This document shows, piece by piece, positions 1-57,270 of a stretch of 57,270 nucleotides of DNA (positions within the stretch are counted from its first letter, which is position 1; each line of letters begins with the position of its first letter). Below the pieces are notes generated by a model. It was not told the DNA's origin and did not search any database. It saw only the letters and a program-made list of their open reading frames with translations. Position numbers and translations under genes: made by a program. The stretch covers positions 1 through 57,270 of the forward strand of contig JALXAG010000139.1 in assembly GCA_026992315.1 (NCBI GenBank), in the 5' to 3' direction. This DNA is from Sneathiellales bacterium (GTDB lineage Bacteria; Pseudomonadota; Alphaproteobacteria; Minwuiales; Minwuiaceae).

Positions 1-135
1 CGGTTTCCTGCCAGGCCTTCTGCGCCCTGACGGCCGCATCCAGCGCGGTATCGATTTCGGCCGCGCCGGCAAGATCCCGTTCGACATAAATGGAACCGTC
101 GACGGGGCTGATCGTCCTAAGTTTTCCGCTCATCG
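1..135 (-). CDS. aldehyde dehydrogenase family protein (5' end only; gene runs off the left edge)
   Basis: Not in the ORF track because it is open at the edge. The reverse complement from the ATG at 135 reads MSGKLRTISPVDGSIYVERDLAGAAEIDTALDAAVRAQKAWQET, a typical NAD-aldehyde dehydrogenase N-terminus. It lies 90 nt downstream of the GS-like gene on the same strand. Confidence 0.55.
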
Positions 136-225
136 CTTGTACCCGTTATCTGTGGGCGCGGCATCCCGGGGCGGTGCCGCGCCGCTGGCGAAAGATCCGT
201 TCTGTTCCCCGACCCGGAGGGCAGG

Positions 226-1593
226 TCAGATGATTTCGAAATACCGCTGCAGTTCCCAATCGGTGATGGCCTTGCGGAATTCACGCTCTTCCCATTCGCG
301 GGACTGGGCGTAGTGTTCCACGAAATCCTTGCCGAACAGGGCATTGGCAGCATCCGAGGCGCGCAGCCTGCCGGCCGCTTCCATCAATGTCGCGGGCAGG
401 GAGAGGCTCTCGGGAAATTTCTGATCGTAGGCGTTGCCGACGACCGGTTCGGTCGGCTCGATGGCGTGTTCGATACCCCACAGACCCGAACCGATGGCCG
501 CAGCCAGAGCGATATACGGATTGATGTCGGCCGCTGCAATACGATATTCGACACGCTGCGATTTTTCCCCGCCGAGAATGGCACGCAGCGCGCAGGTGCG
601 GTTCTCGATGCCCCAGGTCGCATCGGTCGGTGCCCAGAAGCCCGGAATCAGGCGTGAATAGCTGTTGACCGTGCAGGCGACCATGGCCAGAAACTCGCCC
701 ATGAGCTTCTGCTGACCGCCGATGAAGTGGCGCATCGTGTCAGATATGCCCTGCGGCTTGTCCGGATCGTGGAAGACCGCCCTGCCGTTCCTGTCGCGCA
801 GGGAGATATGGATATGGCCCGACTGTCCCGGCCAGTCCGGCGACCATTTGGCCATGAAGGTGGCCATCCAGCCCCGGCGCTGGGCCATGACCTTGGTGAA
901 GGTCTTGAACAGGGCGGCCTTGTCGGCGGCGGCCAGCGCATCGTCATACATGATGGCCGCTTCCAGCACCCCCGGCCCGGTTTCCGTATGCAGCCCTTCG
1001 AGCGGGAAATCCATCCGCTCGCACAGTTCGAGCAGCTCGTGATAATATTCGGCATGGACCGAATTGCGCAGCATCGAATAGCCGAAGAAGCCCGGCGTGA
1101 TGTTGTTCAGGTCGCGGTAGTTCTTCTCCCGCACCGAATGGGGGGTTTCCTCGAAGAGGAAATATTCGAATTCGCAGGCGGCGCTGGCCGTCAGCCCCAT
1201 GTCTTCGGCCCGCTGCAGAACCCGGCGCAGCACGCCGCGCGGACAGATTTTTTCCGCCGTGCCGTCGAATTCGCCAAGGAACAGCACCGTCTTTTCTTCG
1301 AAGGGGATTTCGCGGCAGGTTTCGGGCAGCAGGCGCACCGGCGCATCCGGATAGGCGGTATGCCAGCCGGTGAAACTGGCGCTGTCATAGAGCTGGTCGT
1401 TGGAATCCCAGCCCAGCACCACGTCGCAGAAGCCGAATCCCTTCTCGAGAGCAGAGAGGAACTTGTCCCGCTTCATGTATTTGCCGCGCATGACGCCATC
1501 GACATCGAAAATGCCGACCTTGACGTATTCAATACCGCGTTCGTCGATCAGCGCCCGCGCATCATCGGCGGACCTCACCTGTCTCGGGTCCAT
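226..1593 (-). CDS. glutamine synthetase family protein, gamma-glutamyl-polyamine synthetase (PuuA/PauA)-like
   Basis: 455-aa ORF with GS type-I-like catalytic domain features (..GWHTAYPD.., ..HTETGPGVLE.., ..SGHIHISL.., ..ENRTCALR..). Context: aldehyde dehydrogenase downstream, PuuB-like oxidase nearby. Confidence 0.88.
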   Translation of the reverse strand: MDPRQVRSADDARALIDERGIEYVKVGIFDVDGVMRGKYMKRDKFLSALEKGFGFCDVVLGWDSNDQLYDSASFTGWHTAYPDAPVRLLPETCREIPFEEKTVLFLGEFDGTAEKICPRGVLRRVLQRAEDMGLTASAACEFEYFLFEETPHSVREKNYRDLNNITPGFFGYSMLRNSVHAEYYHELLELCERMDFPLEGLHTETGPGVLEAAIMYDDALAAADKAALFKTFTKVMAQRRGWMATFMAKWSPDWPGQSGHIHISLRDRNGRAVFHDPDKPQGISDTMRHFIGGQQKLMGEFLAMVACTVNSYSRLIPGFWAPTDATWGIENRTCALRAILGGEKSQRVEYRIAAADINPYIALAAAIGSGLWGIEHAIEPTEPVVGNAYDQKFPESLSLPATLMEAAGRLRASDAANALFGKDFVEHYAQSREWEEREFRKAITDWELQRYFEII

Positions 1594-1867
1594 TAATACC
1601 TCCGCCCAAAAATACGGTTACCTGCCCTGCGGCCGGATGAAGGAACGGCCTTCCTGCCGGCAACAGGTGGCCGCAGGAAATTGTCGTTCCGTTTCGATGC
1701 AGGTATTCTCTTCATCCTGTCCTCATGCGCAAGGGCCATGAAACGCTCCTGCCGGAACGGCGTTGCGGCCGATGGCCTCATATGCTGACGTCAACCCGTC
1801 ATGCGGCGATCCCTTCAGGCTTCGGCGAAGCCTTCCGGCAGGCTTCCTCACCTCACGATCATCCGTA

Positions 1868-1884
1868 ATAAATGTTACATTTAT
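1868..1884. promoter_or_regulatory. 17-bp palindrome ATAAATGT-T-ACATTTAT in the AT-rich divergent region between the GS-like gene and the LctP-family permease (candidate operator)
   Basis: Read directly: perfect 8-bp arms around a central T. It sits in the only AT-rich patch of this intergenic region. Confidence 0.3.
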
Positions 1885-1950
1885 CATCATAACAGGCAAT
1901 TGCGTATTTTTTGTATCAGATATTTCAGGGGGAGAGGAAGAGAGAAAATC

Positions 1951-1986
1951 GCCGTTCCGCCTTCCGGCGGGACCTTCGGCTTTTTT
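1951..1986 (+). terminator. terminator-like hairpin plus T6 in the 5' leader of the permease gene (possible attenuator)
   Basis: GCCG..CCGCC-TTCC-GGCGG..CGGC followed by TTTTTT (1981-1986), about 70 nt upstream of the likely permease start. Confidence 0.25.
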
Positions 1987-2057
1987 GAAAGGCGCGGCGG
2001 GAAGTGCTGCCCCTTTTCCTGAAAGCCGCGATGTTCTACCTTGCCGGCGGGTGCGGC

Positions 2058-3632
2058 ATGACGGGGGCGATAATGCGCGATTTTCTCTACTGGCTGGCAG
2101 CGGCGGCACCGATTGCGACGGTGCTGGTGCTGATGATCCGTTTCAAATGGGGCGGCGCCCGTGCCGGCGCCGCGGGCTGGCTGGTGACCATGGCGGTCGC
2201 CTGGGGCGTGTTCGGTGCCGACATGCCGCTTCTGGCCTATGCCCAGGCCAAGGGGGCGCTGCTGACCCTGTATGTGCTTTATATCGTCTGGACGGCGCTG
2301 GCCCTGTATTTCGTGACCGAGGAGACGGGCGCCATCAGCACCATTGGCGAGGGGATTCGCCGTCTCAGCCCCGACAAGCCCTTGCAGTTGCTGATTCTGG
2401 GTTGGGTCTTTGCGACATTTCTGCGGGGGGTGGCGGGATTCGGCGTTCCCATCGCCGTGGTGGCGCCCTTGCTGCTGGGGCTCGGCTTTTCGCCTGCCAT
2501 TGCCGTGATTGCTCCGGCAATCGGGCATTCCTGGTCGGTGACGTTCGGCAATATGGCCACATCCTTCGAGGCGCTGACGGCGGTGACCGGGCTGCCCGGC
2601 GAATATCTGACCTTCTGGTCGGCGATTCTGCTGGGCGTTTCCGGCTTTCTTTGCGGCGCGGCATTGCTGCATGCCTATGGCGGTTTTGCCGCCATCAGGC
2701 GTACATTGATGCCGTTGCTGATCTTCGCCGTTGTCATGGGCGGGGTGCAGTACGCCCTGGCTGTCGGCGGTATCTGGACGCTGGGCGGTTTTTCCGCCGG
2801 TCTGGCCGGTCTGGCCGTGGCGGTGCCGCTGGCCCGCCTTTACCGGCGCAGGGAACTGGCTGCACAGGCGCAGGAACGGCGCGAAACCGCAATGCCGCTG
2901 GGATGGGCGGTGGCGGCCTATATCGTCTTCATCCTCATCGTTTCGGCCATCACCTTCGTTCCCGGGCTGAAAGCGGTGTTGGGAGCGGTGAAACTGGGCC
3001 TCGATTTTCCGGCGGTTTCAACCGCCTTGGGCTGGACGGTGCCGGCGGGGCCGGGGAAGGCCATCAGCCTGTTCGCTCATCCCGGCGCCCAATTGCTTTA
3101 TACATCGGTTCTCGCCTATCTGCTCTATCGCATCAAAGGCTATTACAAACCCGGCGCCCTGCGGCGTATTGCGATACGCACGGCAAGAAGCGGCGTGCCG
3201 ACCAGTCTGGGCATGGTGTCCATGGTTGCCTTTGCCGTGGTCATGGACAATGCCGGCATGACGCGCACCCTGGCCGCGGGCATTGCCGGGCTGTTCGATG
3301 CCGCCTATCCGCTGTTTTCGCCGGCCATCGGGGCGCTGGGGGCGTTCATGACCGGCAGCACCACCAATTCCAATGTGGTCTTCGGCGTTTTCCAGCGCCA
3401 GACGGCGGAACTGATCGGGCTGTCGGTGCCGCTGATTCTGGCGGCGCAGACGACCGGGGCGTCCCTGGGCAGCATGCTGGCGCCGGCCAAGCTGCTGGTC
3501 GGCTGTTCGACGGTCGGCCTGTCGGGCAGGGAGGGGCCGGTTCTGGCCACGACCCTGCGCTATGGCGCCGTCATTACCCTGCTGATGGGGGCTGCCGTTA
3601 CCCTGATCGCCTACACGATTGCGGAGGGCTGA
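2058..3632 (+). CDS. L-lactate permease (LctP) family transporter
   Basis: Part of the 2004..3632 ORF. Polytopic membrane protein with an LctP-like N-terminal region and a ..FLRGVAGFGVPIAVVAPLLLGLGF.. motif (compare LldP [24 protein letters not shown]). Start is ambiguous (GTG 2004, ATG 2031, 2058 or 2073). Confidence 0.85.
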   Translation: MTGAIMRDFLYWLAAAAPIATVLVLMIRFKWGGARAGAAGWLVTMAVAWGVFGADMPLLAYAQAKGALLTLYVLYIVWTALALYFVTEETGAISTIGEGIRRLSPDKPLQLLILGWVFATFLRGVAGFGVPIAVVAPLLLGLGFSPAIAVIAPAIGHSWSVTFGNMATSFEALTAVTGLPGEYLTFWSAILLGVSGFLCGAALLHAYGGFAAIRRTLMPLLIFAVVMGGVQYALAVGGIWTLGGFSAGLAGLAVAVPLARLYRRRELAAQAQERRETAMPLGWAVAAYIVFILIVSAITFVPGLKAVLGAVKLGLDFPAVSTALGWTVPAGPGKAISLFAHPGAQLLYTSVLAYLLYRIKGYYKPGALRRIAIRTARSGVPTSLGMVSMVAFAVVMDNAGMTRTLAAGIAGLFDAAYPLFSPAIGALGAFMTGSTTNSNVVFGVFQRQTAELIGLSVPLILAAQTTGASLGSMLAPAKLLVGCSTVGLSGREGPVLATTLRYGAVITLLMGAAVTLIAYTIAEG

Positions 3633-3636
3633 ACCG

Positions 3637-3783
3637 ATGAAACGCGCATCGTTGCTGTTGCTGCTGTCACTCTTTTTGCCCTTTGCCCTGTATCTGGCGT
3701 TGAATGCCGGGGCGGATCTGGCCGGCGGTCTGTTGTTCGCTGCCCTGGCGGCGGTCATGGCCGTAACCGCCTTGCGGGGCTGA
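3637..3783 (+). CDS. small hydrophobic protein (48 aa), hypothetical
   Basis: ATG 4 nt after the permease stop. Translation MKRASLLLLLSLFLPFALYLALNAGADLAGGLLFAALAAVMAVTALRG suggests two TM-like segments. Too short for the ORF track. Confidence 0.25.
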   Translation: MKRASLLLLLSLFLPFALYLALNAGADLAGGLLFAALAAVMAVTALRG

Positions 3784-3801
3784 CGGCCGACGGGGAAGCA
3801 T

Positions 3802-4242
3802 TCAGTCGCCGGCAGCCGGACGGCGGAAGCGGGTGGACAGAACAAGCGTCGAGGTGGTTCGCCGCACGCCGCCAAGGGCGCCGATGCGATCAAGCACCCG
3901 GTCCATCTGTTCCAGTGTGCCGGTTTCGATAATGGCGATCAGGTCGAAATCGCCGTTGACGGTCAGGCATTCGACGATCTCGGGCATGTTTTCGAGCGCG
4001 CGGACAATGCTCGCGGCCCGCTTGGGGTCGATGCTCAGCATGGCATGGGCACGGACGGTTTCCCCCTTATCCGCCGGGGCGGTGACGATTGTGTAGCCAT
4101 TGATGATGCCCCGGCGCTCCAGACGGGCAATGCGCTCCTGCACGGAACTGCGCGCCAGGCCGACCTGCCGGGCGATCGCGGCGGCGGGCATGCGGGCGTT
4201 GGCGCGCAATATGGCCAGAATTTCCCTGTCCTTGTCATCCAT
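3802..4242 (-). CDS. Lrp/AsnC family transcriptional regulator
   Basis: 146 aa. N-terminal HTH (MDDKDREILAILRANARMPAAAIARQVGLARSSVQERIARLERRGII) plus a C-terminal RAM/AsnC-type domain. Confidence 0.9.
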   Translation of the reverse strand: MDDKDREILAILRANARMPAAAIARQVGLARSSVQERIARLERRGIINGYTIVTAPADKGETVRAHAMLSIDPKRAASIVRALENMPEIVECLTVNGDFDLIAIIETGTLEQMDRVLDRIGALGGVRRTTSTLVLSTRFRRPAAGD

Positions 4243-4359
4243 GTTTCAGGCTCGTTCGGCTTGACGGAAACAGGGTATTCATGCCCCAATGGCGGCCGCA
4301 GAACAACAGTAAACCCCGCCGTCTGCGGGTGTTCTCCGGAAGGGTTTAAGGAATCCATC

Positions 4360-5631
4360 ATGGCGCAGAGCGGATCCTATTACGAAGCCACGGCCAATCC
4401 CCACCGCGAATTCGCTCCCTTGCAGGGGACGCGCGATTGCGATGTCTGTGTTGTCGGTGGCGGCTATATGGGGCTGAGTACGGCGCTCAACCTTGCCGAA
4501 CGCGGTTACGACACAGTGCTGCTGGAGGCGGAGACGCCGGGATTCGGCGCCTCGGGGCGCAATGGCGGGCAGCTCGGCTCCGGCCAGCGCATGGATCAGG
4601 AGGAACTGGAAGAACTGGTGGGCGAGGCGGATGCCCGCATTCTTTGGGACATCGCCGAGGAATCGAAGCGGGAGGTGAAGGAACGCATCGCCCGCCACGA
4701 TATCGCCTGCGATCTCAAGCCCGGAATCATCACGGCCGGGCACAAACCGGCCCTGGCCCGATGGGCGATGGATTATGCCGAAAAGCTGCAGCGGGACTAT
4801 GGCTATACGGAGATCCGCCCCGTTACGGCAGAAGAAATGTGTGAAATGCTGGGAAGCAAGGCTTATTTCGGCGGATCGCTCGATATGGGGGCGGCGCATC
4901 TGCATCCGCTGAATTTCGCCCTCGGCCTGGCCGATGCGGCGGCGGCGGCCGGGGCCAGCCTGCACAGCCACAGCCGGGTGCTGAAGATAGAGGAAAGCGG
5001 CGGCAAGGTGCATCTGCACTGCCGCGACGGCAGGGTCGGCGCCCGCTATGCGGTGCTCGGCTGCAATGGCTATCTCGGCAATCTGGAACCGCGGATCGCG
5101 GGGCGGATCATGCCGATCAACAATTTCATTCTGGCCACCGAACCCCTGGGGGCGGAACGGGCCCGGGCGGTGATCCGCGATGACGTTGCCGTGGCCGATA
5201 CGCGCTTCGTCGTCAATTACTTCCGCCTTTCCGCCGACGGGCGGCTGCTGTTCGGCGGCGGGGAAAACTACCGTTCCGGCTTTCCGCCCGATCTGAAGGG
5301 ATTCGTGCGCCGCTACATGCTGAAGATTTATCCCGATCTGGCCGATGTCGCCATCGACTATGCCTGGGGCGGCACGCTGGGGGTGACGATGAAGCGCATG
5401 CCTCATATGGGGCGGCTGGGCAATCTCTTCTTCGCCCAGGGGTTTTCCGGCCATGGCGTCGGCATGGCAACCATGGCCGGCAAGCTGATTGCCGAGGCAT
5501 TGAGCGGCACCGCCGAACGTTTCGATGTCATGGCCCGCGTTCCCGCACCGCGCTTTCCCGGCGGCCGCTTCCTGCGCTGGCCGGGGCTGGTGCTGGGCAT
5601 GATGTATTATTCCCTGCGCGACCGCCTATAG
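4360..5631 (+). CDS. puuB: FAD-dependent oxidoreductase, gamma-glutamylputrescine oxidase-like
   Basis: The in-frame ATG at 4360 gives MAQSGSYYEATANP..CDVCVVGGGYMGLSTALNLAERGYDTVLLEAE..GFGASGRNGGQL.., ending ..YYSLRDRL. As recalled, this is collinear with E. coli PuuB. The track ORF (from 4045) is an upstream extension that overlaps the Lrp gene. Confidence 0.85.
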   Translation: MAQSGSYYEATANPHREFAPLQGTRDCDVCVVGGGYMGLSTALNLAERGYDTVLLEAETPGFGASGRNGGQLGSGQRMDQEELEELVGEADARILWDIAEESKREVKERIARHDIACDLKPGIITAGHKPALARWAMDYAEKLQRDYGYTEIRPVTAEEMCEMLGSKAYFGGSLDMGAAHLHPLNFALGLADAAAAAGASLHSHSRVLKIEESGGKVHLHCRDGRVGARYAVLGCNGYLGNLEPRIAGRIMPINNFILATEPLGAERARAVIRDDVAVADTRFVVNYFRLSADGRLLFGGGENYRSGFPPDLKGFVRRYMLKIYPDLADVAIDYAWGGTLGVTMKRMPHMGRLGNLFFAQGFSGHGVGMATMAGKLIAEALSGTAERFDVMARVPAPRFPGGRFLRWPGLVLGMMYYSLRDRL

Positions 5632-5654
5632 GCCGCGTGGGTCTTCGCCCCGAC

Positions 5655-7091
5655 CTAGTTGGTTTCGCTGTCGTCGCGGTTGTAGATATCCTCCAGGCGG
5701 ACGATATCGTCCTCGCCGAGATAGCTGCCCGACTGCACCTCGATGATATCCAGATCGACCTTGCCGGGATTTTCCAGCTGGTGGCGGGTGCCGATCGGAA
5801 TATAGGTGCTTTCGTTTTCCGACAGCAGCATTTCTTCCTCGCCGCGGATGACGCGGGCGGTGCCGGATACGACGATCCAGTGTTCGGCGCGATGATGGTG
5901 CAGTTGCAGGCTGAGCCGCGCCCCGGGCTTGACCATCAGATGCTTGACCTGGAAACGGTCGCCGATATCGATGGTTTCGTAATAGCCCCATGGCCGGTAA
6001 TGGCGGGTATGGCTGCTCTGCTCGATCCGGTTGTCGGCCTTCAGCCGGGCGACGACGGATTTGACACGTTCGGTTTTCCCTCTCGGGGCGATAAGAATGG
6101 CATCCCGGGTCTGGATCACGGCGATATCGTCGATATCGACGGCGGCGATCAGCGCATCCTCGCTGCGCAGATAGCTGTTGGCGACCCCCTCGGCGATGAC
6201 GTCGCCGAGGATGACATTGCCGTTTTCGTCCTTCTCGCCGATTTCCCACAAGGCATCCCAGGCGCCGACATCGTTCCAGCCGATATTGACGGGGATGACG
6301 GCGGCGCGGTCGGTCTTCTCCATGACCGCGTAATCGATGGAGATGTCCCGCGCCCGGCTGAAGGCATCGGCGTTCAGCCGGCAGAAATCGAGGTCGCGTT
6401 CCGCCCCTTCCAGCGATTCGCGGCAGGCCTGCAGGGTTTCCGGGTCGTGGCGGGCCAGTTCATCGATATAGGCCCTGGCGGAAAAGACGAATATGCCTGC
6501 ATTCCAGCTATAGCCGCCATCGGCGAGATAGTGCCGTGCCGTTTCCTCATCCGGCTTTTCGACGAAGCGATCCACCTTCCAGGCCTGTTCATCGATGGCA
6601 TCGCCACGGCGGATATAGCCATATCCCGTATGAGGGCGGGTCGGTTCAATGCCGAAAGTGACCAGATATCCCTGCCGGGCCAGGCCGGCGGCATGGTGGA
6701 TCGCCCTGGCGAAGCCGTCGGAATCGGCGATGGCATGATCGGCGGGCAGAACCGCCAGCACCCCTTCCGGATCCTGCTTTTGGATGGCCAGCGCCGCGAC
6801 GGCGACGGCAGGGGCGGTATTGCGCCCGACGGGTTCGAGAACGATGTCTGCCGGCTCGACGGCAATGGCCCGTAGCTGTTCTGCAATGATGAAACGGTGA
6901 TCGCTGTTGCAGATGACCAGAGGCGCGGCAATGCCGGGGCGTCCTGCCAGCCGCCGTGCCGTTTCCTGCAGCAGGCTGTTGTCGCTGACAAGCGGCAGAA
7001 GCTGTTTGGGATACAGGGAACGCGAAACCGGCCACAGGCGGGTGCCCGATCCGCCGGAAAGAATGACTGGATGAATATTGCACGTACCCAT
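5655..7091 (-). CDS. manC: mannose-1-phosphate guanylyltransferase / mannose-6-phosphate isomerase (type II PMI-GMP)
   Basis: From internal Met 60 of the 537-aa ORF: MGTCNIHPVILSGGSGTRLWPVSR.. (nucleotidyl-transferase G-rich loop). C-terminal cupin ..RPWGYYE..VKHLMVKPGARLSLQLHHHRAEHWIVVSGTA... Confidence 0.92.
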   Translation of the reverse strand: MGTCNIHPVILSGGSGTRLWPVSRSLYPKQLLPLVSDNSLLQETARRLAGRPGIAAPLVICNSDHRFIIAEQLRAIAVEPADIVLEPVGRNTAPAVAVAALAIQKQDPEGVLAVLPADHAIADSDGFARAIHHAAGLARQGYLVTFGIEPTRPHTGYGYIRRGDAIDEQAWKVDRFVEKPDEETARHYLADGGYSWNAGIFVFSARAYIDELARHDPETLQACRESLEGAERDLDFCRLNADAFSRARDISIDYAVMEKTDRAAVIPVNIGWNDVGAWDALWEIGEKDENGNVILGDVIAEGVANSYLRSEDALIAAVDIDDIAVIQTRDAILIAPRGKTERVKSVVARLKADNRIEQSSHTRHYRPWGYYETIDIGDRFQVKHLMVKPGARLSLQLHHHRAEHWIVVSGTARVIRGEEEMLLSENESTYIPIGTRHQLENPGKVDLDIIEVQSGSYLGEDDIVRLEDIYNRDDSETN

Positions 7092-7462
7092 TTTGACCCC
7101 TTGGTTTTTCTGTCCGCTATTGCAGCCAGGGCTATTATTGCCATCTGAAATGAATAAAACATTAGGGCAGACCCCCCAAGACAGCCGGATGATGGCAGCA
7201 TGTTCCGGCCCGTGCAAGAAGAACGGCATTATTGCCGGATTCCCGGTGTTTTTCCGGCACGCTGTCATGACAAAGAGGTGGTTACGCTCCCGGATGGCAG
7301 GAAGATGTGATGAAGCGCACGGGTTTGTCAGCCGAAGTTCGTTTCAGCCGGTGCCATGAAGCGGCTTTTTCATGACCGCCCCGCGGAAGGTTGCGCCCTG
7401 GCGGGCGGGCTGTTAGGGTCCGGGCCCTGAGGTCCGGACTCATGGCGGATAAACGGGCGGAA

Positions 7463-8554
7463 ATGACGAAAAAAGCGCTGATTACCGGGGTGACCGGGCA
7501 GGACGGGGCCTATCTGGCGGAATTGTTGCTGGACAAGGGCTATGAGGTGCATGGGCTGAAGCGGCGCTCCTCTTCCTTCAATACCGGGCGTGTCGATCAT
7601 CTTTATGCGGATCCGCACGAGCACGACACCCGTTTCTTCATGCATTACGGCGATCTGACGGACAGCACCAACCTGATCCGCATCGTTCAGGAAGTGCAGC
7701 CCGACGAGATCTACAATCTGGCGGCGCAGAGCCATGTTCAGGTCTCTTTCGAAACGCCCGAATACACGGCCAATGCCGATGGGATCGGCACGCTGCGTCT
7801 GCTGGAGGCGATCCGTATCCTCGATATGTCCGGGCGGGTGCGTTTCTATCAGGCCTCGACATCCGAACTCTACGGCAATGCTCCGGCGCCACAGGATGAA
7901 AATACCCCCTTTCAGCCGCGTAGCCCCTATGCCGCGGCCAAGCTTTATGCCTACTGGATCACCGTAAACTACCGCGAAGCATACGGGATACATGCCTCCA
8001 ACGGCATCCTGTTCAACCATGAAAGCCCGATCCGCGGCGAAACCTTCGTTACCCGCAAGATCACCCGCGCGGTGGCGGCCATCGAACTGGGGCTGCAGAA
8101 ATGCCTTTATCTGGGCAATCTCGATGCCCGCCGCGACTGGGGGCATGCCCGCGATTACGTCGAAGGCATGTGGCGGATTCTGCAGCAGGAAGATCCCGGC
8201 GATTATGTATTGGCGACGGGCGAAACCCATACGGTGCGCGAATTCGTCGAACGGGCTTTTGCCGAAATCGGCCGGAAAATCGAATGGCAGGGTACGGGTG
8301 TCGATGAAGTCGGCATCGATGCCGGCAGCGGGCGCACCCTGGTGGCGATCGATCCGCGTTACTTCCGCCCGACGGAGGTGGATCTGCTGCTCGGCAACCC
8401 GCAGAAGGCCCATCGGGAACTGGGCTGGCAGGCGCGGATGAGCTTTGCCGATCTGGTGCGCGATATGGTGCGGGCCGATCTGGTGATGGTGAAGGCCGAA
8501 GCGGCCACCCTGCATCGCGCCGACAAGCCGGTGCAAAGGCAGCGGGGGGGCTGA
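7463..8554 (+). CDS. gmd: GDP-mannose 4,6-dehydratase
   Basis: [51 protein letters not shown]... Start is ATG 7463 (or 7442). The track ORF from 7391 is an extension. Confidence 0.95.
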
Positions 8555-8556
8555 AG

Positions 8557-9530
<974 letters not shown>

Positions 9531-9534
<4 letters not shown>

Positions 9535-10184
9535 CGTCCGCCTGCCGCCTTTATCTGATCACGCCGCCGCGCATTGACGATCCGGCGCGGTTCGCCGCGC
9601 TTCTTGCCGATGTGTTCGATGCCGGCGATGTCGCCTGCCTGCAATTGCGCCTCAAAGGGGCGACGGACGAGGATATCCTGCACGCCGGCGAGGTGCTGAT
9701 GCCCGTCTGCCATGAACGGGATGTCGCCTTTCTGCTCAACGACCGGCCCGATCTGGCAGCGGCGCTGGGGGCCGATGGCGTGCATGTCGGTCAGGAGGAT
9801 ATGCCCTATGCGCAGGCCCGCCGGATCATGGGGGCTGAGGCCATGATCGGCGTCACCTGTCATGATTCCCGTCATCTCGCCATCACGGCGGCGGAGGAGG
9901 GGGCCGATTACGTCGCCTTCGGCGCGTTCTATCCTACCGCAACCAAGCAGGCCAGAACCCGTGCCGATACGGATCTGTTGTCCTGGTGGTCGGCGCTGAT
10001 GGAGGTGCCGGTCGTGGCCATCGGCGGCATCACTGTTGCCAACTGCGCGCCGCTGGTGCGTGCAGGGGCGGATTTTCTGGCGGTTTGCGGCGGGGTCTGG
10101 GATTATGCAGACGGCCCGGCGGCGGCGGTGCGCGATTTCAACCGCGCCATCGGCAATGCCGCTGCAGACATGTCCCGGATTTAA
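9531..10184 (+). CDS. thiE: thiamine-phosphate synthase
   Basis: 217 aa. ..[53 protein letters not shown]... GTGA overlap with the fcl stop. Confidence 0.88.
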
Positions 10185-11245
10185 GCGCCGGCGCGCTTGG
10201 CCATTTCCCAACCCATTTCCGCCAATGGCGTTACGTGGCGGGCCATTTCCTCGGCCTGGGCGCTGGCCGCGGTGCCATCGCGCACCCGTCCGGCAATACC
10301 CTGCAGGATCGCTGCCAGCCGGAACAGGTTATAGGCCAGATAAAATTCCCAATTGTCGATACCTTCCCGCCCGGTGCGGCGGCAGTAAGCGGCGATATAT
10401 TCGCTTTCGCTCGGAATGTTCAGCGCCGCCAGATCCAGCCCGCCGATGCCGCGGAACACGCCGGAGGGGATATGCCAGGACAGGCAATGATAGGAGAAGT
10501 CGCCGAGCGGATGGCCAAGGGTGGAAAGCTCCCAGTCCAGAATGGCGAGAATGCGCGGTTCGCGGGGGTGAAAAATCAGGTTGTCGAGGCGGAAGTCGCC
10601 ATGAACGATGCTGGTTTCGTCGCCGGGGGGAATATTCTCCGGCAGCCATTCCATCAGCCGGTCGGCTGCCTCGATCTTTTCGGTTTCCGAAGCACGGTAT
10701 TGCTTTGACCATCGGCTGATCTGGCGGGCGAAGTAATTGCCCGGCTTGCCGAAATCCTCCAGCCCCAGCGCCTTGTAATCCAGCATGTGCAGCCGGGCGA
10801 TGACATCGTTCATCGCATCGTATATGGCCGGGCGTTCCTCGCGGGACAGTTCCGGCAGGCTCTGATCCCAGAAGATGCGCCCCTCGATGAAATCCATGAC
10901 ATAGAAGCTGGTGCCGATGACCTCGTCGTCCTCGCACAGCAGATGTACGGGGGCAACGGGCATGCCTGCCTCGCCAAGCGCCGAAAGCACGCGATATTCC
11001 CGATCCACCGCATGGGCCGAGGGCAGCAGCTTGCCCGGCGGCTTGCGGCGCAGAACGTATTTCTTCGCCGGGGTCGTAAGCAAATAGGTGGGGTTGGACT
11101 GCCCGCCCCTGAACTGACGCACCTCAAGAGGGCCCTTGAAACCGTCCAGATGCCGGTTGAGATAATCTTCCAGCCGGGCAATGTCGAAGCGATGCTGCTG
11201 GCGGATCTCGGTCGTGCCGGTGAAGGCGGTGTTGTTATCCGTCAT
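10181..11245 (-). CDS. phosphotransferase (APH/ChoK-like kinase) family protein
   Basis: 354 aa. ..[70 protein letters not shown].. are Brenner and APH motifs. Confidence 0.8.
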
Positions 11246-11287
11246 GCTTTTCCCCCTTGTGAGCCTGCAACCGGCTGGTTTCGTCGT

Positions 11288-12577
<1,290 letters not shown>

Positions 12578-12718
12578 GTTTCCTATGCCTTCCGCTTGTC
12601 TTCCGGCCCCGCGGCCTGTATCTGCGCTTCGGCGCGGCCCGTGCGCCACAGGGCGCAAGACGGCTTTCCCCGTGCGGGTTTCCTTGTATCATAGGGCGGC
12701 ATCAAGGCAAGAAGGCAG

Positions 12719-14188
12719 ATGACGGAACACGAAGCGGATAATCTTTTCAGCACGGCCCCGCCCGCCCGCGGCAGCAACGATCCGGCCTATTCGGTCAGCG
12801 AGATATCGGGGCGGCTGAAACGCGTGGTCGAGGACCAGTTCTCCCATGTCCGGGTACGCGGGGAGATCAGCGGCTATAAACGCGCCGCCTCCGGCCATGT
12901 CTATCTGACGCTGAAGGACGACAAGGCGGTGCTGGACGGGGTGTGCTGGCGCGGCGTGGCGGCACGGCTGAACTTCAAGCCCGAAGACGGGATGGAGGTG
13001 ATCTGCACCGGCAAGCTGACCACCTATGCCGGACGCTCGAAATACCAGATCGTCATCGAGAGGATGGAGCCGGCGGGCATCGGCGCCCTGCTGGCGCAGC
13101 TGGAGCGCCGCCGCAAGGCCCTGGCGGCGGAGGGGCTGTTCGATGCCGCGCGCAAGCGCCCGCTGCCTTTTCTGCCCCGTGTCATCGGTGTGGTCACATC
13201 GCCGACAGGGGCGGTGATTCGCGATATTCTCCATCGCCTTGCCGACCGGTTTCCCCGTCATGTGCTGCTTTATCCCGTGCCTGTGCAGGGCGAGGGGGCG
13301 GCGGAAAAGATCGCCGCGGCCATCCATGCCTTCAACCGGCTGGAAGATGGCGGCCCGGTGCCGAAACCCGATCTGATCATTGTCGCCCGCGGCGGCGGCA
13401 GCCTCGAGGATCTCTGGGCCTTCAACGAGGAAATCGTCGTTCGTGCCGCCGCCGATTCGCGTATTCCGCTGATTTCCGCCGTGGGTCATGAAACCGACAC
13501 GACGCTGATCGATTACGCCGCCGACCGCCGGGCGCCGACGCCGACGGCGGCTGCCGAAATCGCCGTGCCGGTACGTGGCGAACTGATCGCCCGTCTCAAG
13601 GAACTGGATCGGCGCCTTTATCAGGCAATCCGCAGCCGCCATGGCCGCGCGCGGGAACGGCTGGAGGGCATCGCCCGTGGGCTGCGCGATCCACGCCTGC
13701 GCCTGATGCAGCTTTCCCAGCGTCTCGACGATCTCGATGCCATGCTGCGGCGCTTTTTCCTGAGCGGGGCCGAACGGGCGCGGCAGCGCTTCGACAATCT
13801 GGCCGCGCGGCTGAGCAGCCGCCCCCTGGCCATGAACATCGCCCGTCAGCGCCAGGGCCTCGATCTTGCCGCGACGGCGCTGGATAAGGAAATGAGGCGT
13901 TCGCTTGTCGCCGCCGGCGACCGGCTTGCCGGGCTGGAACGGTTGCTGGAAGGCTATTCCTACCGCAGCACTTTGAAACGCGGCTTCACGGTGATCTGGC
14001 AGGAGGGGCGTGCCGTGCCCCGCCGCGCCGGCCTGGCGGCGGATCGTCCCTTCGAGGTCGAATTCGCCGATGGCCGCCTTGACGCAATACCGGCGGGTGC
14101 GGATGGTGGGGCGGGCAGAAAGCCGCCGCAACGTGTTCGGCGGAAACCGGCCGGCGGCGGTGACGGTTCGCAGGGCAGTCTTTTTTAG
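12719..14188 (+). CDS. xseA: exodeoxyribonuclease VII large subunit
   Basis: 489 aa. ..YSVSEISGRLKRVVEDQFSHVRVRGEISGYKRAASGHVYLTLKD.. (OB fold), then ..GVVTSPTGAVIRDILH.. and ..VARGGGSLEDLWAFNEE..SAVGHETDTTL... Confidence 0.95.
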   Translation: MTEHEADNLFSTAPPARGSNDPAYSVSEISGRLKRVVEDQFSHVRVRGEISGYKRAASGHVYLTLKDDKAVLDGVCWRGVAARLNFKPEDGMEVICTGKLTTYAGRSKYQIVIERMEPAGIGALLAQLERRRKALAAEGLFDAARKRPLPFLPRVIGVVTSPTGAVIRDILHRLADRFPRHVLLYPVPVQGEGAAEKIAAAIHAFNRLEDGGPVPKPDLIIVARGGGSLEDLWAFNEEIVVRAAADSRIPLISAVGHETDTTLIDYAADRRAPTPTAAAEIAVPVRGELIARLKELDRRLYQAIRSRHGRARERLEGIARGLRDPRLRLMQLSQRLDDLDAMLRRFFLSGAERARQRFDNLAARLSSRPLAMNIARQRQGLDLAATALDKEMRRSLVAAGDRLAGLERLLEGYSYRSTLKRGFTVIWQEGRAVPRRAGLAADRPFEVEFADGRLDAIPAGADGGAGRKPPQRVRRKPAGGGDGSQGSLF

Positions 14189-14215
14189 GGGTGGCGGGAG
14201 GAAGGATTTGGCGGC

Positions 14216-15046
14216 ATGCGGATGATAATGGCGGCGGCATGTGCCTGGATGCTGATCCTGACGGCATTTTCGTATCCGGCCCTGGCGGCGGGTCCCCTGC
14301 TACTGGAAGGGGACTTCACCCAGGGCGGGCTGGTCACGGGCAGGGCGCCGGGGGCGCGAAAAGTGCTGGTCGACGGGCGGAGCATCCGCATCGGTCCCGG
14401 CGGGGTGTTCGTATTCGGTTTCGGGCGCGATTTCGGCCCCCGCAGCGAGGTGGTGGTGGAATACGGCGATGGCAGCCGCAAGAGGCGCATCGTCAATGTA
14501 CAAAAGCGCCGCTACAAAACCCAGCGCATCGACGGCCTTGAGCCTGCCAAGGTGACGCCGCCGAAAAAGGTCTATGAACGCATCCGGGCGGAAAATGCCC
14601 GCATTGCCGCGGTGCGGGCGCTGGATACGCCGGAGGCCTTGTTCCTCAGCGGCTGGCAATGGCCGGTGAAGGGGCCGATCTCAGGCGTGTTCGGCAGTCA
14701 GCGTATTCTCAACGGCAAGCCGAAGCGTCCGCATTACGGCCTCGATATCGCCGCCCCTGCAGGCTCGCCGGTGGTGGCGCCTGCCGATGGTATCGTCCGC
14801 CTGGCGGAGAAGGATCTGTATTACACGGGGGGCACGGTCATGCTGGATCATGGTTTCGGCATCACCAGTGTTTATTCGCATATGCAGACCGTGACGGTGC
14901 AGGTCGGTCAGCGCCTGCGCAGGGGGGAGCAACTCGGCACCGTCGGGGCGACCGGTCGGGTGACCGGGCCGCATCTCGACTGGCGGGTCAACTGGTTTGG
15001 GGAGCGCCTCGACCCCGCTTTTCTGATCGGGCTGAAAACGCAGTAA
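14216..15046 (+). CDS. M23 family metallopeptidase (secreted)
   Basis: Signal-like N-terminus MRMIMAAACAWMLILTAFSYPALA. LytM motifs ..HYGLDIAAPAGSPVVAPADGIV.. and ..LDHGFGITSVYSHM..GATGRVTGPHLDW... Confidence 0.85.
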   Translation: MRMIMAAACAWMLILTAFSYPALAAGPLLLEGDFTQGGLVTGRAPGARKVLVDGRSIRIGPGGVFVFGFGRDFGPRSEVVVEYGDGSRKRRIVNVQKRRYKTQRIDGLEPAKVTPPKKVYERIRAENARIAAVRALDTPEALFLSGWQWPVKGPISGVFGSQRILNGKPKRPHYGLDIAAPAGSPVVAPADGIVRLAEKDLYYTGGTVMLDHGFGITSVYSHMQTVTVQVGQRLRRGEQLGTVGATGRVTGPHLDWRVNWFGERLDPAFLIGLKTQ

Positions 15047-15077
15047 GGGTGCCGGTATCGTAAGGGTGCCGGTATGG
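15044..15077. repeat. tandem 17-bp duplication TAAGGGTGCCGGTAT(CG/GG) at the convergent junction of the M23 and aminotransferase genes
   Basis: Read directly: 15044-15060 and 15061-15077 share 15 identical leading bases. The first copy contains the M23 stop codon. Confidence 0.9.
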
Positions 15078-15082
15078 GGGCT

Positions 15083-16465
15083 TTATCCTTTCCTTTTGAA
15101 CTGTAGCTCCTCGTGGATTTCATCCAGTGCCAGGGCGAAGGAATCGAACATGGCATCGATTTCTTCTTCCGTAATGATCAGCGGCGGACAGAAGGCGATC
15201 GAATCGCCGAGCGCCCTGTGCAGCAGGCCATGGCGCTGGCTGGCGGCAACGACCCGGGCGCCGATGCCTTCGGCGGGATCGAAGGGGCGGCGGCTGTCCT
15301 TATCCGCCACCAGTTCGACCGCGCCGATAAGGCCGATGCCGCGCACCTCCCCGACCAGCGGGTGATCGGCGAATGCCCGCAGGCGCTGCTGAAAACGGGG
15401 CATGACCGCCCGCACATGGCCCAGCAGATCGCGTTCCTCCATCAGCGATAGGGTGCGCAAGGCGACAGCGGCGGCGGTGGGGTGGCCGGAATAGGTGAAG
15501 CCGTGACCGAACAGGCCGAGCCTGCGGCTCTGATCGACGAAGGCCTGGTACATCTTCTCCGGCAGCAGAACGGCCGCGATCGGCATATAGGCCGATGAAA
15601 GCTGCTTGGCGCAGGTCAGAATGTCGGGGCGGATGTCGAAGCTGTCGCAGCCCCACATATTGCCGGTGCGTCCGAAGCCGCAGATCACTTCATCGGCGAC
15701 CAGCAGAATATCGTATTTGTCCAGCACCTTGCGGATCGCCGGGAAATAACCTTCGGGCGGCAGAATGACCCCGCCTGCCCCCATGACCGGTTCGGCGAAA
15801 AAGGCGGCGACGGTCTCAGGCCCTTCCTCCAGAATCAGTTCTTCCAGCTCCGCGGCCAGGCGGGCGGTGAATTCCGCCTCGCTTTCGCCCGCCCTGGCGT
15901 TGCGGTAGTAATGCGGGCTGCCGGTGCGCAGGATGCGGCCGACGGGCAGGTCGAAATCGTTCTGCACCACCGGCAGGCCGGTCAGGCTGCCGGCCATGAC
16001 GGTGACGCCGTGATAGGCGCGTTCGCGGGCGATGATCTTCTTCTTTTCCGGCTTGCCACGGGCATTGTTGTAATACCAGACCAGCTTGACCACCGTGTCA
16101 TTGGCTTCCGAACCCGAATTGGTGAAGAAGACATGGGAGAATTCGCCCGGCGCGATGGCCTTCAGCCTTTCGGCCAGCTCGATACTGGGGGGGGAGGATT
16201 TGTGCCCGAAGCCATGATAATAGGGCAGGCGGCGCATCTGATCGACGGCCGCCTTTATCAGCTCTTCCTCGCCGAAGCCGAAGGAGGCGCACCACAGACC
16301 GGCCAGCCCCTCGATATAGCGCCGCCCGGCGGTGTCGTAGACATGAACGCCCTGCCCGCGATCGACGATCAGGGGGCCGGTTTCCTCATGCAGGGCCAGG
16401 TTGGTGAAGGGATGCAGCAGGCTGGCGATGTCGCGCGCGCCCTGATTGTCGATATTTCCGCCCAT
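15083..16465 (-). CDS. class-III (omega) aminotransferase, putrescine/beta-alanine--pyruvate aminotransferase-like
   Basis: 460 aa. ..FTNSGSEANDT.., ..LLVADEVICGFGRTG.. and ..DILTCAKQLSS.. (PLP lysine motif). Confidence 0.9.
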   Translation of the reverse strand: MGGNIDNQGARDIASLLHPFTNLALHEETGPLIVDRGQGVHVYDTAGRRYIEGLAGLWCASFGFGEEELIKAAVDQMRRLPYYHGFGHKSSPPSIELAERLKAIAPGEFSHVFFTNSGSEANDTVVKLVWYYNNARGKPEKKKIIARERAYHGVTVMAGSLTGLPVVQNDFDLPVGRILRTGSPHYYRNARAGESEAEFTARLAAELEELILEEGPETVAAFFAEPVMGAGGVILPPEGYFPAIRKVLDKYDILLVADEVICGFGRTGNMWGCDSFDIRPDILTCAKQLSSAYMPIAAVLLPEKMYQAFVDQSRRLGLFGHGFTYSGHPTAAAVALRTLSLMEERDLLGHVRAVMPRFQQRLRAFADHPLVGEVRGIGLIGAVELVADKDSRRPFDPAEGIGARVVAASQRHGLLHRALGDSIAFCPPLIITEEEIDAMFDSFALALDEIHEELQFKRKG

Positions 16466-16542
16466 GGTCGCCTTCCGTCGATCGATGACCTATCATCCTT
16501 CTGCCCGGGGCAGCAGTTGCGCCGACTGTAGCAGGGGGAAGG

Positions 16543-17460
16543 ATGAAAACGGAACAGAAAACGACGGAAGCGCCGGATGGCGCGGTATTGGCGTGGCGTC
16601 TGTGGCGGCCCGAAGGCGGGCAGGTGCGGGGCGTGATGCAGATATGTCATGGCATGGCCGAACATGGCGGGCGCTATGAACGCCTGGCCCGCCGCCTGAT
16701 CGCCGATGGTTTCGCCGTGGCGGCGGCGGATATGCGCGGCCATGGCCTGACAGCCGGTCCCCGGGGGCATCTGGCAGACCGGGACGGCTGGCGCCTTGCG
16801 GTGGATGATGTTGCGCTTCTGGCCGGAGAGCTGAACCGTGAATTTCCCTCATTGCCGCTATTCCTGTTCGGACATTCCATGGGATCGTTCATTGTTCAGG
16901 ATGCCCTAACCTCTCATGCGGGGCGCTGGCGGGGGGCGATACTTTCCGCCACCAGCGGCAGGCCGCCCGCCCTTGCGGTCTTGGGCCGGCTGCTGGCGCG
17001 GTTCGAACGGATGCGCCTTGGCCCGCGCGGGACAAGCGCCCTGATGCGGCGGATGAGCTTCGATGATTTCAACCGCGCCTTTCGGCCCAACCGCACGGCT
17101 TTCGACTGGTTGTCCCGCGATGAGGCGGAGGTCGATGCCTATATCGCCGATCCGTTCTGCGGCTTCGACTGCACCGTTCAGCTGTGGATCGACATGCTCG
17201 ATGCCCTGGGAGGGTTGAGCCGCCCGGAACGTCTCGCCATGCTGGCAAACGATCTGCCGGTGCTGCTGATTGCGGGAAGCCGCGATCCGGTATCGGCGGG
17301 CGGGCGGGGCACCCGGACCCTGGCCGACGCCTATCGCAAGGCGGGGCTGGACGATGTGACGGTGAAAATCTACGATGGCGGCCGTCATGAATTACTGAAT
17401 GAAACCAACCGGGAAGAGGTGATGGCCGATATCGCCCATTGGTGCGGGACGCATTTGTGA
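16543..17460 (+). CDS. alpha/beta hydrolase (lysophospholipase/monoglyceride lipase-like)
   Basis: 305 aa. ..ICHGMAEHGGRYERLA.. and the nucleophile elbow ..LFGHSMGSF... Confidence 0.8.
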   Translation: MKTEQKTTEAPDGAVLAWRLWRPEGGQVRGVMQICHGMAEHGGRYERLARRLIADGFAVAAADMRGHGLTAGPRGHLADRDGWRLAVDDVALLAGELNREFPSLPLFLFGHSMGSFIVQDALTSHAGRWRGAILSATSGRPPALAVLGRLLARFERMRLGPRGTSALMRRMSFDDFNRAFRPNRTAFDWLSRDEAEVDAYIADPFCGFDCTVQLWIDMLDALGGLSRPERLAMLANDLPVLLIAGSRDPVSAGGRGTRTLADAYRKAGLDDVTVKIYDGGRHELLNETNREEVMADIAHWCGTHL

Positions 17461-17542
17461 GCTTTTCGCTCCCGCCGTACCGGTAAGGAATAAAGACCTG
17501 CAATGACGGGCCACGGGATGTGCAGCCTTAAGGGAGAATAAG

Positions 17543-19186
17543 ATGCTGAAGGGACTGATTCAGGAACGGCCGCTGCTGATTTCCTCATTGATCGATTTCG
17601 CTGCCGATTATCATGGCGATACGGAAATCGTCAGCCGGACGATCGAGGGACCGATACATCGCTATACCTATGCCGATGCCCGCTTGCGGGCCAAGAAGCT
17701 GGCGCAGGCGCTGATCGGCAAGCTGGGTGTGGAACCGGGCGATCGCATCGGTACCCTGGCCTGGAACGGCTACCGGCATTTCGAGATCTGGTATGCGGTC
17801 TCCGGCATGGGGGCCGTGTGCCACACCATCAATCCCCGTCTGTTTCCGGAGCAGATCGCCTATATCGTCAATCATGCCGAGGACAAGTATCTTTTCGTCG
17901 ATCTGACCTTCGTGCCGCTGCTGGAAGCGCTGGCCCCGTCCCTTTCTTCGGTCAGGGGTTATGTCATCATGACCGACGAAGCCCATATGCCGGAGACCAC
18001 TCTGGCGAACGCCATCTGCTATGAAACCCTGATTGCCGATTGCGACGGCGATTACGTCTGGCCCGAATTCGATGAAATGACGGCTTCCTCCCTTTGCTAT
18101 ACCTCGGGCACCACCGGCAACCCGAAGGGCGTGCTTTATGCCCATCGTTCGACGGTGCTGCACAGTTTCTGCGTCTGTTCGGTCGACGGGCTGGGGCTGG
18201 GCAGCCACGATACGCTGATGCCCGTGGTGCCGATGTTCCACGCCAATGCCTGGGGCACGCCCTATGCGGCGGCGATGTGCGGGGCCAAGATCGTGTTTCC
18301 CGGCGCGGCGATGGACGGGGCCTCGATCTACGAACTGCTCGATACCGAGGGGGTGACCCTGACCGCGGCGGTGCCGACGGTATGGCTGATGCTGATGCAG
18401 CATCTGGCCAGGAACGATCAACTGACCCTCGATGCCCTGGAAAAGGTCGTCATCGGCGGTTCGGCGGCACCGCAATCGATGATCGAACTGTTCGAAACCC
18501 GTTACGATACCCGTGTCATCCATGCCTGGGGCATGACGGAGATGAGCCCGCTCGGCACCACCGGCAATCTCAAGGCCAAGCACAAGGACCTGTCCTTTGA
18601 GGAGAAAATCGCCGTTCAGGTCAAGCAGGGGCGGGCGGTCTACGGTGTCGAAATGAAGATCACCGATGACGAGGGTAACGAGCTGCCGCGCGATGGCAAA
18701 ACCTTCGGTCACCTGATGGTGCGCGGCCCGTGGATCACCAGCGGTTATTTCAAGGGCGATGGCGGCAATGTGCTGGATGAGGACGGCTTCTTCGATACCG
18801 GCGATGTCGCGACCCTGGATCCGGACGGTTACATGCAGATCACCGACCGGGCCAAGGATGTGATCAAATCGGGCGGCGAATGGATCAGCTCGATCGATCT
18901 GGAAAATGCCGCGGTCGATCATCCGGAGGTGGCCGAGGCGGCGGTGATCGGTGTCAAACACCCGAAATGGGACGAACGGCCCCTGCTGCTGGTGGTCCGC
19001 ACCGAAGGCTCAACGGTGGATGCGGAAGCCATTCTCGATCATCTCAGATCGCGCGTTGCCAAATGGTGGCTCCCTGACGATGTGGTTTTTGTCGACGAAC
19101 TGCCGCATACGGCAACCGGCAAGCTGCTGAAAACCAAGCTGCGCGATGAATACGGCGATTATCTGATGCAGCGCCAAGCCGGCTGA
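17543..19186 (+). CDS. long-chain-fatty-acid--CoA ligase (AMP-binding family)
   Basis: 547 aa. AMP-binding motif ..[12 protein letters not shown].., ..GWGMTE.., ..[32 protein letters not shown].. and ..[10 protein letters not shown]... Confidence 0.9.
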
Positions 19187-19338
19187 AAGCCATTTAACAT
19201 GCAATGATTATGACGGCGGGTCGCCGGCGGGATGCGGAGGCATTCCGCCAGTGCCTTCGGGCAGCCCGATCTTGTTGCCGCTGCTTTTTGACGATAAGCT
19301 GGCTGCAATTATAAGTTTAGAAACGGCAGAGGGGCAGG

Positions 19339-19857
19339 ATGCGGCTTTTATCCATGCGCAGTACCCTTATCGAGAGGCAGGATCAGGAAACATTTTGGCA
19401 GAATCTTGTTTCTTTGTGGGATGAACTGCGCGGGGAGGATCGGGCAATGCCGGCCCGCAGCGATTTTACCCCGGAACGCTTCCGTTCCTATCTCGGCCGT
19501 CTGTGTTTTATCGAGGTTTCCTGTGACGGGAATGGCCAAGCCGCTTTCGTTTACCGTGTTGCCGGCACGCATGTGGCCGAGCAGACGGGCCTCGAGATGA
19601 CGGGCAAGGACCTGAGCAACATTTCTCCCAAAATGTATCGGGAGGGGGTGCGCGCGGATTTTATGGAAGTCGTCGAGAAAAAAATTCCGATCCTGAAAGA
19701 AATAATATTGGTCAGCGACGAAGAAAAAGTATCGTATCAGCGCATGACATTGCCTTTTTCAGACGATGGAACGCAGGTTACATATCTTCTTACTTGCGCT
19801 AAAGGAATAAGACCTATCGCAGATTTTCTTGAAAAACTTCACCTTTCTGAGGCGTGA
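19339..19857 (+). CDS. PAS_5 (DUF1457)-type PAS domain protein, paralog 1
   Basis: 172 aa. ..MPARSDFTPERFRSYLGRLCFIEV..FVYRVAGTHV..GLEMTGKDL..VSYQRMTLPFSDDG.. matches my recollection of the about 170-aa alphaproteobacterial PAS_5 family. The 3' half is visibly AT-richer. Confidence 0.6.
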   Translation: MRLLSMRSTLIERQDQETFWQNLVSLWDELRGEDRAMPARSDFTPERFRSYLGRLCFIEVSCDGNGQAAFVYRVAGTHVAEQTGLEMTGKDLSNISPKMYREGVRADFMEVVEKKIPILKEIILVSDEEKVSYQRMTLPFSDDGTQVTYLLTCAKGIRPIADFLEKLHLSEA

Positions 19858-19940
19858 CTTTGCAGTTTTGCTGTTTGCCTTTATAAAAAAGCTTTCATCG
19901 TAGTAGATGCCCATGCGGTGTAGGGCTGGGGGGAGATGCT

Positions 19941-20462
19941 TTGATTGCCATAACGAGCCGGGTGATCGATGACTGGCAGGAGGACGATTTCTGGACGGAT
20001 GTTCATGCCCGTTGGCTGAAGCTGGCTGCGGGCCGGAATATGCCTGAAAGGCAGGACTTCAGGCCGGAGGAATTTTCGCCCTATCTCGGCTGGTTGTCCT
20101 TCATTTCGGTCCTGCGTGAGGGCGATGGCCGGTACGATTTTCATTTCCGGGTCGGCGGGACGGAGATTGTTTTATCCCTCGGTTATGAGATGACCGGAAA
20201 AAGCATCGATGCGATCGAACCGCCGCCCTATAGAGAGGAAATCCGCAAACATTACATGGCGGTGGTGGAGAAGGCAGCGCCAATGCTTTTCGACCTTACC
20301 CTTACGGAAACTGGCGCTCCGGTCGGCAGCGGCAAGCCTGTTTCCTACCAACGGATGAGCCTTCCCTTCGGCACGAATGATGAGGGTGTGACACATCTGC
20401 TGAATTGCAGCCGCGGCATGCCGGAAATTGGGGAAATCCTGCGCCGCTGCACGCAGGGTTAG
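19941..20462 (+). CDS. PAS_5 (DUF1457)-type PAS domain protein, paralog 2
   Basis: TTG start preceded by GGGGGGAG. 173 aa, collinear with paralog 1 (..MPERQDFRPEEFSPYLGWLSFISV..FHFRVGGTEI..GYEMTGKSI..VSYQRMSLPFG..). Confidence 0.6.
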   Translation: MIAITSRVIDDWQEDDFWTDVHARWLKLAAGRNMPERQDFRPEEFSPYLGWLSFISVLREGDGRYDFHFRVGGTEIVLSLGYEMTGKSIDAIEPPPYREEIRKHYMAVVEKAAPMLFDLTLTETGAPVGSGKPVSYQRMSLPFGTNDEGVTHLLNCSRGMPEIGEILRRCTQG

Positions 20463-20506
20463 CGCTGCCTTCCCTTATCAGGCCAGCCCCTCGAACCGGG
20501 TTCGTA

Positions 20507-21397
20507 TTATTTCCGATATTTCCTGAAGGCGTCGGTCAGGGTGTAAGCCCCGTGGTTTTCGTCCACCAGGCCTTCCTGTTGCAGTTTGCGCAGATGGGCC
20601 AGGACCGATCGTTCCGCCGCCGGGTGCATCATCCTGGGCAGATCCGGGTAGGCGGCTTCCACCATCGCCGGGATTGCCGATATTCCCTGCCCCAGCAGGT
20701 CGAGCAATTGTGCCTCCCGCTGCAGGCGGTGCTGGCGCAGGGCGCGAATGTGCTCATGGGCATTTTCTATGGGTGCGCCATGTGTCGGGTAATAGAGGCT
20801 TTCGGGCCGCGCCTCCAGCTTGTCGAGGGATTGCATATAGGCGGCCATGTCGCCGTCGGGCGGGGAAACGATGGTGGTCGACCAACCCATGACATGATCG
20901 CCCGGAAACAGGATATTCCGCTCAGCCCAGGCAAAGCACAAATGCGTGGCAGTGTGCCCCGGCGTATGTACGGCCTCCAGCGCCCAGCCCGGCCCCTCGA
21001 TGCGGTCGCCGTCCTGCAGAATGCGGTCCGGGCAATAGCCGATGTCGTGCTCTTCTTCATGCGAGGGGCCGATGGCGGCCGGGGCCGGCGCGCAGCCCAG
21101 AACGATGGCATCCGTATGTTTTTTCAGCGGTACTGCCAGCGGCGCATGATCGCCATGGGTGTGCGTGACGAAGATATGGGTGATCCGCTCCCCCTTTGTG
21201 GCGGCGAGAATGGCGGCGAGGTGATCGTCGAGCAGCGGGCCGGGATCGATGATCGCAACCTCGCCCCGGCCGATGATATAGGTGCCGGTGCCATGAAAGG
21301 TGAAGGGGCCGGGATTGCGGGCAATGACCCGGCGCAGGCCGGGGGCGAGTTCGTCGGCCTCGCCATAGGTGAAATCCAATTCGCGGTTGAATTTCAT
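20507..21397 (-). CDS. MBL-fold metallo-hydrolase
   Basis: 296 aa. ..IFVTHTHGDHAPL.. (HxHxDH), ..AVHTPGHTATH.. and ..FPGDHVMG... 4-nt overlap with the upstream GST gene. Confidence 0.85.
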   Translation of the reverse strand: MKFNRELDFTYGEADELAPGLRRVIARNPGPFTFHGTGTYIIGRGEVAIIDPGPLLDDHLAAILAATKGERITHIFVTHTHGDHAPLAVPLKKHTDAIVLGCAPAPAAIGPSHEEEHDIGYCPDRILQDGDRIEGPGWALEAVHTPGHTATHLCFAWAERNILFPGDHVMGWSTTIVSPPDGDMAAYMQSLDKLEARPESLYYPTHGAPIENAHEHIRALRQHRLQREAQLLDLLGQGISAIPAMVEAAYPDLPRMMHPAAERSVLAHLRKLQQEGLVDENHGAYTLTDAFRKYRK

Positions 21398-22020
21398 TGC
21401 CGGGGTTCCTGTGCGGTGATCTGTTTCATGGTGCGCAAACGTGGTAAAGCTTCCATCCGGTCGATCCAGCGCCGGATGGCGGGATAGGGGCTGAGGGAAA
21501 AGCCGCCTTCATCGGCTACATGCGTATAGGCGAACAGGGCGATATCGGCGATGCCGGGTGCATCTCCGGTAAAGAAGTCATGGGTTTGCAAATGGCTCTC
21601 CATGACCTTCAGCGCCGCTTCCCCGCCACTGCGGCGGTCGGCTATTTCCCGGGCGAAGCGATCCGCCTGGCCGAGCAGGGTGATCCAGTAGCGCGATGTG
21701 GCGATGAACGGTTCGTGGCTGTATTGTTCGAAGAACATCCATTGCAGCATGCGCGCCCGTTCAAGGCGTCCTTCGGGAATCCAGCTGCTGCCTTCGGCAA
21801 GGTAAAAGAGGATGGCATTGGATTCGCAAAGATAATCGCCGTCCGGGGTTTGCAAAACCGGAATGCGCCCGTTGGGATTTTTCGCCAGAAATTCCGGCTG
21901 GCGGCTTTCCCCCTTGAAGATATCGATAAACTGCCATTGGTGAGGGATTTCCAGCAGATCCATCAGCGCCTTTATCTTGTAGCAGTTACCGGAACGAAGA
22001 TCGCCATAGACGGTGTACAT
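21394..22020 (-). CDS. glutathione S-transferase
   Basis: 208 aa. ..SGNCYKIKALMDLLEIPH..NPNGRIPVLQTPDG..LCESNAILFYLAE.. is the thioredoxin-like GST N-domain. Confidence 0.9.
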   Translation of the reverse strand: MYTVYGDLRSGNCYKIKALMDLLEIPHQWQFIDIFKGESRQPEFLAKNPNGRIPVLQTPDGDYLCESNAILFYLAEGSSWIPEGRLERARMLQWMFFEQYSHEPFIATSRYWITLLGQADRFAREIADRRSGGEAALKVMESHLQTHDFFTGDAPGIADIALFAYTHVADEGGFSLSPYPAIRRWIDRMEALPRLRTMKQITAQEPRQ

Positions 22021-22058
22021 GAAATATCTCTTCTGGTCGTTTTTAGGACCCGGTTCTT

Positions 22059-22086
22059 AAAAAAAGGGGCGAAAAATCATCGCCCC
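22059..22086 (-). terminator. intrinsic terminator-like hairpin (GGGGCG-9 nt-CGCCCC + U7) on the minus strand, 38 nt upstream of the GST start codon (leader attenuator or sRNA 3' end)
   Basis: Read directly. The minus strand reads GGGGCGAUGAUUUUUCGCCCCUUUUUUU. No minus-strand CDS lies upstream that it could terminate. Confidence 0.5.
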
Positions 22087-22164
22087 GGAAGGTCATGACG
22101 ATGAAATTTCAGAAAGGGTATTTGCAAAATGCATAATTAACCGGGACCTCACTTCGATGTTCCG

Positions 22165-22193
22165 ATCCTAACCATTCGCTTCCGCATTGTAAA
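22165..22193 (-). promoter_or_regulatory. candidate sigma70-type promoter TTTACA-N17-TAGGAT (minus strand) feeding the leader/terminator upstream of the GST gene
   Basis: Reverse complement of 22165-22193. It sits back-to-back with the candidate liv promoter. Confidence 0.3.
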
Positions 22194-22223
22194 TTGACCC
22201 GGCTTTACGGGCATGGTTATACT
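22194..22223 (+). promoter_or_regulatory. candidate sigma70-type promoter TTGACC-N18-TATACT for the liv-like ABC operon
   Basis: Read directly, about 75-100 nt upstream of the first permease gene. Confidence 0.3.
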
Positions 22224-22321
22224 GCCGAACGTCCGTTAGGGAGATCCCTGCACAAAAATAACGACAGCAGGGAGCGGGAGATTCAGGGGAGGCCGCGCTG
22301 ATCGAACTGATCCAGCTAGCC

Positions 22322-23170
22322 GTGAACGGTATTGCCGTCGGGTGCATCTACGGGCTGATCGCCCTTGGCTTCGTGCTGATCTACAAAGCCACGGAAATGG
22401 TCAATTTCGCCCAGGGCGATCTGATGATGCTGGGTGCTTTCGTGGCTTATACGCTGATTTCCGGGCTGGGGCTGCCCTACTGGCTGGGCCTGGCGGGGGC
22501 CGTGATCATCATGGCTGTTTTCGGCTATCTGCTCGATGCGGTGCTGCTGCGCCCGGTGATCGGTCAGCCGCAATTCGCCATTGTCATGCTGACCATCGGG
22601 CTGGGCTTCATCCTGCGGGCGGCGGCTGGCTTTATCTGGGGGCACGATCCGCTTTCCTTCGAAACGCCGTTCACCGGCAAGGTGGTCAATGCCGGCGGTG
22701 TCGTCATCGCGACCGAGAATCTGGCAATCATTTTCGGTACCGTACTGCTCTGCGCCATTCTTTATGCGTTCTTCCGCTTCACCAGGCTGGGGGTGGCGAT
22801 GCAGGCCTCGTCGCAGAATCAGCTTGCCGCCTATTATATGGGCATTCCGGTCAAGCGTATTTTTTCCATGATCTGGGCCTTGAGCGCCGGTGTGGCGGCG
22901 GTGGCGGGCATTCTTCTGGCGCCGAAATTCCTGATCGATCCGAATATGGGCTTTCTTGGTATCAAGGCCTTTGCCGCCGCAGTTCTGGGTGGGTTCGGCA
23001 GTATTCCCGGTGCCTTGCTCGGCGGGTTGGTGATTGGCGTGATCGAACAGATCGCCGGTGTATACGGCCCGCCCGGATCTCACGAAACGGCGGCCTATCT
23101 GGCATTGCTGCTGGTGCTGGTGCTCAAGCCCGGCGGCATATTTGCCCAGATCGGGCGCAAGAAAGTCTGA
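22322..23170 (+). CDS. branched-chain amino acid-type ABC transporter permease (LivH family)
   Basis: 282 aa from GTG 22322. ..NGIAVGCIYGLIALGFVLIYKATEMVNFAQGD.. is a LivH signature. The conserved N-terminal helix appears to start upstream (see the finding on a possible CTG start at 22298). Confidence 0.9.
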   Translation: MNGIAVGCIYGLIALGFVLIYKATEMVNFAQGDLMMLGAFVAYTLISGLGLPYWLGLAGAVIIMAVFGYLLDAVLLRPVIGQPQFAIVMLTIGLGFILRAAAGFIWGHDPLSFETPFTGKVVNAGGVVIATENLAIIFGTVLLCAILYAFFRFTRLGVAMQASSQNQLAAYYMGIPVKRIFSMIWALSAGVAAVAGILLAPKFLIDPNMGFLGIKAFAAAVLGGFGSIPGALLGGLVIGVIEQIAGVYGPPGSHETAAYLALLLVLVLKPGGIFAQIGRKKV

Positions 23171-23223
23171 GGCGGGCAAAGTTGTCGATGCCGGCAGGAC
23201 GGAAATAAGGGGACGGCGGCATT

Positions 23224-24300
23224 ATGCGCTTTGTGTTCAAGACCAGTTACGAACAGGATATCAATCTGTTCCGTCATGGCGGCGACAGGTTCTGGTACGG
23301 CCTGTTGCTGCTGGCACTGGCGGCAGCGCCGCTTCTGCTCGATACCTTTTATCTCGGGGAACTGTCCTTCATTCTGATTTACGCCATTGCCGCCACCGGG
23401 CTGATGCTGCTGGTCGGCTATACGGGGCTGGTCAGTCTGGGGCATGCGGCCTTTCTCGGTATCGGTGCCTATGCGAATGCCTATTTCATTTCCCAGGGCA
23501 TGCCCTTTCTCGTCTCTTTCCCGCTGGCGGGGCTGATCACGGCGGCAGCGGGGTTGCTGATCGGCGTGCCGACGTTGCGCATGTCGGGCATCTATCTGGC
23601 GATCGCGACGCTTGCCTTCGCCTATATCGTCGAACAGGTGTTCATCCGCTGGGAAAGCGTTACCGGCGGCTTTCGCGGCCTGCCGGTCGATGCCCCGGAT
23701 ATCTTCGGCTATCAGCTCTGGGAGCGCTGGGAATTCTATTATCTGTGTCTCGTCGTTCTGGTGGCGGTGATCCTGGGGGTGGCCAATCTGCTGCGTTCGC
23801 CGACCGGCCGGGCCTTTGTCGCCATCAGGGATTCGGAGATATCGGCGCAGAGCATGGGCATCAACCTGGCCCGTTACAAGGCGATGGCCTTTGCCCTTTC
23901 GGCCTTCATCACCGGGCTGGCCGGGGCACTGTACGGGCATCACATCAGTTATCTGGCGCCCGATGCCTTCGATATCCGCCTGTCGATCATTCTGCTGCTG
24001 ATGGTGGTGGTCGGCGGCGTCGGCTCCCTGCATGGCGCGGTCTATGGCGCCATATTCGCCGGGGCCCTGCCACAGGTCATCGCCATCCTGCGCGATTACC
24101 TGCCGCCCGCAATCAGCCAGACGCCGGGGCTGGAGCCGGCGCTGTTCGGCGTCATTCTGGTGTTCTTCATCCTGTTCGAGCCTTTCGGCATCTATGGCCG
24201 CTGGCTGAAGATCAAGCTCTATTTCCAGATGTTCCCGCTGTACAAGAAGGCGACCTTCAAGCGCCAGAAATCCTATCTGAAGACGGAGCGTCTGCGGTGA
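23224..24300 (+). CDS. branched-chain amino acid-type ABC transporter permease (LivM family)
   Basis: 358 aa, polytopic. ..GYTGLVSLGHAAFLGIGAYA.. is a LivM signature. Confidence 0.9.
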   Translation: MRFVFKTSYEQDINLFRHGGDRFWYGLLLLALAAAPLLLDTFYLGELSFILIYAIAATGLMLLVGYTGLVSLGHAAFLGIGAYANAYFISQGMPFLVSFPLAGLITAAAGLLIGVPTLRMSGIYLAIATLAFAYIVEQVFIRWESVTGGFRGLPVDAPDIFGYQLWERWEFYYLCLVVLVAVILGVANLLRSPTGRAFVAIRDSEISAQSMGINLARYKAMAFALSAFITGLAGALYGHHISYLAPDAFDIRLSIILLLMVVVGGVGSLHGAVYGAIFAGALPQVIAILRDYLPPAISQTPGLEPALFGVILVFFILFEPFGIYGRWLKIKLYFQMFPLYKKATFKRQKSYLKTERLR

Positions 24301-25057
24301 GCCTGCTGAGCGTCGAAAACCTCGCCATTCATTTCGGCGGCATCAAGGCCGTGGATCAGGTCAGCTTTGCGGTGGAGGCGGGCGAGGTGTTCACCATCAT
24401 CGGCCCGAACGGTGCCGGCAAGACGACGATCTTCAACCTGATCAGCCGCATTTACGATCCGACGGAGGGACGCCTGATTTTCGATGGCGTCGATTTCACG
24501 ACCATGCCTGCCCATCGCATTGCCGGGCTTGGTATTGCGCGGACCTTTCAGAACATCGAACTGTTCGAGCATGCGACGGTGCTGCAGAACCTGCTGGTCG
24601 GTCGCCAGCCCCATGCGCGCGTCAATCTGCTGAGCGAAATTTTGTTCCTGCCTTCCGTCCGCCGGGCGGAAATCGCCCACCGCGAGAAGGTGGAGGAGAT
24701 CATAGATCTTCTCGATCTGCAGGCCTATCGCGAGCAGATGATCGCCAATCTGCCCTATGGCGTCCGCAAGGTGGTGGAGATGGCCCGTGCCCTGTGCACG
24801 GAGCCTAAATTGCTGTTGCTGGACGAGCCCTCCTCCGGCCTGAACGTGGAGGAGACGCAGGACATGTCCTACTGGATCGAGGATATCAAAAGGCGCCTTG
24901 GCGTCACCGTGCTGATGGTCGAACATGACATGGGCCTGGTCTCGAGCGTTTCCGACCGGGTGCTGGCGCTGAATTACGGCCGGGTGCTGGCCCAGGGCAG
25001 TCCGGAGGAGGTGCAGCGCAATCCCGATGTCATCAAGGCCTATCTGGGAGGGGAGGA

Positions 25058-25061
<4 letters not shown>
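24297..25061 (+). CDS. ABC transporter ATP-binding protein (LivG family)
   Basis: GTG start in a GTGA overlap with the livM-like stop. ..GPNGAGKTT.. (Walker A), ..LPYGVRKVVEMARAL.. and ..LLLDEPSSGL... The 667-aa track ORF is only an upstream open extension of this frame. Confidence 0.9.
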
Positions 25062-25831
<770 letters not shown>

Positions 25832-25896
25832 GGCTAGGGCGGCGATGCTGATGAGCACATATGAGTCTGCGGAACACCGTCGGGAGAGGGGACATC

Positions 25897-27723
25897 ATGA
25901 AGGCTGATCGCAATCTGCCCCTGCCCGAGGGCGAGACCATGACGCGGCTGTTCTGGAACGCCGTGGAGCTGCGAGGCGATCTGGTGGCCCTGCGGCAGAA
26001 GGAATTCGGTATCTGGCGGGCGGTGAGCTGGCGGGAATTCGGCGATATCGCCCGTGAAATCGGCATGGGGCTGGTGGCGCTCGGTTTCGAGGCGGGGGAA
26101 CGGGCGAGTATTCTCTCCAACAATGTCAAGGAATGGGCCTTTGCCGATTTCGCCATTCTGGGGGCTGCCGGGGTTTCGGCCGGAATCTACCCGACCGACA
26201 GTGCCGCGCAGGTCGAATATCTGCTGCGCGATTGCGCGGCGCGCTATCTGTTTGTGGAGGACGAGGAACAGCTGGACAAGGCATTATCGGTGCGCGAACG
26301 CTGCCCCGACCTGCGCAAGATCATCGTCTTCGACATGGAGGATCTGTACGATTTCGAGGATCCGGATGTGCTCTCCCTCGACGATCTGCGCGCCCTCGGT
26401 CGGGAAGCGGCGGCGCGCCACCCCGAAGAATGGCTGCGGCGGATCGATCTGCGCCGGGCGGAGGATCTGGCGATTCTCGTCTATACTTCCGGAACCACCG
26501 GCCCGCCGAAGGGGGCGATGCTGAGCCATCGCAATCTTGTCTGTCAATGCGTCGAAGGGATAAAGATCCTGCCCCAGCATCTGGGGGATGAGCGTATTTC
26601 CTTTCTGCCGCTGTGCCATGTGGCCGAACGCATCGGCGGGCTGTATATGGCGGTCTATTCCGGGGCGATCAGTAATTTCGTCGAAAACCCGGAAACCGTG
26701 CCGGAGAATATCCGCGAGGTGCAGCCAACCTTTTTCGGTGCCGTGCCGCGGATCTGGGAGAAGTTTTACTCGGCGATCAATATCGCCCTGCAGGATGCCA
26801 CGCCTTTTGAACGCTGGGCCTACCGTACGGCGCTCGGCTTTGGCCGTCGGGTTGCGGATCTGGAACTGGAGGGCCGTCCCGTACCAATGGGCTTGCGCAT
26901 TCTCAATGCCATCGGTTATGCGCTGGTTCTGAAGAATGTTCGCCGCATGATGGGGCTGGGCCGCTGCCGCTGGGCCTTTACCGGAGCGGCGCCCATTTCG
27001 CCGGAGCTGGTGCGCTGGTATCTGTCGCTGGGCCTGCCGATGCTCGAAGTCTACGGGCAAACGGAAAATGCCGGCCTGGCCACCTATACGCCGATCGGCG
27101 GGGTGCGCCTGGGCAAGGTCGGCATCAGCGTCCCCTATGGCGAGGTGCGCATCTCCGATGAAGGAGAAATTCTGCTGCGGGGTGATCATGTCTTCATGGG
27201 TTATCTGAATCAGCCGGAGAAGACGGCGGAGACCCTGGCCGGCGGCTGGCTGCATACGGGCGATGTCGGTTTCATCGATAATGAAGGTTATGTGAAGATC
27301 ACCGACCGCATGAAAGATATCATCATAACCGCCGGCGGAAAGAACATCACGCCAAGCGAGATCGAGAACGAGCTGAAATTCTCGCCTTTCATCTCCGATG
27401 CCGTGGTGATCGGGGACGGGCGCAAATATCTGACCTGTCTGGTGATGATCGATCACGACAATGTGGTAAAATTCGCGCAGGACAGGAATGTGCCTTTCAC
27501 GAATTACGCCAGCCTGTGCCGCGCGCGCGAGGTTCAGGACCTGATCTGGCGGGAGATCGAGAAAGTGAACGCAAATTTCGCACGGGTGGAGACGATCAAG
27601 AAATTCCGCCTGATAGAGCAGGAACTAACGGCGGAGGATGACGAACTGACGCCGACGATGAAGCTGAAGCGCAAATTTGTGAACGAGAAATACAGGGACC
27701 TGATAGAGGAAATGTATTCGTGA
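25897..27723 (+). CDS. AMP-dependent acyl-CoA synthetase (long-chain-fatty-acid--CoA ligase-like), embedded in the ABC operon
   Basis: ..YTSGTTGPPKGAMLSHRN.., ..YGQTE.. and ..TGDVGFIDNEGYVKITDRMKDIIITAGGKNITP... ATG 25897 has the SD GAGAGGGGA five nt upstream; ATG 25861 is an alternative. Confidence 0.87.
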   Translation: MKADRNLPLPEGETMTRLFWNAVELRGDLVALRQKEFGIWRAVSWREFGDIAREIGMGLVALGFEAGERASILSNNVKEWAFADFAILGAAGVSAGIYPTDSAAQVEYLLRDCAARYLFVEDEEQLDKALSVRERCPDLRKIIVFDMEDLYDFEDPDVLSLDDLRALGREAAARHPEEWLRRIDLRRAEDLAILVYTSGTTGPPKGAMLSHRNLVCQCVEGIKILPQHLGDERISFLPLCHVAERIGGLYMAVYSGAISNFVENPETVPENIREVQPTFFGAVPRIWEKFYSAINIALQDATPFERWAYRTALGFGRRVADLELEGRPVPMGLRILNAIGYALVLKNVRRMMGLGRCRWAFTGAAPISPELVRWYLSLGLPMLEVYGQTENAGLATYTPIGGVRLGKVGISVPYGEVRISDEGEILLRGDHVFMGYLNQPEKTAETLAGGWLHTGDVGFIDNEGYVKITDRMKDIIITAGGKNITPSEIENELKFSPFISDAVVIGDGRKYLTCLVMIDHDNVVKFAQDRNVPFTNYASLCRAREVQDLIWREIEKVNANFARVETIKKFRLIEQELTAEDDELTPTMKLKRKFVNEKYRDLIEEMYS

Positions 27724-27841
27724 TATGCTGCAGGCTGATGGGGCGGAGCAGCGGCGGCCAGAACGGGGCGTTATGGATATGTGGCGGTGCGGCCAGACCG
27801 GTCCATGATCGAAGAATCGATGGCCAACAGGGAGGAAGACG

Positions 27842-29011
27842 ATGAAAACACTGAAACTGGCGATAGCAGCGGCGGCAGGGATGTCCATTGCCGCCATGGC
27901 AGCCACGGCAGCTGCCGGCGGGGTGAGCGATAAGGAAATCGTTCTGGGAACCCATACGGATCTCAGCGGTCCGGCCGCGACCTGGGGTGTCGGTTCGACC
28001 AACGGCATCCGTCTGCGCTTCAAGGAGGTCAATGACAACGGCGGCGTCAATGGCCGCAAGATCCGTTTCGTGGTCGAGGATTCCCAATACCAGGTGCCCC
28101 GTGCGGTGCAGGCGGCAAACAAGCTGATCAACCGCGATCGTATCTTCGCCATGGTTGGGGCCCTGGGCACGCCGATGAACAATGCGGTGATGAAGCGCCA
28201 GCTTGCCGCGGGCATCCCCAATCTGTTTCCGTTTACGGCATCCCAGCAGATGGTGCGCCCGTTTCACAAGATGAAATTCGGCGCTTTCCCGACCTATTAC
28301 GATCAGATCCGCGCCGGGGTGAAATTCTTTGTCGAAAAGCGCGGCAAGAAGGCCGTCTGCGCGATGTACCAGGATACCGACTATGGTCAGGAGATCCTGG
28401 ATGCGGTGACCGACCAGCTCAAGGCGATGAACATGTCGCTGGTGGCGCGTACGGCGCATAAGCCGACGGATTCCGATTTTACCTCGTCAATCGCCAAGCT
28501 GCAGAAGGCCAATTGCGATCTGGTGGTTTTGGGCTCCATCGTCCGCGATACGATCATCCCGGTGGCAACGGCCAAGAAAATGGGCTGGAAGGTCGATTTT
28601 CTCGGTTCGACCGCATCTCTCGATTTCTATGTTTCGGGGGCCAAGGGCGGCATCACCGAAGGCTATTATGCCATGTCGCAGTTCCTGCCGGCCTATGAGG
28701 ACACGGCTTCGCCGATCGTGAAGAAGTTCTTCGCCGATTACCGCGCCGCCTATGGCAAGGAGCCGAATATTGCAGCCCAGGTCGGTTACATGATCGGCGA
28801 TCTGGTGGTGATGGGGCTGGATCGCGCCGGGCGCAAGCTGACCACGGACAGCTTCATCAAGGGGCTGGAGAGCATCAAGGGCTATCGTGACATTTTCGGC
28901 GGACCGGAGCTGAATTTCTCGGCCGATCAGCACTTGGGCACGGACAAGGCCTTCCTGATGCAGGTGCGCAAAGGCCGGTGGGAGCGGGTGACCCAGCCTC
29001 TGTCATATTGA
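27842..29011 (+). CDS. ABC transporter substrate-binding protein (LivK/type-I periplasmic binding fold)
   Basis: 389 aa. Signal peptide MKTLKLAIAAAAGMSIAAMAATAAAGG, then ..IVLGTHTDLSGPAATWG..NDNGGVNGRKIRFVVEDSQY... Confidence 0.9.
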   Translation: MKTLKLAIAAAAGMSIAAMAATAAAGGVSDKEIVLGTHTDLSGPAATWGVGSTNGIRLRFKEVNDNGGVNGRKIRFVVEDSQYQVPRAVQAANKLINRDRIFAMVGALGTPMNNAVMKRQLAAGIPNLFPFTASQQMVRPFHKMKFGAFPTYYDQIRAGVKFFVEKRGKKAVCAMYQDTDYGQEILDAVTDQLKAMNMSLVARTAHKPTDSDFTSSIAKLQKANCDLVVLGSIVRDTIIPVATAKKMGWKVDFLGSTASLDFYVSGAKGGITEGYYAMSQFLPAYEDTASPIVKKFFADYRAAYGKEPNIAAQVGYMIGDLVVMGLDRAGRKLTTDSFIKGLESIKGYRDIFGGPELNFSADQHLGTDKAFLMQVRKGRWERVTQPLSY

Positions 29012-29042
29012 CAGGCCTTTTGGGCTGTTCCACATGCATGCG

Positions 29043-29071
29043 AAGAGGGGCCCGCGCGGCCCCTCTTTTTT
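29043..29071 (+). terminator. intrinsic terminator after the binding-protein gene
   Basis: AAGAGGGGCC-CGCGC-GGCCCCTCTT: a 10-bp stem running into a T-run (29066-29071). Confidence 0.65.
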
Positions 29072-29098
29072 CGTCTCTGCAGTCCAGGCATTACAGTA

Positions 29099-29152
29099 TA
29101 TTTCGATTCTTCCGGAAATACAGTTGACCAGGTGCCGGAAAGGCCCTATCAT
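29099..29152 (+). promoter_or_regulatory. candidate arsR promoter (TTGACC-N17-TATCAT) preceded by TATTTC..TTCCGGAAATA inverted-repeat element
   Basis: Read directly. The 11-mer TTCCGGAAATA (29110-29120) recurs as TTCTGGAAATA at 29515-29525. Confidence 0.35.
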
Positions 29153-29158
29153 TACCTC

Positions 29159-29491
29159 ATGGAAATAGAGGAAATGGCAAAAAAGTTACATGCCTTGGGC
29201 AACCCGACCCGATTGGCGGTTTTCCTTCAGCTGGTGCGGGCGGGGCGCGATGGCGTTGCCGTTGGCGGGGTGCAGAAGGCGCTGGGGCTGCCCGGCTCCA
29301 CGCTTAGCCACCATCTGCAGCGGTTGATTGCGGCCGGCCTGGCCCGGCAGGAACGCCGGGGCACCACGCTGATCTGCACGGCCGATTACGAGACGATGGA
29401 GGCGATTGTCTCCTATCTGAACGATGAATGCTGTGCCGATGAACGGCGGAATCGCGCTGACGATGTGTCCGGGCGGCGGGGAGTTGCATAA
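29159..29491 (+). CDS. ArsR/SmtB family transcriptional regulator
   Basis: ..LHALGNPTRLAVFLQLV..VGGVQKALGLPGSTLSHHLQRLIAAGL.. (wHTH). C-terminal vicinal cysteines ..NDECCADE... Start is ambiguous (GTG 29132, ATG 29159 or ATG 29174). Confidence 0.85.
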   Translation: MEIEEMAKKLHALGNPTRLAVFLQLVRAGRDGVAVGGVQKALGLPGSTLSHHLQRLIAAGLARQERRGTTLICTADYETMEAIVSYLNDECCADERRNRADDVSGRRGVA

Positions 29492-29514
29492 TTTTTTGCC
29501 TATAAATTCTATTT

Positions 29515-29525
29515 TTCTGGAAATA
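29515..29525. promoter_or_regulatory. second copy of the TTC(C/T)GGAAATA motif, 20 nt upstream of the permease start
   Basis: Read directly. 10/11 identical to 29110-29120. Confidence 0.3.
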
Positions 29526-29544
29526 AAGAATTAAGGAGTGTCCG

Positions 29545-30657
29545 ATGTCTGAGAGCAGGATTGCCGGTACATGCTGTACCGCGGAGAAGACGGCCATGTC
29601 GGCTGTTGCTGAAGGCAGCGGCATAGTGGCTTCGCTGCGCCCCCTCGTTCTTTGGGCAGGCCGCATCGACAGGGTCGTGCTGGTGCTGGTTGGCGCCATA
29701 GCTGCCTATGCCCTGTACGATCCGGCGCGCGCCTGGGAAAGCATTGTTTTCGTGGCGCGTAATTTCCTTTCCCTGTTGCCCTTCATCCTGCTGTCGATCG
29801 GTGTGGCGGCCTATATGAATGCGACCGGGGCCGATAATCTCGTTGCCAGGGCTTTTAGGGGACGGGTGTTGACGATGATTGTTCTGGCGGCAGCCATGGG
29901 CTCCCTGTCACCCTTTTGTTCCTGCGGCGTCATCCCTTTGATTGCCGGGTTTCTGGCCATGGGATTGCCGCTTTCGGCGGTTATGGCCTTCTGGCTGGCC
30001 TCGCCGCTGATGGATCCTTCGATGTTCGTGCTGACCATCGGCGCGCTGGGGCTTGAATTTGCCATAGCCAAGCTGTTGGTTGCCTTTAGCGTCGGCCTGA
30101 TCGGCGGGCTTGTGGTTTATGCCATTCAGCAGGCGGGCGGGCTCAAACATGCTCTGCGTCCTGGCATGGGCGGCGGTTGCACCGGCGGCGGGTGTACGCC
30201 CAAGGGCATGGGGGCGGTGCGTTGGCGTTTCTGGAAGGAGGAGCCGCGTCGGCACATTTTCCGCCAATCCGCCTTATCGAATATGCTGTTTCTCGGCAAA
30301 TGGCTGGCACTGGCCTTTTTCCTTGAAAGCCTGATGCTGGCCTATGTGCCGGGTGAACGGATTGTCGATTATGTCGGCGGCAGCAATGCGGGATCGATCT
30401 TTATTGCCGCCCTTCTCGGCGTTCCCGCCTATCTGAACGGTTATGCCGCATTGCCGCTGGTCGGCGGGCTGATTCAGCAGGGAATGGCACCGGGAGCCGG
30501 CATGGCATTTCTGATCGGCGGTGGCGTGACCAGCATTCCCGCGGCCACGGCGGTATGGGCCCTGGCCCGTCTGCCGGTGTTTTTTACCTATCTGGCGTTG
30601 TCGCTGGGCGGGGCTTTTGCCGCCGGGCTTGCCTTTCAGGCGTGGTCGCTGCTGTGA
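29545..30657 (+). CDS. permease, UPF0718/DUF318 (ArsP-like) family
   Basis: 370 aa, polytopic. The ..LSPFCSCGVIPLIAGF.. motif is typical of this family. Preceded by AAGGAG. Confidence 0.8.
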   Translation: MSESRIAGTCCTAEKTAMSAVAEGSGIVASLRPLVLWAGRIDRVVLVLVGAIAAYALYDPARAWESIVFVARNFLSLLPFILLSIGVAAYMNATGADNLVARAFRGRVLTMIVLAAAMGSLSPFCSCGVIPLIAGFLAMGLPLSAVMAFWLASPLMDPSMFVLTIGALGLEFAIAKLLVAFSVGLIGGLVVYAIQQAGGLKHALRPGMGGGCTGGGCTPKGMGAVRWRFWKEEPRRHIFRQSALSNMLFLGKWLALAFFLESLMLAYVPGERIVDYVGGSNAGSIFIAALLGVPAYLNGYAALPLVGGLIQQGMAPGAGMAFLIGGGVTSIPAATAVWALARLPVFFTYLALSLGGAFAAGLAFQAWSLL

Positions 30658-30735
30658 CCTGCGCAGGTACCTGCCGGCCAGACCGGGTTTTTTCCTTCCC
30701 GATCTTGGTCACCGGCTGGCTGGCAGGTGCCGGGA

Positions 30736-32127
30736 TCAGAACAATAGCCGTGCGCCCAGGCTGACTACCGTATTCGTATAGTCGAAATTCGGTTGATTGG
30801 AATTGACGACGCTGCGCGAAAGATTGGTGAACAGGCTCCACTCTCCGCTCAAGGGGATTTCTCCGGACAGGCCGAGGCGCCATTCCTCGTCATAACGGCG
30901 GTGCAGGGGGTCGATGGTCAGGTCGATGCCCCGGTAGGCCTTGATCTGCCGCGTAACGGCCAGCGATACCTTCCAGGGCGAGGGCAGATCCTGAAGCGGT
31001 GAGTCGAAACCTGCCGACCAGAAGCCGGTCGCGGCAAGCTGGCGGTAGCTGTTCGATGAAATTCTGGCGGTACGGATGAGATAACGAAGATTGATGCCAA
31101 CGGTCGTTTTTCCGCCCGGCAGATGGCGGAAGGTGGCCGATATTTCCTTGTCCAGGCTGTCCTGGCGGCTGTTGTGCGGCCTGCTGGCGCTGTTGCGGTA
31201 GATGTTCTGGCGCAACTGCATGTCGAGGCTGAGCGCATTGCGTGCGTTTACGGGGATTTCGGCTTCCAGACCGCCGCCGAATGACGCCGAATAGGTCGAA
31301 TTCTCCAGCCAGGTATAATCGGCCTGTCCGTAAGGGCGGACGAAGACGTTATCGAAGAGGTCAGGCGCAAAGGCCGTGCGCGGGCCGGAGCTGATGCGCA
31401 GATAATACAGGTCGAGCTGTTCCTGATCCTGCTGCTTGGCTTCGTAGAAGCTGAAACGGGTATCGATTTCGCTGCGGTCCTGGCGCTGCAGATCGTAGCG
31501 GTGGCGCAGATCGATGGCGGCAAACAGGTTATAATCCGCCTGTTGGGTAAATTCGTCGTTCAGCGTGGCGATAACGCCGCCGACCAGAACCGCCGGGGAG
31601 CTGGGGCCGCCATTGGCGTTGCTCTGATAGCGGGCGCCCATGGCGATACTGCCGAAGAATTTGTGCCGTGACAGCCGTTTATTCGCTTCGCTCAGATAGA
31701 TCTCTACGCGGGAACGGATATTGTCGGGCATATCCTTGGCGCGCATCGCTTCCTGCAGATAGCTGCGGGCAATGGCATAAGAGCCGATGCGGAAATACAA
31801 CACCCCAAGTTCGAGGCGGACGCGGGGCAGATCGGGGTTGATCAGCAGCATGCGTTCGAGGGCGGAAATCGCCCCTTCGAAATCGCCGATGCGCATGGCC
31901 AGTTCGGCAAAGGCAAAGGTGATGTCGAGGTTGCCCGGATTATCCAGCATGCGCTGAAAGGCGGCTTCGTAAGCGGCTTTCAGGTCGGGATCCGCAGCCT
32001 CTGTCACGGGGGGAACCGCATCGGCCTGGGCCCTGGCCTCAAAGGGAATGGCCGCCGCCGCGGAAAGGCCGGCAAGAACCGAGAATGCCACATGGCGGAT
32101 TTTTGTGCTGCTCTTCTGTCGCCGCAT
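30736..32127 (-). CDS. outer-membrane protein with N-terminal TPR repeats and C-terminal DUF560 (Slam-like) beta-barrel
   Basis: 463 aa. Signal peptide ..AAAIPFEARA/QA, then TPR-like helices (..AELAMRIGDFEGAISALERMLLINPDLPRVRLELGVLYFRIGSYAIARSYLQEAM..). The alternating beta-strand region ends ..NSNQPNFDYTNTVVSLGARLLF (terminal Phe OMP signature). Confidence 0.55.
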   Translation of the reverse strand: MRRQKSSTKIRHVAFSVLAGLSAAAAIPFEARAQADAVPPVTEAADPDLKAAYEAAFQRMLDNPGNLDITFAFAELAMRIGDFEGAISALERMLLINPDLPRVRLELGVLYFRIGSYAIARSYLQEAMRAKDMPDNIRSRVEIYLSEANKRLSRHKFFGSIAMGARYQSNANGGPSSPAVLVGGVIATLNDEFTQQADYNLFAAIDLRHRYDLQRQDRSEIDTRFSFYEAKQQDQEQLDLYYLRISSGPRTAFAPDLFDNVFVRPYGQADYTWLENSTYSASFGGGLEAEIPVNARNALSLDMQLRQNIYRNSASRPHNSRQDSLDKEISATFRHLPGGKTTVGINLRYLIRTARISSNSYRQLAATGFWSAGFDSPLQDLPSPWKVSLAVTRQIKAYRGIDLTIDPLHRRYDEEWRLGLSGEIPLSGEWSLFTNLSRSVVNSNQPNFDYTNTVVSLGARLLF

Positions 32128-32233
32128 ATGGACTGCTACCCGCTTCCCCGCTTGTCGAATGGCTTGTAAGTCGCCTTTTCAGCATTCCCCCGGCACCCGC
32201 GAGGATAAAAACGAAAGTCGGTGCATTCAACCT

Positions 32234-32587
32234 TTATCGTGTGGCGGCCCGGCCGGCTTCGCCTGCGGTTATGCCGGCACGGCGCAATTCCTGGTCGAGC
32301 CTGCCGCCGAGCCACAGGAAAAACATGCGGAAATCGCTGAGCAGCGACCATAGCGGATAGCGGAAGGTGGCGGGGCGGTTGCGTTCGATCAGGAAATGTC
32401 CGATCCAGGCGCAGCCATATCCGGCTATAACGGCGGCCCCCAGCAGGAACGGGGAGGCCAGGACAATGGCAGCCCCCAGCAGGACAAGCGCCCCGGCACT
32501 GCCGAGATAATGCAGCCCCCGGCATGCGGGATTGGCATGTTCGCGCAGATAGAACAGCCAGAATTCGTCATAGGTCCTGATCGTCAT
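32234..32587 (-). CDS. DUF962 (Mpo1-like) membrane protein
   Basis: From internal Met 142 of the 258-aa track ORF: MTIRTYDEFWLFYLREHANPACRGLHYLGS..GYGCAWIGHFLIERNRPATFRYPLWSLLSDFRMFFLWLGGRL.., which matches the short bacterial DUF962 pattern as I recall it. The upstream part of the track ORF is an extension. Confidence 0.65.
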   Translation of the reverse strand: MTIRTYDEFWLFYLREHANPACRGLHYLGSAGALVLLGAAIVLASPFLLGAAVIAGYGCAWIGHFLIERNRPATFRYPLWSLLSDFRMFFLWLGGRLDQELRRAGITAGEAGRAATR

Positions 32588-32753
32588 GTCTTTTCCTTGC
32601 CCCTGTTTTTCTTTCGCCCTTGTCTTACCCTTGCCCATGTCTTTTTCGCCGGTTTGGCATTTTTGTTTCAGCCCGGGGGCTGAGCTTGAGGCGGATTCTA
32701 ACAGTTTCCCTGCCCGGAGAGCAAATTTCCCCTCTTCGTCGGGGAAGATGTTG

Positions 32754-32769
32754 ACGTTTACGTAAACGT
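32754..32769. promoter_or_regulatory. perfect 16-bp palindrome ACGTTTACGTAAACGT in the divergent DUF962/MerR intergenic region (candidate MerR/LiuR-type operator)
   Basis: Read directly. It equals its own reverse complement and lies 20 nt upstream of the MerR ORF start. Confidence 0.5.
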
Positions 32770-32788
32770 AACATAGCATGCGGTCAGT

Positions 32789-33322
32789 GTGAATGCATGG
32801 GTGTGGAGGGATCCGATCGCCAGGGACCGCAGCAGCAAGCAGGAAGAATTCAGCATCACCGATCTGGCCGAGGAATTCTCGGTCACGCCACGAACCCTGC
32901 GCTTTTACGAAGACAAGCAATTGCTCGCCCCCCGCCGGGTCGGCATGAACCGCATTTATTCCCGGCGGGACCGGGCACGGCTGAAGCTGATTTTGAGGGC
33001 CAAGCGTCACGGATTCAGCCTGGCGGAAATCAAGGAAATTCTCGATTTATACGATGCCGGCGATGGTCAGGTGTCGCAGGCCAAGGTATCCTTGCAGAAG
33101 GCGCGTGAACGCGTCGCGGCGCTGGAAGTTCAGCGCCGGGAACTGGATGAGATCATCGATGAGCTGAAGTCCTACATCCGCTATGTCCAGGGATGGTTGC
33201 GCGACAAGGGTATTGCGGGTGAGGGCGGCGGCGATGCCGGGGGGCTCGGGGCGGGCGATCACGGCCCGCCGGATATATGCCGCCCGTTGCAGGATCGTAA
33301 GGTTTCAGAGTTCGAAGGGTAG
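32789..33322 (+). CDS. MerR family transcriptional regulator (LiuR-like, acyl-CoA catabolism context)
   Basis: ..FSITDLAEEFSVTPRTLRFYEDKQLLAPRRVGMNRIYSRRDRARLKLILRAKRHGFSLAEIKEIL.. (MerR HTH plus coiled coil). Directly upstream of the beta-oxidation genes. Confidence 0.85.
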   Translation: MNAWVWRDPIARDRSSKQEEFSITDLAEEFSVTPRTLRFYEDKQLLAPRRVGMNRIYSRRDRARLKLILRAKRHGFSLAEIKEILDLYDAGDGQVSQAKVSLQKARERVAALEVQRRELDEIIDELKSYIRYVQGWLRDKGIAGEGGGDAGGLGAGDHGPPDICRPLQDRKVSEFEG

Positions 33323-33360
33323 GATGTAAGACCCTGAATATGGTGAGAGGCCGGGTGGCC

Positions 33361-33389
33361 TTGACAGGCAGATATGGTGACCATAAATT
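33361..33389 (+). promoter_or_regulatory. candidate promoter TTGACA-N17-TAAATT with palindrome TATGGT-G-ACCATA (33373-33385) in the spacer, upstream of the first thiolase
   Basis: Read directly. ATATGGTGA also occurs about 30 nt upstream. Confidence 0.35.
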
Positions 33390-33436
33390 CTACCGAACGG
33401 TCGTAAGGTTACCTGGAACAGCAGGAGCGAAAGCAG

Positions 33437-34573
33437 ATGAAAAACGTTGTCATAGCCGGATACAAACGTTCACCCTTCACATTCGCCCGTAAAGGGGCTC
33501 TGGTGAAGGTCCGCCCGGACGAACTGGCCGCCCAGGTGGTGCGGGGGCTGGTGGAGGCCAGCGGCGTCAACGCGGAAGATCTGGAAGATGTCATCATGGG
33601 CTGTGCCTTCCCCGAAGGCGAGCAGGGTTTCAATGTGGCCCGCATCGTTTCCTTCCTGGCCAAGCTGCCCATTCATGTCGCCGCCACGACCGTCAACCGC
33701 TTCTGCGGGTCTTCCATGCAATCGGTTCACATGGCCGCCGGCGCAATCCAGATGGGCGCCGGCGATGTGTTCATGTGTGCCGGGATCGAGAGCATGAGCC
33801 GGGTGCCGATCGGTGGTTTCAACCCCTCCCCCCATCCGAAGCTCTATGCCGAATATCCGCAGGCTTATATCTCGATGGGGGATACGGCGGAGAATCTGGC
33901 AAAGAAATACGGCATCTCCCGCAAGGAGCAGGAGGAAATGGCCGTTGAAAGCCATCGTCGCGCCGCCGAGGCGCAGGCCGCGGGCAAATTCAAGGATGAA
34001 ATCGTGCCGATCCGCGATGGCGACAAGGTGGTCGATCAGGACGGCTGCATCCGTCCCGGCACCAATCTCGAGGATCTGGCCACGCTGAAGCCCGCCTTCG
34101 ATGCCGAGGGTACGGTGACGGCGGCGACCTCCTCGCCGCTGACCGATGGCGCTGCCGCGGTTCTGGTCTGCTCCGAGGAATATGCCGATGCCAACGGTCT
34201 GGACAAGATCGCCCGTATCCGCTCCATTGCCGTTGCGGGCTGTGCGCCGGAATATATGGGCATCGGCCCGTCCCCGGCTTCCGACAAGGCGCTGAAGCGG
34301 GCCGGTATCACGCTGAAGGATATCGATCTCATCGAGCTGAACGAGGCATTTGCCGCCCAATCCCTGGCGGTGATCCGTGAATCCGGTTTCGATTACGGCA
34401 TCACCAATATCGATGGCGGTGCGCTGGCCCTTGGCCACCCGCTGGGGGCGACGGGGGCACGCATTGTCGGCAAGGCTGCGACCCTGCTGCGCCGCGAAGG
34501 CAAGAACCTGGCGCTGGTCACCCAGTGCATCGGCGGCGGTCAGGGGATTGCCACCGTGCTGGAGGCCTGCTGA
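33437..34573 (+). CDS. acetyl-CoA C-acyltransferase (3-ketoacyl-CoA thiolase)
   Basis: 378 aa. ..VNRFCGSSMQSV.. (active-site Cys), ..NEAFAAQ.. and ..[17 protein letters not shown]... Confidence 0.95.
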   Translation: MKNVVIAGYKRSPFTFARKGALVKVRPDELAAQVVRGLVEASGVNAEDLEDVIMGCAFPEGEQGFNVARIVSFLAKLPIHVAATTVNRFCGSSMQSVHMAAGAIQMGAGDVFMCAGIESMSRVPIGGFNPSPHPKLYAEYPQAYISMGDTAENLAKKYGISRKEQEEMAVESHRRAAEAQAAGKFKDEIVPIRDGDKVVDQDGCIRPGTNLEDLATLKPAFDAEGTVTAATSSPLTDGAAAVLVCSEEYADANGLDKIARIRSIAVAGCAPEYMGIGPSPASDKALKRAGITLKDIDLIELNEAFAAQSLAVIRESGFDYGITNIDGGALALGHPLGATGARIVGKAATLLRREGKNLALVTQCIGGGQGIATVLEAC

Positions 34574-34575
34574 TC

Positions 34576-36909
34576 ATGGCTATCGGAAAAGTTGCCGTTA
34601 TCGGCTCTGGCGTGATGGGGGCGGCGATTGCCGCTCACGCCGCCAATGCGGGGGCGGATGTCGTCCTGCTGGATATCGTTCCCGAGGGGGCGGAGGATCG
34701 CAGCGTGCTCGCCAGATCGGCGATCGCGAAAATGCTGAAAACCAAGCCCGCGCCGTTCATGCACAAGCGCAATGCCAGGCGGATCACGCCCGGCAATCTG
34801 GAAGACGATCTGGGGCTGATTGCCGATTGCGACTGGATTTGCGAGGCGGTGATCGAGAATCCCGATATCAAGCGGGATCTCTATGGCCGTCTCGAGGATG
34901 TGCGCAAGGATGGCTCTATCATTACCTCCAACACCTCGACCATGCCGCTGTCGGTGCTGACCGAAGGCATGCCCGAACGTTTCCGCCGCGATTTCGCCAT
35001 CACCCATTTCTTCAACCCGCCGCGTTACATGCGTCTGCTCGAACTGGTGGGCGGCCCCGATACCCGCCCCGAGGTGCTGGAGGAACTGCGCGGCTTCTGC
35101 GATGTCTCCCTGGGCAAGGAAGTGGTCGATTGCCGCGATACGCCGGGCTTCATCGCCAATCGCATCGGCATCTACTGGTCGCAGGTGGCAATGGCCAAGG
35201 CCTATGATCTGGGATTGAGTGTCGAGGAGGCCGATGCCATCGTCGGCAAGCCGATGGGCATTCCCAAGACCGGCATTTTCGGCCTGGCCGATCTGACCGG
35301 CATCGATCTCGGCCCCCATGTCATCGCCAGCATGCTGAAACTGCTGCCTGAAACCGATGCGCTGGCCCAGGCCTACGATCCCGAACATGGGCTGAAGAAG
35401 CTCATGGATAAGATGATTGCCGAGGGCTATACCGGGCGCAAGGGCAAGGGCGGCTTTTACCGCATGCGCAAGGAAGGCGGCCGCCGGATCAAGGAAGTGC
35501 TCGATTTTGCCACTGGCGAATACCGCCCGGCGGACAGGCCGCAGCCGCCCTCCGTCAAGGCGGCGGGGCGCAATATGCGTGCCTTGTGCGAATTCGACGA
35601 CAAGGGCGGGCGCTATGCCTGGGCGGTGCTTTCGGCGGTGTTGAGCTACAGCGCTTCCCTGATCCCCGAGATCGGCGAGGATATCGATGCCATCGACCGG
35701 GCAATGAAGGCCGGTTACGCCTGGAAATGGGGTCCGTTCGAGCAGATCGACATGCTCGGCGTCGATTGGTTCGTCTCCCGTCTGGAAAAGGAAGGGCGCG
35801 AAGTGCCGCCTTTGCTGAAGGCAGCGGCGGGGCGTCCTCTTTACAAGGAGGAGGGGCGTTCCCGCTACCGCATGACCCTGTCGGGTGACTATGTGGAAAT
35901 TCCGGTGCCCGAAGGGGCGTGGATGCTGGCCGATATCAAGCGTGGCGCCGAACGCATCGACGGCAACGGCTCCGCCAGCCTGTGGGATCTCGGCGACGGG
36001 GTTGCCTGCCTCGAGCTGCATTCGAAGATGAACTCCATCGATGACAAGATGGTGGAGATGTTCGTCAAGGCCGGCAAGATCGACAAGCGGGGCTTCAGGG
36101 CGCTGGTCATCGGCACCGATGCGGACAACTTCTCGGTCGGGGCCAATCTCGGCGTGGCGCTGTTCGCCGCCAATATCGGCCTGTGGCCGGTGCTGGAAGG
36201 GGCGATCGCCAATCTGCAGAACGCCCTGACGGGCCTGAAATATGCGCCTTTCCCGGTGGTCGCCGCGGTGGGCGGCATGGCATTGGGCGGCGGCTGCGAG
36301 ATCGCCCTGCATGCGGATGCGGTGCAGGCCCATGCCGAATCCTATATGGGGTTGGTCGAAGTGGGGGTCGGCCTGCTGCCCGCCGGCGGCGGCTGCAAGG
36401 AAATGATCACCCGCGCGGTATCCAACCGCAAGCGGCCCGGCGGCCCGATGCCGCCGGTGGCGCAGGTGTTCGAGATCATTTCGACCGCCAAGGTCTCGAC
36501 CTCGGCGGAAGAGGCCCGCGATCTCGGCTTCCTGCGGCGGACCGACCGGATCACCATGAACCGCAAGCGCCTGATGGCCGATGCCAAATCCCGCGCCCTG
36601 GAACTGGCGGAAGGGTATGTGGCGCCGGAACCCATCGAGCTGTTCCTGCCGGGTCCGACCGGTCAGGCGGCGCTGGCGCTGGCCGTGGAGGGGTTCGTCA
36701 AGTCGGGCCGGGCGAGCGAATACGATGCCGTGGTTTCCGCCGAGGTGGCACGTGTCATCACCGGCGGCGATACCGACATCACCGAGCCGGTGAGCGAACA
36801 ACAGCTTCTCGATCTGGAACGCGCCGGATTCATGAAGCTTCTGCACAATGAAAAGACGCTTGAGCGGATGGAGCACATGCTCACCACCGGCAAGCCGCTG
36901 CGCAACTAG
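34576..36909 (+). CDS. 3-hydroxyacyl-CoA dehydrogenase / enoyl-CoA hydratase fusion, HADH-first (FadN-type) domain order
   Basis: ATG 2 nt after the thiolase stop. N-terminus MAIGKVAVIGSGVMGAAIAAHAANAGADVVLLD (Rossmann). The C-terminal third has the crotonase motif ..AAVGGMALGGGCEIALHAD..GLVEVGVGLLPAGGG... Confidence 0.9.
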   Translation: MAIGKVAVIGSGVMGAAIAAHAANAGADVVLLDIVPEGAEDRSVLARSAIAKMLKTKPAPFMHKRNARRITPGNLEDDLGLIADCDWICEAVIENPDIKRDLYGRLEDVRKDGSIITSNTSTMPLSVLTEGMPERFRRDFAITHFFNPPRYMRLLELVGGPDTRPEVLEELRGFCDVSLGKEVVDCRDTPGFIANRIGIYWSQVAMAKAYDLGLSVEEADAIVGKPMGIPKTGIFGLADLTGIDLGPHVIASMLKLLPETDALAQAYDPEHGLKKLMDKMIAEGYTGRKGKGGFYRMRKEGGRRIKEVLDFATGEYRPADRPQPPSVKAAGRNMRALCEFDDKGGRYAWAVLSAVLSYSASLIPEIGEDIDAIDRAMKAGYAWKWGPFEQIDMLGVDWFVSRLEKEGREVPPLLKAAAGRPLYKEEGRSRYRMTLSGDYVEIPVPEGAWMLADIKRGAERIDGNGSASLWDLGDGVACLELHSKMNSIDDKMVEMFVKAGKIDKRGFRALVIGTDADNFSVGANLGVALFAANIGLWPVLEGAIANLQNALTGLKYAPFPVVAAVGGMALGGGCEIALHADAVQAHAESYMGLVEVGVGLLPAGGGCKEMITRAVSNRKRPGGPMPPVAQVFEIISTAKVSTSAEEARDLGFLRRTDRITMNRKRLMADAKSRALELAEGYVAPEPIELFLPGPTGQAALALAVEGFVKSGRASEYDAVVSAEVARVITGGDTDITEPVSEQQLLDLERAGFMKLLHNEKTLERMEHMLTTGKPLRN

Positions 36910-36919
36910 GGAGTGAACG

Positions 36920-38710
36920 ATGCCAACCTATACTGCGCCGACAGACGATTACAAATTCCTGCTGCATCAGGTCTTCAATCTGCAAAATCAGGCCAATGTG
37001 CCCGGTTTCGAGGAGGCAACGCCCGATCTGATCGACGCCATTCTCGATGAGGGCGGCAAGTTCCTCTCCGAGGTGATCGCCCCGCTCAATCAGGTGGGGG
37101 ATCGCGAAGGCTGTGTGTGGAAGGACGGGGAGGTCACCACGCCCCCCGGCTTCAAGCAGGCATATGATCAGTATTGCGAAAGCGGTTGGAACGGTCTGAC
37201 CGCCGATCCGGAATATGGCGGTCAGGGCCTGCCGCATGTGCTGGGCACCGTGTTCAGCGAAATGATCAGCAGTGCCAACCTGTCCTTCGGCATGTATCCG
37301 GGGCTGACCCACGGTGCCTATGAGGCCATCGTCCGGCACGGATCGGAAGAACAGAAGAAGCTTTATCTGCCGAAGATGGTCAGCGGCGAATGGACCGGCA
37401 CCATGAACCTGACGGAGCCTCACTGCGGCACCGATCTGGGGCTGATGCGCACCAAGGCCGAACCGCAGGAAGACGGCACTTACCGGATCACGGGAACGAA
37501 GATTTTCATTTCCGCCGGTGAGCATGACATGAGCCGGAACATCATCCATCTGGTGCTGGCGAAGATTCCCGGCGGGCCGGAAGGCATCAAGGGGGTCAGC
37601 CTGTTCATCGTGCCGAAATTCCTCGTCAACGAGGACGGCTCGCTGGGCGAACGCAATGCCGTAAGCTGCGGCTCCATCGAAGAGAAGATGGGCATTCACG
37701 GCAATTCGACCTGTGTGATGAACTATGACGGCGCCGTCGGCTATCTGGTCGGACAGAAGCACAAGGGCATGCGGGCGATGTTCACCATGATGAATGCCGC
37801 CCGTCTCGGCGTCGGCATTCAGGGGCTCAGCCAGGCCGAGGTCGCCTATCAGAACGCCGCCGCCTATGCTCGCGAACGCCTTCAGGGGCGGTCGATTTCC
37901 GGCGCGAAAAACCCCGATCTGCCGGCGGATCCGATCATCGTGCATCCCGATGTGCGGCGCATGCTGCTGACGATCCGTTCCTTCACCGAAGGGGCGCGGG
38001 CCCTGGCCACATGGATCGGCATCCAGATCGACCTGGCCGAAAAGCATCCCGATCCCCAGGTGCGCAAGGAATGCGAGGATCTGGTCGCTCTGGTGACGCC
38101 GGTGGTCAAGGGGTTCCTGACCGATGCCGGTTTCGAATCGACCGTCATGGCGATGCAGGTGCTGGGCGGGCACGGCTATATTCGCGAACACGGCATGGAA
38201 CAATTCGTTCGCGATGCCCGTATCACCCAGATCTATGAGGGGGCCAACGGCATTCAGGCGCTCGATCTGGTGGGACGCAAGCTGCCGCAGGGTTTCGGCA
38301 GGCTCTTGCGGCGGTTCTTCCACCCCCTGCTCGATTTCATTCAGGAAAATATGAGCGACCCTGCAATGAAGGATTTCATCATGCCGCTGGCCAAGGGCAC
38401 GGCCAAGCTGCAGCAGGCGACGGCCCATCTGGCAGAGGCCGGGATGAAGAATCCGGACGAGATGGGGGCCGCCTCGGCCGAATATCTGCGCATGTTCGGC
38501 ATCGTGACCTTGGGCTATATGTGGGCGCGCATGGCCAAGGTTGCCAATGAACGCCTTGCCGAGGGGGCGGAACCGCGCAGCTATTACGAAAACAAGCTGC
38601 TGGTGGGGCGTTTTTACATGCAGCGCTGGATGCCCGATGTATCCTCGTTGTTCGTGAAGATGGCCGCGGGCGGCAAGGTGATGATGTCGATGGATCAGGA
38701 CGCGTTCTGA
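36920..38710 (+). CDS. acyl-CoA dehydrogenase (long, about 600-aa FadE/YusJ-like type)
   Basis: 596 aa. ..MNLTEPHCGTDLG.., ..GIHGNSTC.. and ..LGGHGYIREHGMEQFVRDARITQIYEGANGIQ... Confidence 0.9.
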   Translation: MPTYTAPTDDYKFLLHQVFNLQNQANVPGFEEATPDLIDAILDEGGKFLSEVIAPLNQVGDREGCVWKDGEVTTPPGFKQAYDQYCESGWNGLTADPEYGGQGLPHVLGTVFSEMISSANLSFGMYPGLTHGAYEAIVRHGSEEQKKLYLPKMVSGEWTGTMNLTEPHCGTDLGLMRTKAEPQEDGTYRITGTKIFISAGEHDMSRNIIHLVLAKIPGGPEGIKGVSLFIVPKFLVNEDGSLGERNAVSCGSIEEKMGIHGNSTCVMNYDGAVGYLVGQKHKGMRAMFTMMNAARLGVGIQGLSQAEVAYQNAAAYARERLQGRSISGAKNPDLPADPIIVHPDVRRMLLTIRSFTEGARALATWIGIQIDLAEKHPDPQVRKECEDLVALVTPVVKGFLTDAGFESTVMAMQVLGGHGYIREHGMEQFVRDARITQIYEGANGIQALDLVGRKLPQGFGRLLRRFFHPLLDFIQENMSDPAMKDFIMPLAKGTAKLQQATAHLAEAGMKNPDEMGAASAEYLRMFGIVTLGYMWARMAKVANERLAEGAEPRSYYENKLLVGRFYMQRWMPDVSSLFVKMAAGGKVMMSMDQDAF

Positions 38711-38824
38711 TCGTCGTTACGGCAAGGGGCGGCACCGGATGCGGTGTCGCCTTTTTCGCATAACAAGGAAACGGAGTTTCCGGCGGCCCCGCGTCGCCGG
38801 GCTCAACCGTTCAGGGAGGGTGGC

Positions 38825-39967
38825 ATGGCGCTGAAGCGCGAAATTTTTTCCGAGGAACACGAAATTTTCATCGAACAGGCCCGCCGTTTCATGGAGGAGG
38901 AGCTGCTTCCCCATACGGAACGCTGGGAGGAGCAGGGTTACGTCGACCGCGATGTCTGGTTGAAGGCCGGAGAGCTGGGCCTGCTGTGCCCGACCATGCC
39001 GGAAGAATATGGCGGATCCGGTGTCGACCGTCTGTTCAGCATGATCCTGATCGAGGAACAGGCCCGCGTCGGCTGTTCCGGCCCCGGTTTTTCGCTGCAT
39101 TCGGATATCGTGGCGCCTTATATCCTGCATTATGGTACCGAAGAGCAGAAAAAGCGCTGGCTGCCGGAAATGGCGGCCGGCCGGGCCATCGGTGCCATCG
39201 CCATGACCGAACCGGGCGGCGGTTCCGATCTGCAGGCGGTGAAAACAACCGCCATCCGCGACGGCGACGAGCTGGTGATCAACGGTGCCAAGACCTTCAT
39301 CACCAATGGCTGGCATGCGGATATTGTGATCGTTGTCTGCAAGACCGATCCCAGCCAGGGCGCCAAGGGGATCTCCCTGGTGCTGGTGGAAGGCGACCGG
39401 GAAGGGTTCCGCAAGGGCAAGCGGCTGAAAAAGATGGGCATGAAGGCCCAGGACACGGCGGAATTGTTCTTCGACGATGTGCGGGTGCCGGTTGCCAACA
39501 TGCTCGGCGCCGAGGGCCAGGGCTTCGTCTATCTGATGCAGGAACTGGCCTGGGAGCGGCTGCAGATCGCCATATCCGCCATCGCCAATGCCGAGGCGGC
39601 CTTGCGCTGGACCCAGGATTACGTCAAGGAACGCAAGGCTTTCGGCCAAAGGATCGCCGATTTCCAGAATACGCGCTTCAAGCTGGCGGAAATGGCGACT
39701 GAAATTCAGATCGGGCGCGTCTTCGTCGATCGCTGCATGCAGGATGTGCTGAAGAACGAACTGGATCCGACCACGGCGGCCATGGCCAAATACTGGTGCT
39801 CCGACCTGCAGTGCAAGGTGCTGGACGAAGGCGTGCAGCTTCACGGGGGTTACGGCTATATGTGGGAATATCCCATTACCCGTGCCTTTGCCGATGCGCG
39901 CGTTCAGCGCATTTACGGCGGTACCAACGAAATCATGAAGGAACTGATCGGCCGCTCTCTGGTATGA
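38825..39967 (+). CDS. acyl-CoA dehydrogenase (380 aa, classical)
   Basis: ATG 38825 preceded by AGGGAGGG. ..AMTEPGGGSDL.. and ..HGGYGYMWEYPITRAFADARVQRIYGGTNEIMKELI... Confidence 0.92.
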   Translation: MALKREIFSEEHEIFIEQARRFMEEELLPHTERWEEQGYVDRDVWLKAGELGLLCPTMPEEYGGSGVDRLFSMILIEEQARVGCSGPGFSLHSDIVAPYILHYGTEEQKKRWLPEMAAGRAIGAIAMTEPGGGSDLQAVKTTAIRDGDELVINGAKTFITNGWHADIVIVVCKTDPSQGAKGISLVLVEGDREGFRKGKRLKKMGMKAQDTAELFFDDVRVPVANMLGAEGQGFVYLMQELAWERLQIAISAIANAEAALRWTQDYVKERKAFGQRIADFQNTRFKLAEMATEIQIGRVFVDRCMQDVLKNELDPTTAAMAKYWCSDLQCKVLDEGVQLHGGYGYMWEYPITRAFADARVQRIYGGTNEIMKELIGRSLV

Positions 39968-40027
39968 TTACCGGCGGGTCCGAGCGTAACCGATGAAGCG
40001 GCACGGCGCCGCAGACAGGAGGCAAGG

Positions 40028-41236
40028 ATGACGGAAGCCCTGATTTACGACACGGTCAGAACGCCGCGCGGCAAGGGCCGCAAGGGTGGTGGCCTGAACA
40101 GCATGACGCCGATTTCCCTGGCCAGCCATGTGCTGAAGGAAATCCGCGACCGCAACGAACTGGATACCAGCCTGGTCGATGACGTGATCCTGGGTTGTGT
40201 GGAACCGGTGGGCGAACAGGGGGCGGATATCGCGCGTGTGGCGGTGCTGAATGCCGATTATGCCGAAACCACATCGGGCGTGCAGATCAACCGCTTCTGC
40301 GCCAGCGGGCTGGAGGCCTGCAACATGGCGGCGGCGCAGGTGATGTCCGGTCAGTCCGACTTCGCCATTGGCGGCGGGGTGGAAAGCATGAGCCGGGTGC
40401 CGATGATGTCCTCGGGCGGGGCCTGGGCGTCGGATCCGGCGGTGGCCTTCAAGACCTATTTCGCGCCGCAGGGGGTCAGCGCCGATCTTATCGCCACCCT
40501 GCATGGCTTCAGCCGCGACGATGTCGATGCCTATGCCGTGGAAAGCCAGCGCCGCGCGGCCGAGGCATGGAAGGAAGGCCGTTTCGCCAGATCCGTGGCG
40601 CCGGTGAAGGATATCAACGGCGTTACGGTGCTGGATCGCGACGAGCATATGCGCCCTGAAACCACCATGCAGAGCCTGGCGGCGCTGGAGCCTTCCTTCA
40701 AGATCCAGGGCGAGAATTACGGTTTCGATTCCGTGGTCAGGCAGCGCTATCCGGAGGTGGAGCGCATCGACCACGTGCATCATGCGGGCAATTCCTCCGG
40801 CATCGTCGACGGGGCCGCTGTGGTGCTGATCGGCTCGCCCGAAGCGGGCAAGGCCGCCGGCCTGAAGCCGCGGGCGCGTATCCGGGCCTTTACCTCCATC
40901 GGCTCGGAGCCTTCGATCATGCTGACCGGTCCCTCCTATGCGGCGGAAAAGGCGCTGAAGCGCGCGGGGATGACGCGCTCCGATATCGATCTGTGGGAAC
41001 TGAACGAGGCCTTCGCCTCTGTCGTTCTGCGCTTCATGGAGCTGATGGAAATTCCGCACGATCAGATCAACGTCAATGGCGGCGCCATTGCCATGGGCCA
41101 TCCGCTGGGCGCGACGGGGGCGATGATCCTCGGCACGGTGCTGGACGAGCTGGAGCGGCGCGATCTCAACACGGCGCTGGTGACGCTCTGCGTCGGCGCG
41201 GGCATGGGCACGGCGACCATCATCGAACGGGTCTGA
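40028..41236 (+). CDS. acetyl-CoA C-acyltransferase (FadA-like thiolase)
   Basis: 402 aa. ..[11 protein letters not shown].., ..NEAFASV.. and ..[17 protein letters not shown]... Confidence 0.95.
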
Positions 41237-41298
41237 AACGAGCCGCCGAACGAAACACTATCAGAACGGGGCGCCCGCCAGGCGGGCGGTAAGGGAAT

Positions 41299-43434
41299 AT
41301 GATCGAATTTCATGTTGAATCCGATGGGGTCGCGGTCCTGACCTGGAATGTCACCGACCGGCCGATGAATGTGCTGAACGAGGCCAGCATCGCGGCTTTC
41401 GAAGCGGCCATGGAAAAGGTGCTGAGCGACGATGCCATCAAGGGGGCGGTTGTCACCTCCTCGCACAAGGAATTCATCGTCGGCGCCGATATCCGCATGC
41501 TTGAGGAAATGGGTGACACCGCCGAAGAAATCTATGCCAAGGGGGCGCGCATTCAGGCGCTTTTCCGCCGCCTTGAAACCGGCGGGAAACCCTTTGTGGC
41601 CGCAATCAACGGTCATGCCCTCGGTGGCGGTTACGAGCTGTGCCTGGCCTGTCACCGGCGGATCGCGGCCGAAGAGGGGCGCATCAAGATCGGCTTGCCG
41701 GAAAGCAAGCTGGGCCTGCTGCCGGGTGGCGGCGGTACCCAGCGGCTGCCTCGGCTGATCGGGATTCAGCAGGCGGTGCCGCTGATGCTGGAAGGGCGGG
41801 ATGTCGATCAGCGCCGGGCGTTGAAGATGGGCATGATCGACGAGCTGGTTCCGGCCGGAGAGCTGGTCGGCCGTGCCCGCCAGTGGGTGCTGGAACAGGG
41901 GGATGAAAAAATCCTTCAGCCGTGGGACAGCAAGGGATACCGCATTCCGGGCGGCGGTGTGCAGACGCCCAAGGTGCAGCAGTTCTTCGTTGCCGGCAAT
42001 GCCCTGCTGCGCGAAAAGACCTATGGCAATTATCCGGCGCAGCGCAACATCATGTCCTGCGTTTTCGAAGGATTGCAGACCGATCTGGATACGGGGCTGA
42101 AGATCGAAACCCGTTATTTCGCCAATTGCCTGCTTTCGCCGGAAGCGAAAAACATGATCCGCTTCTTCTTCTCGATGACCGATGCCAATAAATTGTCGCG
42201 CCGTCCGAAGGATGTGGAAAAAAGCCGCTTCAGCCGTATCGGCGTGCTCGGTGCGGGCATGATGGGGGCGGGAATAGCCTATGTTACCGCCGCCGCCGGC
42301 ATGGAGGTGGTGCTGATCGATACCAGCCAGGAAGCAGCGGAAAAGGGGCGCGATTACAGCCGCGCCCTGGTGGAAAAGCAAATGAAGCGCGCTCGCCTGA
42401 CTCAGGCGGCGGCGGATGCCCTGCTGGACCGCATTCATCCGACGACCGATTTCGCCGATCTGGCCGGCTGCGAGCTGGTGATCGAGGCGGTTTTCGAGGA
42501 TCGGGCCATCAAGGCCGATGTCACGGCCAGGGCCGAAGCGGTGGTTGGCGAGGATGCGGTTTTTGCCTCCAACACGTCGACCTTGCCGATTTCCGGTCTG
42601 GCGGAGGCCAGCAGCCGTCCGGCAATGTTCATCGGGCTGCACTTCTTCTCGCCGGTCGAGAAAATGCCGTTGGTCGAAATCATCCGCGGACGCGAGACCG
42701 GTGCCGTTGCCCTGGCCCGTGCCATGGATTTTGTCCGGGCCATCGGCAAGACGCCGATTGTCGTCAATGACAGCCGGGGTTTCTTTACCAGCCGGGTGTT
42801 CGCCACCTATGTGCGCGAGGGGCTGGCGATGCTGGCCGAAGGGGTGAAGCCGGCGCTGATCGAAAATGCCGGGCGGATGGCCGGCATGCCGGTCGGGCCG
42901 CTGGCGCTGGCCGATGAAGTGTCGATCGAGCTGATGTACAAGATCATGAAGCAGACAAGGGCCGATCTGGGCGATGCCTATGTGGTCCAGCCCGGCGATG
43001 ACGTCATCGTCAAATGGGTCGAGGAGCTGGGCCGTATCGGCAAGAAGGCCGGCAAGGGCTTCTATGAATATCCGCAGGATGGCGGAAAATTCCTCTGGCC
43101 CGGCATCGGCGACCATTACCCGCTGGCCGCCAGCCAGCCCGATGTGCAGGAACTGATCCGGCGCATGCTCTATATTCAGGCCGTGGAAAGCGCCCGCTGC
43201 ATGGAAGAAGGGGTGGTGGAAGACCCGCGCGATGCCGATGTCGGCTCGGTCATGGGCTGGGGATTCCCGCCCTTTCACGGCGGTGTTGCCAGCCTGGTCG
43301 ATGAGGTGGGGGCGGATGCCTTCGTCGCCCGCTGCGAAGGGCTGGCGCAGAAATATGGCGCCCGCTTCAGCCCGCCGCAATCGCTGCGCGATCTGGCGGC
43401 GGCGGGCAATGGCTATTACGGCCGTGCCGCCTGA
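41299..43434 (+). CDS. fatty-acid oxidation multifunctional protein, enoyl-CoA hydratase / 3-hydroxyacyl-CoA dehydrogenase (FadB/FadJ-type, ECH-first)
   Basis: 711 aa. N-terminal crotonase ..[38 protein letters not shown].., then Rossmann ..[16 protein letters not shown]... Confidence 0.92.
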
Positions 43435-43450
43435 ACCCGGTGGTTGGCGT

Positions 43451-43485
43451 CGCCCCTGCCTCGTGGCGGGGGCGGCATTTATTTG
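43451..43485 (+). terminator. hairpin plus T-rich tail after the FadB-type gene (convergent junction with the FlgC-like gene)
   Basis: CGCCCCTGCC-TCGT-GGCGGGGGCG (10-bp stem, one G-U) followed by GCATTTATTTG. Confidence 0.45.
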
Positions 43486-43880
43486 TTGAAGGCCGACAGC
43501 AGCGCGCGATCCATGTCTTCCTGAGTGCGCACCAGGGAAGCGGCCGCCTTGTATTGCAGGGCGGCCTGTTTCTGGGTTACGGCCTCTTCGACATAATCGA
43601 CATTGGGAAAGGCGCTGTAGCCGGTGGGGCTGGACGGATCCGGCCCGACATAGGCCGAAGGGCTGCGTTCGCGGCTGACCGCCCGGACCCCGCCGCCGGG
43701 GGCGGATGTGAGGTCCACATCCTGGGCCCGATAGGCCGCCGTCACCCTGGCGGGGTCGACGGCTTCGCCTTTTTCCACCGGTTTGGTGGAACGGGCATTG
43801 ACGGTATTGCTGGCGGATACAGCCAGCTTGCGCGATGCCGCGTTCATTCCCGACACGGCTATGGGGAGAATATCGACCAT
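43479..43880 (-). CDS. flagellar basal-body rod protein FlgC-like (orphan copy)
   Basis: 133 aa. N-terminal rod motif ..[22 protein letters not shown].. and C-terminal ..[38 protein letters not shown]... As recalled, these are collinear with the FlgC N- and C-terminal conserved segments. Confidence 0.7.
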
Positions 43881-43948
43881 GGCCCCAGACTGGTATTTCG
43901 GGCGGCGCGAGTCAATATTTTTTATTTAATTCAAAGGCTTATAAAATT

Positions 43949-44743
43949 TTATCCATTGTGGGCGCGCTCCTTTCGCGCCGCGGCGCGTTCGGCAAGCAGG
44001 CTTTTGTAAAGATCGGTATCGACGATCAGATCGGGCAGATGCTCGCGGACCTCGTCCGTGGGTACCCAGCCTTCACGTACCATCATCGGCTTTTCAAACG
44101 TCAGATCGACTATGGTGTTCATGGAACGGCTGCCTGCGGCCTGCCCGGCCGATGTCGGGCCGTCATCGAGATAAATATCGACCTGTTCGCCAAGATCGCA
44201 GGCGGCCTTTTCCAGACTGACGTGAATATCCCCCTGTCCGGAGATATTGGCGCTGGTGGCGGCGACCGGCCCTTCGAAGGCCTCCAGCACCGCGCGGAAG
44301 ACCGGATGGGTCGTCGATGAAATGGCAATGGTGCCAAGCCCGCAGGTCAGCCTTTCGCAGAAGGGGTAAAGCTGTGGCAGGATGAAGCATATCTCTCCGG
44401 GCAGCATTGCCTCGACCGCGCGGCGCTGTTGCCCTTCGGGAAGGACGACATATTCGCGGATGCGTGCCGGATCGGCGATCTGCACCGGCAGGGGGCCCAG
44501 CTTGACGCGCTTTTTGGCAGCGAAGACCTTTTCCACGGCTTCCGGGTTGGTGGCATCGCAGAGCAGGCAGTAATTGGTAATCGTGGGGCTGACGATGATG
44601 CCGCCTTCGCGCATGGCCTGAACCGCGCGTTCGATATGGGCGGGCGTGGCAGAGAGAATGCGTTCGGCGACGGAGAGGCCGAGATCGGCACGGCTGATTT
44701 CATCGCTGTTTCTGAGGGGGGATGTCTTCATCTCGGGCTCCAT
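43949..44743 (-). CDS. YrdC/Sua5/TsaC-fold protein (stand-alone YrdC-like domain), paralog B
   Basis: 264 aa. ..GGIIVSPTITNYCLLCDATNPEAVEKVFAAKKRVKLGPLPVQ.. (K-x-R motif region) and ..PVAATSANISGQG... No Sua5 C-terminal domain or other fused domain recognised. Alternative start ATG 44731. Confidence 0.75.
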   Translation of the reverse strand: MEPEMKTSPLRNSDEISRADLGLSVAERILSATPAHIERAVQAMREGGIIVSPTITNYCLLCDATNPEAVEKVFAAKKRVKLGPLPVQIADPARIREYVVLPEGQQRRAVEAMLPGEICFILPQLYPFCERLTCGLGTIAISSTTHPVFRAVLEAFEGPVAATSANISGQGDIHVSLEKAACDLGEQVDIYLDDGPTSAGQAAGSRSMNTIVDLTFEKPMMVREGWVPTDEVREHLPDLIVDTDLYKSLLAERAAARKERAHNG

Positions 44744-44760
44744 GATTCTGTTTGCGGGAC

Positions 44761-45963
44761 TCAGGAACGGGCGGGGGACGGCTGCAGCCGTGCTGCGGCG
44801 GCGAGGAAGAACAGGGTGACGATGCCGCTCAATACGGCGAAGCCGATCATCAGCGTGGCAAAGTCATAGCGGGAAAGCACCCAGCCGCCGAACACGATGG
44901 CGAAGGCATTGGCCACGCCATAGAGACGCTCCATGCGCGAAATGGCGTTGCTGCGGGTTTTTGTCGGCAGGCCGATGCCGTTCAGGGCGCTCATCGTCAG
45001 GGGGCGGACACAGCCGGCGGCAAGCCCCAATGCCGTGATCGCGGCCAGCCCGGGAACGATGCTGCCGGGCCAGAAAAGCGGGCTGGCGCCGAAGAGGGCG
45101 AGAGAGAATATGATCAGCGTCAGAACAAGAGACGTGGCCGTACGAATGCCTGTTGCCGCCATGATCGCGCCGGCCTGCCGGGCGCTGAAGAACGCCGCCA
45201 GGGTGAACAGGCTGAGCACGAGGCCGAAATAGTACAGATCGATTTTCAGGATCAGGAAGAAATAATACGGCAGGAAAGCGACGAAGATCGACAGGGCGGT
45301 GGCGCGGATGATGACATAGAATGCGGCCCAGAACCGTTGTTCGAAACGGTGATGGCCTGCCGCTGCGTTCTCATCTTCCGGAGCAGCGCTTGTCGGTGTC
45401 GCAGAGGCCGGGGTGGCGCCTGTGCGGGCGCGGTAGGGGATCATGAACATCGCTGCCGCCGCCAGCAATGCCGCCCCGGCCGCGGCAAGAAACGGCAGCT
45501 CCGGCCGGTAGCGGAACAGGATGGAGCCACTGGTGCCAGCCAGCAGCATGCCGATGAATACCCAGGACTGGGAGCGCGCTTCGTGCCGGCGATAGGCCGT
45601 CATCTCGTCATCGGCGAACTGGGCTCGCAGCAGGGCGGAATCCGTGCCCTGGGCCAGGGCATAGCCAATGCCGCCCAGGATCTGTGCCAGCAGGAAGCCC
45701 GGCACTTCGGGCCAGGATACCATGACCAGAAGCCCGCCGGCCTTGGCGATTTCGCCGCCGCCAATGACGATTTTCAGCGACAGGCGGGTGGCGAGAACGG
45801 GCGCCAGCGGTGCCGTCAGTGCCAGTGTCATCGCATAAACGGCAATCAGAAGCTCGACGGTGAACAGATCGGAGCCATGAAGATAGAGAAAGACGAAAAT
45901 GACGGGCAGATGGAAATAGAGACGGGAGATGATGCGATAGGCGTAAAACAGTTTTACGTTCAT
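44761..45963 (-). CDS. MFS transporter
   Basis: 400 aa with about 12 hydrophobic segments and a central Pro/Ala/Thr-rich loop. Sits in the operon between the amidohydrolase and YrdC-like B. Confidence 0.8.
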   Translation of the reverse strand: MNVKLFYAYRIISRLYFHLPVIFVFLYLHGSDLFTVELLIAVYAMTLALTAPLAPVLATRLSLKIVIGGGEIAKAGGLLVMVSWPEVPGFLLAQILGGIGYALAQGTDSALLRAQFADDEMTAYRRHEARSQSWVFIGMLLAGTSGSILFRYRPELPFLAAAGAALLAAAAMFMIPYRARTGATPASATPTSAAPEDENAAAGHHRFEQRFWAAFYVIIRATALSIFVAFLPYYFFLILKIDLYYFGLVLSLFTLAAFFSARQAGAIMAATGIRTATSLVLTLIIFSLALFGASPLFWPGSIVPGLAAITALGLAAGCVRPLTMSALNGIGLPTKTRSNAISRMERLYGVANAFAIVFGGWVLSRYDFATLMIGFAVLSGIVTLFFLAAAARLQPSPARS

Positions 45964-46010
45964 GATCTTTCCGTTGTTTTCCGTTCTGCCCGCCCGATTG
46001 ACGCGGTGCG

Positions 46011-47159
46011 TTATTCGGCCGCCGCCCTGTGCCGGAGGGCCGGCAGGCGATAGAAGGCCCTGGCATTGCTGACCAGGATTTTTTCGTGGTCCGTCAGCTC
46101 GCTGTTCTGGGCCACGACTTCATAGGCCTTCAGAAGCTGCCCCCCCTCGAAGTGGATATGGGGGAAATCCGCCGCGATCATCAGCTTGTCCGTGCCGATG
46201 AGTTTTGCGAAACCGGCGAGGTTTTCCTCGTCCCCCTCGCAGGAGAAGGCTACATTACCGCCTTTAACATAGTCCAAAGCCTTATTAGCACTACCCCAAG
46301 GGGAAACAGTCGGTATTGAGTACCATGCATTGAGGCGTTTGAACAGGGCCTCGTAAAGCACGGTCGAACCTTCGATGAAGGCGACACGCAGATCGGGAAA
46401 ACGGTCCAGAATACCGCCGCCGAACATGGAATAGGCCCCCATCAGCACCGATATGTCGAAGCCGAACATGTATGAGGTGGCAACCGTGTCGCAGGTGGAA
46501 ACGAGGCCGTCATGCCCCCAGCCGACATGCACGGCGACGGGCATGTCCTCGTCCACGCAGGCCTGCCAGAAGGGATCGTGCAGGGGGTCGTGCAGGAAGC
46601 GGTTGCCGGCCGTGCCCAGCACCATGACCGCGACGGCACCGAGTGCCTTGGCCCGGCGCATTTCCCCGATGGCACCGGGAACATGGCGCAGCCCGACCGG
46701 GGCGGCGAAGAACAGCCGTTCCGGGAAGGCGGCGCATTGCTCGGCCATGTAATCGTTATAGGCGCGCATCAGCGCCGCTTCGAAGGCCAGATCGTCGGTC
46801 AGGTTCTGCAGGAACAGGGTCGGATAGAGCACGGACTGCAGGATGCACTGGCGGTCCATGTCGGCGATGCGGGCAGCCGGATCCTCGAGGGTTTGCGAGG
46901 CGATGGCCACCGGTTTGCCCTTGGCATGATCGGTCAGCGGCGGCGTGCCCATGGCGATGGCGCCATGGCCCCAGGGCTTGGGAAACAATGCCCCGTCGAT
47001 CAACCAGGAAAAATTGCGGTTGGGACGGATGCGATTGGTGAAGCCGACGGCCTGCGGCCGGCGGTCGGCAAAGGCGGGGTCGAGATGGTCCCAGACGGCA
47101 TCCGGCTCTTCGATATGGCTGTCGCTGTCGGTCATCCAGATATCTTTGCTGCTCATCAT
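46011..47159 (-). CDS. amidohydrolase_2 (ACMSD/LigW-type metal-dependent hydrolase/decarboxylase) family protein
   Basis: 382 aa. N-terminal ..MTDSDSHIEEP.., ..NDYMAEQ.., ..PVAVHVGWGH.. and a C-terminal ..AADFPHI.. pattern typical of PF04909-like TIM-barrel enzymes. The second ATG (47156) has better SD spacing. Confidence 0.72.
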   Translation of the reverse strand: MMSSKDIWMTDSDSHIEEPDAVWDHLDPAFADRRPQAVGFTNRIRPNRNFSWLIDGALFPKPWGHGAIAMGTPPLTDHAKGKPVAIASQTLEDPAARIADMDRQCILQSVLYPTLFLQNLTDDLAFEAALMRAYNDYMAEQCAAFPERLFFAAPVGLRHVPGAIGEMRRAKALGAVAVMVLGTAGNRFLHDPLHDPFWQACVDEDMPVAVHVGWGHDGLVSTCDTVATSYMFGFDISVLMGAYSMFGGGILDRFPDLRVAFIEGSTVLYEALFKRLNAWYSIPTVSPWGSANKALDYVKGGNVAFSCEGDEENLAGFAKLIGTDKLMIAADFPHIHFEGGQLLKAYEVVAQNSELTDHEKILVSNARAFYRLPALRHRAAAE

Positions 47160-47167
47160 ACCCTCCT

Positions 47168-47899
47168 TCAGGCTGTCAGGCGCTGATCTTCGCCGTCTTC
47201 ACGGGTGATGATTTCGTAATAGAAGTCATGCAGCCGCCGCCAGGCGCCCATGGCATCGCGGATGGTCTTTTCCGCCACCGGCAGGTAATCGGGCATTTCG
47301 TGGAAATATTTGGCGATCATGCGGCGCCGTCCGAGGGAATGTTCGACATCGTCTTCCGCATGGACGGGGAACCATTCCATCGCCTCGTCGGACAGGCCAT
47401 ACTGTTCCTGGAAGGCCTTGTGCATCTTGATGACGCCATCGGGAATTTGCGCTTCCAGGGCGTAATAGGCGGTCAGTCCCACCAGATAGTGATTGTCGCG
47501 GCACAGATCGATGACGAAATTGCAGTAGCGCATCACCTCCTCATGAGGCGGGTTGTTCAGCACCTCTTCCTCTGTTGTCCCCAGGGCACAGGCGAAGCGC
47601 ATCATCAGGCGGTAATGGCTTTCGGAACCCGATGTGTAGCCCGTTTCCTCGGCGATCAGGTTTTCCATCTCGAAGGCGCGGACATCCTCGGGAATGGAAC
47701 GGGAATGTATTGCCGAGAAAGCGCGAATCTGATGAAAGACCTGCCAGTATTTCTGCATCGCCCATTCGCGTACCAGATGTTTGGCGATCGGTCCGGCCGT
47801 AACGCGCTGCACGAAGCTGTGCTTGGTGTAGCGCAGCTCTTCGATGATCGGGTCGAGGCGGGCGAAGACATCCTCGGCGGTCAGTTCCCTGTTGCTCAT
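47168..47899 (-). CDS. haem-oxygenase-like fold protein (PqqC/TenA/iron-containing redox enzyme family)
   Basis: 243 aa, all-helical. ..HSFVQRVTAG..REWAMQKYWQV..AEETG..SHYRLMMRFACALG..EAQIP..FPVHAEDDVEHS.. resembles the PqqC/CADD-type layout, including Glu/His-rich helices. SD AAGGAGA 7 nt upstream. Confidence 0.62.
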   Translation of the reverse strand: MSNRELTAEDVFARLDPIIEELRYTKHSFVQRVTAGPIAKHLVREWAMQKYWQVFHQIRAFSAIHSRSIPEDVRAFEMENLIAEETGYTSGSESHYRLMMRFACALGTTEEEVLNNPPHEEVMRYCNFVIDLCRDNHYLVGLTAYYALEAQIPDGVIKMHKAFQEQYGLSDEAMEWFPVHAEDDVEHSLGRRRMIAKYFHEMPDYLPVAEKTIRDAMGAWRRLHDFYYEIITREDGEDQRLTA

Positions 47900-47926
47900 G
47901 GTTTTTCTCCTTGTATCGACGCCACG

Positions 47927-48679
47927 TCAGGCGCTGTGGCGTTGCAGTTTTTCGCGTAAGGGGCGGGCGGCTTCGTCGATCATGGCGAAGTTGACCCCCT
48001 TGCGGCGGATGCCGAAATCGCGCAGGTCGATCATGGTGGTGGCAAGACGGGCATCGTTGGCATGCAGACAGGTGCCGATGTTCAGCTTCCAGTCGACGTG
48101 ATCGACCAGTTCGGGGCCGCATTCCTCCATGCGATAGGAATTTCCCCGGGTCGAGACATTGCCGGATGTCGCCACCACCAGAACGTCATCGAGGGCGGCG
48201 CGTTTGACCAGGGCTTCGGCAAAGGTGCCGCAGCGAAGAAAGACGGCAATGGAATCCTCGCGCGATGTGTGCTCACGGACGAAAGGATCCATTTTCGCCA
48301 GCATGCGCGATCTCGGATTCTTCGGCCCTATCACCGCTATGGTCGTTTTGGCGGTGATCTCGTGCAGGAACTGCCAGGTCTCATCGGGCAAGGGCAGCAT
48401 CAGGTCGGGCAGAAGATTGAGATTGCCGACCGTGATCGCCGGGTTCCACAAGGGCCGCTGCTTCAGGCGGTACATTTTGCGCAGGCCGGATTCCCTGTAG
48501 CAGAACAGCCCGTAGCCGATATCGGCGGGGCCGAGCAGCAGCCCGCCCTTCATCATGCAGCGATAGGCGTCCTCGATCGTATCGTGCAGGCGTTCGGGAC
48601 CCAGGGCATCCTTGTCCTCAGGCGGTACGACGGCCAGCGGGCGGCCGTCATCGGTCATTTTGATGTCGGGTGCGTTCAA
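47927..48679 (-). CDS. YrdC/Sua5/TsaC-fold protein (stand-alone YrdC-like domain), paralog A
   Basis: ..GGLLLGPADIGYGLFCYRESGLRKMYRLKQRPLWNPAITV.. and ..VVATSGNVSTRGN... The in-frame TTG at 48679 has AAGGAGG six nt upstream. The track ORF starts at 48739; ATG 48658 is another option. Confidence 0.65.
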   Translation of the reverse strand: MNAPDIKMTDDGRPLAVVPPEDKDALGPERLHDTIEDAYRCMMKGGLLLGPADIGYGLFCYRESGLRKMYRLKQRPLWNPAITVGNLNLLPDLMLPLPDETWQFLHEITAKTTIAVIGPKNPRSRMLAKMDPFVREHTSREDSIAVFLRCGTFAEALVKRAALDDVLVVATSGNVSTRGNSYRMEECGPELVDHVDWKLNIGTCLHANDARLATTMIDLRDFGIRRKGVNFAMIDEAARPLREKLQRHSA

Positions 48680-48863
48680 GACGTTCCTCCTTGCAGGGGC
48701 GTGCCGGGCGTGCCGCCCTCGTGTTTGCTGATCTTTCATGATGGCCGTTGCTGATTAAGGCCAATGGCGGGAACAGCGGCAAGGTGCACATACAACTGTG
48801 GAAGGTGGTGATATCGCTGTATGCATATTTATGGGGCGGCAGTTTTTTTGCTTTGAAAAAAGC

Positions 48864-48875
48864 ACGAACGTTCGT
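48864..48875. promoter_or_regulatory. perfect 12-bp palindrome ACGAACGTTCGT, 11 nt upstream of the TetR start (candidate TetR operator in the divergent promoter region)
   Basis: Read directly. Adjacent inverted repeat TGCTTT-GAAA-AAAGCA at 48849-48864. Confidence 0.5.
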
Positions 48876-48886
48876 ATTATTAAGAG

Positions 48887-49525
48887 ATGCAGAAAGGGCA
48901 GAAAACACGCGAACGCATTATCGAGGCCGCCCTGGCCGCAGCGACCCATCGCGGCCTGGAGGGGATATCCATCGGTGCCCTGGCAAAGGAAACTGGCCTG
49001 TCGAAAAGCGGGTTGTTCCGGCATTTCGGTTCGAAGGAGGCGCTGCAGATCGCCGTGGTTCAGCGGGTGACGGACCGCTTCGGCGATATCGTGATCAGGC
49101 CCGCCTTGAATGAAACCAGCGGTGTGGAGCGTCTGCGCAGTCTGTTTGCCCATTATTCCGATTGGCTGGCATCGAGTGAAGGCGATGAAAGGGAAGGCTT
49201 TCATCCCGGCTGCCCCTTCTTCGCCATGGCATCCGACAATGCGCTGCTCGCCGGGCCTGTCCGGATCTTCATCGCCGCCCAGACGCAGCGTCTGCGCGAA
49301 ACGGTCGAGCGAATGGCCTGGAAGGCCGTGGACGAAGGGACGTTTCGCGAGGATCTCGATGTCAGTCGTTTTGCCTTCGCCCTGATCAGTCTGATTTTCG
49401 GTTTCAATTTTTTCCGCCGTATTCACGACGATTCCGCTTATGCCGTCTGGGCAGCCGATGCCTTCGAGGATCTGCTGACGGATGCGGCACGCCGGCCCGC
49501 CGTGGCCTCAGATAATGGAGAATGA
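48887..49525 (+). CDS. TetR/AcrR family transcriptional regulator
   Basis: 212 aa. ..RERIIEAALAAATHRGLEGISIGALAKETGLSKSGLFRHFGSKEALQ.. is the TetR HTH. Confidence 0.9.
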   Translation: MQKGQKTRERIIEAALAAATHRGLEGISIGALAKETGLSKSGLFRHFGSKEALQIAVVQRVTDRFGDIVIRPALNETSGVERLRSLFAHYSDWLASSEGDEREGFHPGCPFFAMASDNALLAGPVRIFIAAQTQRLRETVERMAWKAVDEGTFREDLDVSRFAFALISLIFGFNFFRRIHDDSAYAVWAADAFEDLLTDAARRPAVASDNGE

Positions 49526-50057
49526 CGTGAACAACGCTTCCGCAGCCCAGGATGAATACATCGTCGAGGATATCGTCAACGACATCGCCCCAAGACCGGT
49601 GTCGAAGGCTGAAATGATGAAAATGGATGGCTATCACATCATGAAGGGCATGATGGATGGCCTGATGCCACCGCCGCCGATCGCCATGTTGCTCGATTTT
49701 ACCATCCGGCGTATCGCCCGGGGGGAATGCGATTTCAAGGGGCCGGCCAAGCCGGAATTCTGTAACCCCTATGGCACCGTGCATGGCGGCTATTTGGCGA
49801 CGTTGCTGGATTCGGCCATGACCTGCGCCGTTCAGACGACCCTGCCGCCGGCCACCGCCTGTACCACGGTGGAGCTGAAGGTCAATTATGTTCGTGCCGT
49901 TCCCGGTGACGGACGCATGCTGCATGCCAGGGCCAGGATCATCCATGGCGGGCGTAAGCTGATGACTTCGGAAGCGCGGCTGGAGGATGATGACGGCAAG
50001 CTCTATGCCCATTCCACAACCACGGTCATGGCGCTGCCCCTTCAGCCGCAGGGCTGA
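49515..50057 (+). CDS. PaaI-family (hotdog-fold) thioesterase
   Basis: ..NPYGTVHGGYLATLLDSAM..VELKVNYVRAV..ARIIHGGRKLMTSEARL... The start ATG 49515 overlaps the TetR 3' end by 11 nt. Confidence 0.8.
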   Translation: MENDVNNASAAQDEYIVEDIVNDIAPRPVSKAEMMKMDGYHIMKGMMDGLMPPPPIAMLLDFTIRRIARGECDFKGPAKPEFCNPYGTVHGGYLATLLDSAMTCAVQTTLPPATACTTVELKVNYVRAVPGDGRMLHARARIIHGGRKLMTSEARLEDDDGKLYAHSTTTVMALPLQPQG

Positions 50058-50140
50058 AGCCTTCGCCGCATATACCGGCTTCCCATATACGCCGGTCTGC
50101 CGCCGATGCAGCGCTCCCTGTCGTTTTGCGGCGGGTCCCT

Positions 50141-50704
50141 TCAGGGGCGCTGCACGATCCACTCGACCCGCGCCGCCCATTCGGCCTGCAGGTCGTAATA
50201 GGCGGCCTCTTCCGTCAGAACCGTATACAGCCCCGGCGCGCTACCCTTCAGCAGATGGCCGAACAGAATCTGTCCGTCGCGCGTTTTGACCGCCACCTGT
50301 TTTTCCAGCCCTTCCCGGGGATGATCGAGGCGGCGGCAGATGATCGCCTGTTTTTTTGGCGGACGGCAGGCATCGTCGATGATCGCCATCAGACGTGAAT
50401 CGGCCAGATCGATGCGCAGGCTGCGGCAGTTCAGACCGTCGGGGCGAACGATGCCTCCGTGCAGTTCCCCCAGCAGCGGCAGGGTGTTGGGGCAGCTGTC
50501 TTCTTCAATGAGGGCAAGAGGCGGAACATCCAGCGCCCTGGCAATGCGCATCTGCACATCCGGCATCAGTCTGCGGTGGCCGTTTTCGATACGTGACAAG
50601 TGCTGAACGGAGAGACCGGTTCTCGCTGCCAGATCCGCGAGTTTGAGATGTTGCTGCTTGCGGATCGCGCGGATCCGGTTTGTCGTCTTTTTTGCTTCGG
50701 CCAT
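50141..50704 (-). CDS. XRE-family HTH / S24 (LexA/CI-like) C-terminal domain repressor
   Basis: From internal Met 38: MAEAKKTTNRIRAIRKQQHLKLADLAARTGLSVQHLSRIENGHRRL.. (XRE HTH), then a C-terminal beta-rich domain of CI/LexA size. I could not identify the catalytic Ser/Lys with certainty. Confidence 0.75.
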   Translation of the reverse strand: MAEAKKTTNRIRAIRKQQHLKLADLAARTGLSVQHLSRIENGHRRLMPDVQMRIARALDVPPLALIEEDSCPNTLPLLGELHGGIVRPDGLNCRSLRIDLADSRLMAIIDDACRPPKKQAIICRRLDHPREGLEKQVAVKTRDGQILFGHLLKGSAPGLYTVLTEEAAYYDLQAEWAARVEWIVQRP

Positions 50705-50836
50705 GCCGACATACCTGTCCTGTTGTTGTTTTCTTTCTGAAAAGTTCCGGCCGGATGGCGGAAACCCATGGCCGGACGACATTTCTTCCCTGCGGGAAAT
50801 TATCACAACAGGCACATATGAGGCAGTATTTGCCCC

Positions 50837-50898
50837 AAAAATATCCCATCAGGTAAAAATGAGTTTAAAAATATCCTATAAGGCGATATAAATATGCC
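50837..50898. repeat. iterated AAAAATATCC(C/T)AT motifs (50837, 50867; degenerate third copy TAAATATGCC at 50889) upstream of the CI-like repressor gene; candidate operators
   Basis: Read directly. The first two copies are exactly 30 bp apart, in the AT-richest stretch of the region. Confidence 0.35.
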
Positions 50899-51331
50899 GA
50901 AAGAAAGATTCGAGGAGGTGGATTTGCCTGATGGGTAAAAAATTATGGTGGTCATATATGCCTGGGCGGCGGGATTTGAGCAAACGGGGTGGCGGGGTGC
51001 AGAATCACTTCCTTTCCTGCGCGGAAACGGCTGATCATCCGGAGCCTGGTTTCCCTGCAGATGTTTTTCGGAGAGGGATGCGGAAACGACAGGGGAAGAT
51101 CAGGTATTCCGCGGGGAATGATGAATGGCACGGTTGATGCGGTTTCAGGGCCGCTTTCGGGCAGTCGCAGCAGCCATGCCAGCAGGGTTTCGCGATGGCC
51201 ACAGCCATGTCGGTCGCATGCCGTGCGGTTCGGGAATATGACGATGACCGGCAGGGAAGGGTTGCCGACCGGTATCGGAGGAAATGGCGAAGATATCCGC
51301 AACATTGATTTTCTGGGGGAGAACAAGGCGT

Positions 51332-52048
51332 ATGAGCAAAAATCGGTGGGAAACGGGCCGTTCGGGGGAAGGGAAACATCTGAAGAGGGGCAAGCGTGCC
51401 GGGGCGTCCGTTCAGCCGCCACGATACAGGGATACGGGCAGCGGTGCATTGTTTCCTTTTTCACCGTTGGATGAGGGGCCACAGGCCCCGAAGGAACCCC
51501 CGTCTGTAACAGGTGGGCAATTTGCGCGCGAAGGCGATCCCCGCCGCCTGGTGGAAATGGATCGGCAGGGACGTGTCCGCAATCTGGGTGAGCCGCTCGA
51601 TTGGTATTGCCGGCGCCGTCCGGCGCTGTTTCCTGCATGTCTGTACGGGGCCGGGGACTGGTTGCGCGGTGTCTACGAGCAGGCAATGAGCGCTTCCTTG
51701 TCGATGGCAAAGGTGGATCCGGGGCATTCCGTTACAGGCAAACCGGGAGTGGGTTCGCACGCTATGGCTCCGGCGGAACGGGCGGCGGACCGTATGCGTG
51801 CCCTGCGCCGGGCATTGGCAGCGGTCGGCGGGCCGGATCTCGATGAAGTCCTGTTGCGGGTGGTTTGCGAAGCCATGCCCATGGCCGATTTCGAAAGAAT
51901 GAAAGGCTGGCGGGCCGGTGCCGGGCAATGGATCCTGCGTATCGCCCTGTATCGCCTGGCCCTGCATCGGGGCACGATCACGGCCACGGGGCTGCCACGC
52001 TGGACGGTGCCTCGGACTCCTGCCAATGAAAACGATTCCGGAAGCTGA
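51332..52048 (+). CDS. hypothetical protein (C-terminal part reminiscent of DUF6456-type helix-turn-helix proteins of alphaproteobacterial mobile elements)
   Basis: In-frame ATG of the 51284..52048 ORF. High-GC codon pattern. ..RMRALRRALAAVGGPDLDEVLLRVVCEAMPMADFERMKGWRAGAGQWILRIALYRLALH... The family assignment is from memory only. Confidence 0.4.
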   Translation: MSKNRWETGRSGEGKHLKRGKRAGASVQPPRYRDTGSGALFPFSPLDEGPQAPKEPPSVTGGQFAREGDPRRLVEMDRQGRVRNLGEPLDWYCRRRPALFPACLYGAGDWLRGVYEQAMSASLSMAKVDPGHSVTGKPGVGSHAMAPAERAADRMRALRRALAAVGGPDLDEVLLRVVCEAMPMADFERMKGWRAGAGQWILRIALYRLALHRGTITATGLPRWTVPRTPANENDSGS

Positions 52049-52213
52049 GGATCGGGGAAATGGGTTTTCAGAAAAACAGTCTTGAGTTGAAAAATGGAAA
52101 TATTTTCATAGCGTAACAATTTCGTAACCGGGACCGGGGAAAATGGCGCCCTCCAGTTGCTGCTGGATGACAAAAAAGGCTTTGAATGCCTGAATGTTAC
52201 GAGGAGTGTTTCT

Positions 52214-52747
52214 ATGTCCGCCAGTGCCCTGACTGGGGTGGAACGCCATTTTTCCGCTGATGACGTCATCGTATCGAAGACCGACCTCAAGGGACGTATT
52301 ACCTATGCCAACCGCATTTTTCTGGAGATCTCCGGCTATGACGAAGAGGAAGTTCTCGGTCAGCCGCATTCGCTGATCCGTCATCCGCACATGCCCCGGG
52401 CGGTTTTCGCCCTGTTGTGGGATTATCTTCATGCCGGCCGGGAAATATTCGCCTATGTGCTCAACCGGGCCAAAGGCGGTGATCACTACTGGGTGCTGGC
52501 ACATGTAACGCCGAGCCATGATCCCGCAGGCAATGTCGTCGGTTATCATTCCAATCGCCGCGTCGGGGTCCCTGCCGTTATCAGGGGCACGATCGAACCG
52601 CTTTACGCCCGGTTGCTGGAAGAAGAGGCCCGCCACCATAACCGCAAGGAGGGGCTTCAGGCTTCATCGAAGCTTTTGTCCGCCATCCTCAAGCAGGCCG
52701 GGGAAAGCTATGACAGCTTTATCGGCAAGCTGTTGTTGCAAGGATAG
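52214..52747 (+). CDS. stand-alone Aer-type PAS domain protein
   Basis: ATG 52214 preceded by GAGGAG. ..IVSKTDLKGRITYANRIFLEISGYDEEEVLGQPHSLIRHPHMPRAVFALLWDYL..NRAKGGDHYWVLAHVTP.. is, as recalled, collinear with the E. coli Aer N-terminal (FAD-type) PAS domain. Confidence 0.85.
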   Translation: MSASALTGVERHFSADDVIVSKTDLKGRITYANRIFLEISGYDEEEVLGQPHSLIRHPHMPRAVFALLWDYLHAGREIFAYVLNRAKGGDHYWVLAHVTPSHDPAGNVVGYHSNRRVGVPAVIRGTIEPLYARLLEEEARHHNRKEGLQASSKLLSAILKQAGESYDSFIGKLLLQG

Positions 52748-52757
52748 GAGCAAGGGG

Positions 52758-54071
52758 ATGTTCGGGATAAAGCCTGCGGGGCGGAAAAATATCGGTGCCG
52801 GGGAGGTGCTGGCGGCGATCGAAGTGGCGCTGTTCGGCGACGATGCAGCTCAAAATGGTAAGGGGTCCCTTGCGGAACGGCTGGATAGTCTGTGCGCGGC
52901 CATTCGCAGCCATCGCCGCCGCCATGACGAAAGGCGCCGGACGCTGGAACGGATTACCGGGGTTTGCAGGCAGGTGTCGGGTGGAGATTTCGAGGCACGG
53001 CTGATTCATATAGGCAGCCTGCCGCCGGAAGAAAGGGCTGCCTGCGATGCGGTCAACGATCTGATCGACCGCACCGATGCCTTTATGCGCGAGGCGACGG
53101 CATCGCTGGATGCTATCAGCCATTGCCGCTATGACAGGCTGATGGTCGAAACGGGCATGCAGGGCCTCTATAGGGAGGCGGCGCGTAAAATCAATACCGC
53201 GACCCAGGTCGTGGCAGAGCGCGTGACCCGTTTCGCCGATGTGATCGACGGTTTCAGAAAAGAGGTATCCTCCGCACTGGGCGCCATAGATGCCGCCGGA
53301 ACCCGGCTGGAGCAGGCCTCGTCCGGCATGACTGAGACGGCGGCGCAGGCCCGGAGTCGGGCGGATAACGTTTCGGATGTTTTCACCAACCAGGTGGAGA
53401 TGGTTTCCATTGTCGCCGATGCGACGCAGGAGTTGTCCTCCTCGATTGCCGTATTGGGTGAGTCGGTACAGAAGGCTACGGGTATTGCCGGCGAAGCGGT
53501 GCGCGAGACCGCCCAGACAGAGGCCGAAATCTCCCGCCTGAGCGAAGCTTCCGAAACGATAGGCGATGTTCTGGAACTGATAAACGATATTGCTGAGCAG
53601 ACCAATCTTCTGGCACTGAACGCCACCATCGAGGCGGCCCGTGCCGGAGAAGCCGGCAAGGGTTTTGCCGTTGTTGCCCAGGAAGTGAAGAATCTGGCCG
53701 GGCAGACAGCGCGGGCGACGGAGGATATCGCCCGCCAGATCGACGGCATGCGCCAGGTGACCAATGCCGTGGTCGCGGCGATGGAACGTATTGGTGGTTC
53801 GGTCCGCAATGTCGATGAAATTGCCATGACCATGGCGGCGGCGGTAACTCAGCAAAGCGATGCCACCGATGAGATCGCCGGCAGTGCCCGCAAGGCTTTG
53901 CAGGAAATCAGGATTGTGGAACAGGATCTGGGCACCGTCAGCAGCATGGCCGGGCATGGGGCCGAAATGGCGGTGACGGTTCATGAGGCGGCCACGAATG
54001 TCCGTCGGGAGGCGGGCAATATCCGCGAACTGATATCCGGTTTCCTCGATGAAGCCGGCAAGGTGGCCTGA
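52758..54071 (+). CDS. methyl-accepting chemotaxis protein, cytoplasmic (no TM segment seen)
   Basis: ATG 52758, 10 nt after the PAS gene stop. Highly conserved hairpin tip ..EQTNLLALNATIEAARAGEAGKGFAVVAQEVKNLA... The N-terminal 150 aa are hydrophilic, with ..GDFEARL.. HAMP-like remnants. Confidence 0.9.
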   Translation: MFGIKPAGRKNIGAGEVLAAIEVALFGDDAAQNGKGSLAERLDSLCAAIRSHRRRHDERRRTLERITGVCRQVSGGDFEARLIHIGSLPPEERAACDAVNDLIDRTDAFMREATASLDAISHCRYDRLMVETGMQGLYREAARKINTATQVVAERVTRFADVIDGFRKEVSSALGAIDAAGTRLEQASSGMTETAAQARSRADNVSDVFTNQVEMVSIVADATQELSSSIAVLGESVQKATGIAGEAVRETAQTEAEISRLSEASETIGDVLELINDIAEQTNLLALNATIEAARAGEAGKGFAVVAQEVKNLAGQTARATEDIARQIDGMRQVTNAVVAAMERIGGSVRNVDEIAMTMAAAVTQQSDATDEIAGSARKALQEIRIVEQDLGTVSSMAGHGAEMAVTVHEAATNVRREAGNIRELISGFLDEAGKVA

Positions 54072-54256
54072 AAGCCACCTTCTGCCCCCATTCCTGAGCG
54101 CATATTGAAAAATGCTCCTTGCCGCCAAATTTATCTTTCCAGCCTGTCGTGGCAGGGCATGGAGGGTGTCTTCATGCAGACTTTGCCGTGACGATCCTAT
54201 AAGCTGCGGCTTATCAGCGGTTGCTGCAGGCGTTTGGGGGCAGAGAGAGACCGGTC

Positions 54257-56077
54257 ATGGAAAAGAAAACACAGATTAACATCTGGTACGTCATCATTGC
54301 CGTTTTCGGCATCTTGTTCATTCAGGATCTGTGGCAGCAAGCCCAGAAAATCGAGATCATTCCCTATAGCGATTTTCTCAATCTTGTGCGTGACGGCAAG
54401 GTTTCGGAAATCGTCGTTACCGAAAAACAGGTTCGCGGCCTCCTCAAGGAGCCCGATGAGAAAGGCAAAACGGCCTTTGCGACCGTTCGTGTCGATAACG
54501 AACTGATGCGCGAGGTCGAGAAATACAACATCAAGGTCACCGGGGCGACGGAGAATACATTTATCCGCGACCTGCTTTCCTGGATTCTGCCGGCAGTCGT
54601 TTTTTTCGGCATCTGGATGTTCCTGATCCGCCGTATCGCCGACAAGCAGGGGCTGGGCGGCGGCATGCTGGCCATCGGCAAGAGCAAGGCCAAGGTTTAT
54701 ATGGAAAGCAATACCGGCGTCACCTTCGACGATGTCGCCGGTGTCGACGAGGCCAAGGTGGAGCTGAAGGAGATCGTCGATTTCCTGAAGGATCCCAAAA
54801 GCTATGGCCGCCTGGGCGCCCATATCCCCAAGGGCGTTCTTCTGGTCGGGCCACCCGGTACCGGCAAGACGCTGCTGGCCCGTGCCGTCGCAGGCGAGGC
54901 GGGGGTTCCCTTCTTTTCCATCAGCGGTTCGGAATTCGTCGAGATGTTCGTCGGCGTCGGGGCCGCCCGTGTCCGCGATCTGTTCGAGCAGGCGCGCAAG
55001 CTGGCCCCGTGCATTATCTTTATCGATGAACTGGATGCGCTGGGCCGGGCCCGCGGCGCCTTTCCGGGCCTTGGCGGCCATGACGAGAAGGAGCAGACCC
55101 TCAACCAGCTTCTGGTCGAGATGGACGGCTTCGATCCGGCCAAGGAGGGCATGGTGCTGCTGGCGGCGACCAACCGGCCGGAAATTCTCGACCCGGCGCT
55201 GCTGCGCGCCGGACGTTTCGACCGGCAGGTACTGGTCGACCGGCCCGACCGGGCCGGGCGTGTCGCCATCCTCAAGGTGCATCTGAAGAAGATCCGCCTG
55301 GCCGAAGACGTCGATCCCGAACGCATTGCCGGGCTGACCACCGGCTTTACCGGTGCCGATCTGGCCAATCTGGTCAACGAGGCGGCCTTGCTGGCCACCC
55401 GGCGCAAGGCCGATGCCGTCTCCATGCAGGATTTCACCGAGGCGGTGGAGCGCATCATTGCCGGGCTGGAGAAGAAGAACCGCGTTCTCAACAAGGAAGA
55501 ACGGCGTATCGTCGCCCATCATGAAATGGGCCATGCCCTGGTGGCCCGCGCCCTGCCGACCACCGATCCGGTGGAGAAGGTCTCGATCATTCCCCGCGGC
55601 ATCGGGGCGCTGGGCTATACCATCCAGCGGCCGACGGAGGATCGTTTTCTGATGTCCCGCCAGGAACTGGAAGACCGCATGGCGGTGATGATGGGCGGGC
55701 GGGCCGCGGAGCTGGTCGTGTTCGGCCATGCCTCGACCGGGGCGGCGGACGATATTTCCAAGGCAACGGAAATGGCGCGTTCCATCGTCATGCGTTATGG
55801 CCTCGATGAATCCCTGGGGCCGGTGGCCTATGAGACCGAGCCTTCCCCCTTCCTGCAGGGCCCCCAGCAGATGATGGCTGCGGAGCGGCGCCTTTTTTCC
55901 GATCAGACCGGCCGGGAAATCGACTGTGCCGTGCGCAAGCTTGTGTCCGCGGCGCTGGAACGGGCGCAACAGATCCTGCAGGCGCATCGCGATGCGCTGG
56001 AAGAAGGGGCCGCAAGGCTGCTGGAGAAGGAAACCCTGACCGGGGACGAACTGCCAGACATCAAGGCAGCGGCATGA
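54257..56077 (+). CDS. ftsH: ATP-dependent zinc metalloprotease FtsH
   Basis: 606 aa from ATG 54257. Two TM segments, Walker A GPPGTGKT, Walker [13 protein letters not shown] ..[20 protein letters not shown].. and zinc site HEMGHAL. Confidence 0.95.
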
Positions 56078-56365
56078 ATGAAATGCGCCGTTGTTTCCCC
56101 GCATGGCGCCGATTCATCAAGGGCCATGCGGGGAAGATGGTGTCCACCTTCGGCGGCCGCGCTTGAAATATTCAAAACTTCTTATATATTTTCACACAAA
56201 GCTTGTGGTAAAATGACGGCGGTGGGTGCATTTCCGGCCATGTGATTCGGCCTGGTGTACAGGCGGCGGCCGGCATGGCAGGCTCAAAACGTATAAAAAT
56301 CAATAATGACCGGTCCCGCAAAAGCGGCTGAACGACCGGTTCGCAGAGGAGAGGGAGTTTACCCG

Positions 56366-57270
56366 ATGGAGGTACGCAAGATTTCGCCGTTCATATCCGT
56401 TTCGCCGCAATTGCAGGTGCAGGATATCGGCGTTGCCGCATCCCAGGGCTTCAAGGTCATCATCAACAATCGCCCCGATGGGGAGGAAGACGGTCAGCCC
56501 TCTTCCGATGAACTGAAGGCCGCGGCACAGGCCAATGGTCTGGAATATATCCATATCCCCGTTATTCCCGGCAAGGTCACGGACAAGGATGTGGAGGCCT
56601 TTTCCAAGGCGCTTGACAGCGTGAGAGGGCCTGTTCTGGCCTTCTGCCGCACGGGAACGCGATCCAGTACCCTGTGGGCGCTGTCGGTGGCGCCGCGACT
56701 GGATACGGATGCCATTCTGCAGACGACGGCCGAAGCCGGATATGACCTTTCCGCCTTGCGCCCGAAGATCGAAGCCCGCGCCGCTGCCGCATCGGCCAAT
56801 GCGCCGGCGGCAAAAAAGAAAGCTGCGGGCGAAGGCGCGACGGCGGGCAAGCGCCATCAGGTGGTGATCGTCGGCGGCGGCGCGGGCGGCATCTCGGTGG
56901 CCTCCAGCATGTTGCGGCGCCAGCCCGGCCTTGACATCGTCATCATCGAACCTCGTGACAAGCATTATTATCAGCCGGGCTGGACCCTGGTCGGCGGCGG
57001 GGTTTTCGACCGCGCCCAGACGGAAAAGCCGATGTCCGCCGTCATTCCCGACGGGGTGCGGTGGATTCGCGCCGCCGCTGCCGGTTTTGCGCCGGAAACC
57101 AATGAAGTGATCCTGGAGGATGGAGAACGCATCGGCTATCGGGTGCTGGTGGTCGCTCCGGGGCTGAAGCTGAACTGGGAGGGGGTCGAAGGACTGAAGG
57201 AAACGCTGGGCAAGAACGGTGTTACCTCCAATTACCTGTTCGACCTTGCTCCTTATACCTGGGAACTGGT
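56366..57270 (+). CDS. DUF442 (TIGR01244, PTP-like/sulfur-transfer) domain fused to a sulfide:quinone oxidoreductase-type FAD oxidoreductase (3' end beyond the window)
   Basis: Not in the ORF track because it is open at the edge. ATG 56366 is preceded by GAGGAGAGGGAG. MEVRKISPFISVSPQLQVQDIGVAASQGFKVIINNRPDGE..FCRTGTRSSTLW.., then an Ala/Lys linker, then ..HQVVIVGGGAGGISVAS..HYYQPGWTLVGGG... Confidence 0.8.
   Translation, partial: MEVRKISPFISVSPQLQVQDIGVAASQGFKVIINNRPDGEEDGQPSSDELKAAAQANGLEYIHIPVIPGKVTDKDVEAFSKALDSVRGPVLAFCRTGTRSSTLWALSVAPRLDTDAILQTTAEAGYDLSALRPKIEARAAAASANAPAAKKKAAGEGATAGKRHQVVIVGGGAGGISVASSMLRRQPGLDIVIIEPRDKHYYQPGWTLVGGGVFDRAQTEKPMSAVIPDGVRWIRAAAAGFAPETNEVILEDGERIGYRVLVVAPGLKLNWEGVEGLKETLGKNGVTSNYLFDLAPYTWEL

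Follow-up and report, generated by a model that had tools for sequence, protein, structure and literature searches.

The window analysed here (the whole stretch of 57,270 nucleotides) contains five co-directional minus-strand genes, divergent from a TetR-family gene and separated by ORF gaps of 27, 8, 47 and 17 nt. Profile-HMM searches placed PF01300 in both end genes and PF14518/PF03070, PF04909, PF07690 and TetR_N plus TetR_C_13 in the others. The operon had been described as a whole in a first-pass annotation of the sequence. That description was confirmed, with corrected assignments for two genes, those of the haem-oxygenase-fold (HO-fold) protein and the amidohydrolase_2 protein. The features of the locus were as follows.

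43949..44743, minus strand: yrdC2, a TsaC-like stand-alone YrdC-fold protein (264 aa; 260 aa from the likely start at 44731)
44761..45963, minus strand: MFS transporter (400 aa; PF07690, 65 bits)
46011..47159, minus strand: amidohydrolase-related dinuclear oxygenase (ARO)-like TIM-barrel protein (382 aa)
47168..47899, minus strand: CADD-like haem-oxygenase-fold two-metal oxidase (HDO) (243 aa)
47927..48679, minus strand: yrdC1, a divergent stand-alone YrdC-fold protein (250 aa, TTG start)
48745..48804, minus strand: candidate operon promoter region, two intergenic blocks conserved ahead of yrdC1
48853..48880, plus strand: sigma-70-like TetR promoter (TTGAAA-16-TATTAT), with the palindrome in its spacer
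48864..48875, no strand: perfect 12-bp palindrome ACGAACGTTCGT, a putative TetR operator, read directly in the sequence
48887..49525, plus strand: TetR-family regulator, divergent from the operon (212 aa; TetR_N and TetR_C_13 domains)
49482..50057, plus strand: PaaI-type hotdog thioesterase, with a 44-nt overlap with the TetR gene (4HBT, 60 bits; TIGR00369, 82 bits)

The yrdC1 start was assigned to the TTG at 48679, which is preceded by AAGGAGGAA. Start and Shine-Dalgarno (SD) sequence are both kept in a diverged relative, L011; an alternative upstream ATG at 48739 is not conserved there. SD sequences precede the oxidase gene (AAGGAG) and the ARO-like gene (GAAGGAGG); for the MFS gene the only candidate is a weak GGAAAG. 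No SD was found for yrdC2 at 44743; GGAG precedes an in-frame ATG at 44731, where the public gene call also starts (260 aa). Between the window and L011, dN/dS was 0.03-0.20 for all five operon genes (0.03-0.11 for the four enzymes, with yrdC1 at 0.07). All five are under purifying selection, which is strong for the window copy as a whole.

The TetR gene holds the same position in L011. The perfect palindrome that had been noticed ahead of its start is present and lies inside the TetR promoter, at 48864-48875, which is the only exact copy of ACGAACGTTCGT in the window. A 12-bp palindrome is not rare in itself, because the window has 25 of them. This one gains support because L011 retains it along with both promoter hexamers amid diverging flanking bases. 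The putative operator would overlap the regulator's own promoter, and a TetR repressor bound there may gate expression of the divergent operon as well. The intergenic blocks upstream of yrdC1, CATTGGCCTTAATCAGCAACGG and CCACAGTTGTATGTGCA-CTTGCCGC, are common to the window and L011 and may comprise the operon promoter region.

Both end genes had been read as stand-alone YrdC-fold proteins, and this was borne out. PF01300 (cut-off 25.1 bits) was the sole domain in each, scoring 40.9 bits in yrdC1 and 133.1 bits in yrdC2, and the domain search found SUA5, Kae1 and HypF domains in neither. The motifs quoted for them, KKR...TSANISGQG and KQR...TSGNVSTRGN, were found in the translations. The two proteins share only 24% identity. 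To our knowledge, the characterised YrdC-fold enzymes all use carbamate or carbamoyl phosphate, never an ordinary carboxylate. ATP-tetrad and Thr-binding residues were taken as defined in PMC10321239. The K-x-R + S-x-N tetrad is retained in both families, and the two window proteins also share with TsaC/Sua5 the fold and the Thr/Ser before S-x-N; ATP-dependent adenylation by both is predicted from sequence. In YrdC1 the Thr-binding T33 position is Ala, and the protein scored only 35 bits against TIGR00057, far under the cut-off of 123.2. YrdC2 resembles TsaC more specifically: T33 and R195 are retained, although its Thr-binding triad is T/N/R rather than T/S/R (S181 to N), and it scored 135.8 bits against TIGR00057, over the cut-off, but 57.7 against NF007919, under the cut-off of 175.

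These TsaC-like traits of yrdC2 (the TIGR00057 equivalog score of 135.8 vs 123.2, and retention of K-x-R, S-x-N, T33 and R195) would be expected of a housekeeping threonylcarbamoyl-AMP synthase for tRNA t6A that lies at the operon end by chance. That explanation is considered very improbable. Orthologues of 44-54% identity accompany the cassette in nine complete and four fragmentary loci, and in other cluster variants ANL enzymes take the place of yrdC2. The gammaproteobacterial orthologue in L017 scored 68 on the TsaC type-1 equivalog (cut-off 175). Non-canonical motifs (PT-x-TNY, S181 to N, N62 to G and H67 to Q) are shared across the family, which has no SUA5 domain. Unlike TsaC/Sua5, the cassette YrdCs occur as two paralogues, both without a SUA5 domain and with YrdC1 altered at T33 and YrdC2 at S181. 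Their partners in the locus are oxygenases and not TsaBDE, and fusion of YrdC1 to the oxidase occurs. The earlier statement that this is not the housekeeping t6A arrangement is supported. TobZ/NodU and HypF also use a YrdC domain outside tRNA modification; there it makes an adenylated one-carbon donor with which small molecules or cofactors are synthesised. In contrast to those systems, the operon and all related loci lack Kae1-like, acylphosphatase and zinc-finger domains, and the acceptor-side enzyme must therefore be something else, possibly the fused oxidase.

The HO-fold protein had been called PqqC/TenA-like and possibly cofactor-less; it is instead a metal-dependent oxidase of the CADD clade. 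It scored 77.9 bits against PF14518, its best PDB match in both sequence and fold was CtCADD (E 2e-17; TM 0.91, rmsd 1.8 A), and all six metal-ligand positions are retained vs CADD. Subfamily invariants are E84, H95, E149, H180 and H187 plus the signature W-A-x-Q-K-Y-H-Q. At E<1e-30, only 13 representatives among 1.84 billion matched the oxidase. CADD, the Chlamydia 4-aminobenzoate synthase, is the closest characterised relative in sequence and fold alike (about 25-30% identity), and its family, TIGR04305, gave the best NCBIfam match, as would be expected if the operon supplied this folate precursor. Such a role is hardly credible, since the score of 108 bits is well under the family cut-off of 200, the sacrificial Tyr27 aligns with Val or Ile (V30 in the window protein) and the neighbouring Lys152 with Met (M159), and folate genes were found in 0 of about 30 neighbourhoods. 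The cassette oxidase lacks the substrate tyrosine of CADD and has an invariant signature of its own, and its neighbours in related loci are LeuA-like, LeuCD-like and adenylating-enzyme genes. In actinobacteria, an oxidase homologue is surrounded by P450, UbiA and SARP genes, company of a biosynthetic kind like the exporters, ATP-grasp ligases and ANL enzymes of other loci.

The amidohydrolase_2 protein scored 81.9 bits against PF04909. Its top PDB sequence matches were PtmU3 (E 3e-20) and AibH2, and its top fold matches DitZ, 4dzi and PtmU3, with ACMSD close behind. It carries an N-terminal D13-S-H15 and a C-terminal D331-F-P-H334-I-H336, and D11, D13, H15, H211, E263, D331, P333 and H334 are invariant. 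The D-x-H and D-x-P-H-x-D/E motifs of AROs were taken as defined in an ARO survey (PMC13154177), in which neither D-x-H nor the D-x-P-H loop was found in any characterised PF04909 hydrolase or decarboxylase. The 21 closest database homologues are set apart by a D-x-P-H-x-H variant, and of the others among the top 120, 95 have the canonical D-x-P-H-x-D/E. The protein is placed among the recently defined AROs (PtmU3, DitZ, AibH2, SfbO, BarH/DolJ), with which it shares the PF04909 TIM barrel, the N-terminal D-x-H and the C-terminal D-x-P-H loop and which include its closest solved structures, and sequence clades neighbouring the cassette-linked clade carry the canonical motif. It differs from them in the final motif residue, which is His for Asp/Glu across the cassette-linked clade, so that metal site and chemistry may differ from those of known AROs, and no Rieske ferredoxin partner is encoded nearby.

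The earlier proposal had instead been a metal-dependent (de)carboxylase or hydrolase working with two CO2/carbamoyl-activating YrdCs in a carboxylation/decarboxylation pathway. PF04909 does include ACMSD, LigW and IDCase, the ACMSD and LigW structures fit the model nearly as well as AROs, and a motif ending in His is no textbook ARO site. A (de)carboxylase or hydrolase is nevertheless unlikely, and the pathway built on it quite improbable. Neither D-x-H nor the D-x-P-H loop is reported from a characterised hydrolase or decarboxylase of the family (PMC13154177), the nearest relatives outside the protein's own clade have the full canonical ARO motif, and the best PDB sequence matches are oxygenases. 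The motifs, with the kinship to PtmU3, AibH2 and DitZ, undercut the logic of CO2 activation plus (de)carboxylation. The ARO-like protein and the CADD-like oxidase are both predicted to activate O2. Of the earlier interpretation, the uncharacterised, non-t6A, conserved operon stood; the HO-fold and amidohydrolase_2 assignments did not.

Conservation was assessed by the joint occurrence of yrdC1, oxidase and ARO-like genes, which were found together in 18 distinct loci outside the window lineage. The first-pass annotation had made its reading depend on a conserved neighbourhood; as the gene set is conserved in many genomes, its own tests leave the operon standing. The 18 loci span four bacterial classes, with Alpha-, Beta- and Gammaproteobacteria and Myxococcota represented, and show three gene orders. 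In 18 loci other than that of the window the yrdC1 orthologue adjoins the oxidase gene. In L008 these genes share an 11-nt overlap, and at one locus, seen in two independent metagenomes, they encode a single fusion protein, P0007. A truncated LeuA-like (HMGL/HCS_D2) synthase gene was present in 18/18 loci, with LeuCD-like genes and exporters in most; in L017 the LeuC, LeuD and LeuB paralogues exceed NCBIfam cut-offs. About half of the related loci have yrdC2. ANL adenylating enzymes lie close downstream of the oxidase in L021, L037, L039 and L041, in the position that YrdC2 holds in type-B loci, and the L008 variant has two ATP-grasp ligases. The five-gene operon is thus a conserved set and at the same time a reduced form of a larger cluster type with LeuA-like (always) and LeuCD-like (usually) genes. 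No paper describing the combination was found in a literature search, in agreement with the earlier remark that it matches no known pathway.

The operon is considered somewhat more probably than otherwise to belong to a conserved, uncharacterised type of cassette that tailors a small specialised metabolite, and to be a reduced copy of it. The recurrence of the enzyme set in about twenty unrelated bacteria, by leucine-pathway-like genes, points to an uncharacterised pathway whose product is a small metabolite, probably exported. In the full clusters, an alkylmalate of the leucine-pathway type, or a 2-oxo acid with an extended chain, would be made by the truncated LeuA-like synthase, in most cases together with LeuCD-like enzymes and in some with LeuB-like ones. 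This scaffold would be oxidised by the ARO-like TIM barrel and the CADD-like oxidase, possibly through C-H hydroxylation, oxidative C-C or C-N chemistry, or both. Each YrdC-fold enzyme would spend ATP on an acyl- or carbamoyl-adenylate that is captured as a new C-O or C-N bond. YrdC1 probably pairs functionally with the oxidase, because their genes are adjacent, overlapping or fused, and the transporter would export the product.

In cystargolide/belactosin biosynthesis the starting acid is probably likewise a leucine-pathway-type alkylmalate from a LeuA-like synthase. More than one ATP-dependent adenylate-forming step leads there to a small reactive product, and an ATP-grasp ligase takes part; the L008 variant also has two such ligases. 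Several ATP-dependent adenylating enzymes build the warhead of that pathway (PMC11427300). However, these (CysF/CysC) are ANL-fold, not YrdC-fold, and a methyltransferase and hydrolase are found there in place of an ARO or CADD-like oxidase. No homology between the tailoring enzymes was found, and the analogy is one of logic only.

LeuA-like, LeuCD-like, LeuB-like and citrate-synthase genes were absent from the entire 57 kb window. The precursor for the window copy is therefore a guess; the substrate would have to be supplied by housekeeping leucine metabolism, by another, complete cluster in the genome or from outside. One related MAG appears to carry both a reduced and a complete cassette. 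This absence of any precursor-supply gene, and the MAG with both forms, would also be expected if the cassette here served catabolism or salvage. The MFS transporter would then import a compound, perhaps the product of neighbours' full clusters or of the genome's own second cluster, TetR would sense it, and the oxygenases and YrdCs would degrade or remodel it to feed the nearby thioesterase and beta-oxidation genes. A TetR gene, divergent operon and MFS transporter form a common catabolic layout, the gene of the PaaI-type thioesterase is co-transcribed with that of the TetR regulator, and the locus borders a beta-oxidation block of acyl-CoA dehydrogenase, thiolase and FadB genes; this whole set would fit a catabolic locus as well. 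Catabolic roles are known for characterised AROs, AibH1H2 among them (PMC13154177). Catabolism is nonetheless judged the unlikely reading: two ATP-spending adenylate-forming enzymes are unusual for a degradative route, the same four enzymes stand elsewhere among anabolic genes and exporters, and conservation of the thioesterase and beta-oxidation genes with the cassette stops at the window lineage. The thioesterase, which accompanies the cassette in L011 only, is lineage-specific and its membership in the system uncertain.

Against the reading as a tailoring cassette, the window locus encodes neither a reductase nor a ferredoxin that could serve the two oxygenases; a small nitroreductase-family protein is present in some related loci only. 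Homologues of the MFS transporter (35-37% identity) occur in L019 and L024, and other related loci have a different MFS or EamA, MatE or HlyD exporters. Fe3+-type ABC importers adjoin four related clusters and point to uptake as well as export.

The five open reading frames placed by the first-pass annotation, divergent from a TetR gene, were found again at the same positions, with inter-gene gaps of 27, 8, 47 and 17 nt. In the direction of transcription they are as follows:

47927-48679, minus strand, yrdC1
47168-47899, minus strand, predicted oxidase of the haem-oxygenase fold
46011-47159, minus strand, protein resembling amidohydrolase-related dinuclear oxygenases (AROs)
44761-45963, minus strand, MFS transporter
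43949-44743, minus strand, yrdC2

Profile searches returned PF01300 as the sole domain in both end genes, as had been claimed. The remaining operon genes gave PF14518/PF03070, PF04909 and PF07690, and the regulator gave TetR_N/TetR_C_13. Most genes had been credited with their own Shine-Dalgarno sequence. This held for yrdC1, the oxidase and the ARO-like gene, where the sites are strong; that of the MFS gene is weak, and yrdC2 has none at 44743. In yrdC2 only the in-frame ATG at 44731, where the public gene call begins, is preceded by a GGAG. Both the TTG from which yrdC1 starts (48679) and its Shine-Dalgarno sequence are kept in L011, a diverged relative of the window copy. Relative to L011, dN/dS was 0.07 for yrdC1, 0.03 for the oxidase, 0.04 for the ARO-like gene, 0.20 for the MFS gene and 0.11 for yrdC2. 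All five genes are under purifying selection in this comparison. A plasmid search with the 5.7-kb region gave no match.

To our knowledge, YrdC-fold proteins are known nearly exclusively in two roles, making t6A in tRNA and transferring carbamoyl groups together with a Kae1-like partner. YrdC1 and YrdC2 scored 40.9 and 133.1 bits against PF01300 (cut-off 25.1) and share only 24% identity with each other. The ATP tetrad, K56-x-R58 / S143-x-N145 in Pa-Sua5 numbering (PMC10321239), is kept as KQR and SGN in YrdC1 and as KKR and SAN in YrdC2, and is conserved across both families. The threonine-binding positions T33/S181/R195, mapped via the 6f89 alignment and the family alignment, read A/T/R in YrdC1 and T/N/R in YrdC2; the TsaC/Sua5 triad is thus incomplete in both. 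Against TIGR00057 (cut-off 123.2), YrdC2 scored above the threshold at 135.8 and YrdC1 below it at 35.2. Against NF007919 (TsaC type 1, cut-off 175), YrdC2 scored 57.7 and its gammaproteobacterial orthologue from Pseudoalteromonas sp. S16_S37 (L017) 67.9, both below threshold. No TsaB, TsaD or TsaE gene was found in the region of the 57-kb window examined, and no Kae1-like, HypF zinc-finger or acylphosphatase domain in the operon or the related loci examined. In the TobZ/HypF carbamoyltransferases the YrdC domain is coupled to a Kae1-like transferase, whereas YrdC1 and YrdC2 have no such partner domain. The closest yrdC1 homologues by word index lay on short contigs and shared no context. As judged from their sequences, YrdC1 and YrdC2 are two separately conserved subfamilies.

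The haem-oxygenase-fold protein had been described as PqqC/TenA-like. By sequence it was nearest to CADD, the Chlamydia 4-aminobenzoate (pABA) synthase (E 2e-17). Its AlphaFold2 model (pLDDT 94) superposed on 8va9 with a TM-score of 0.91 and an rmsd of 1.8 Å, and CADD was also the closest by fold. The CADD metal ligands (1RCW), which we take to be E81, H88, E142, H174, D178 and H181, align in HMMER with E84, H95, E149, H180, D184 and H187 of the oxidase. Among 1.84 billion representatives, an exhaustive search returned no more than 13 members of the subfamily at E<1e-30, at 32-43% identity, and the next matches lay at only ~1e-19; the word-indexed search had returned only the protein itself. 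Five of the six aligned residues are invariant in this subfamily, as is the signature W-A-x-Q-K-Y-H-Q. Loci L001-L003, which carry an identical oxidase, come from the same organism, are therefore uninformative on conservation and were excluded as evidence of it. In CADD, Tyr27 is a sacrificial substrate and Lys152 is its neighbour (PMC9522330). These positions are V30 (Val or Ile in 13/13 members) and M159 in the oxidase. The CADD family model TIGR04305 gave 108 bits, short of its cut-off of 200. The replaced Tyr27 and Lys152 and this score make a pABA synthase very unlikely, and no folate gene was found in any neighbourhood examined. With CADD as the nearest relative in sequence and fold and with the ligand positions kept, the data argue for a metal-dependent oxidase of the CADD clade in place of a PqqC/TenA-type protein.

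The amidohydrolase_2 protein belongs to PF04909, as first annotated. AROs are defined by an N-terminal D-x-H, placed on the first strand, and a C-terminal D-x-P-H-x-D/E motif (2026 survey, PMC13154177), and these motifs are found in no characterised hydrolase or decarboxylase of PF04909 (PMC13154177). The window protein carries D13-S-H15 and D331-F-P-H334-I-H336, and D11, D13, H15, H211, E263, D331, P333 and H334 are invariant in 44 homologues. The last motif residue is His, not Asp or Glu, in all cassette-linked homologues and in the 21 database proteins nearest to it; among the other proteins in the top 120 ARO homologues, 95 have the canonical D or E. The best PDB sequence matches were PtmU3 (E 3e-20) and the AibH hydroxylase subunit AibH2 (9e-15), with LigW and ACMSD lower. 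Foldseek placed DitZ, 4dzi and PtmU3 on top and ACMSD nearly equal. Since ACMSD did almost as well in the fold search, the ARO assignment was based on motifs and sequence neighbours. A decarboxylase or hydrolase of the ACMSD, LigW or LigI type, the function first proposed, is unlikely because both D-x-H and D-x-P-H are present; the fold search was indecisive and the motifs decided. One defining position differs (His for D/E), so the protein is not filed as a canonical ARO. We read it as a putative ARO-derived oxygenase with a modified second-metal site.

ARO relatives with the canonical motif were found in unrelated contexts. Loci L025 and L027 encode homologues of 40-45% identity with D-x-P-H-x-E beside PhzF-like or RidA/luciferase-like genes. 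Some homologues of this type form tandem amidohydrolase_2 pairs, and all are annotated as amidohydrolases only.

About 30 loci were gathered by scanning the oxidase alignment over genome and metagenome collections and by contig look-ups for individual homologues. The first-pass annotation had treated the gene set as a neighbourhood whose conservation could be checked in other genomes. In a presence matrix, yrdC1, oxidase and ARO genes occurred together in 18 distinct loci besides the window lineage, in three gene orders:

Loci: L007/L030, L008, L015/L033, L016, L017, L018, L019, L020, L021, L029, L031, L034, L035, L037, L039, L041, L042, L044
Order 1: yrdC1-oxidase-ARO-yrdC2
Order 2: LeuA-like-yrdC1-ARO-oxidase-(yrdC2)
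Order 3: LeuA-like-oxidase-ARO-LeuC-LeuD-yrdC1-yrdC2

Named hosts were a Hyphomicrobiales MAG, Ramlibacter, Pseudoalteromonas, Dasania, Sulfurifustis and Kofleriaceae; the other loci came from one unclassified proteobacterial MAG and from unassigned metagenome contigs. A search started from the ARO side (homologue P0163) reached the same cluster type. A yrdC1-type domain and the CADD-like oxidase are fused in a single 446-aa protein in L007 (3521-4861) and L030 (4355-5707). These loci come from two independently assembled soil metagenomes and are 99.7% identical in DNA, a few SNPs apart. In L008 yrdC1 and the oxidase gene share an 11-nt overlap. Genes that stay together in different loci while their order is shuffled, and that become fused, classically belong to one pathway. 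The existence of the cassette and its conservation are both robust.

An HMGL/HCS_D2 synthase, LeuA-like and of ~390-420 aa without the C-terminal regulatory domain, was present in 18/18 loci. LeuC/LeuD-like subunits occurred in most and a LeuB-like dehydrogenase in some; the LeuC, LeuD and LeuB paralogues of L017 exceed their NCBIfam cut-offs. Frequent extras were a gene resembling citrate synthase, a small member of the nitroreductase family and exporters of MFS, EamA, MatE or HlyD type. yrdC2 was present in 9/18 loci. In four loci without it (L021, L037, L039 and L041), the place that yrdC2 takes in type-B loci, close downstream of the oxidase, is filled by an ANL AMP-binding enzyme, and L008 has two ATP-grasp ligases in place of yrdC2. 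L037 and L021 also contain an additional, distant amidohydrolase_2 gene. Actinobacteria and L023 have the oxidase with LeuCD-like genes, without YrdC or ARO, amid P450, UbiA, ANL and SARP genes; in the actinobacterial oxidase-only loci (L013 and L014), ANL-type AMP-binding enzymes lie near the oxidase.

The window copy and L011 are the sole cassette loci without an adjacent LeuA-like gene, and no LeuA-like, LeuCD-like, LeuB-like or citrate-synthase gene was found across the 57-kb window. The uncultured Hyphomicrobiales MAG CAYXDL01 has the reduced, window-type cassette L011 and a complete one, L015 (LeuA-like, aconitase, yrdC1, oxidase, ARO, yrdC2, HlyD), on separate contigs. Their copies are ~37-44% identical. 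If the binning is correct, these are two anciently diverged copies in one genome.

We infer every reaction of the cassette pathway, and its product, as follows. The constant company of LeuA-like and LeuCD-like genes points to an alkylmalate or elongated 2-oxo acid as scaffold, and the presence of exporters and ligases suggests that a small molecule is made and released. The scaffold would be oxidised by the two two-metal enzymes. Each YrdC enzyme would use ATP to form an adenylate that is captured for a C-O or C-N bond, with YrdC1 acting directly with the oxidase; the YrdC2 step may be replaceable by ANL or ATP-grasp enzymes in other variants. The window copy could draw its precursor from housekeeping leucine intermediates, from the genome's second cluster or by import. 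With these three candidate sources, there is real room for the window copy to be a catabolic or salvage system in this genome. Phosphonate-type logic, with a homocitrate-synthase-like enzyme and an aconitase, was set aside provisionally since no PEP mutase was present among the annotated neighbours. The cystargolide/belactosin pathway starts from 3-alkylmalate. It is a precedent for the logic proposed here and not a homologue (PMC11427300). It comprises two adenylating enzymes and one ATP-grasp ligase, and the word 'malate' is absent from the text of that paper (PMC11427300).

Every protein of the cassette belongs to a known superfamily (YrdC fold, haem-oxygenase-like two-metal oxidases (HDOs), amidohydrolase-related oxygenases, MFS and TetR), and each of the enzymes departs in some respect from the definition of its characterised family. 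The two YrdC subfamilies are distinct and are tied to two different predicted O2-activating two-metal enzymes, and in one lineage one of these subfamilies is fused to its oxidase. Full-text literature searches returned nothing linking YrdC/Sua5 with haem-oxygenase-like enzymes or with LeuA-like/aconitase clusters. Term checks of two 2026 papers on AROs and HDOs gave nothing relevant; PMC13154177 contains neither YrdC nor the His-variant motif. We rate the cassette as a cryptic gene cluster for a small molecule, in which enzymes are combined in an unprecedented way.

A fuller reading is offered tentatively, as possible but improbable in its entirety. YrdC1 and YrdC2 would carry out a reaction new to their family, using ATP to activate a carbamate or carboxylate carried by a free small molecule. 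In this they would be obligate partners of the CADD-like oxidase, which is fused to YrdC1 in one lineage, and a His-variant ARO would act with them on a scaffold from the leucine pathway to give a new class of secreted metabolite. In the product, CO2 or a carboxyl would have been turned into a new oxidised functional group, such as a lactone, a cyclic carbamate or an N-hydroxy-carbamate. It might be a metal chelator, given that Fe3+-type ABC importers flank four related clusters. The importer genes lie directly downstream (L007 6829-8769; L016 16770-20179; L020 16895-20346; L042 13713-16684), and their products are a binding protein of the SBP_bac_6/11 type, a permease with two domains and an ATPase with a TOBE domain. 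When related clusters were scanned for Fur boxes with a metallophore in mind, weak sites only were obtained, the best being 14/19 in Dasania phycosphaerae GY-19 (L018), with none upstream in L017. Apart from this fuller reading, if the tie between the two YrdC subfamilies and the two predicted oxygenases holds, the known chemistry of a universal enzyme family would reach into specialised metabolism, and the CADD clade would gain a second function outside the folate pathway. The finding would also add a His-variant ARO clade overlooked by the published superfamily motif filter, and define a rare gene-cluster family across several phyla with two cultured carriers (L017 and L018) for product search.

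In the Ramlibacter MAG, a gene just upstream of the cluster (L016 4927-6168) codes for a protein of 413 aa that has a LuxI-type autoinducer-synthase domain. A link to quorum sensing is possible.

The palindrome reported upstream of the TetR start, ACGAACGTTCGT at 48864-48875, was confirmed by direct reading. Its 6-nt arms are below the limits of the inverted-repeat tool, whose list therefore omits it. It lies inside the spacer of a promoter-like TTGAAA-16-TATTAT, upstream of TetR and 11 nt from its start codon. With 25 perfect 12-bp palindromes across the window, this one proves little by itself. In L011 the palindrome and both promoter hexamers are kept and the adjacent bases have diverged. 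Between the two divergent genes, the palindrome thus occupies the likely promoter of the TetR gene itself, and the yrdC1 start is 185 nt from it. Most plausibly, this putative operator autoregulates tetR.

A gene for a PaaI-type hotdog thioesterase (49482-50057, plus strand) overlaps the TetR gene by 44 nt (49482-49525), and the two are therefore probably co-transcribed. The overlap is repeated in L011 and in no other cassette locus. The thioesterase could hint at a CoA-thioester step specific to the window/L011 lineage. An XRE-family HTH protein (50141-50815, minus strand; 224 aa) has an uncharacterised C-terminal half. Its gene is followed by one for a DUF6456 protein and by a pair encoding PAS and methyl-accepting chemotaxis proteins (52157-54071). 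None of these genes, the XRE-family one included, is related to the cassette.

An orphan gene for a FlgC-like rod protein (43479-43880, minus strand; 133 aa) lies 68 nt downstream of yrdC2. It scored 42 bits against TIGR01395 (cut-off 102) and 22.8 against Flg_bbr_C (cut-off 23), and is 92% conserved in L011. No other flagellar gene was found in the annotated 20 kb around the cassette. An AT-rich stretch with TTGACT upstream suggests that this gene probably has its own promoter. A terminator-like hairpin is present at 43449-43476. Convergent with the cassette is a beta-oxidation block (~36000-43434, plus strand) comprising two acyl-CoA dehydrogenases, a thiolase (40028-41236) and a FadB-like bifunctional enzyme (41299-43434).
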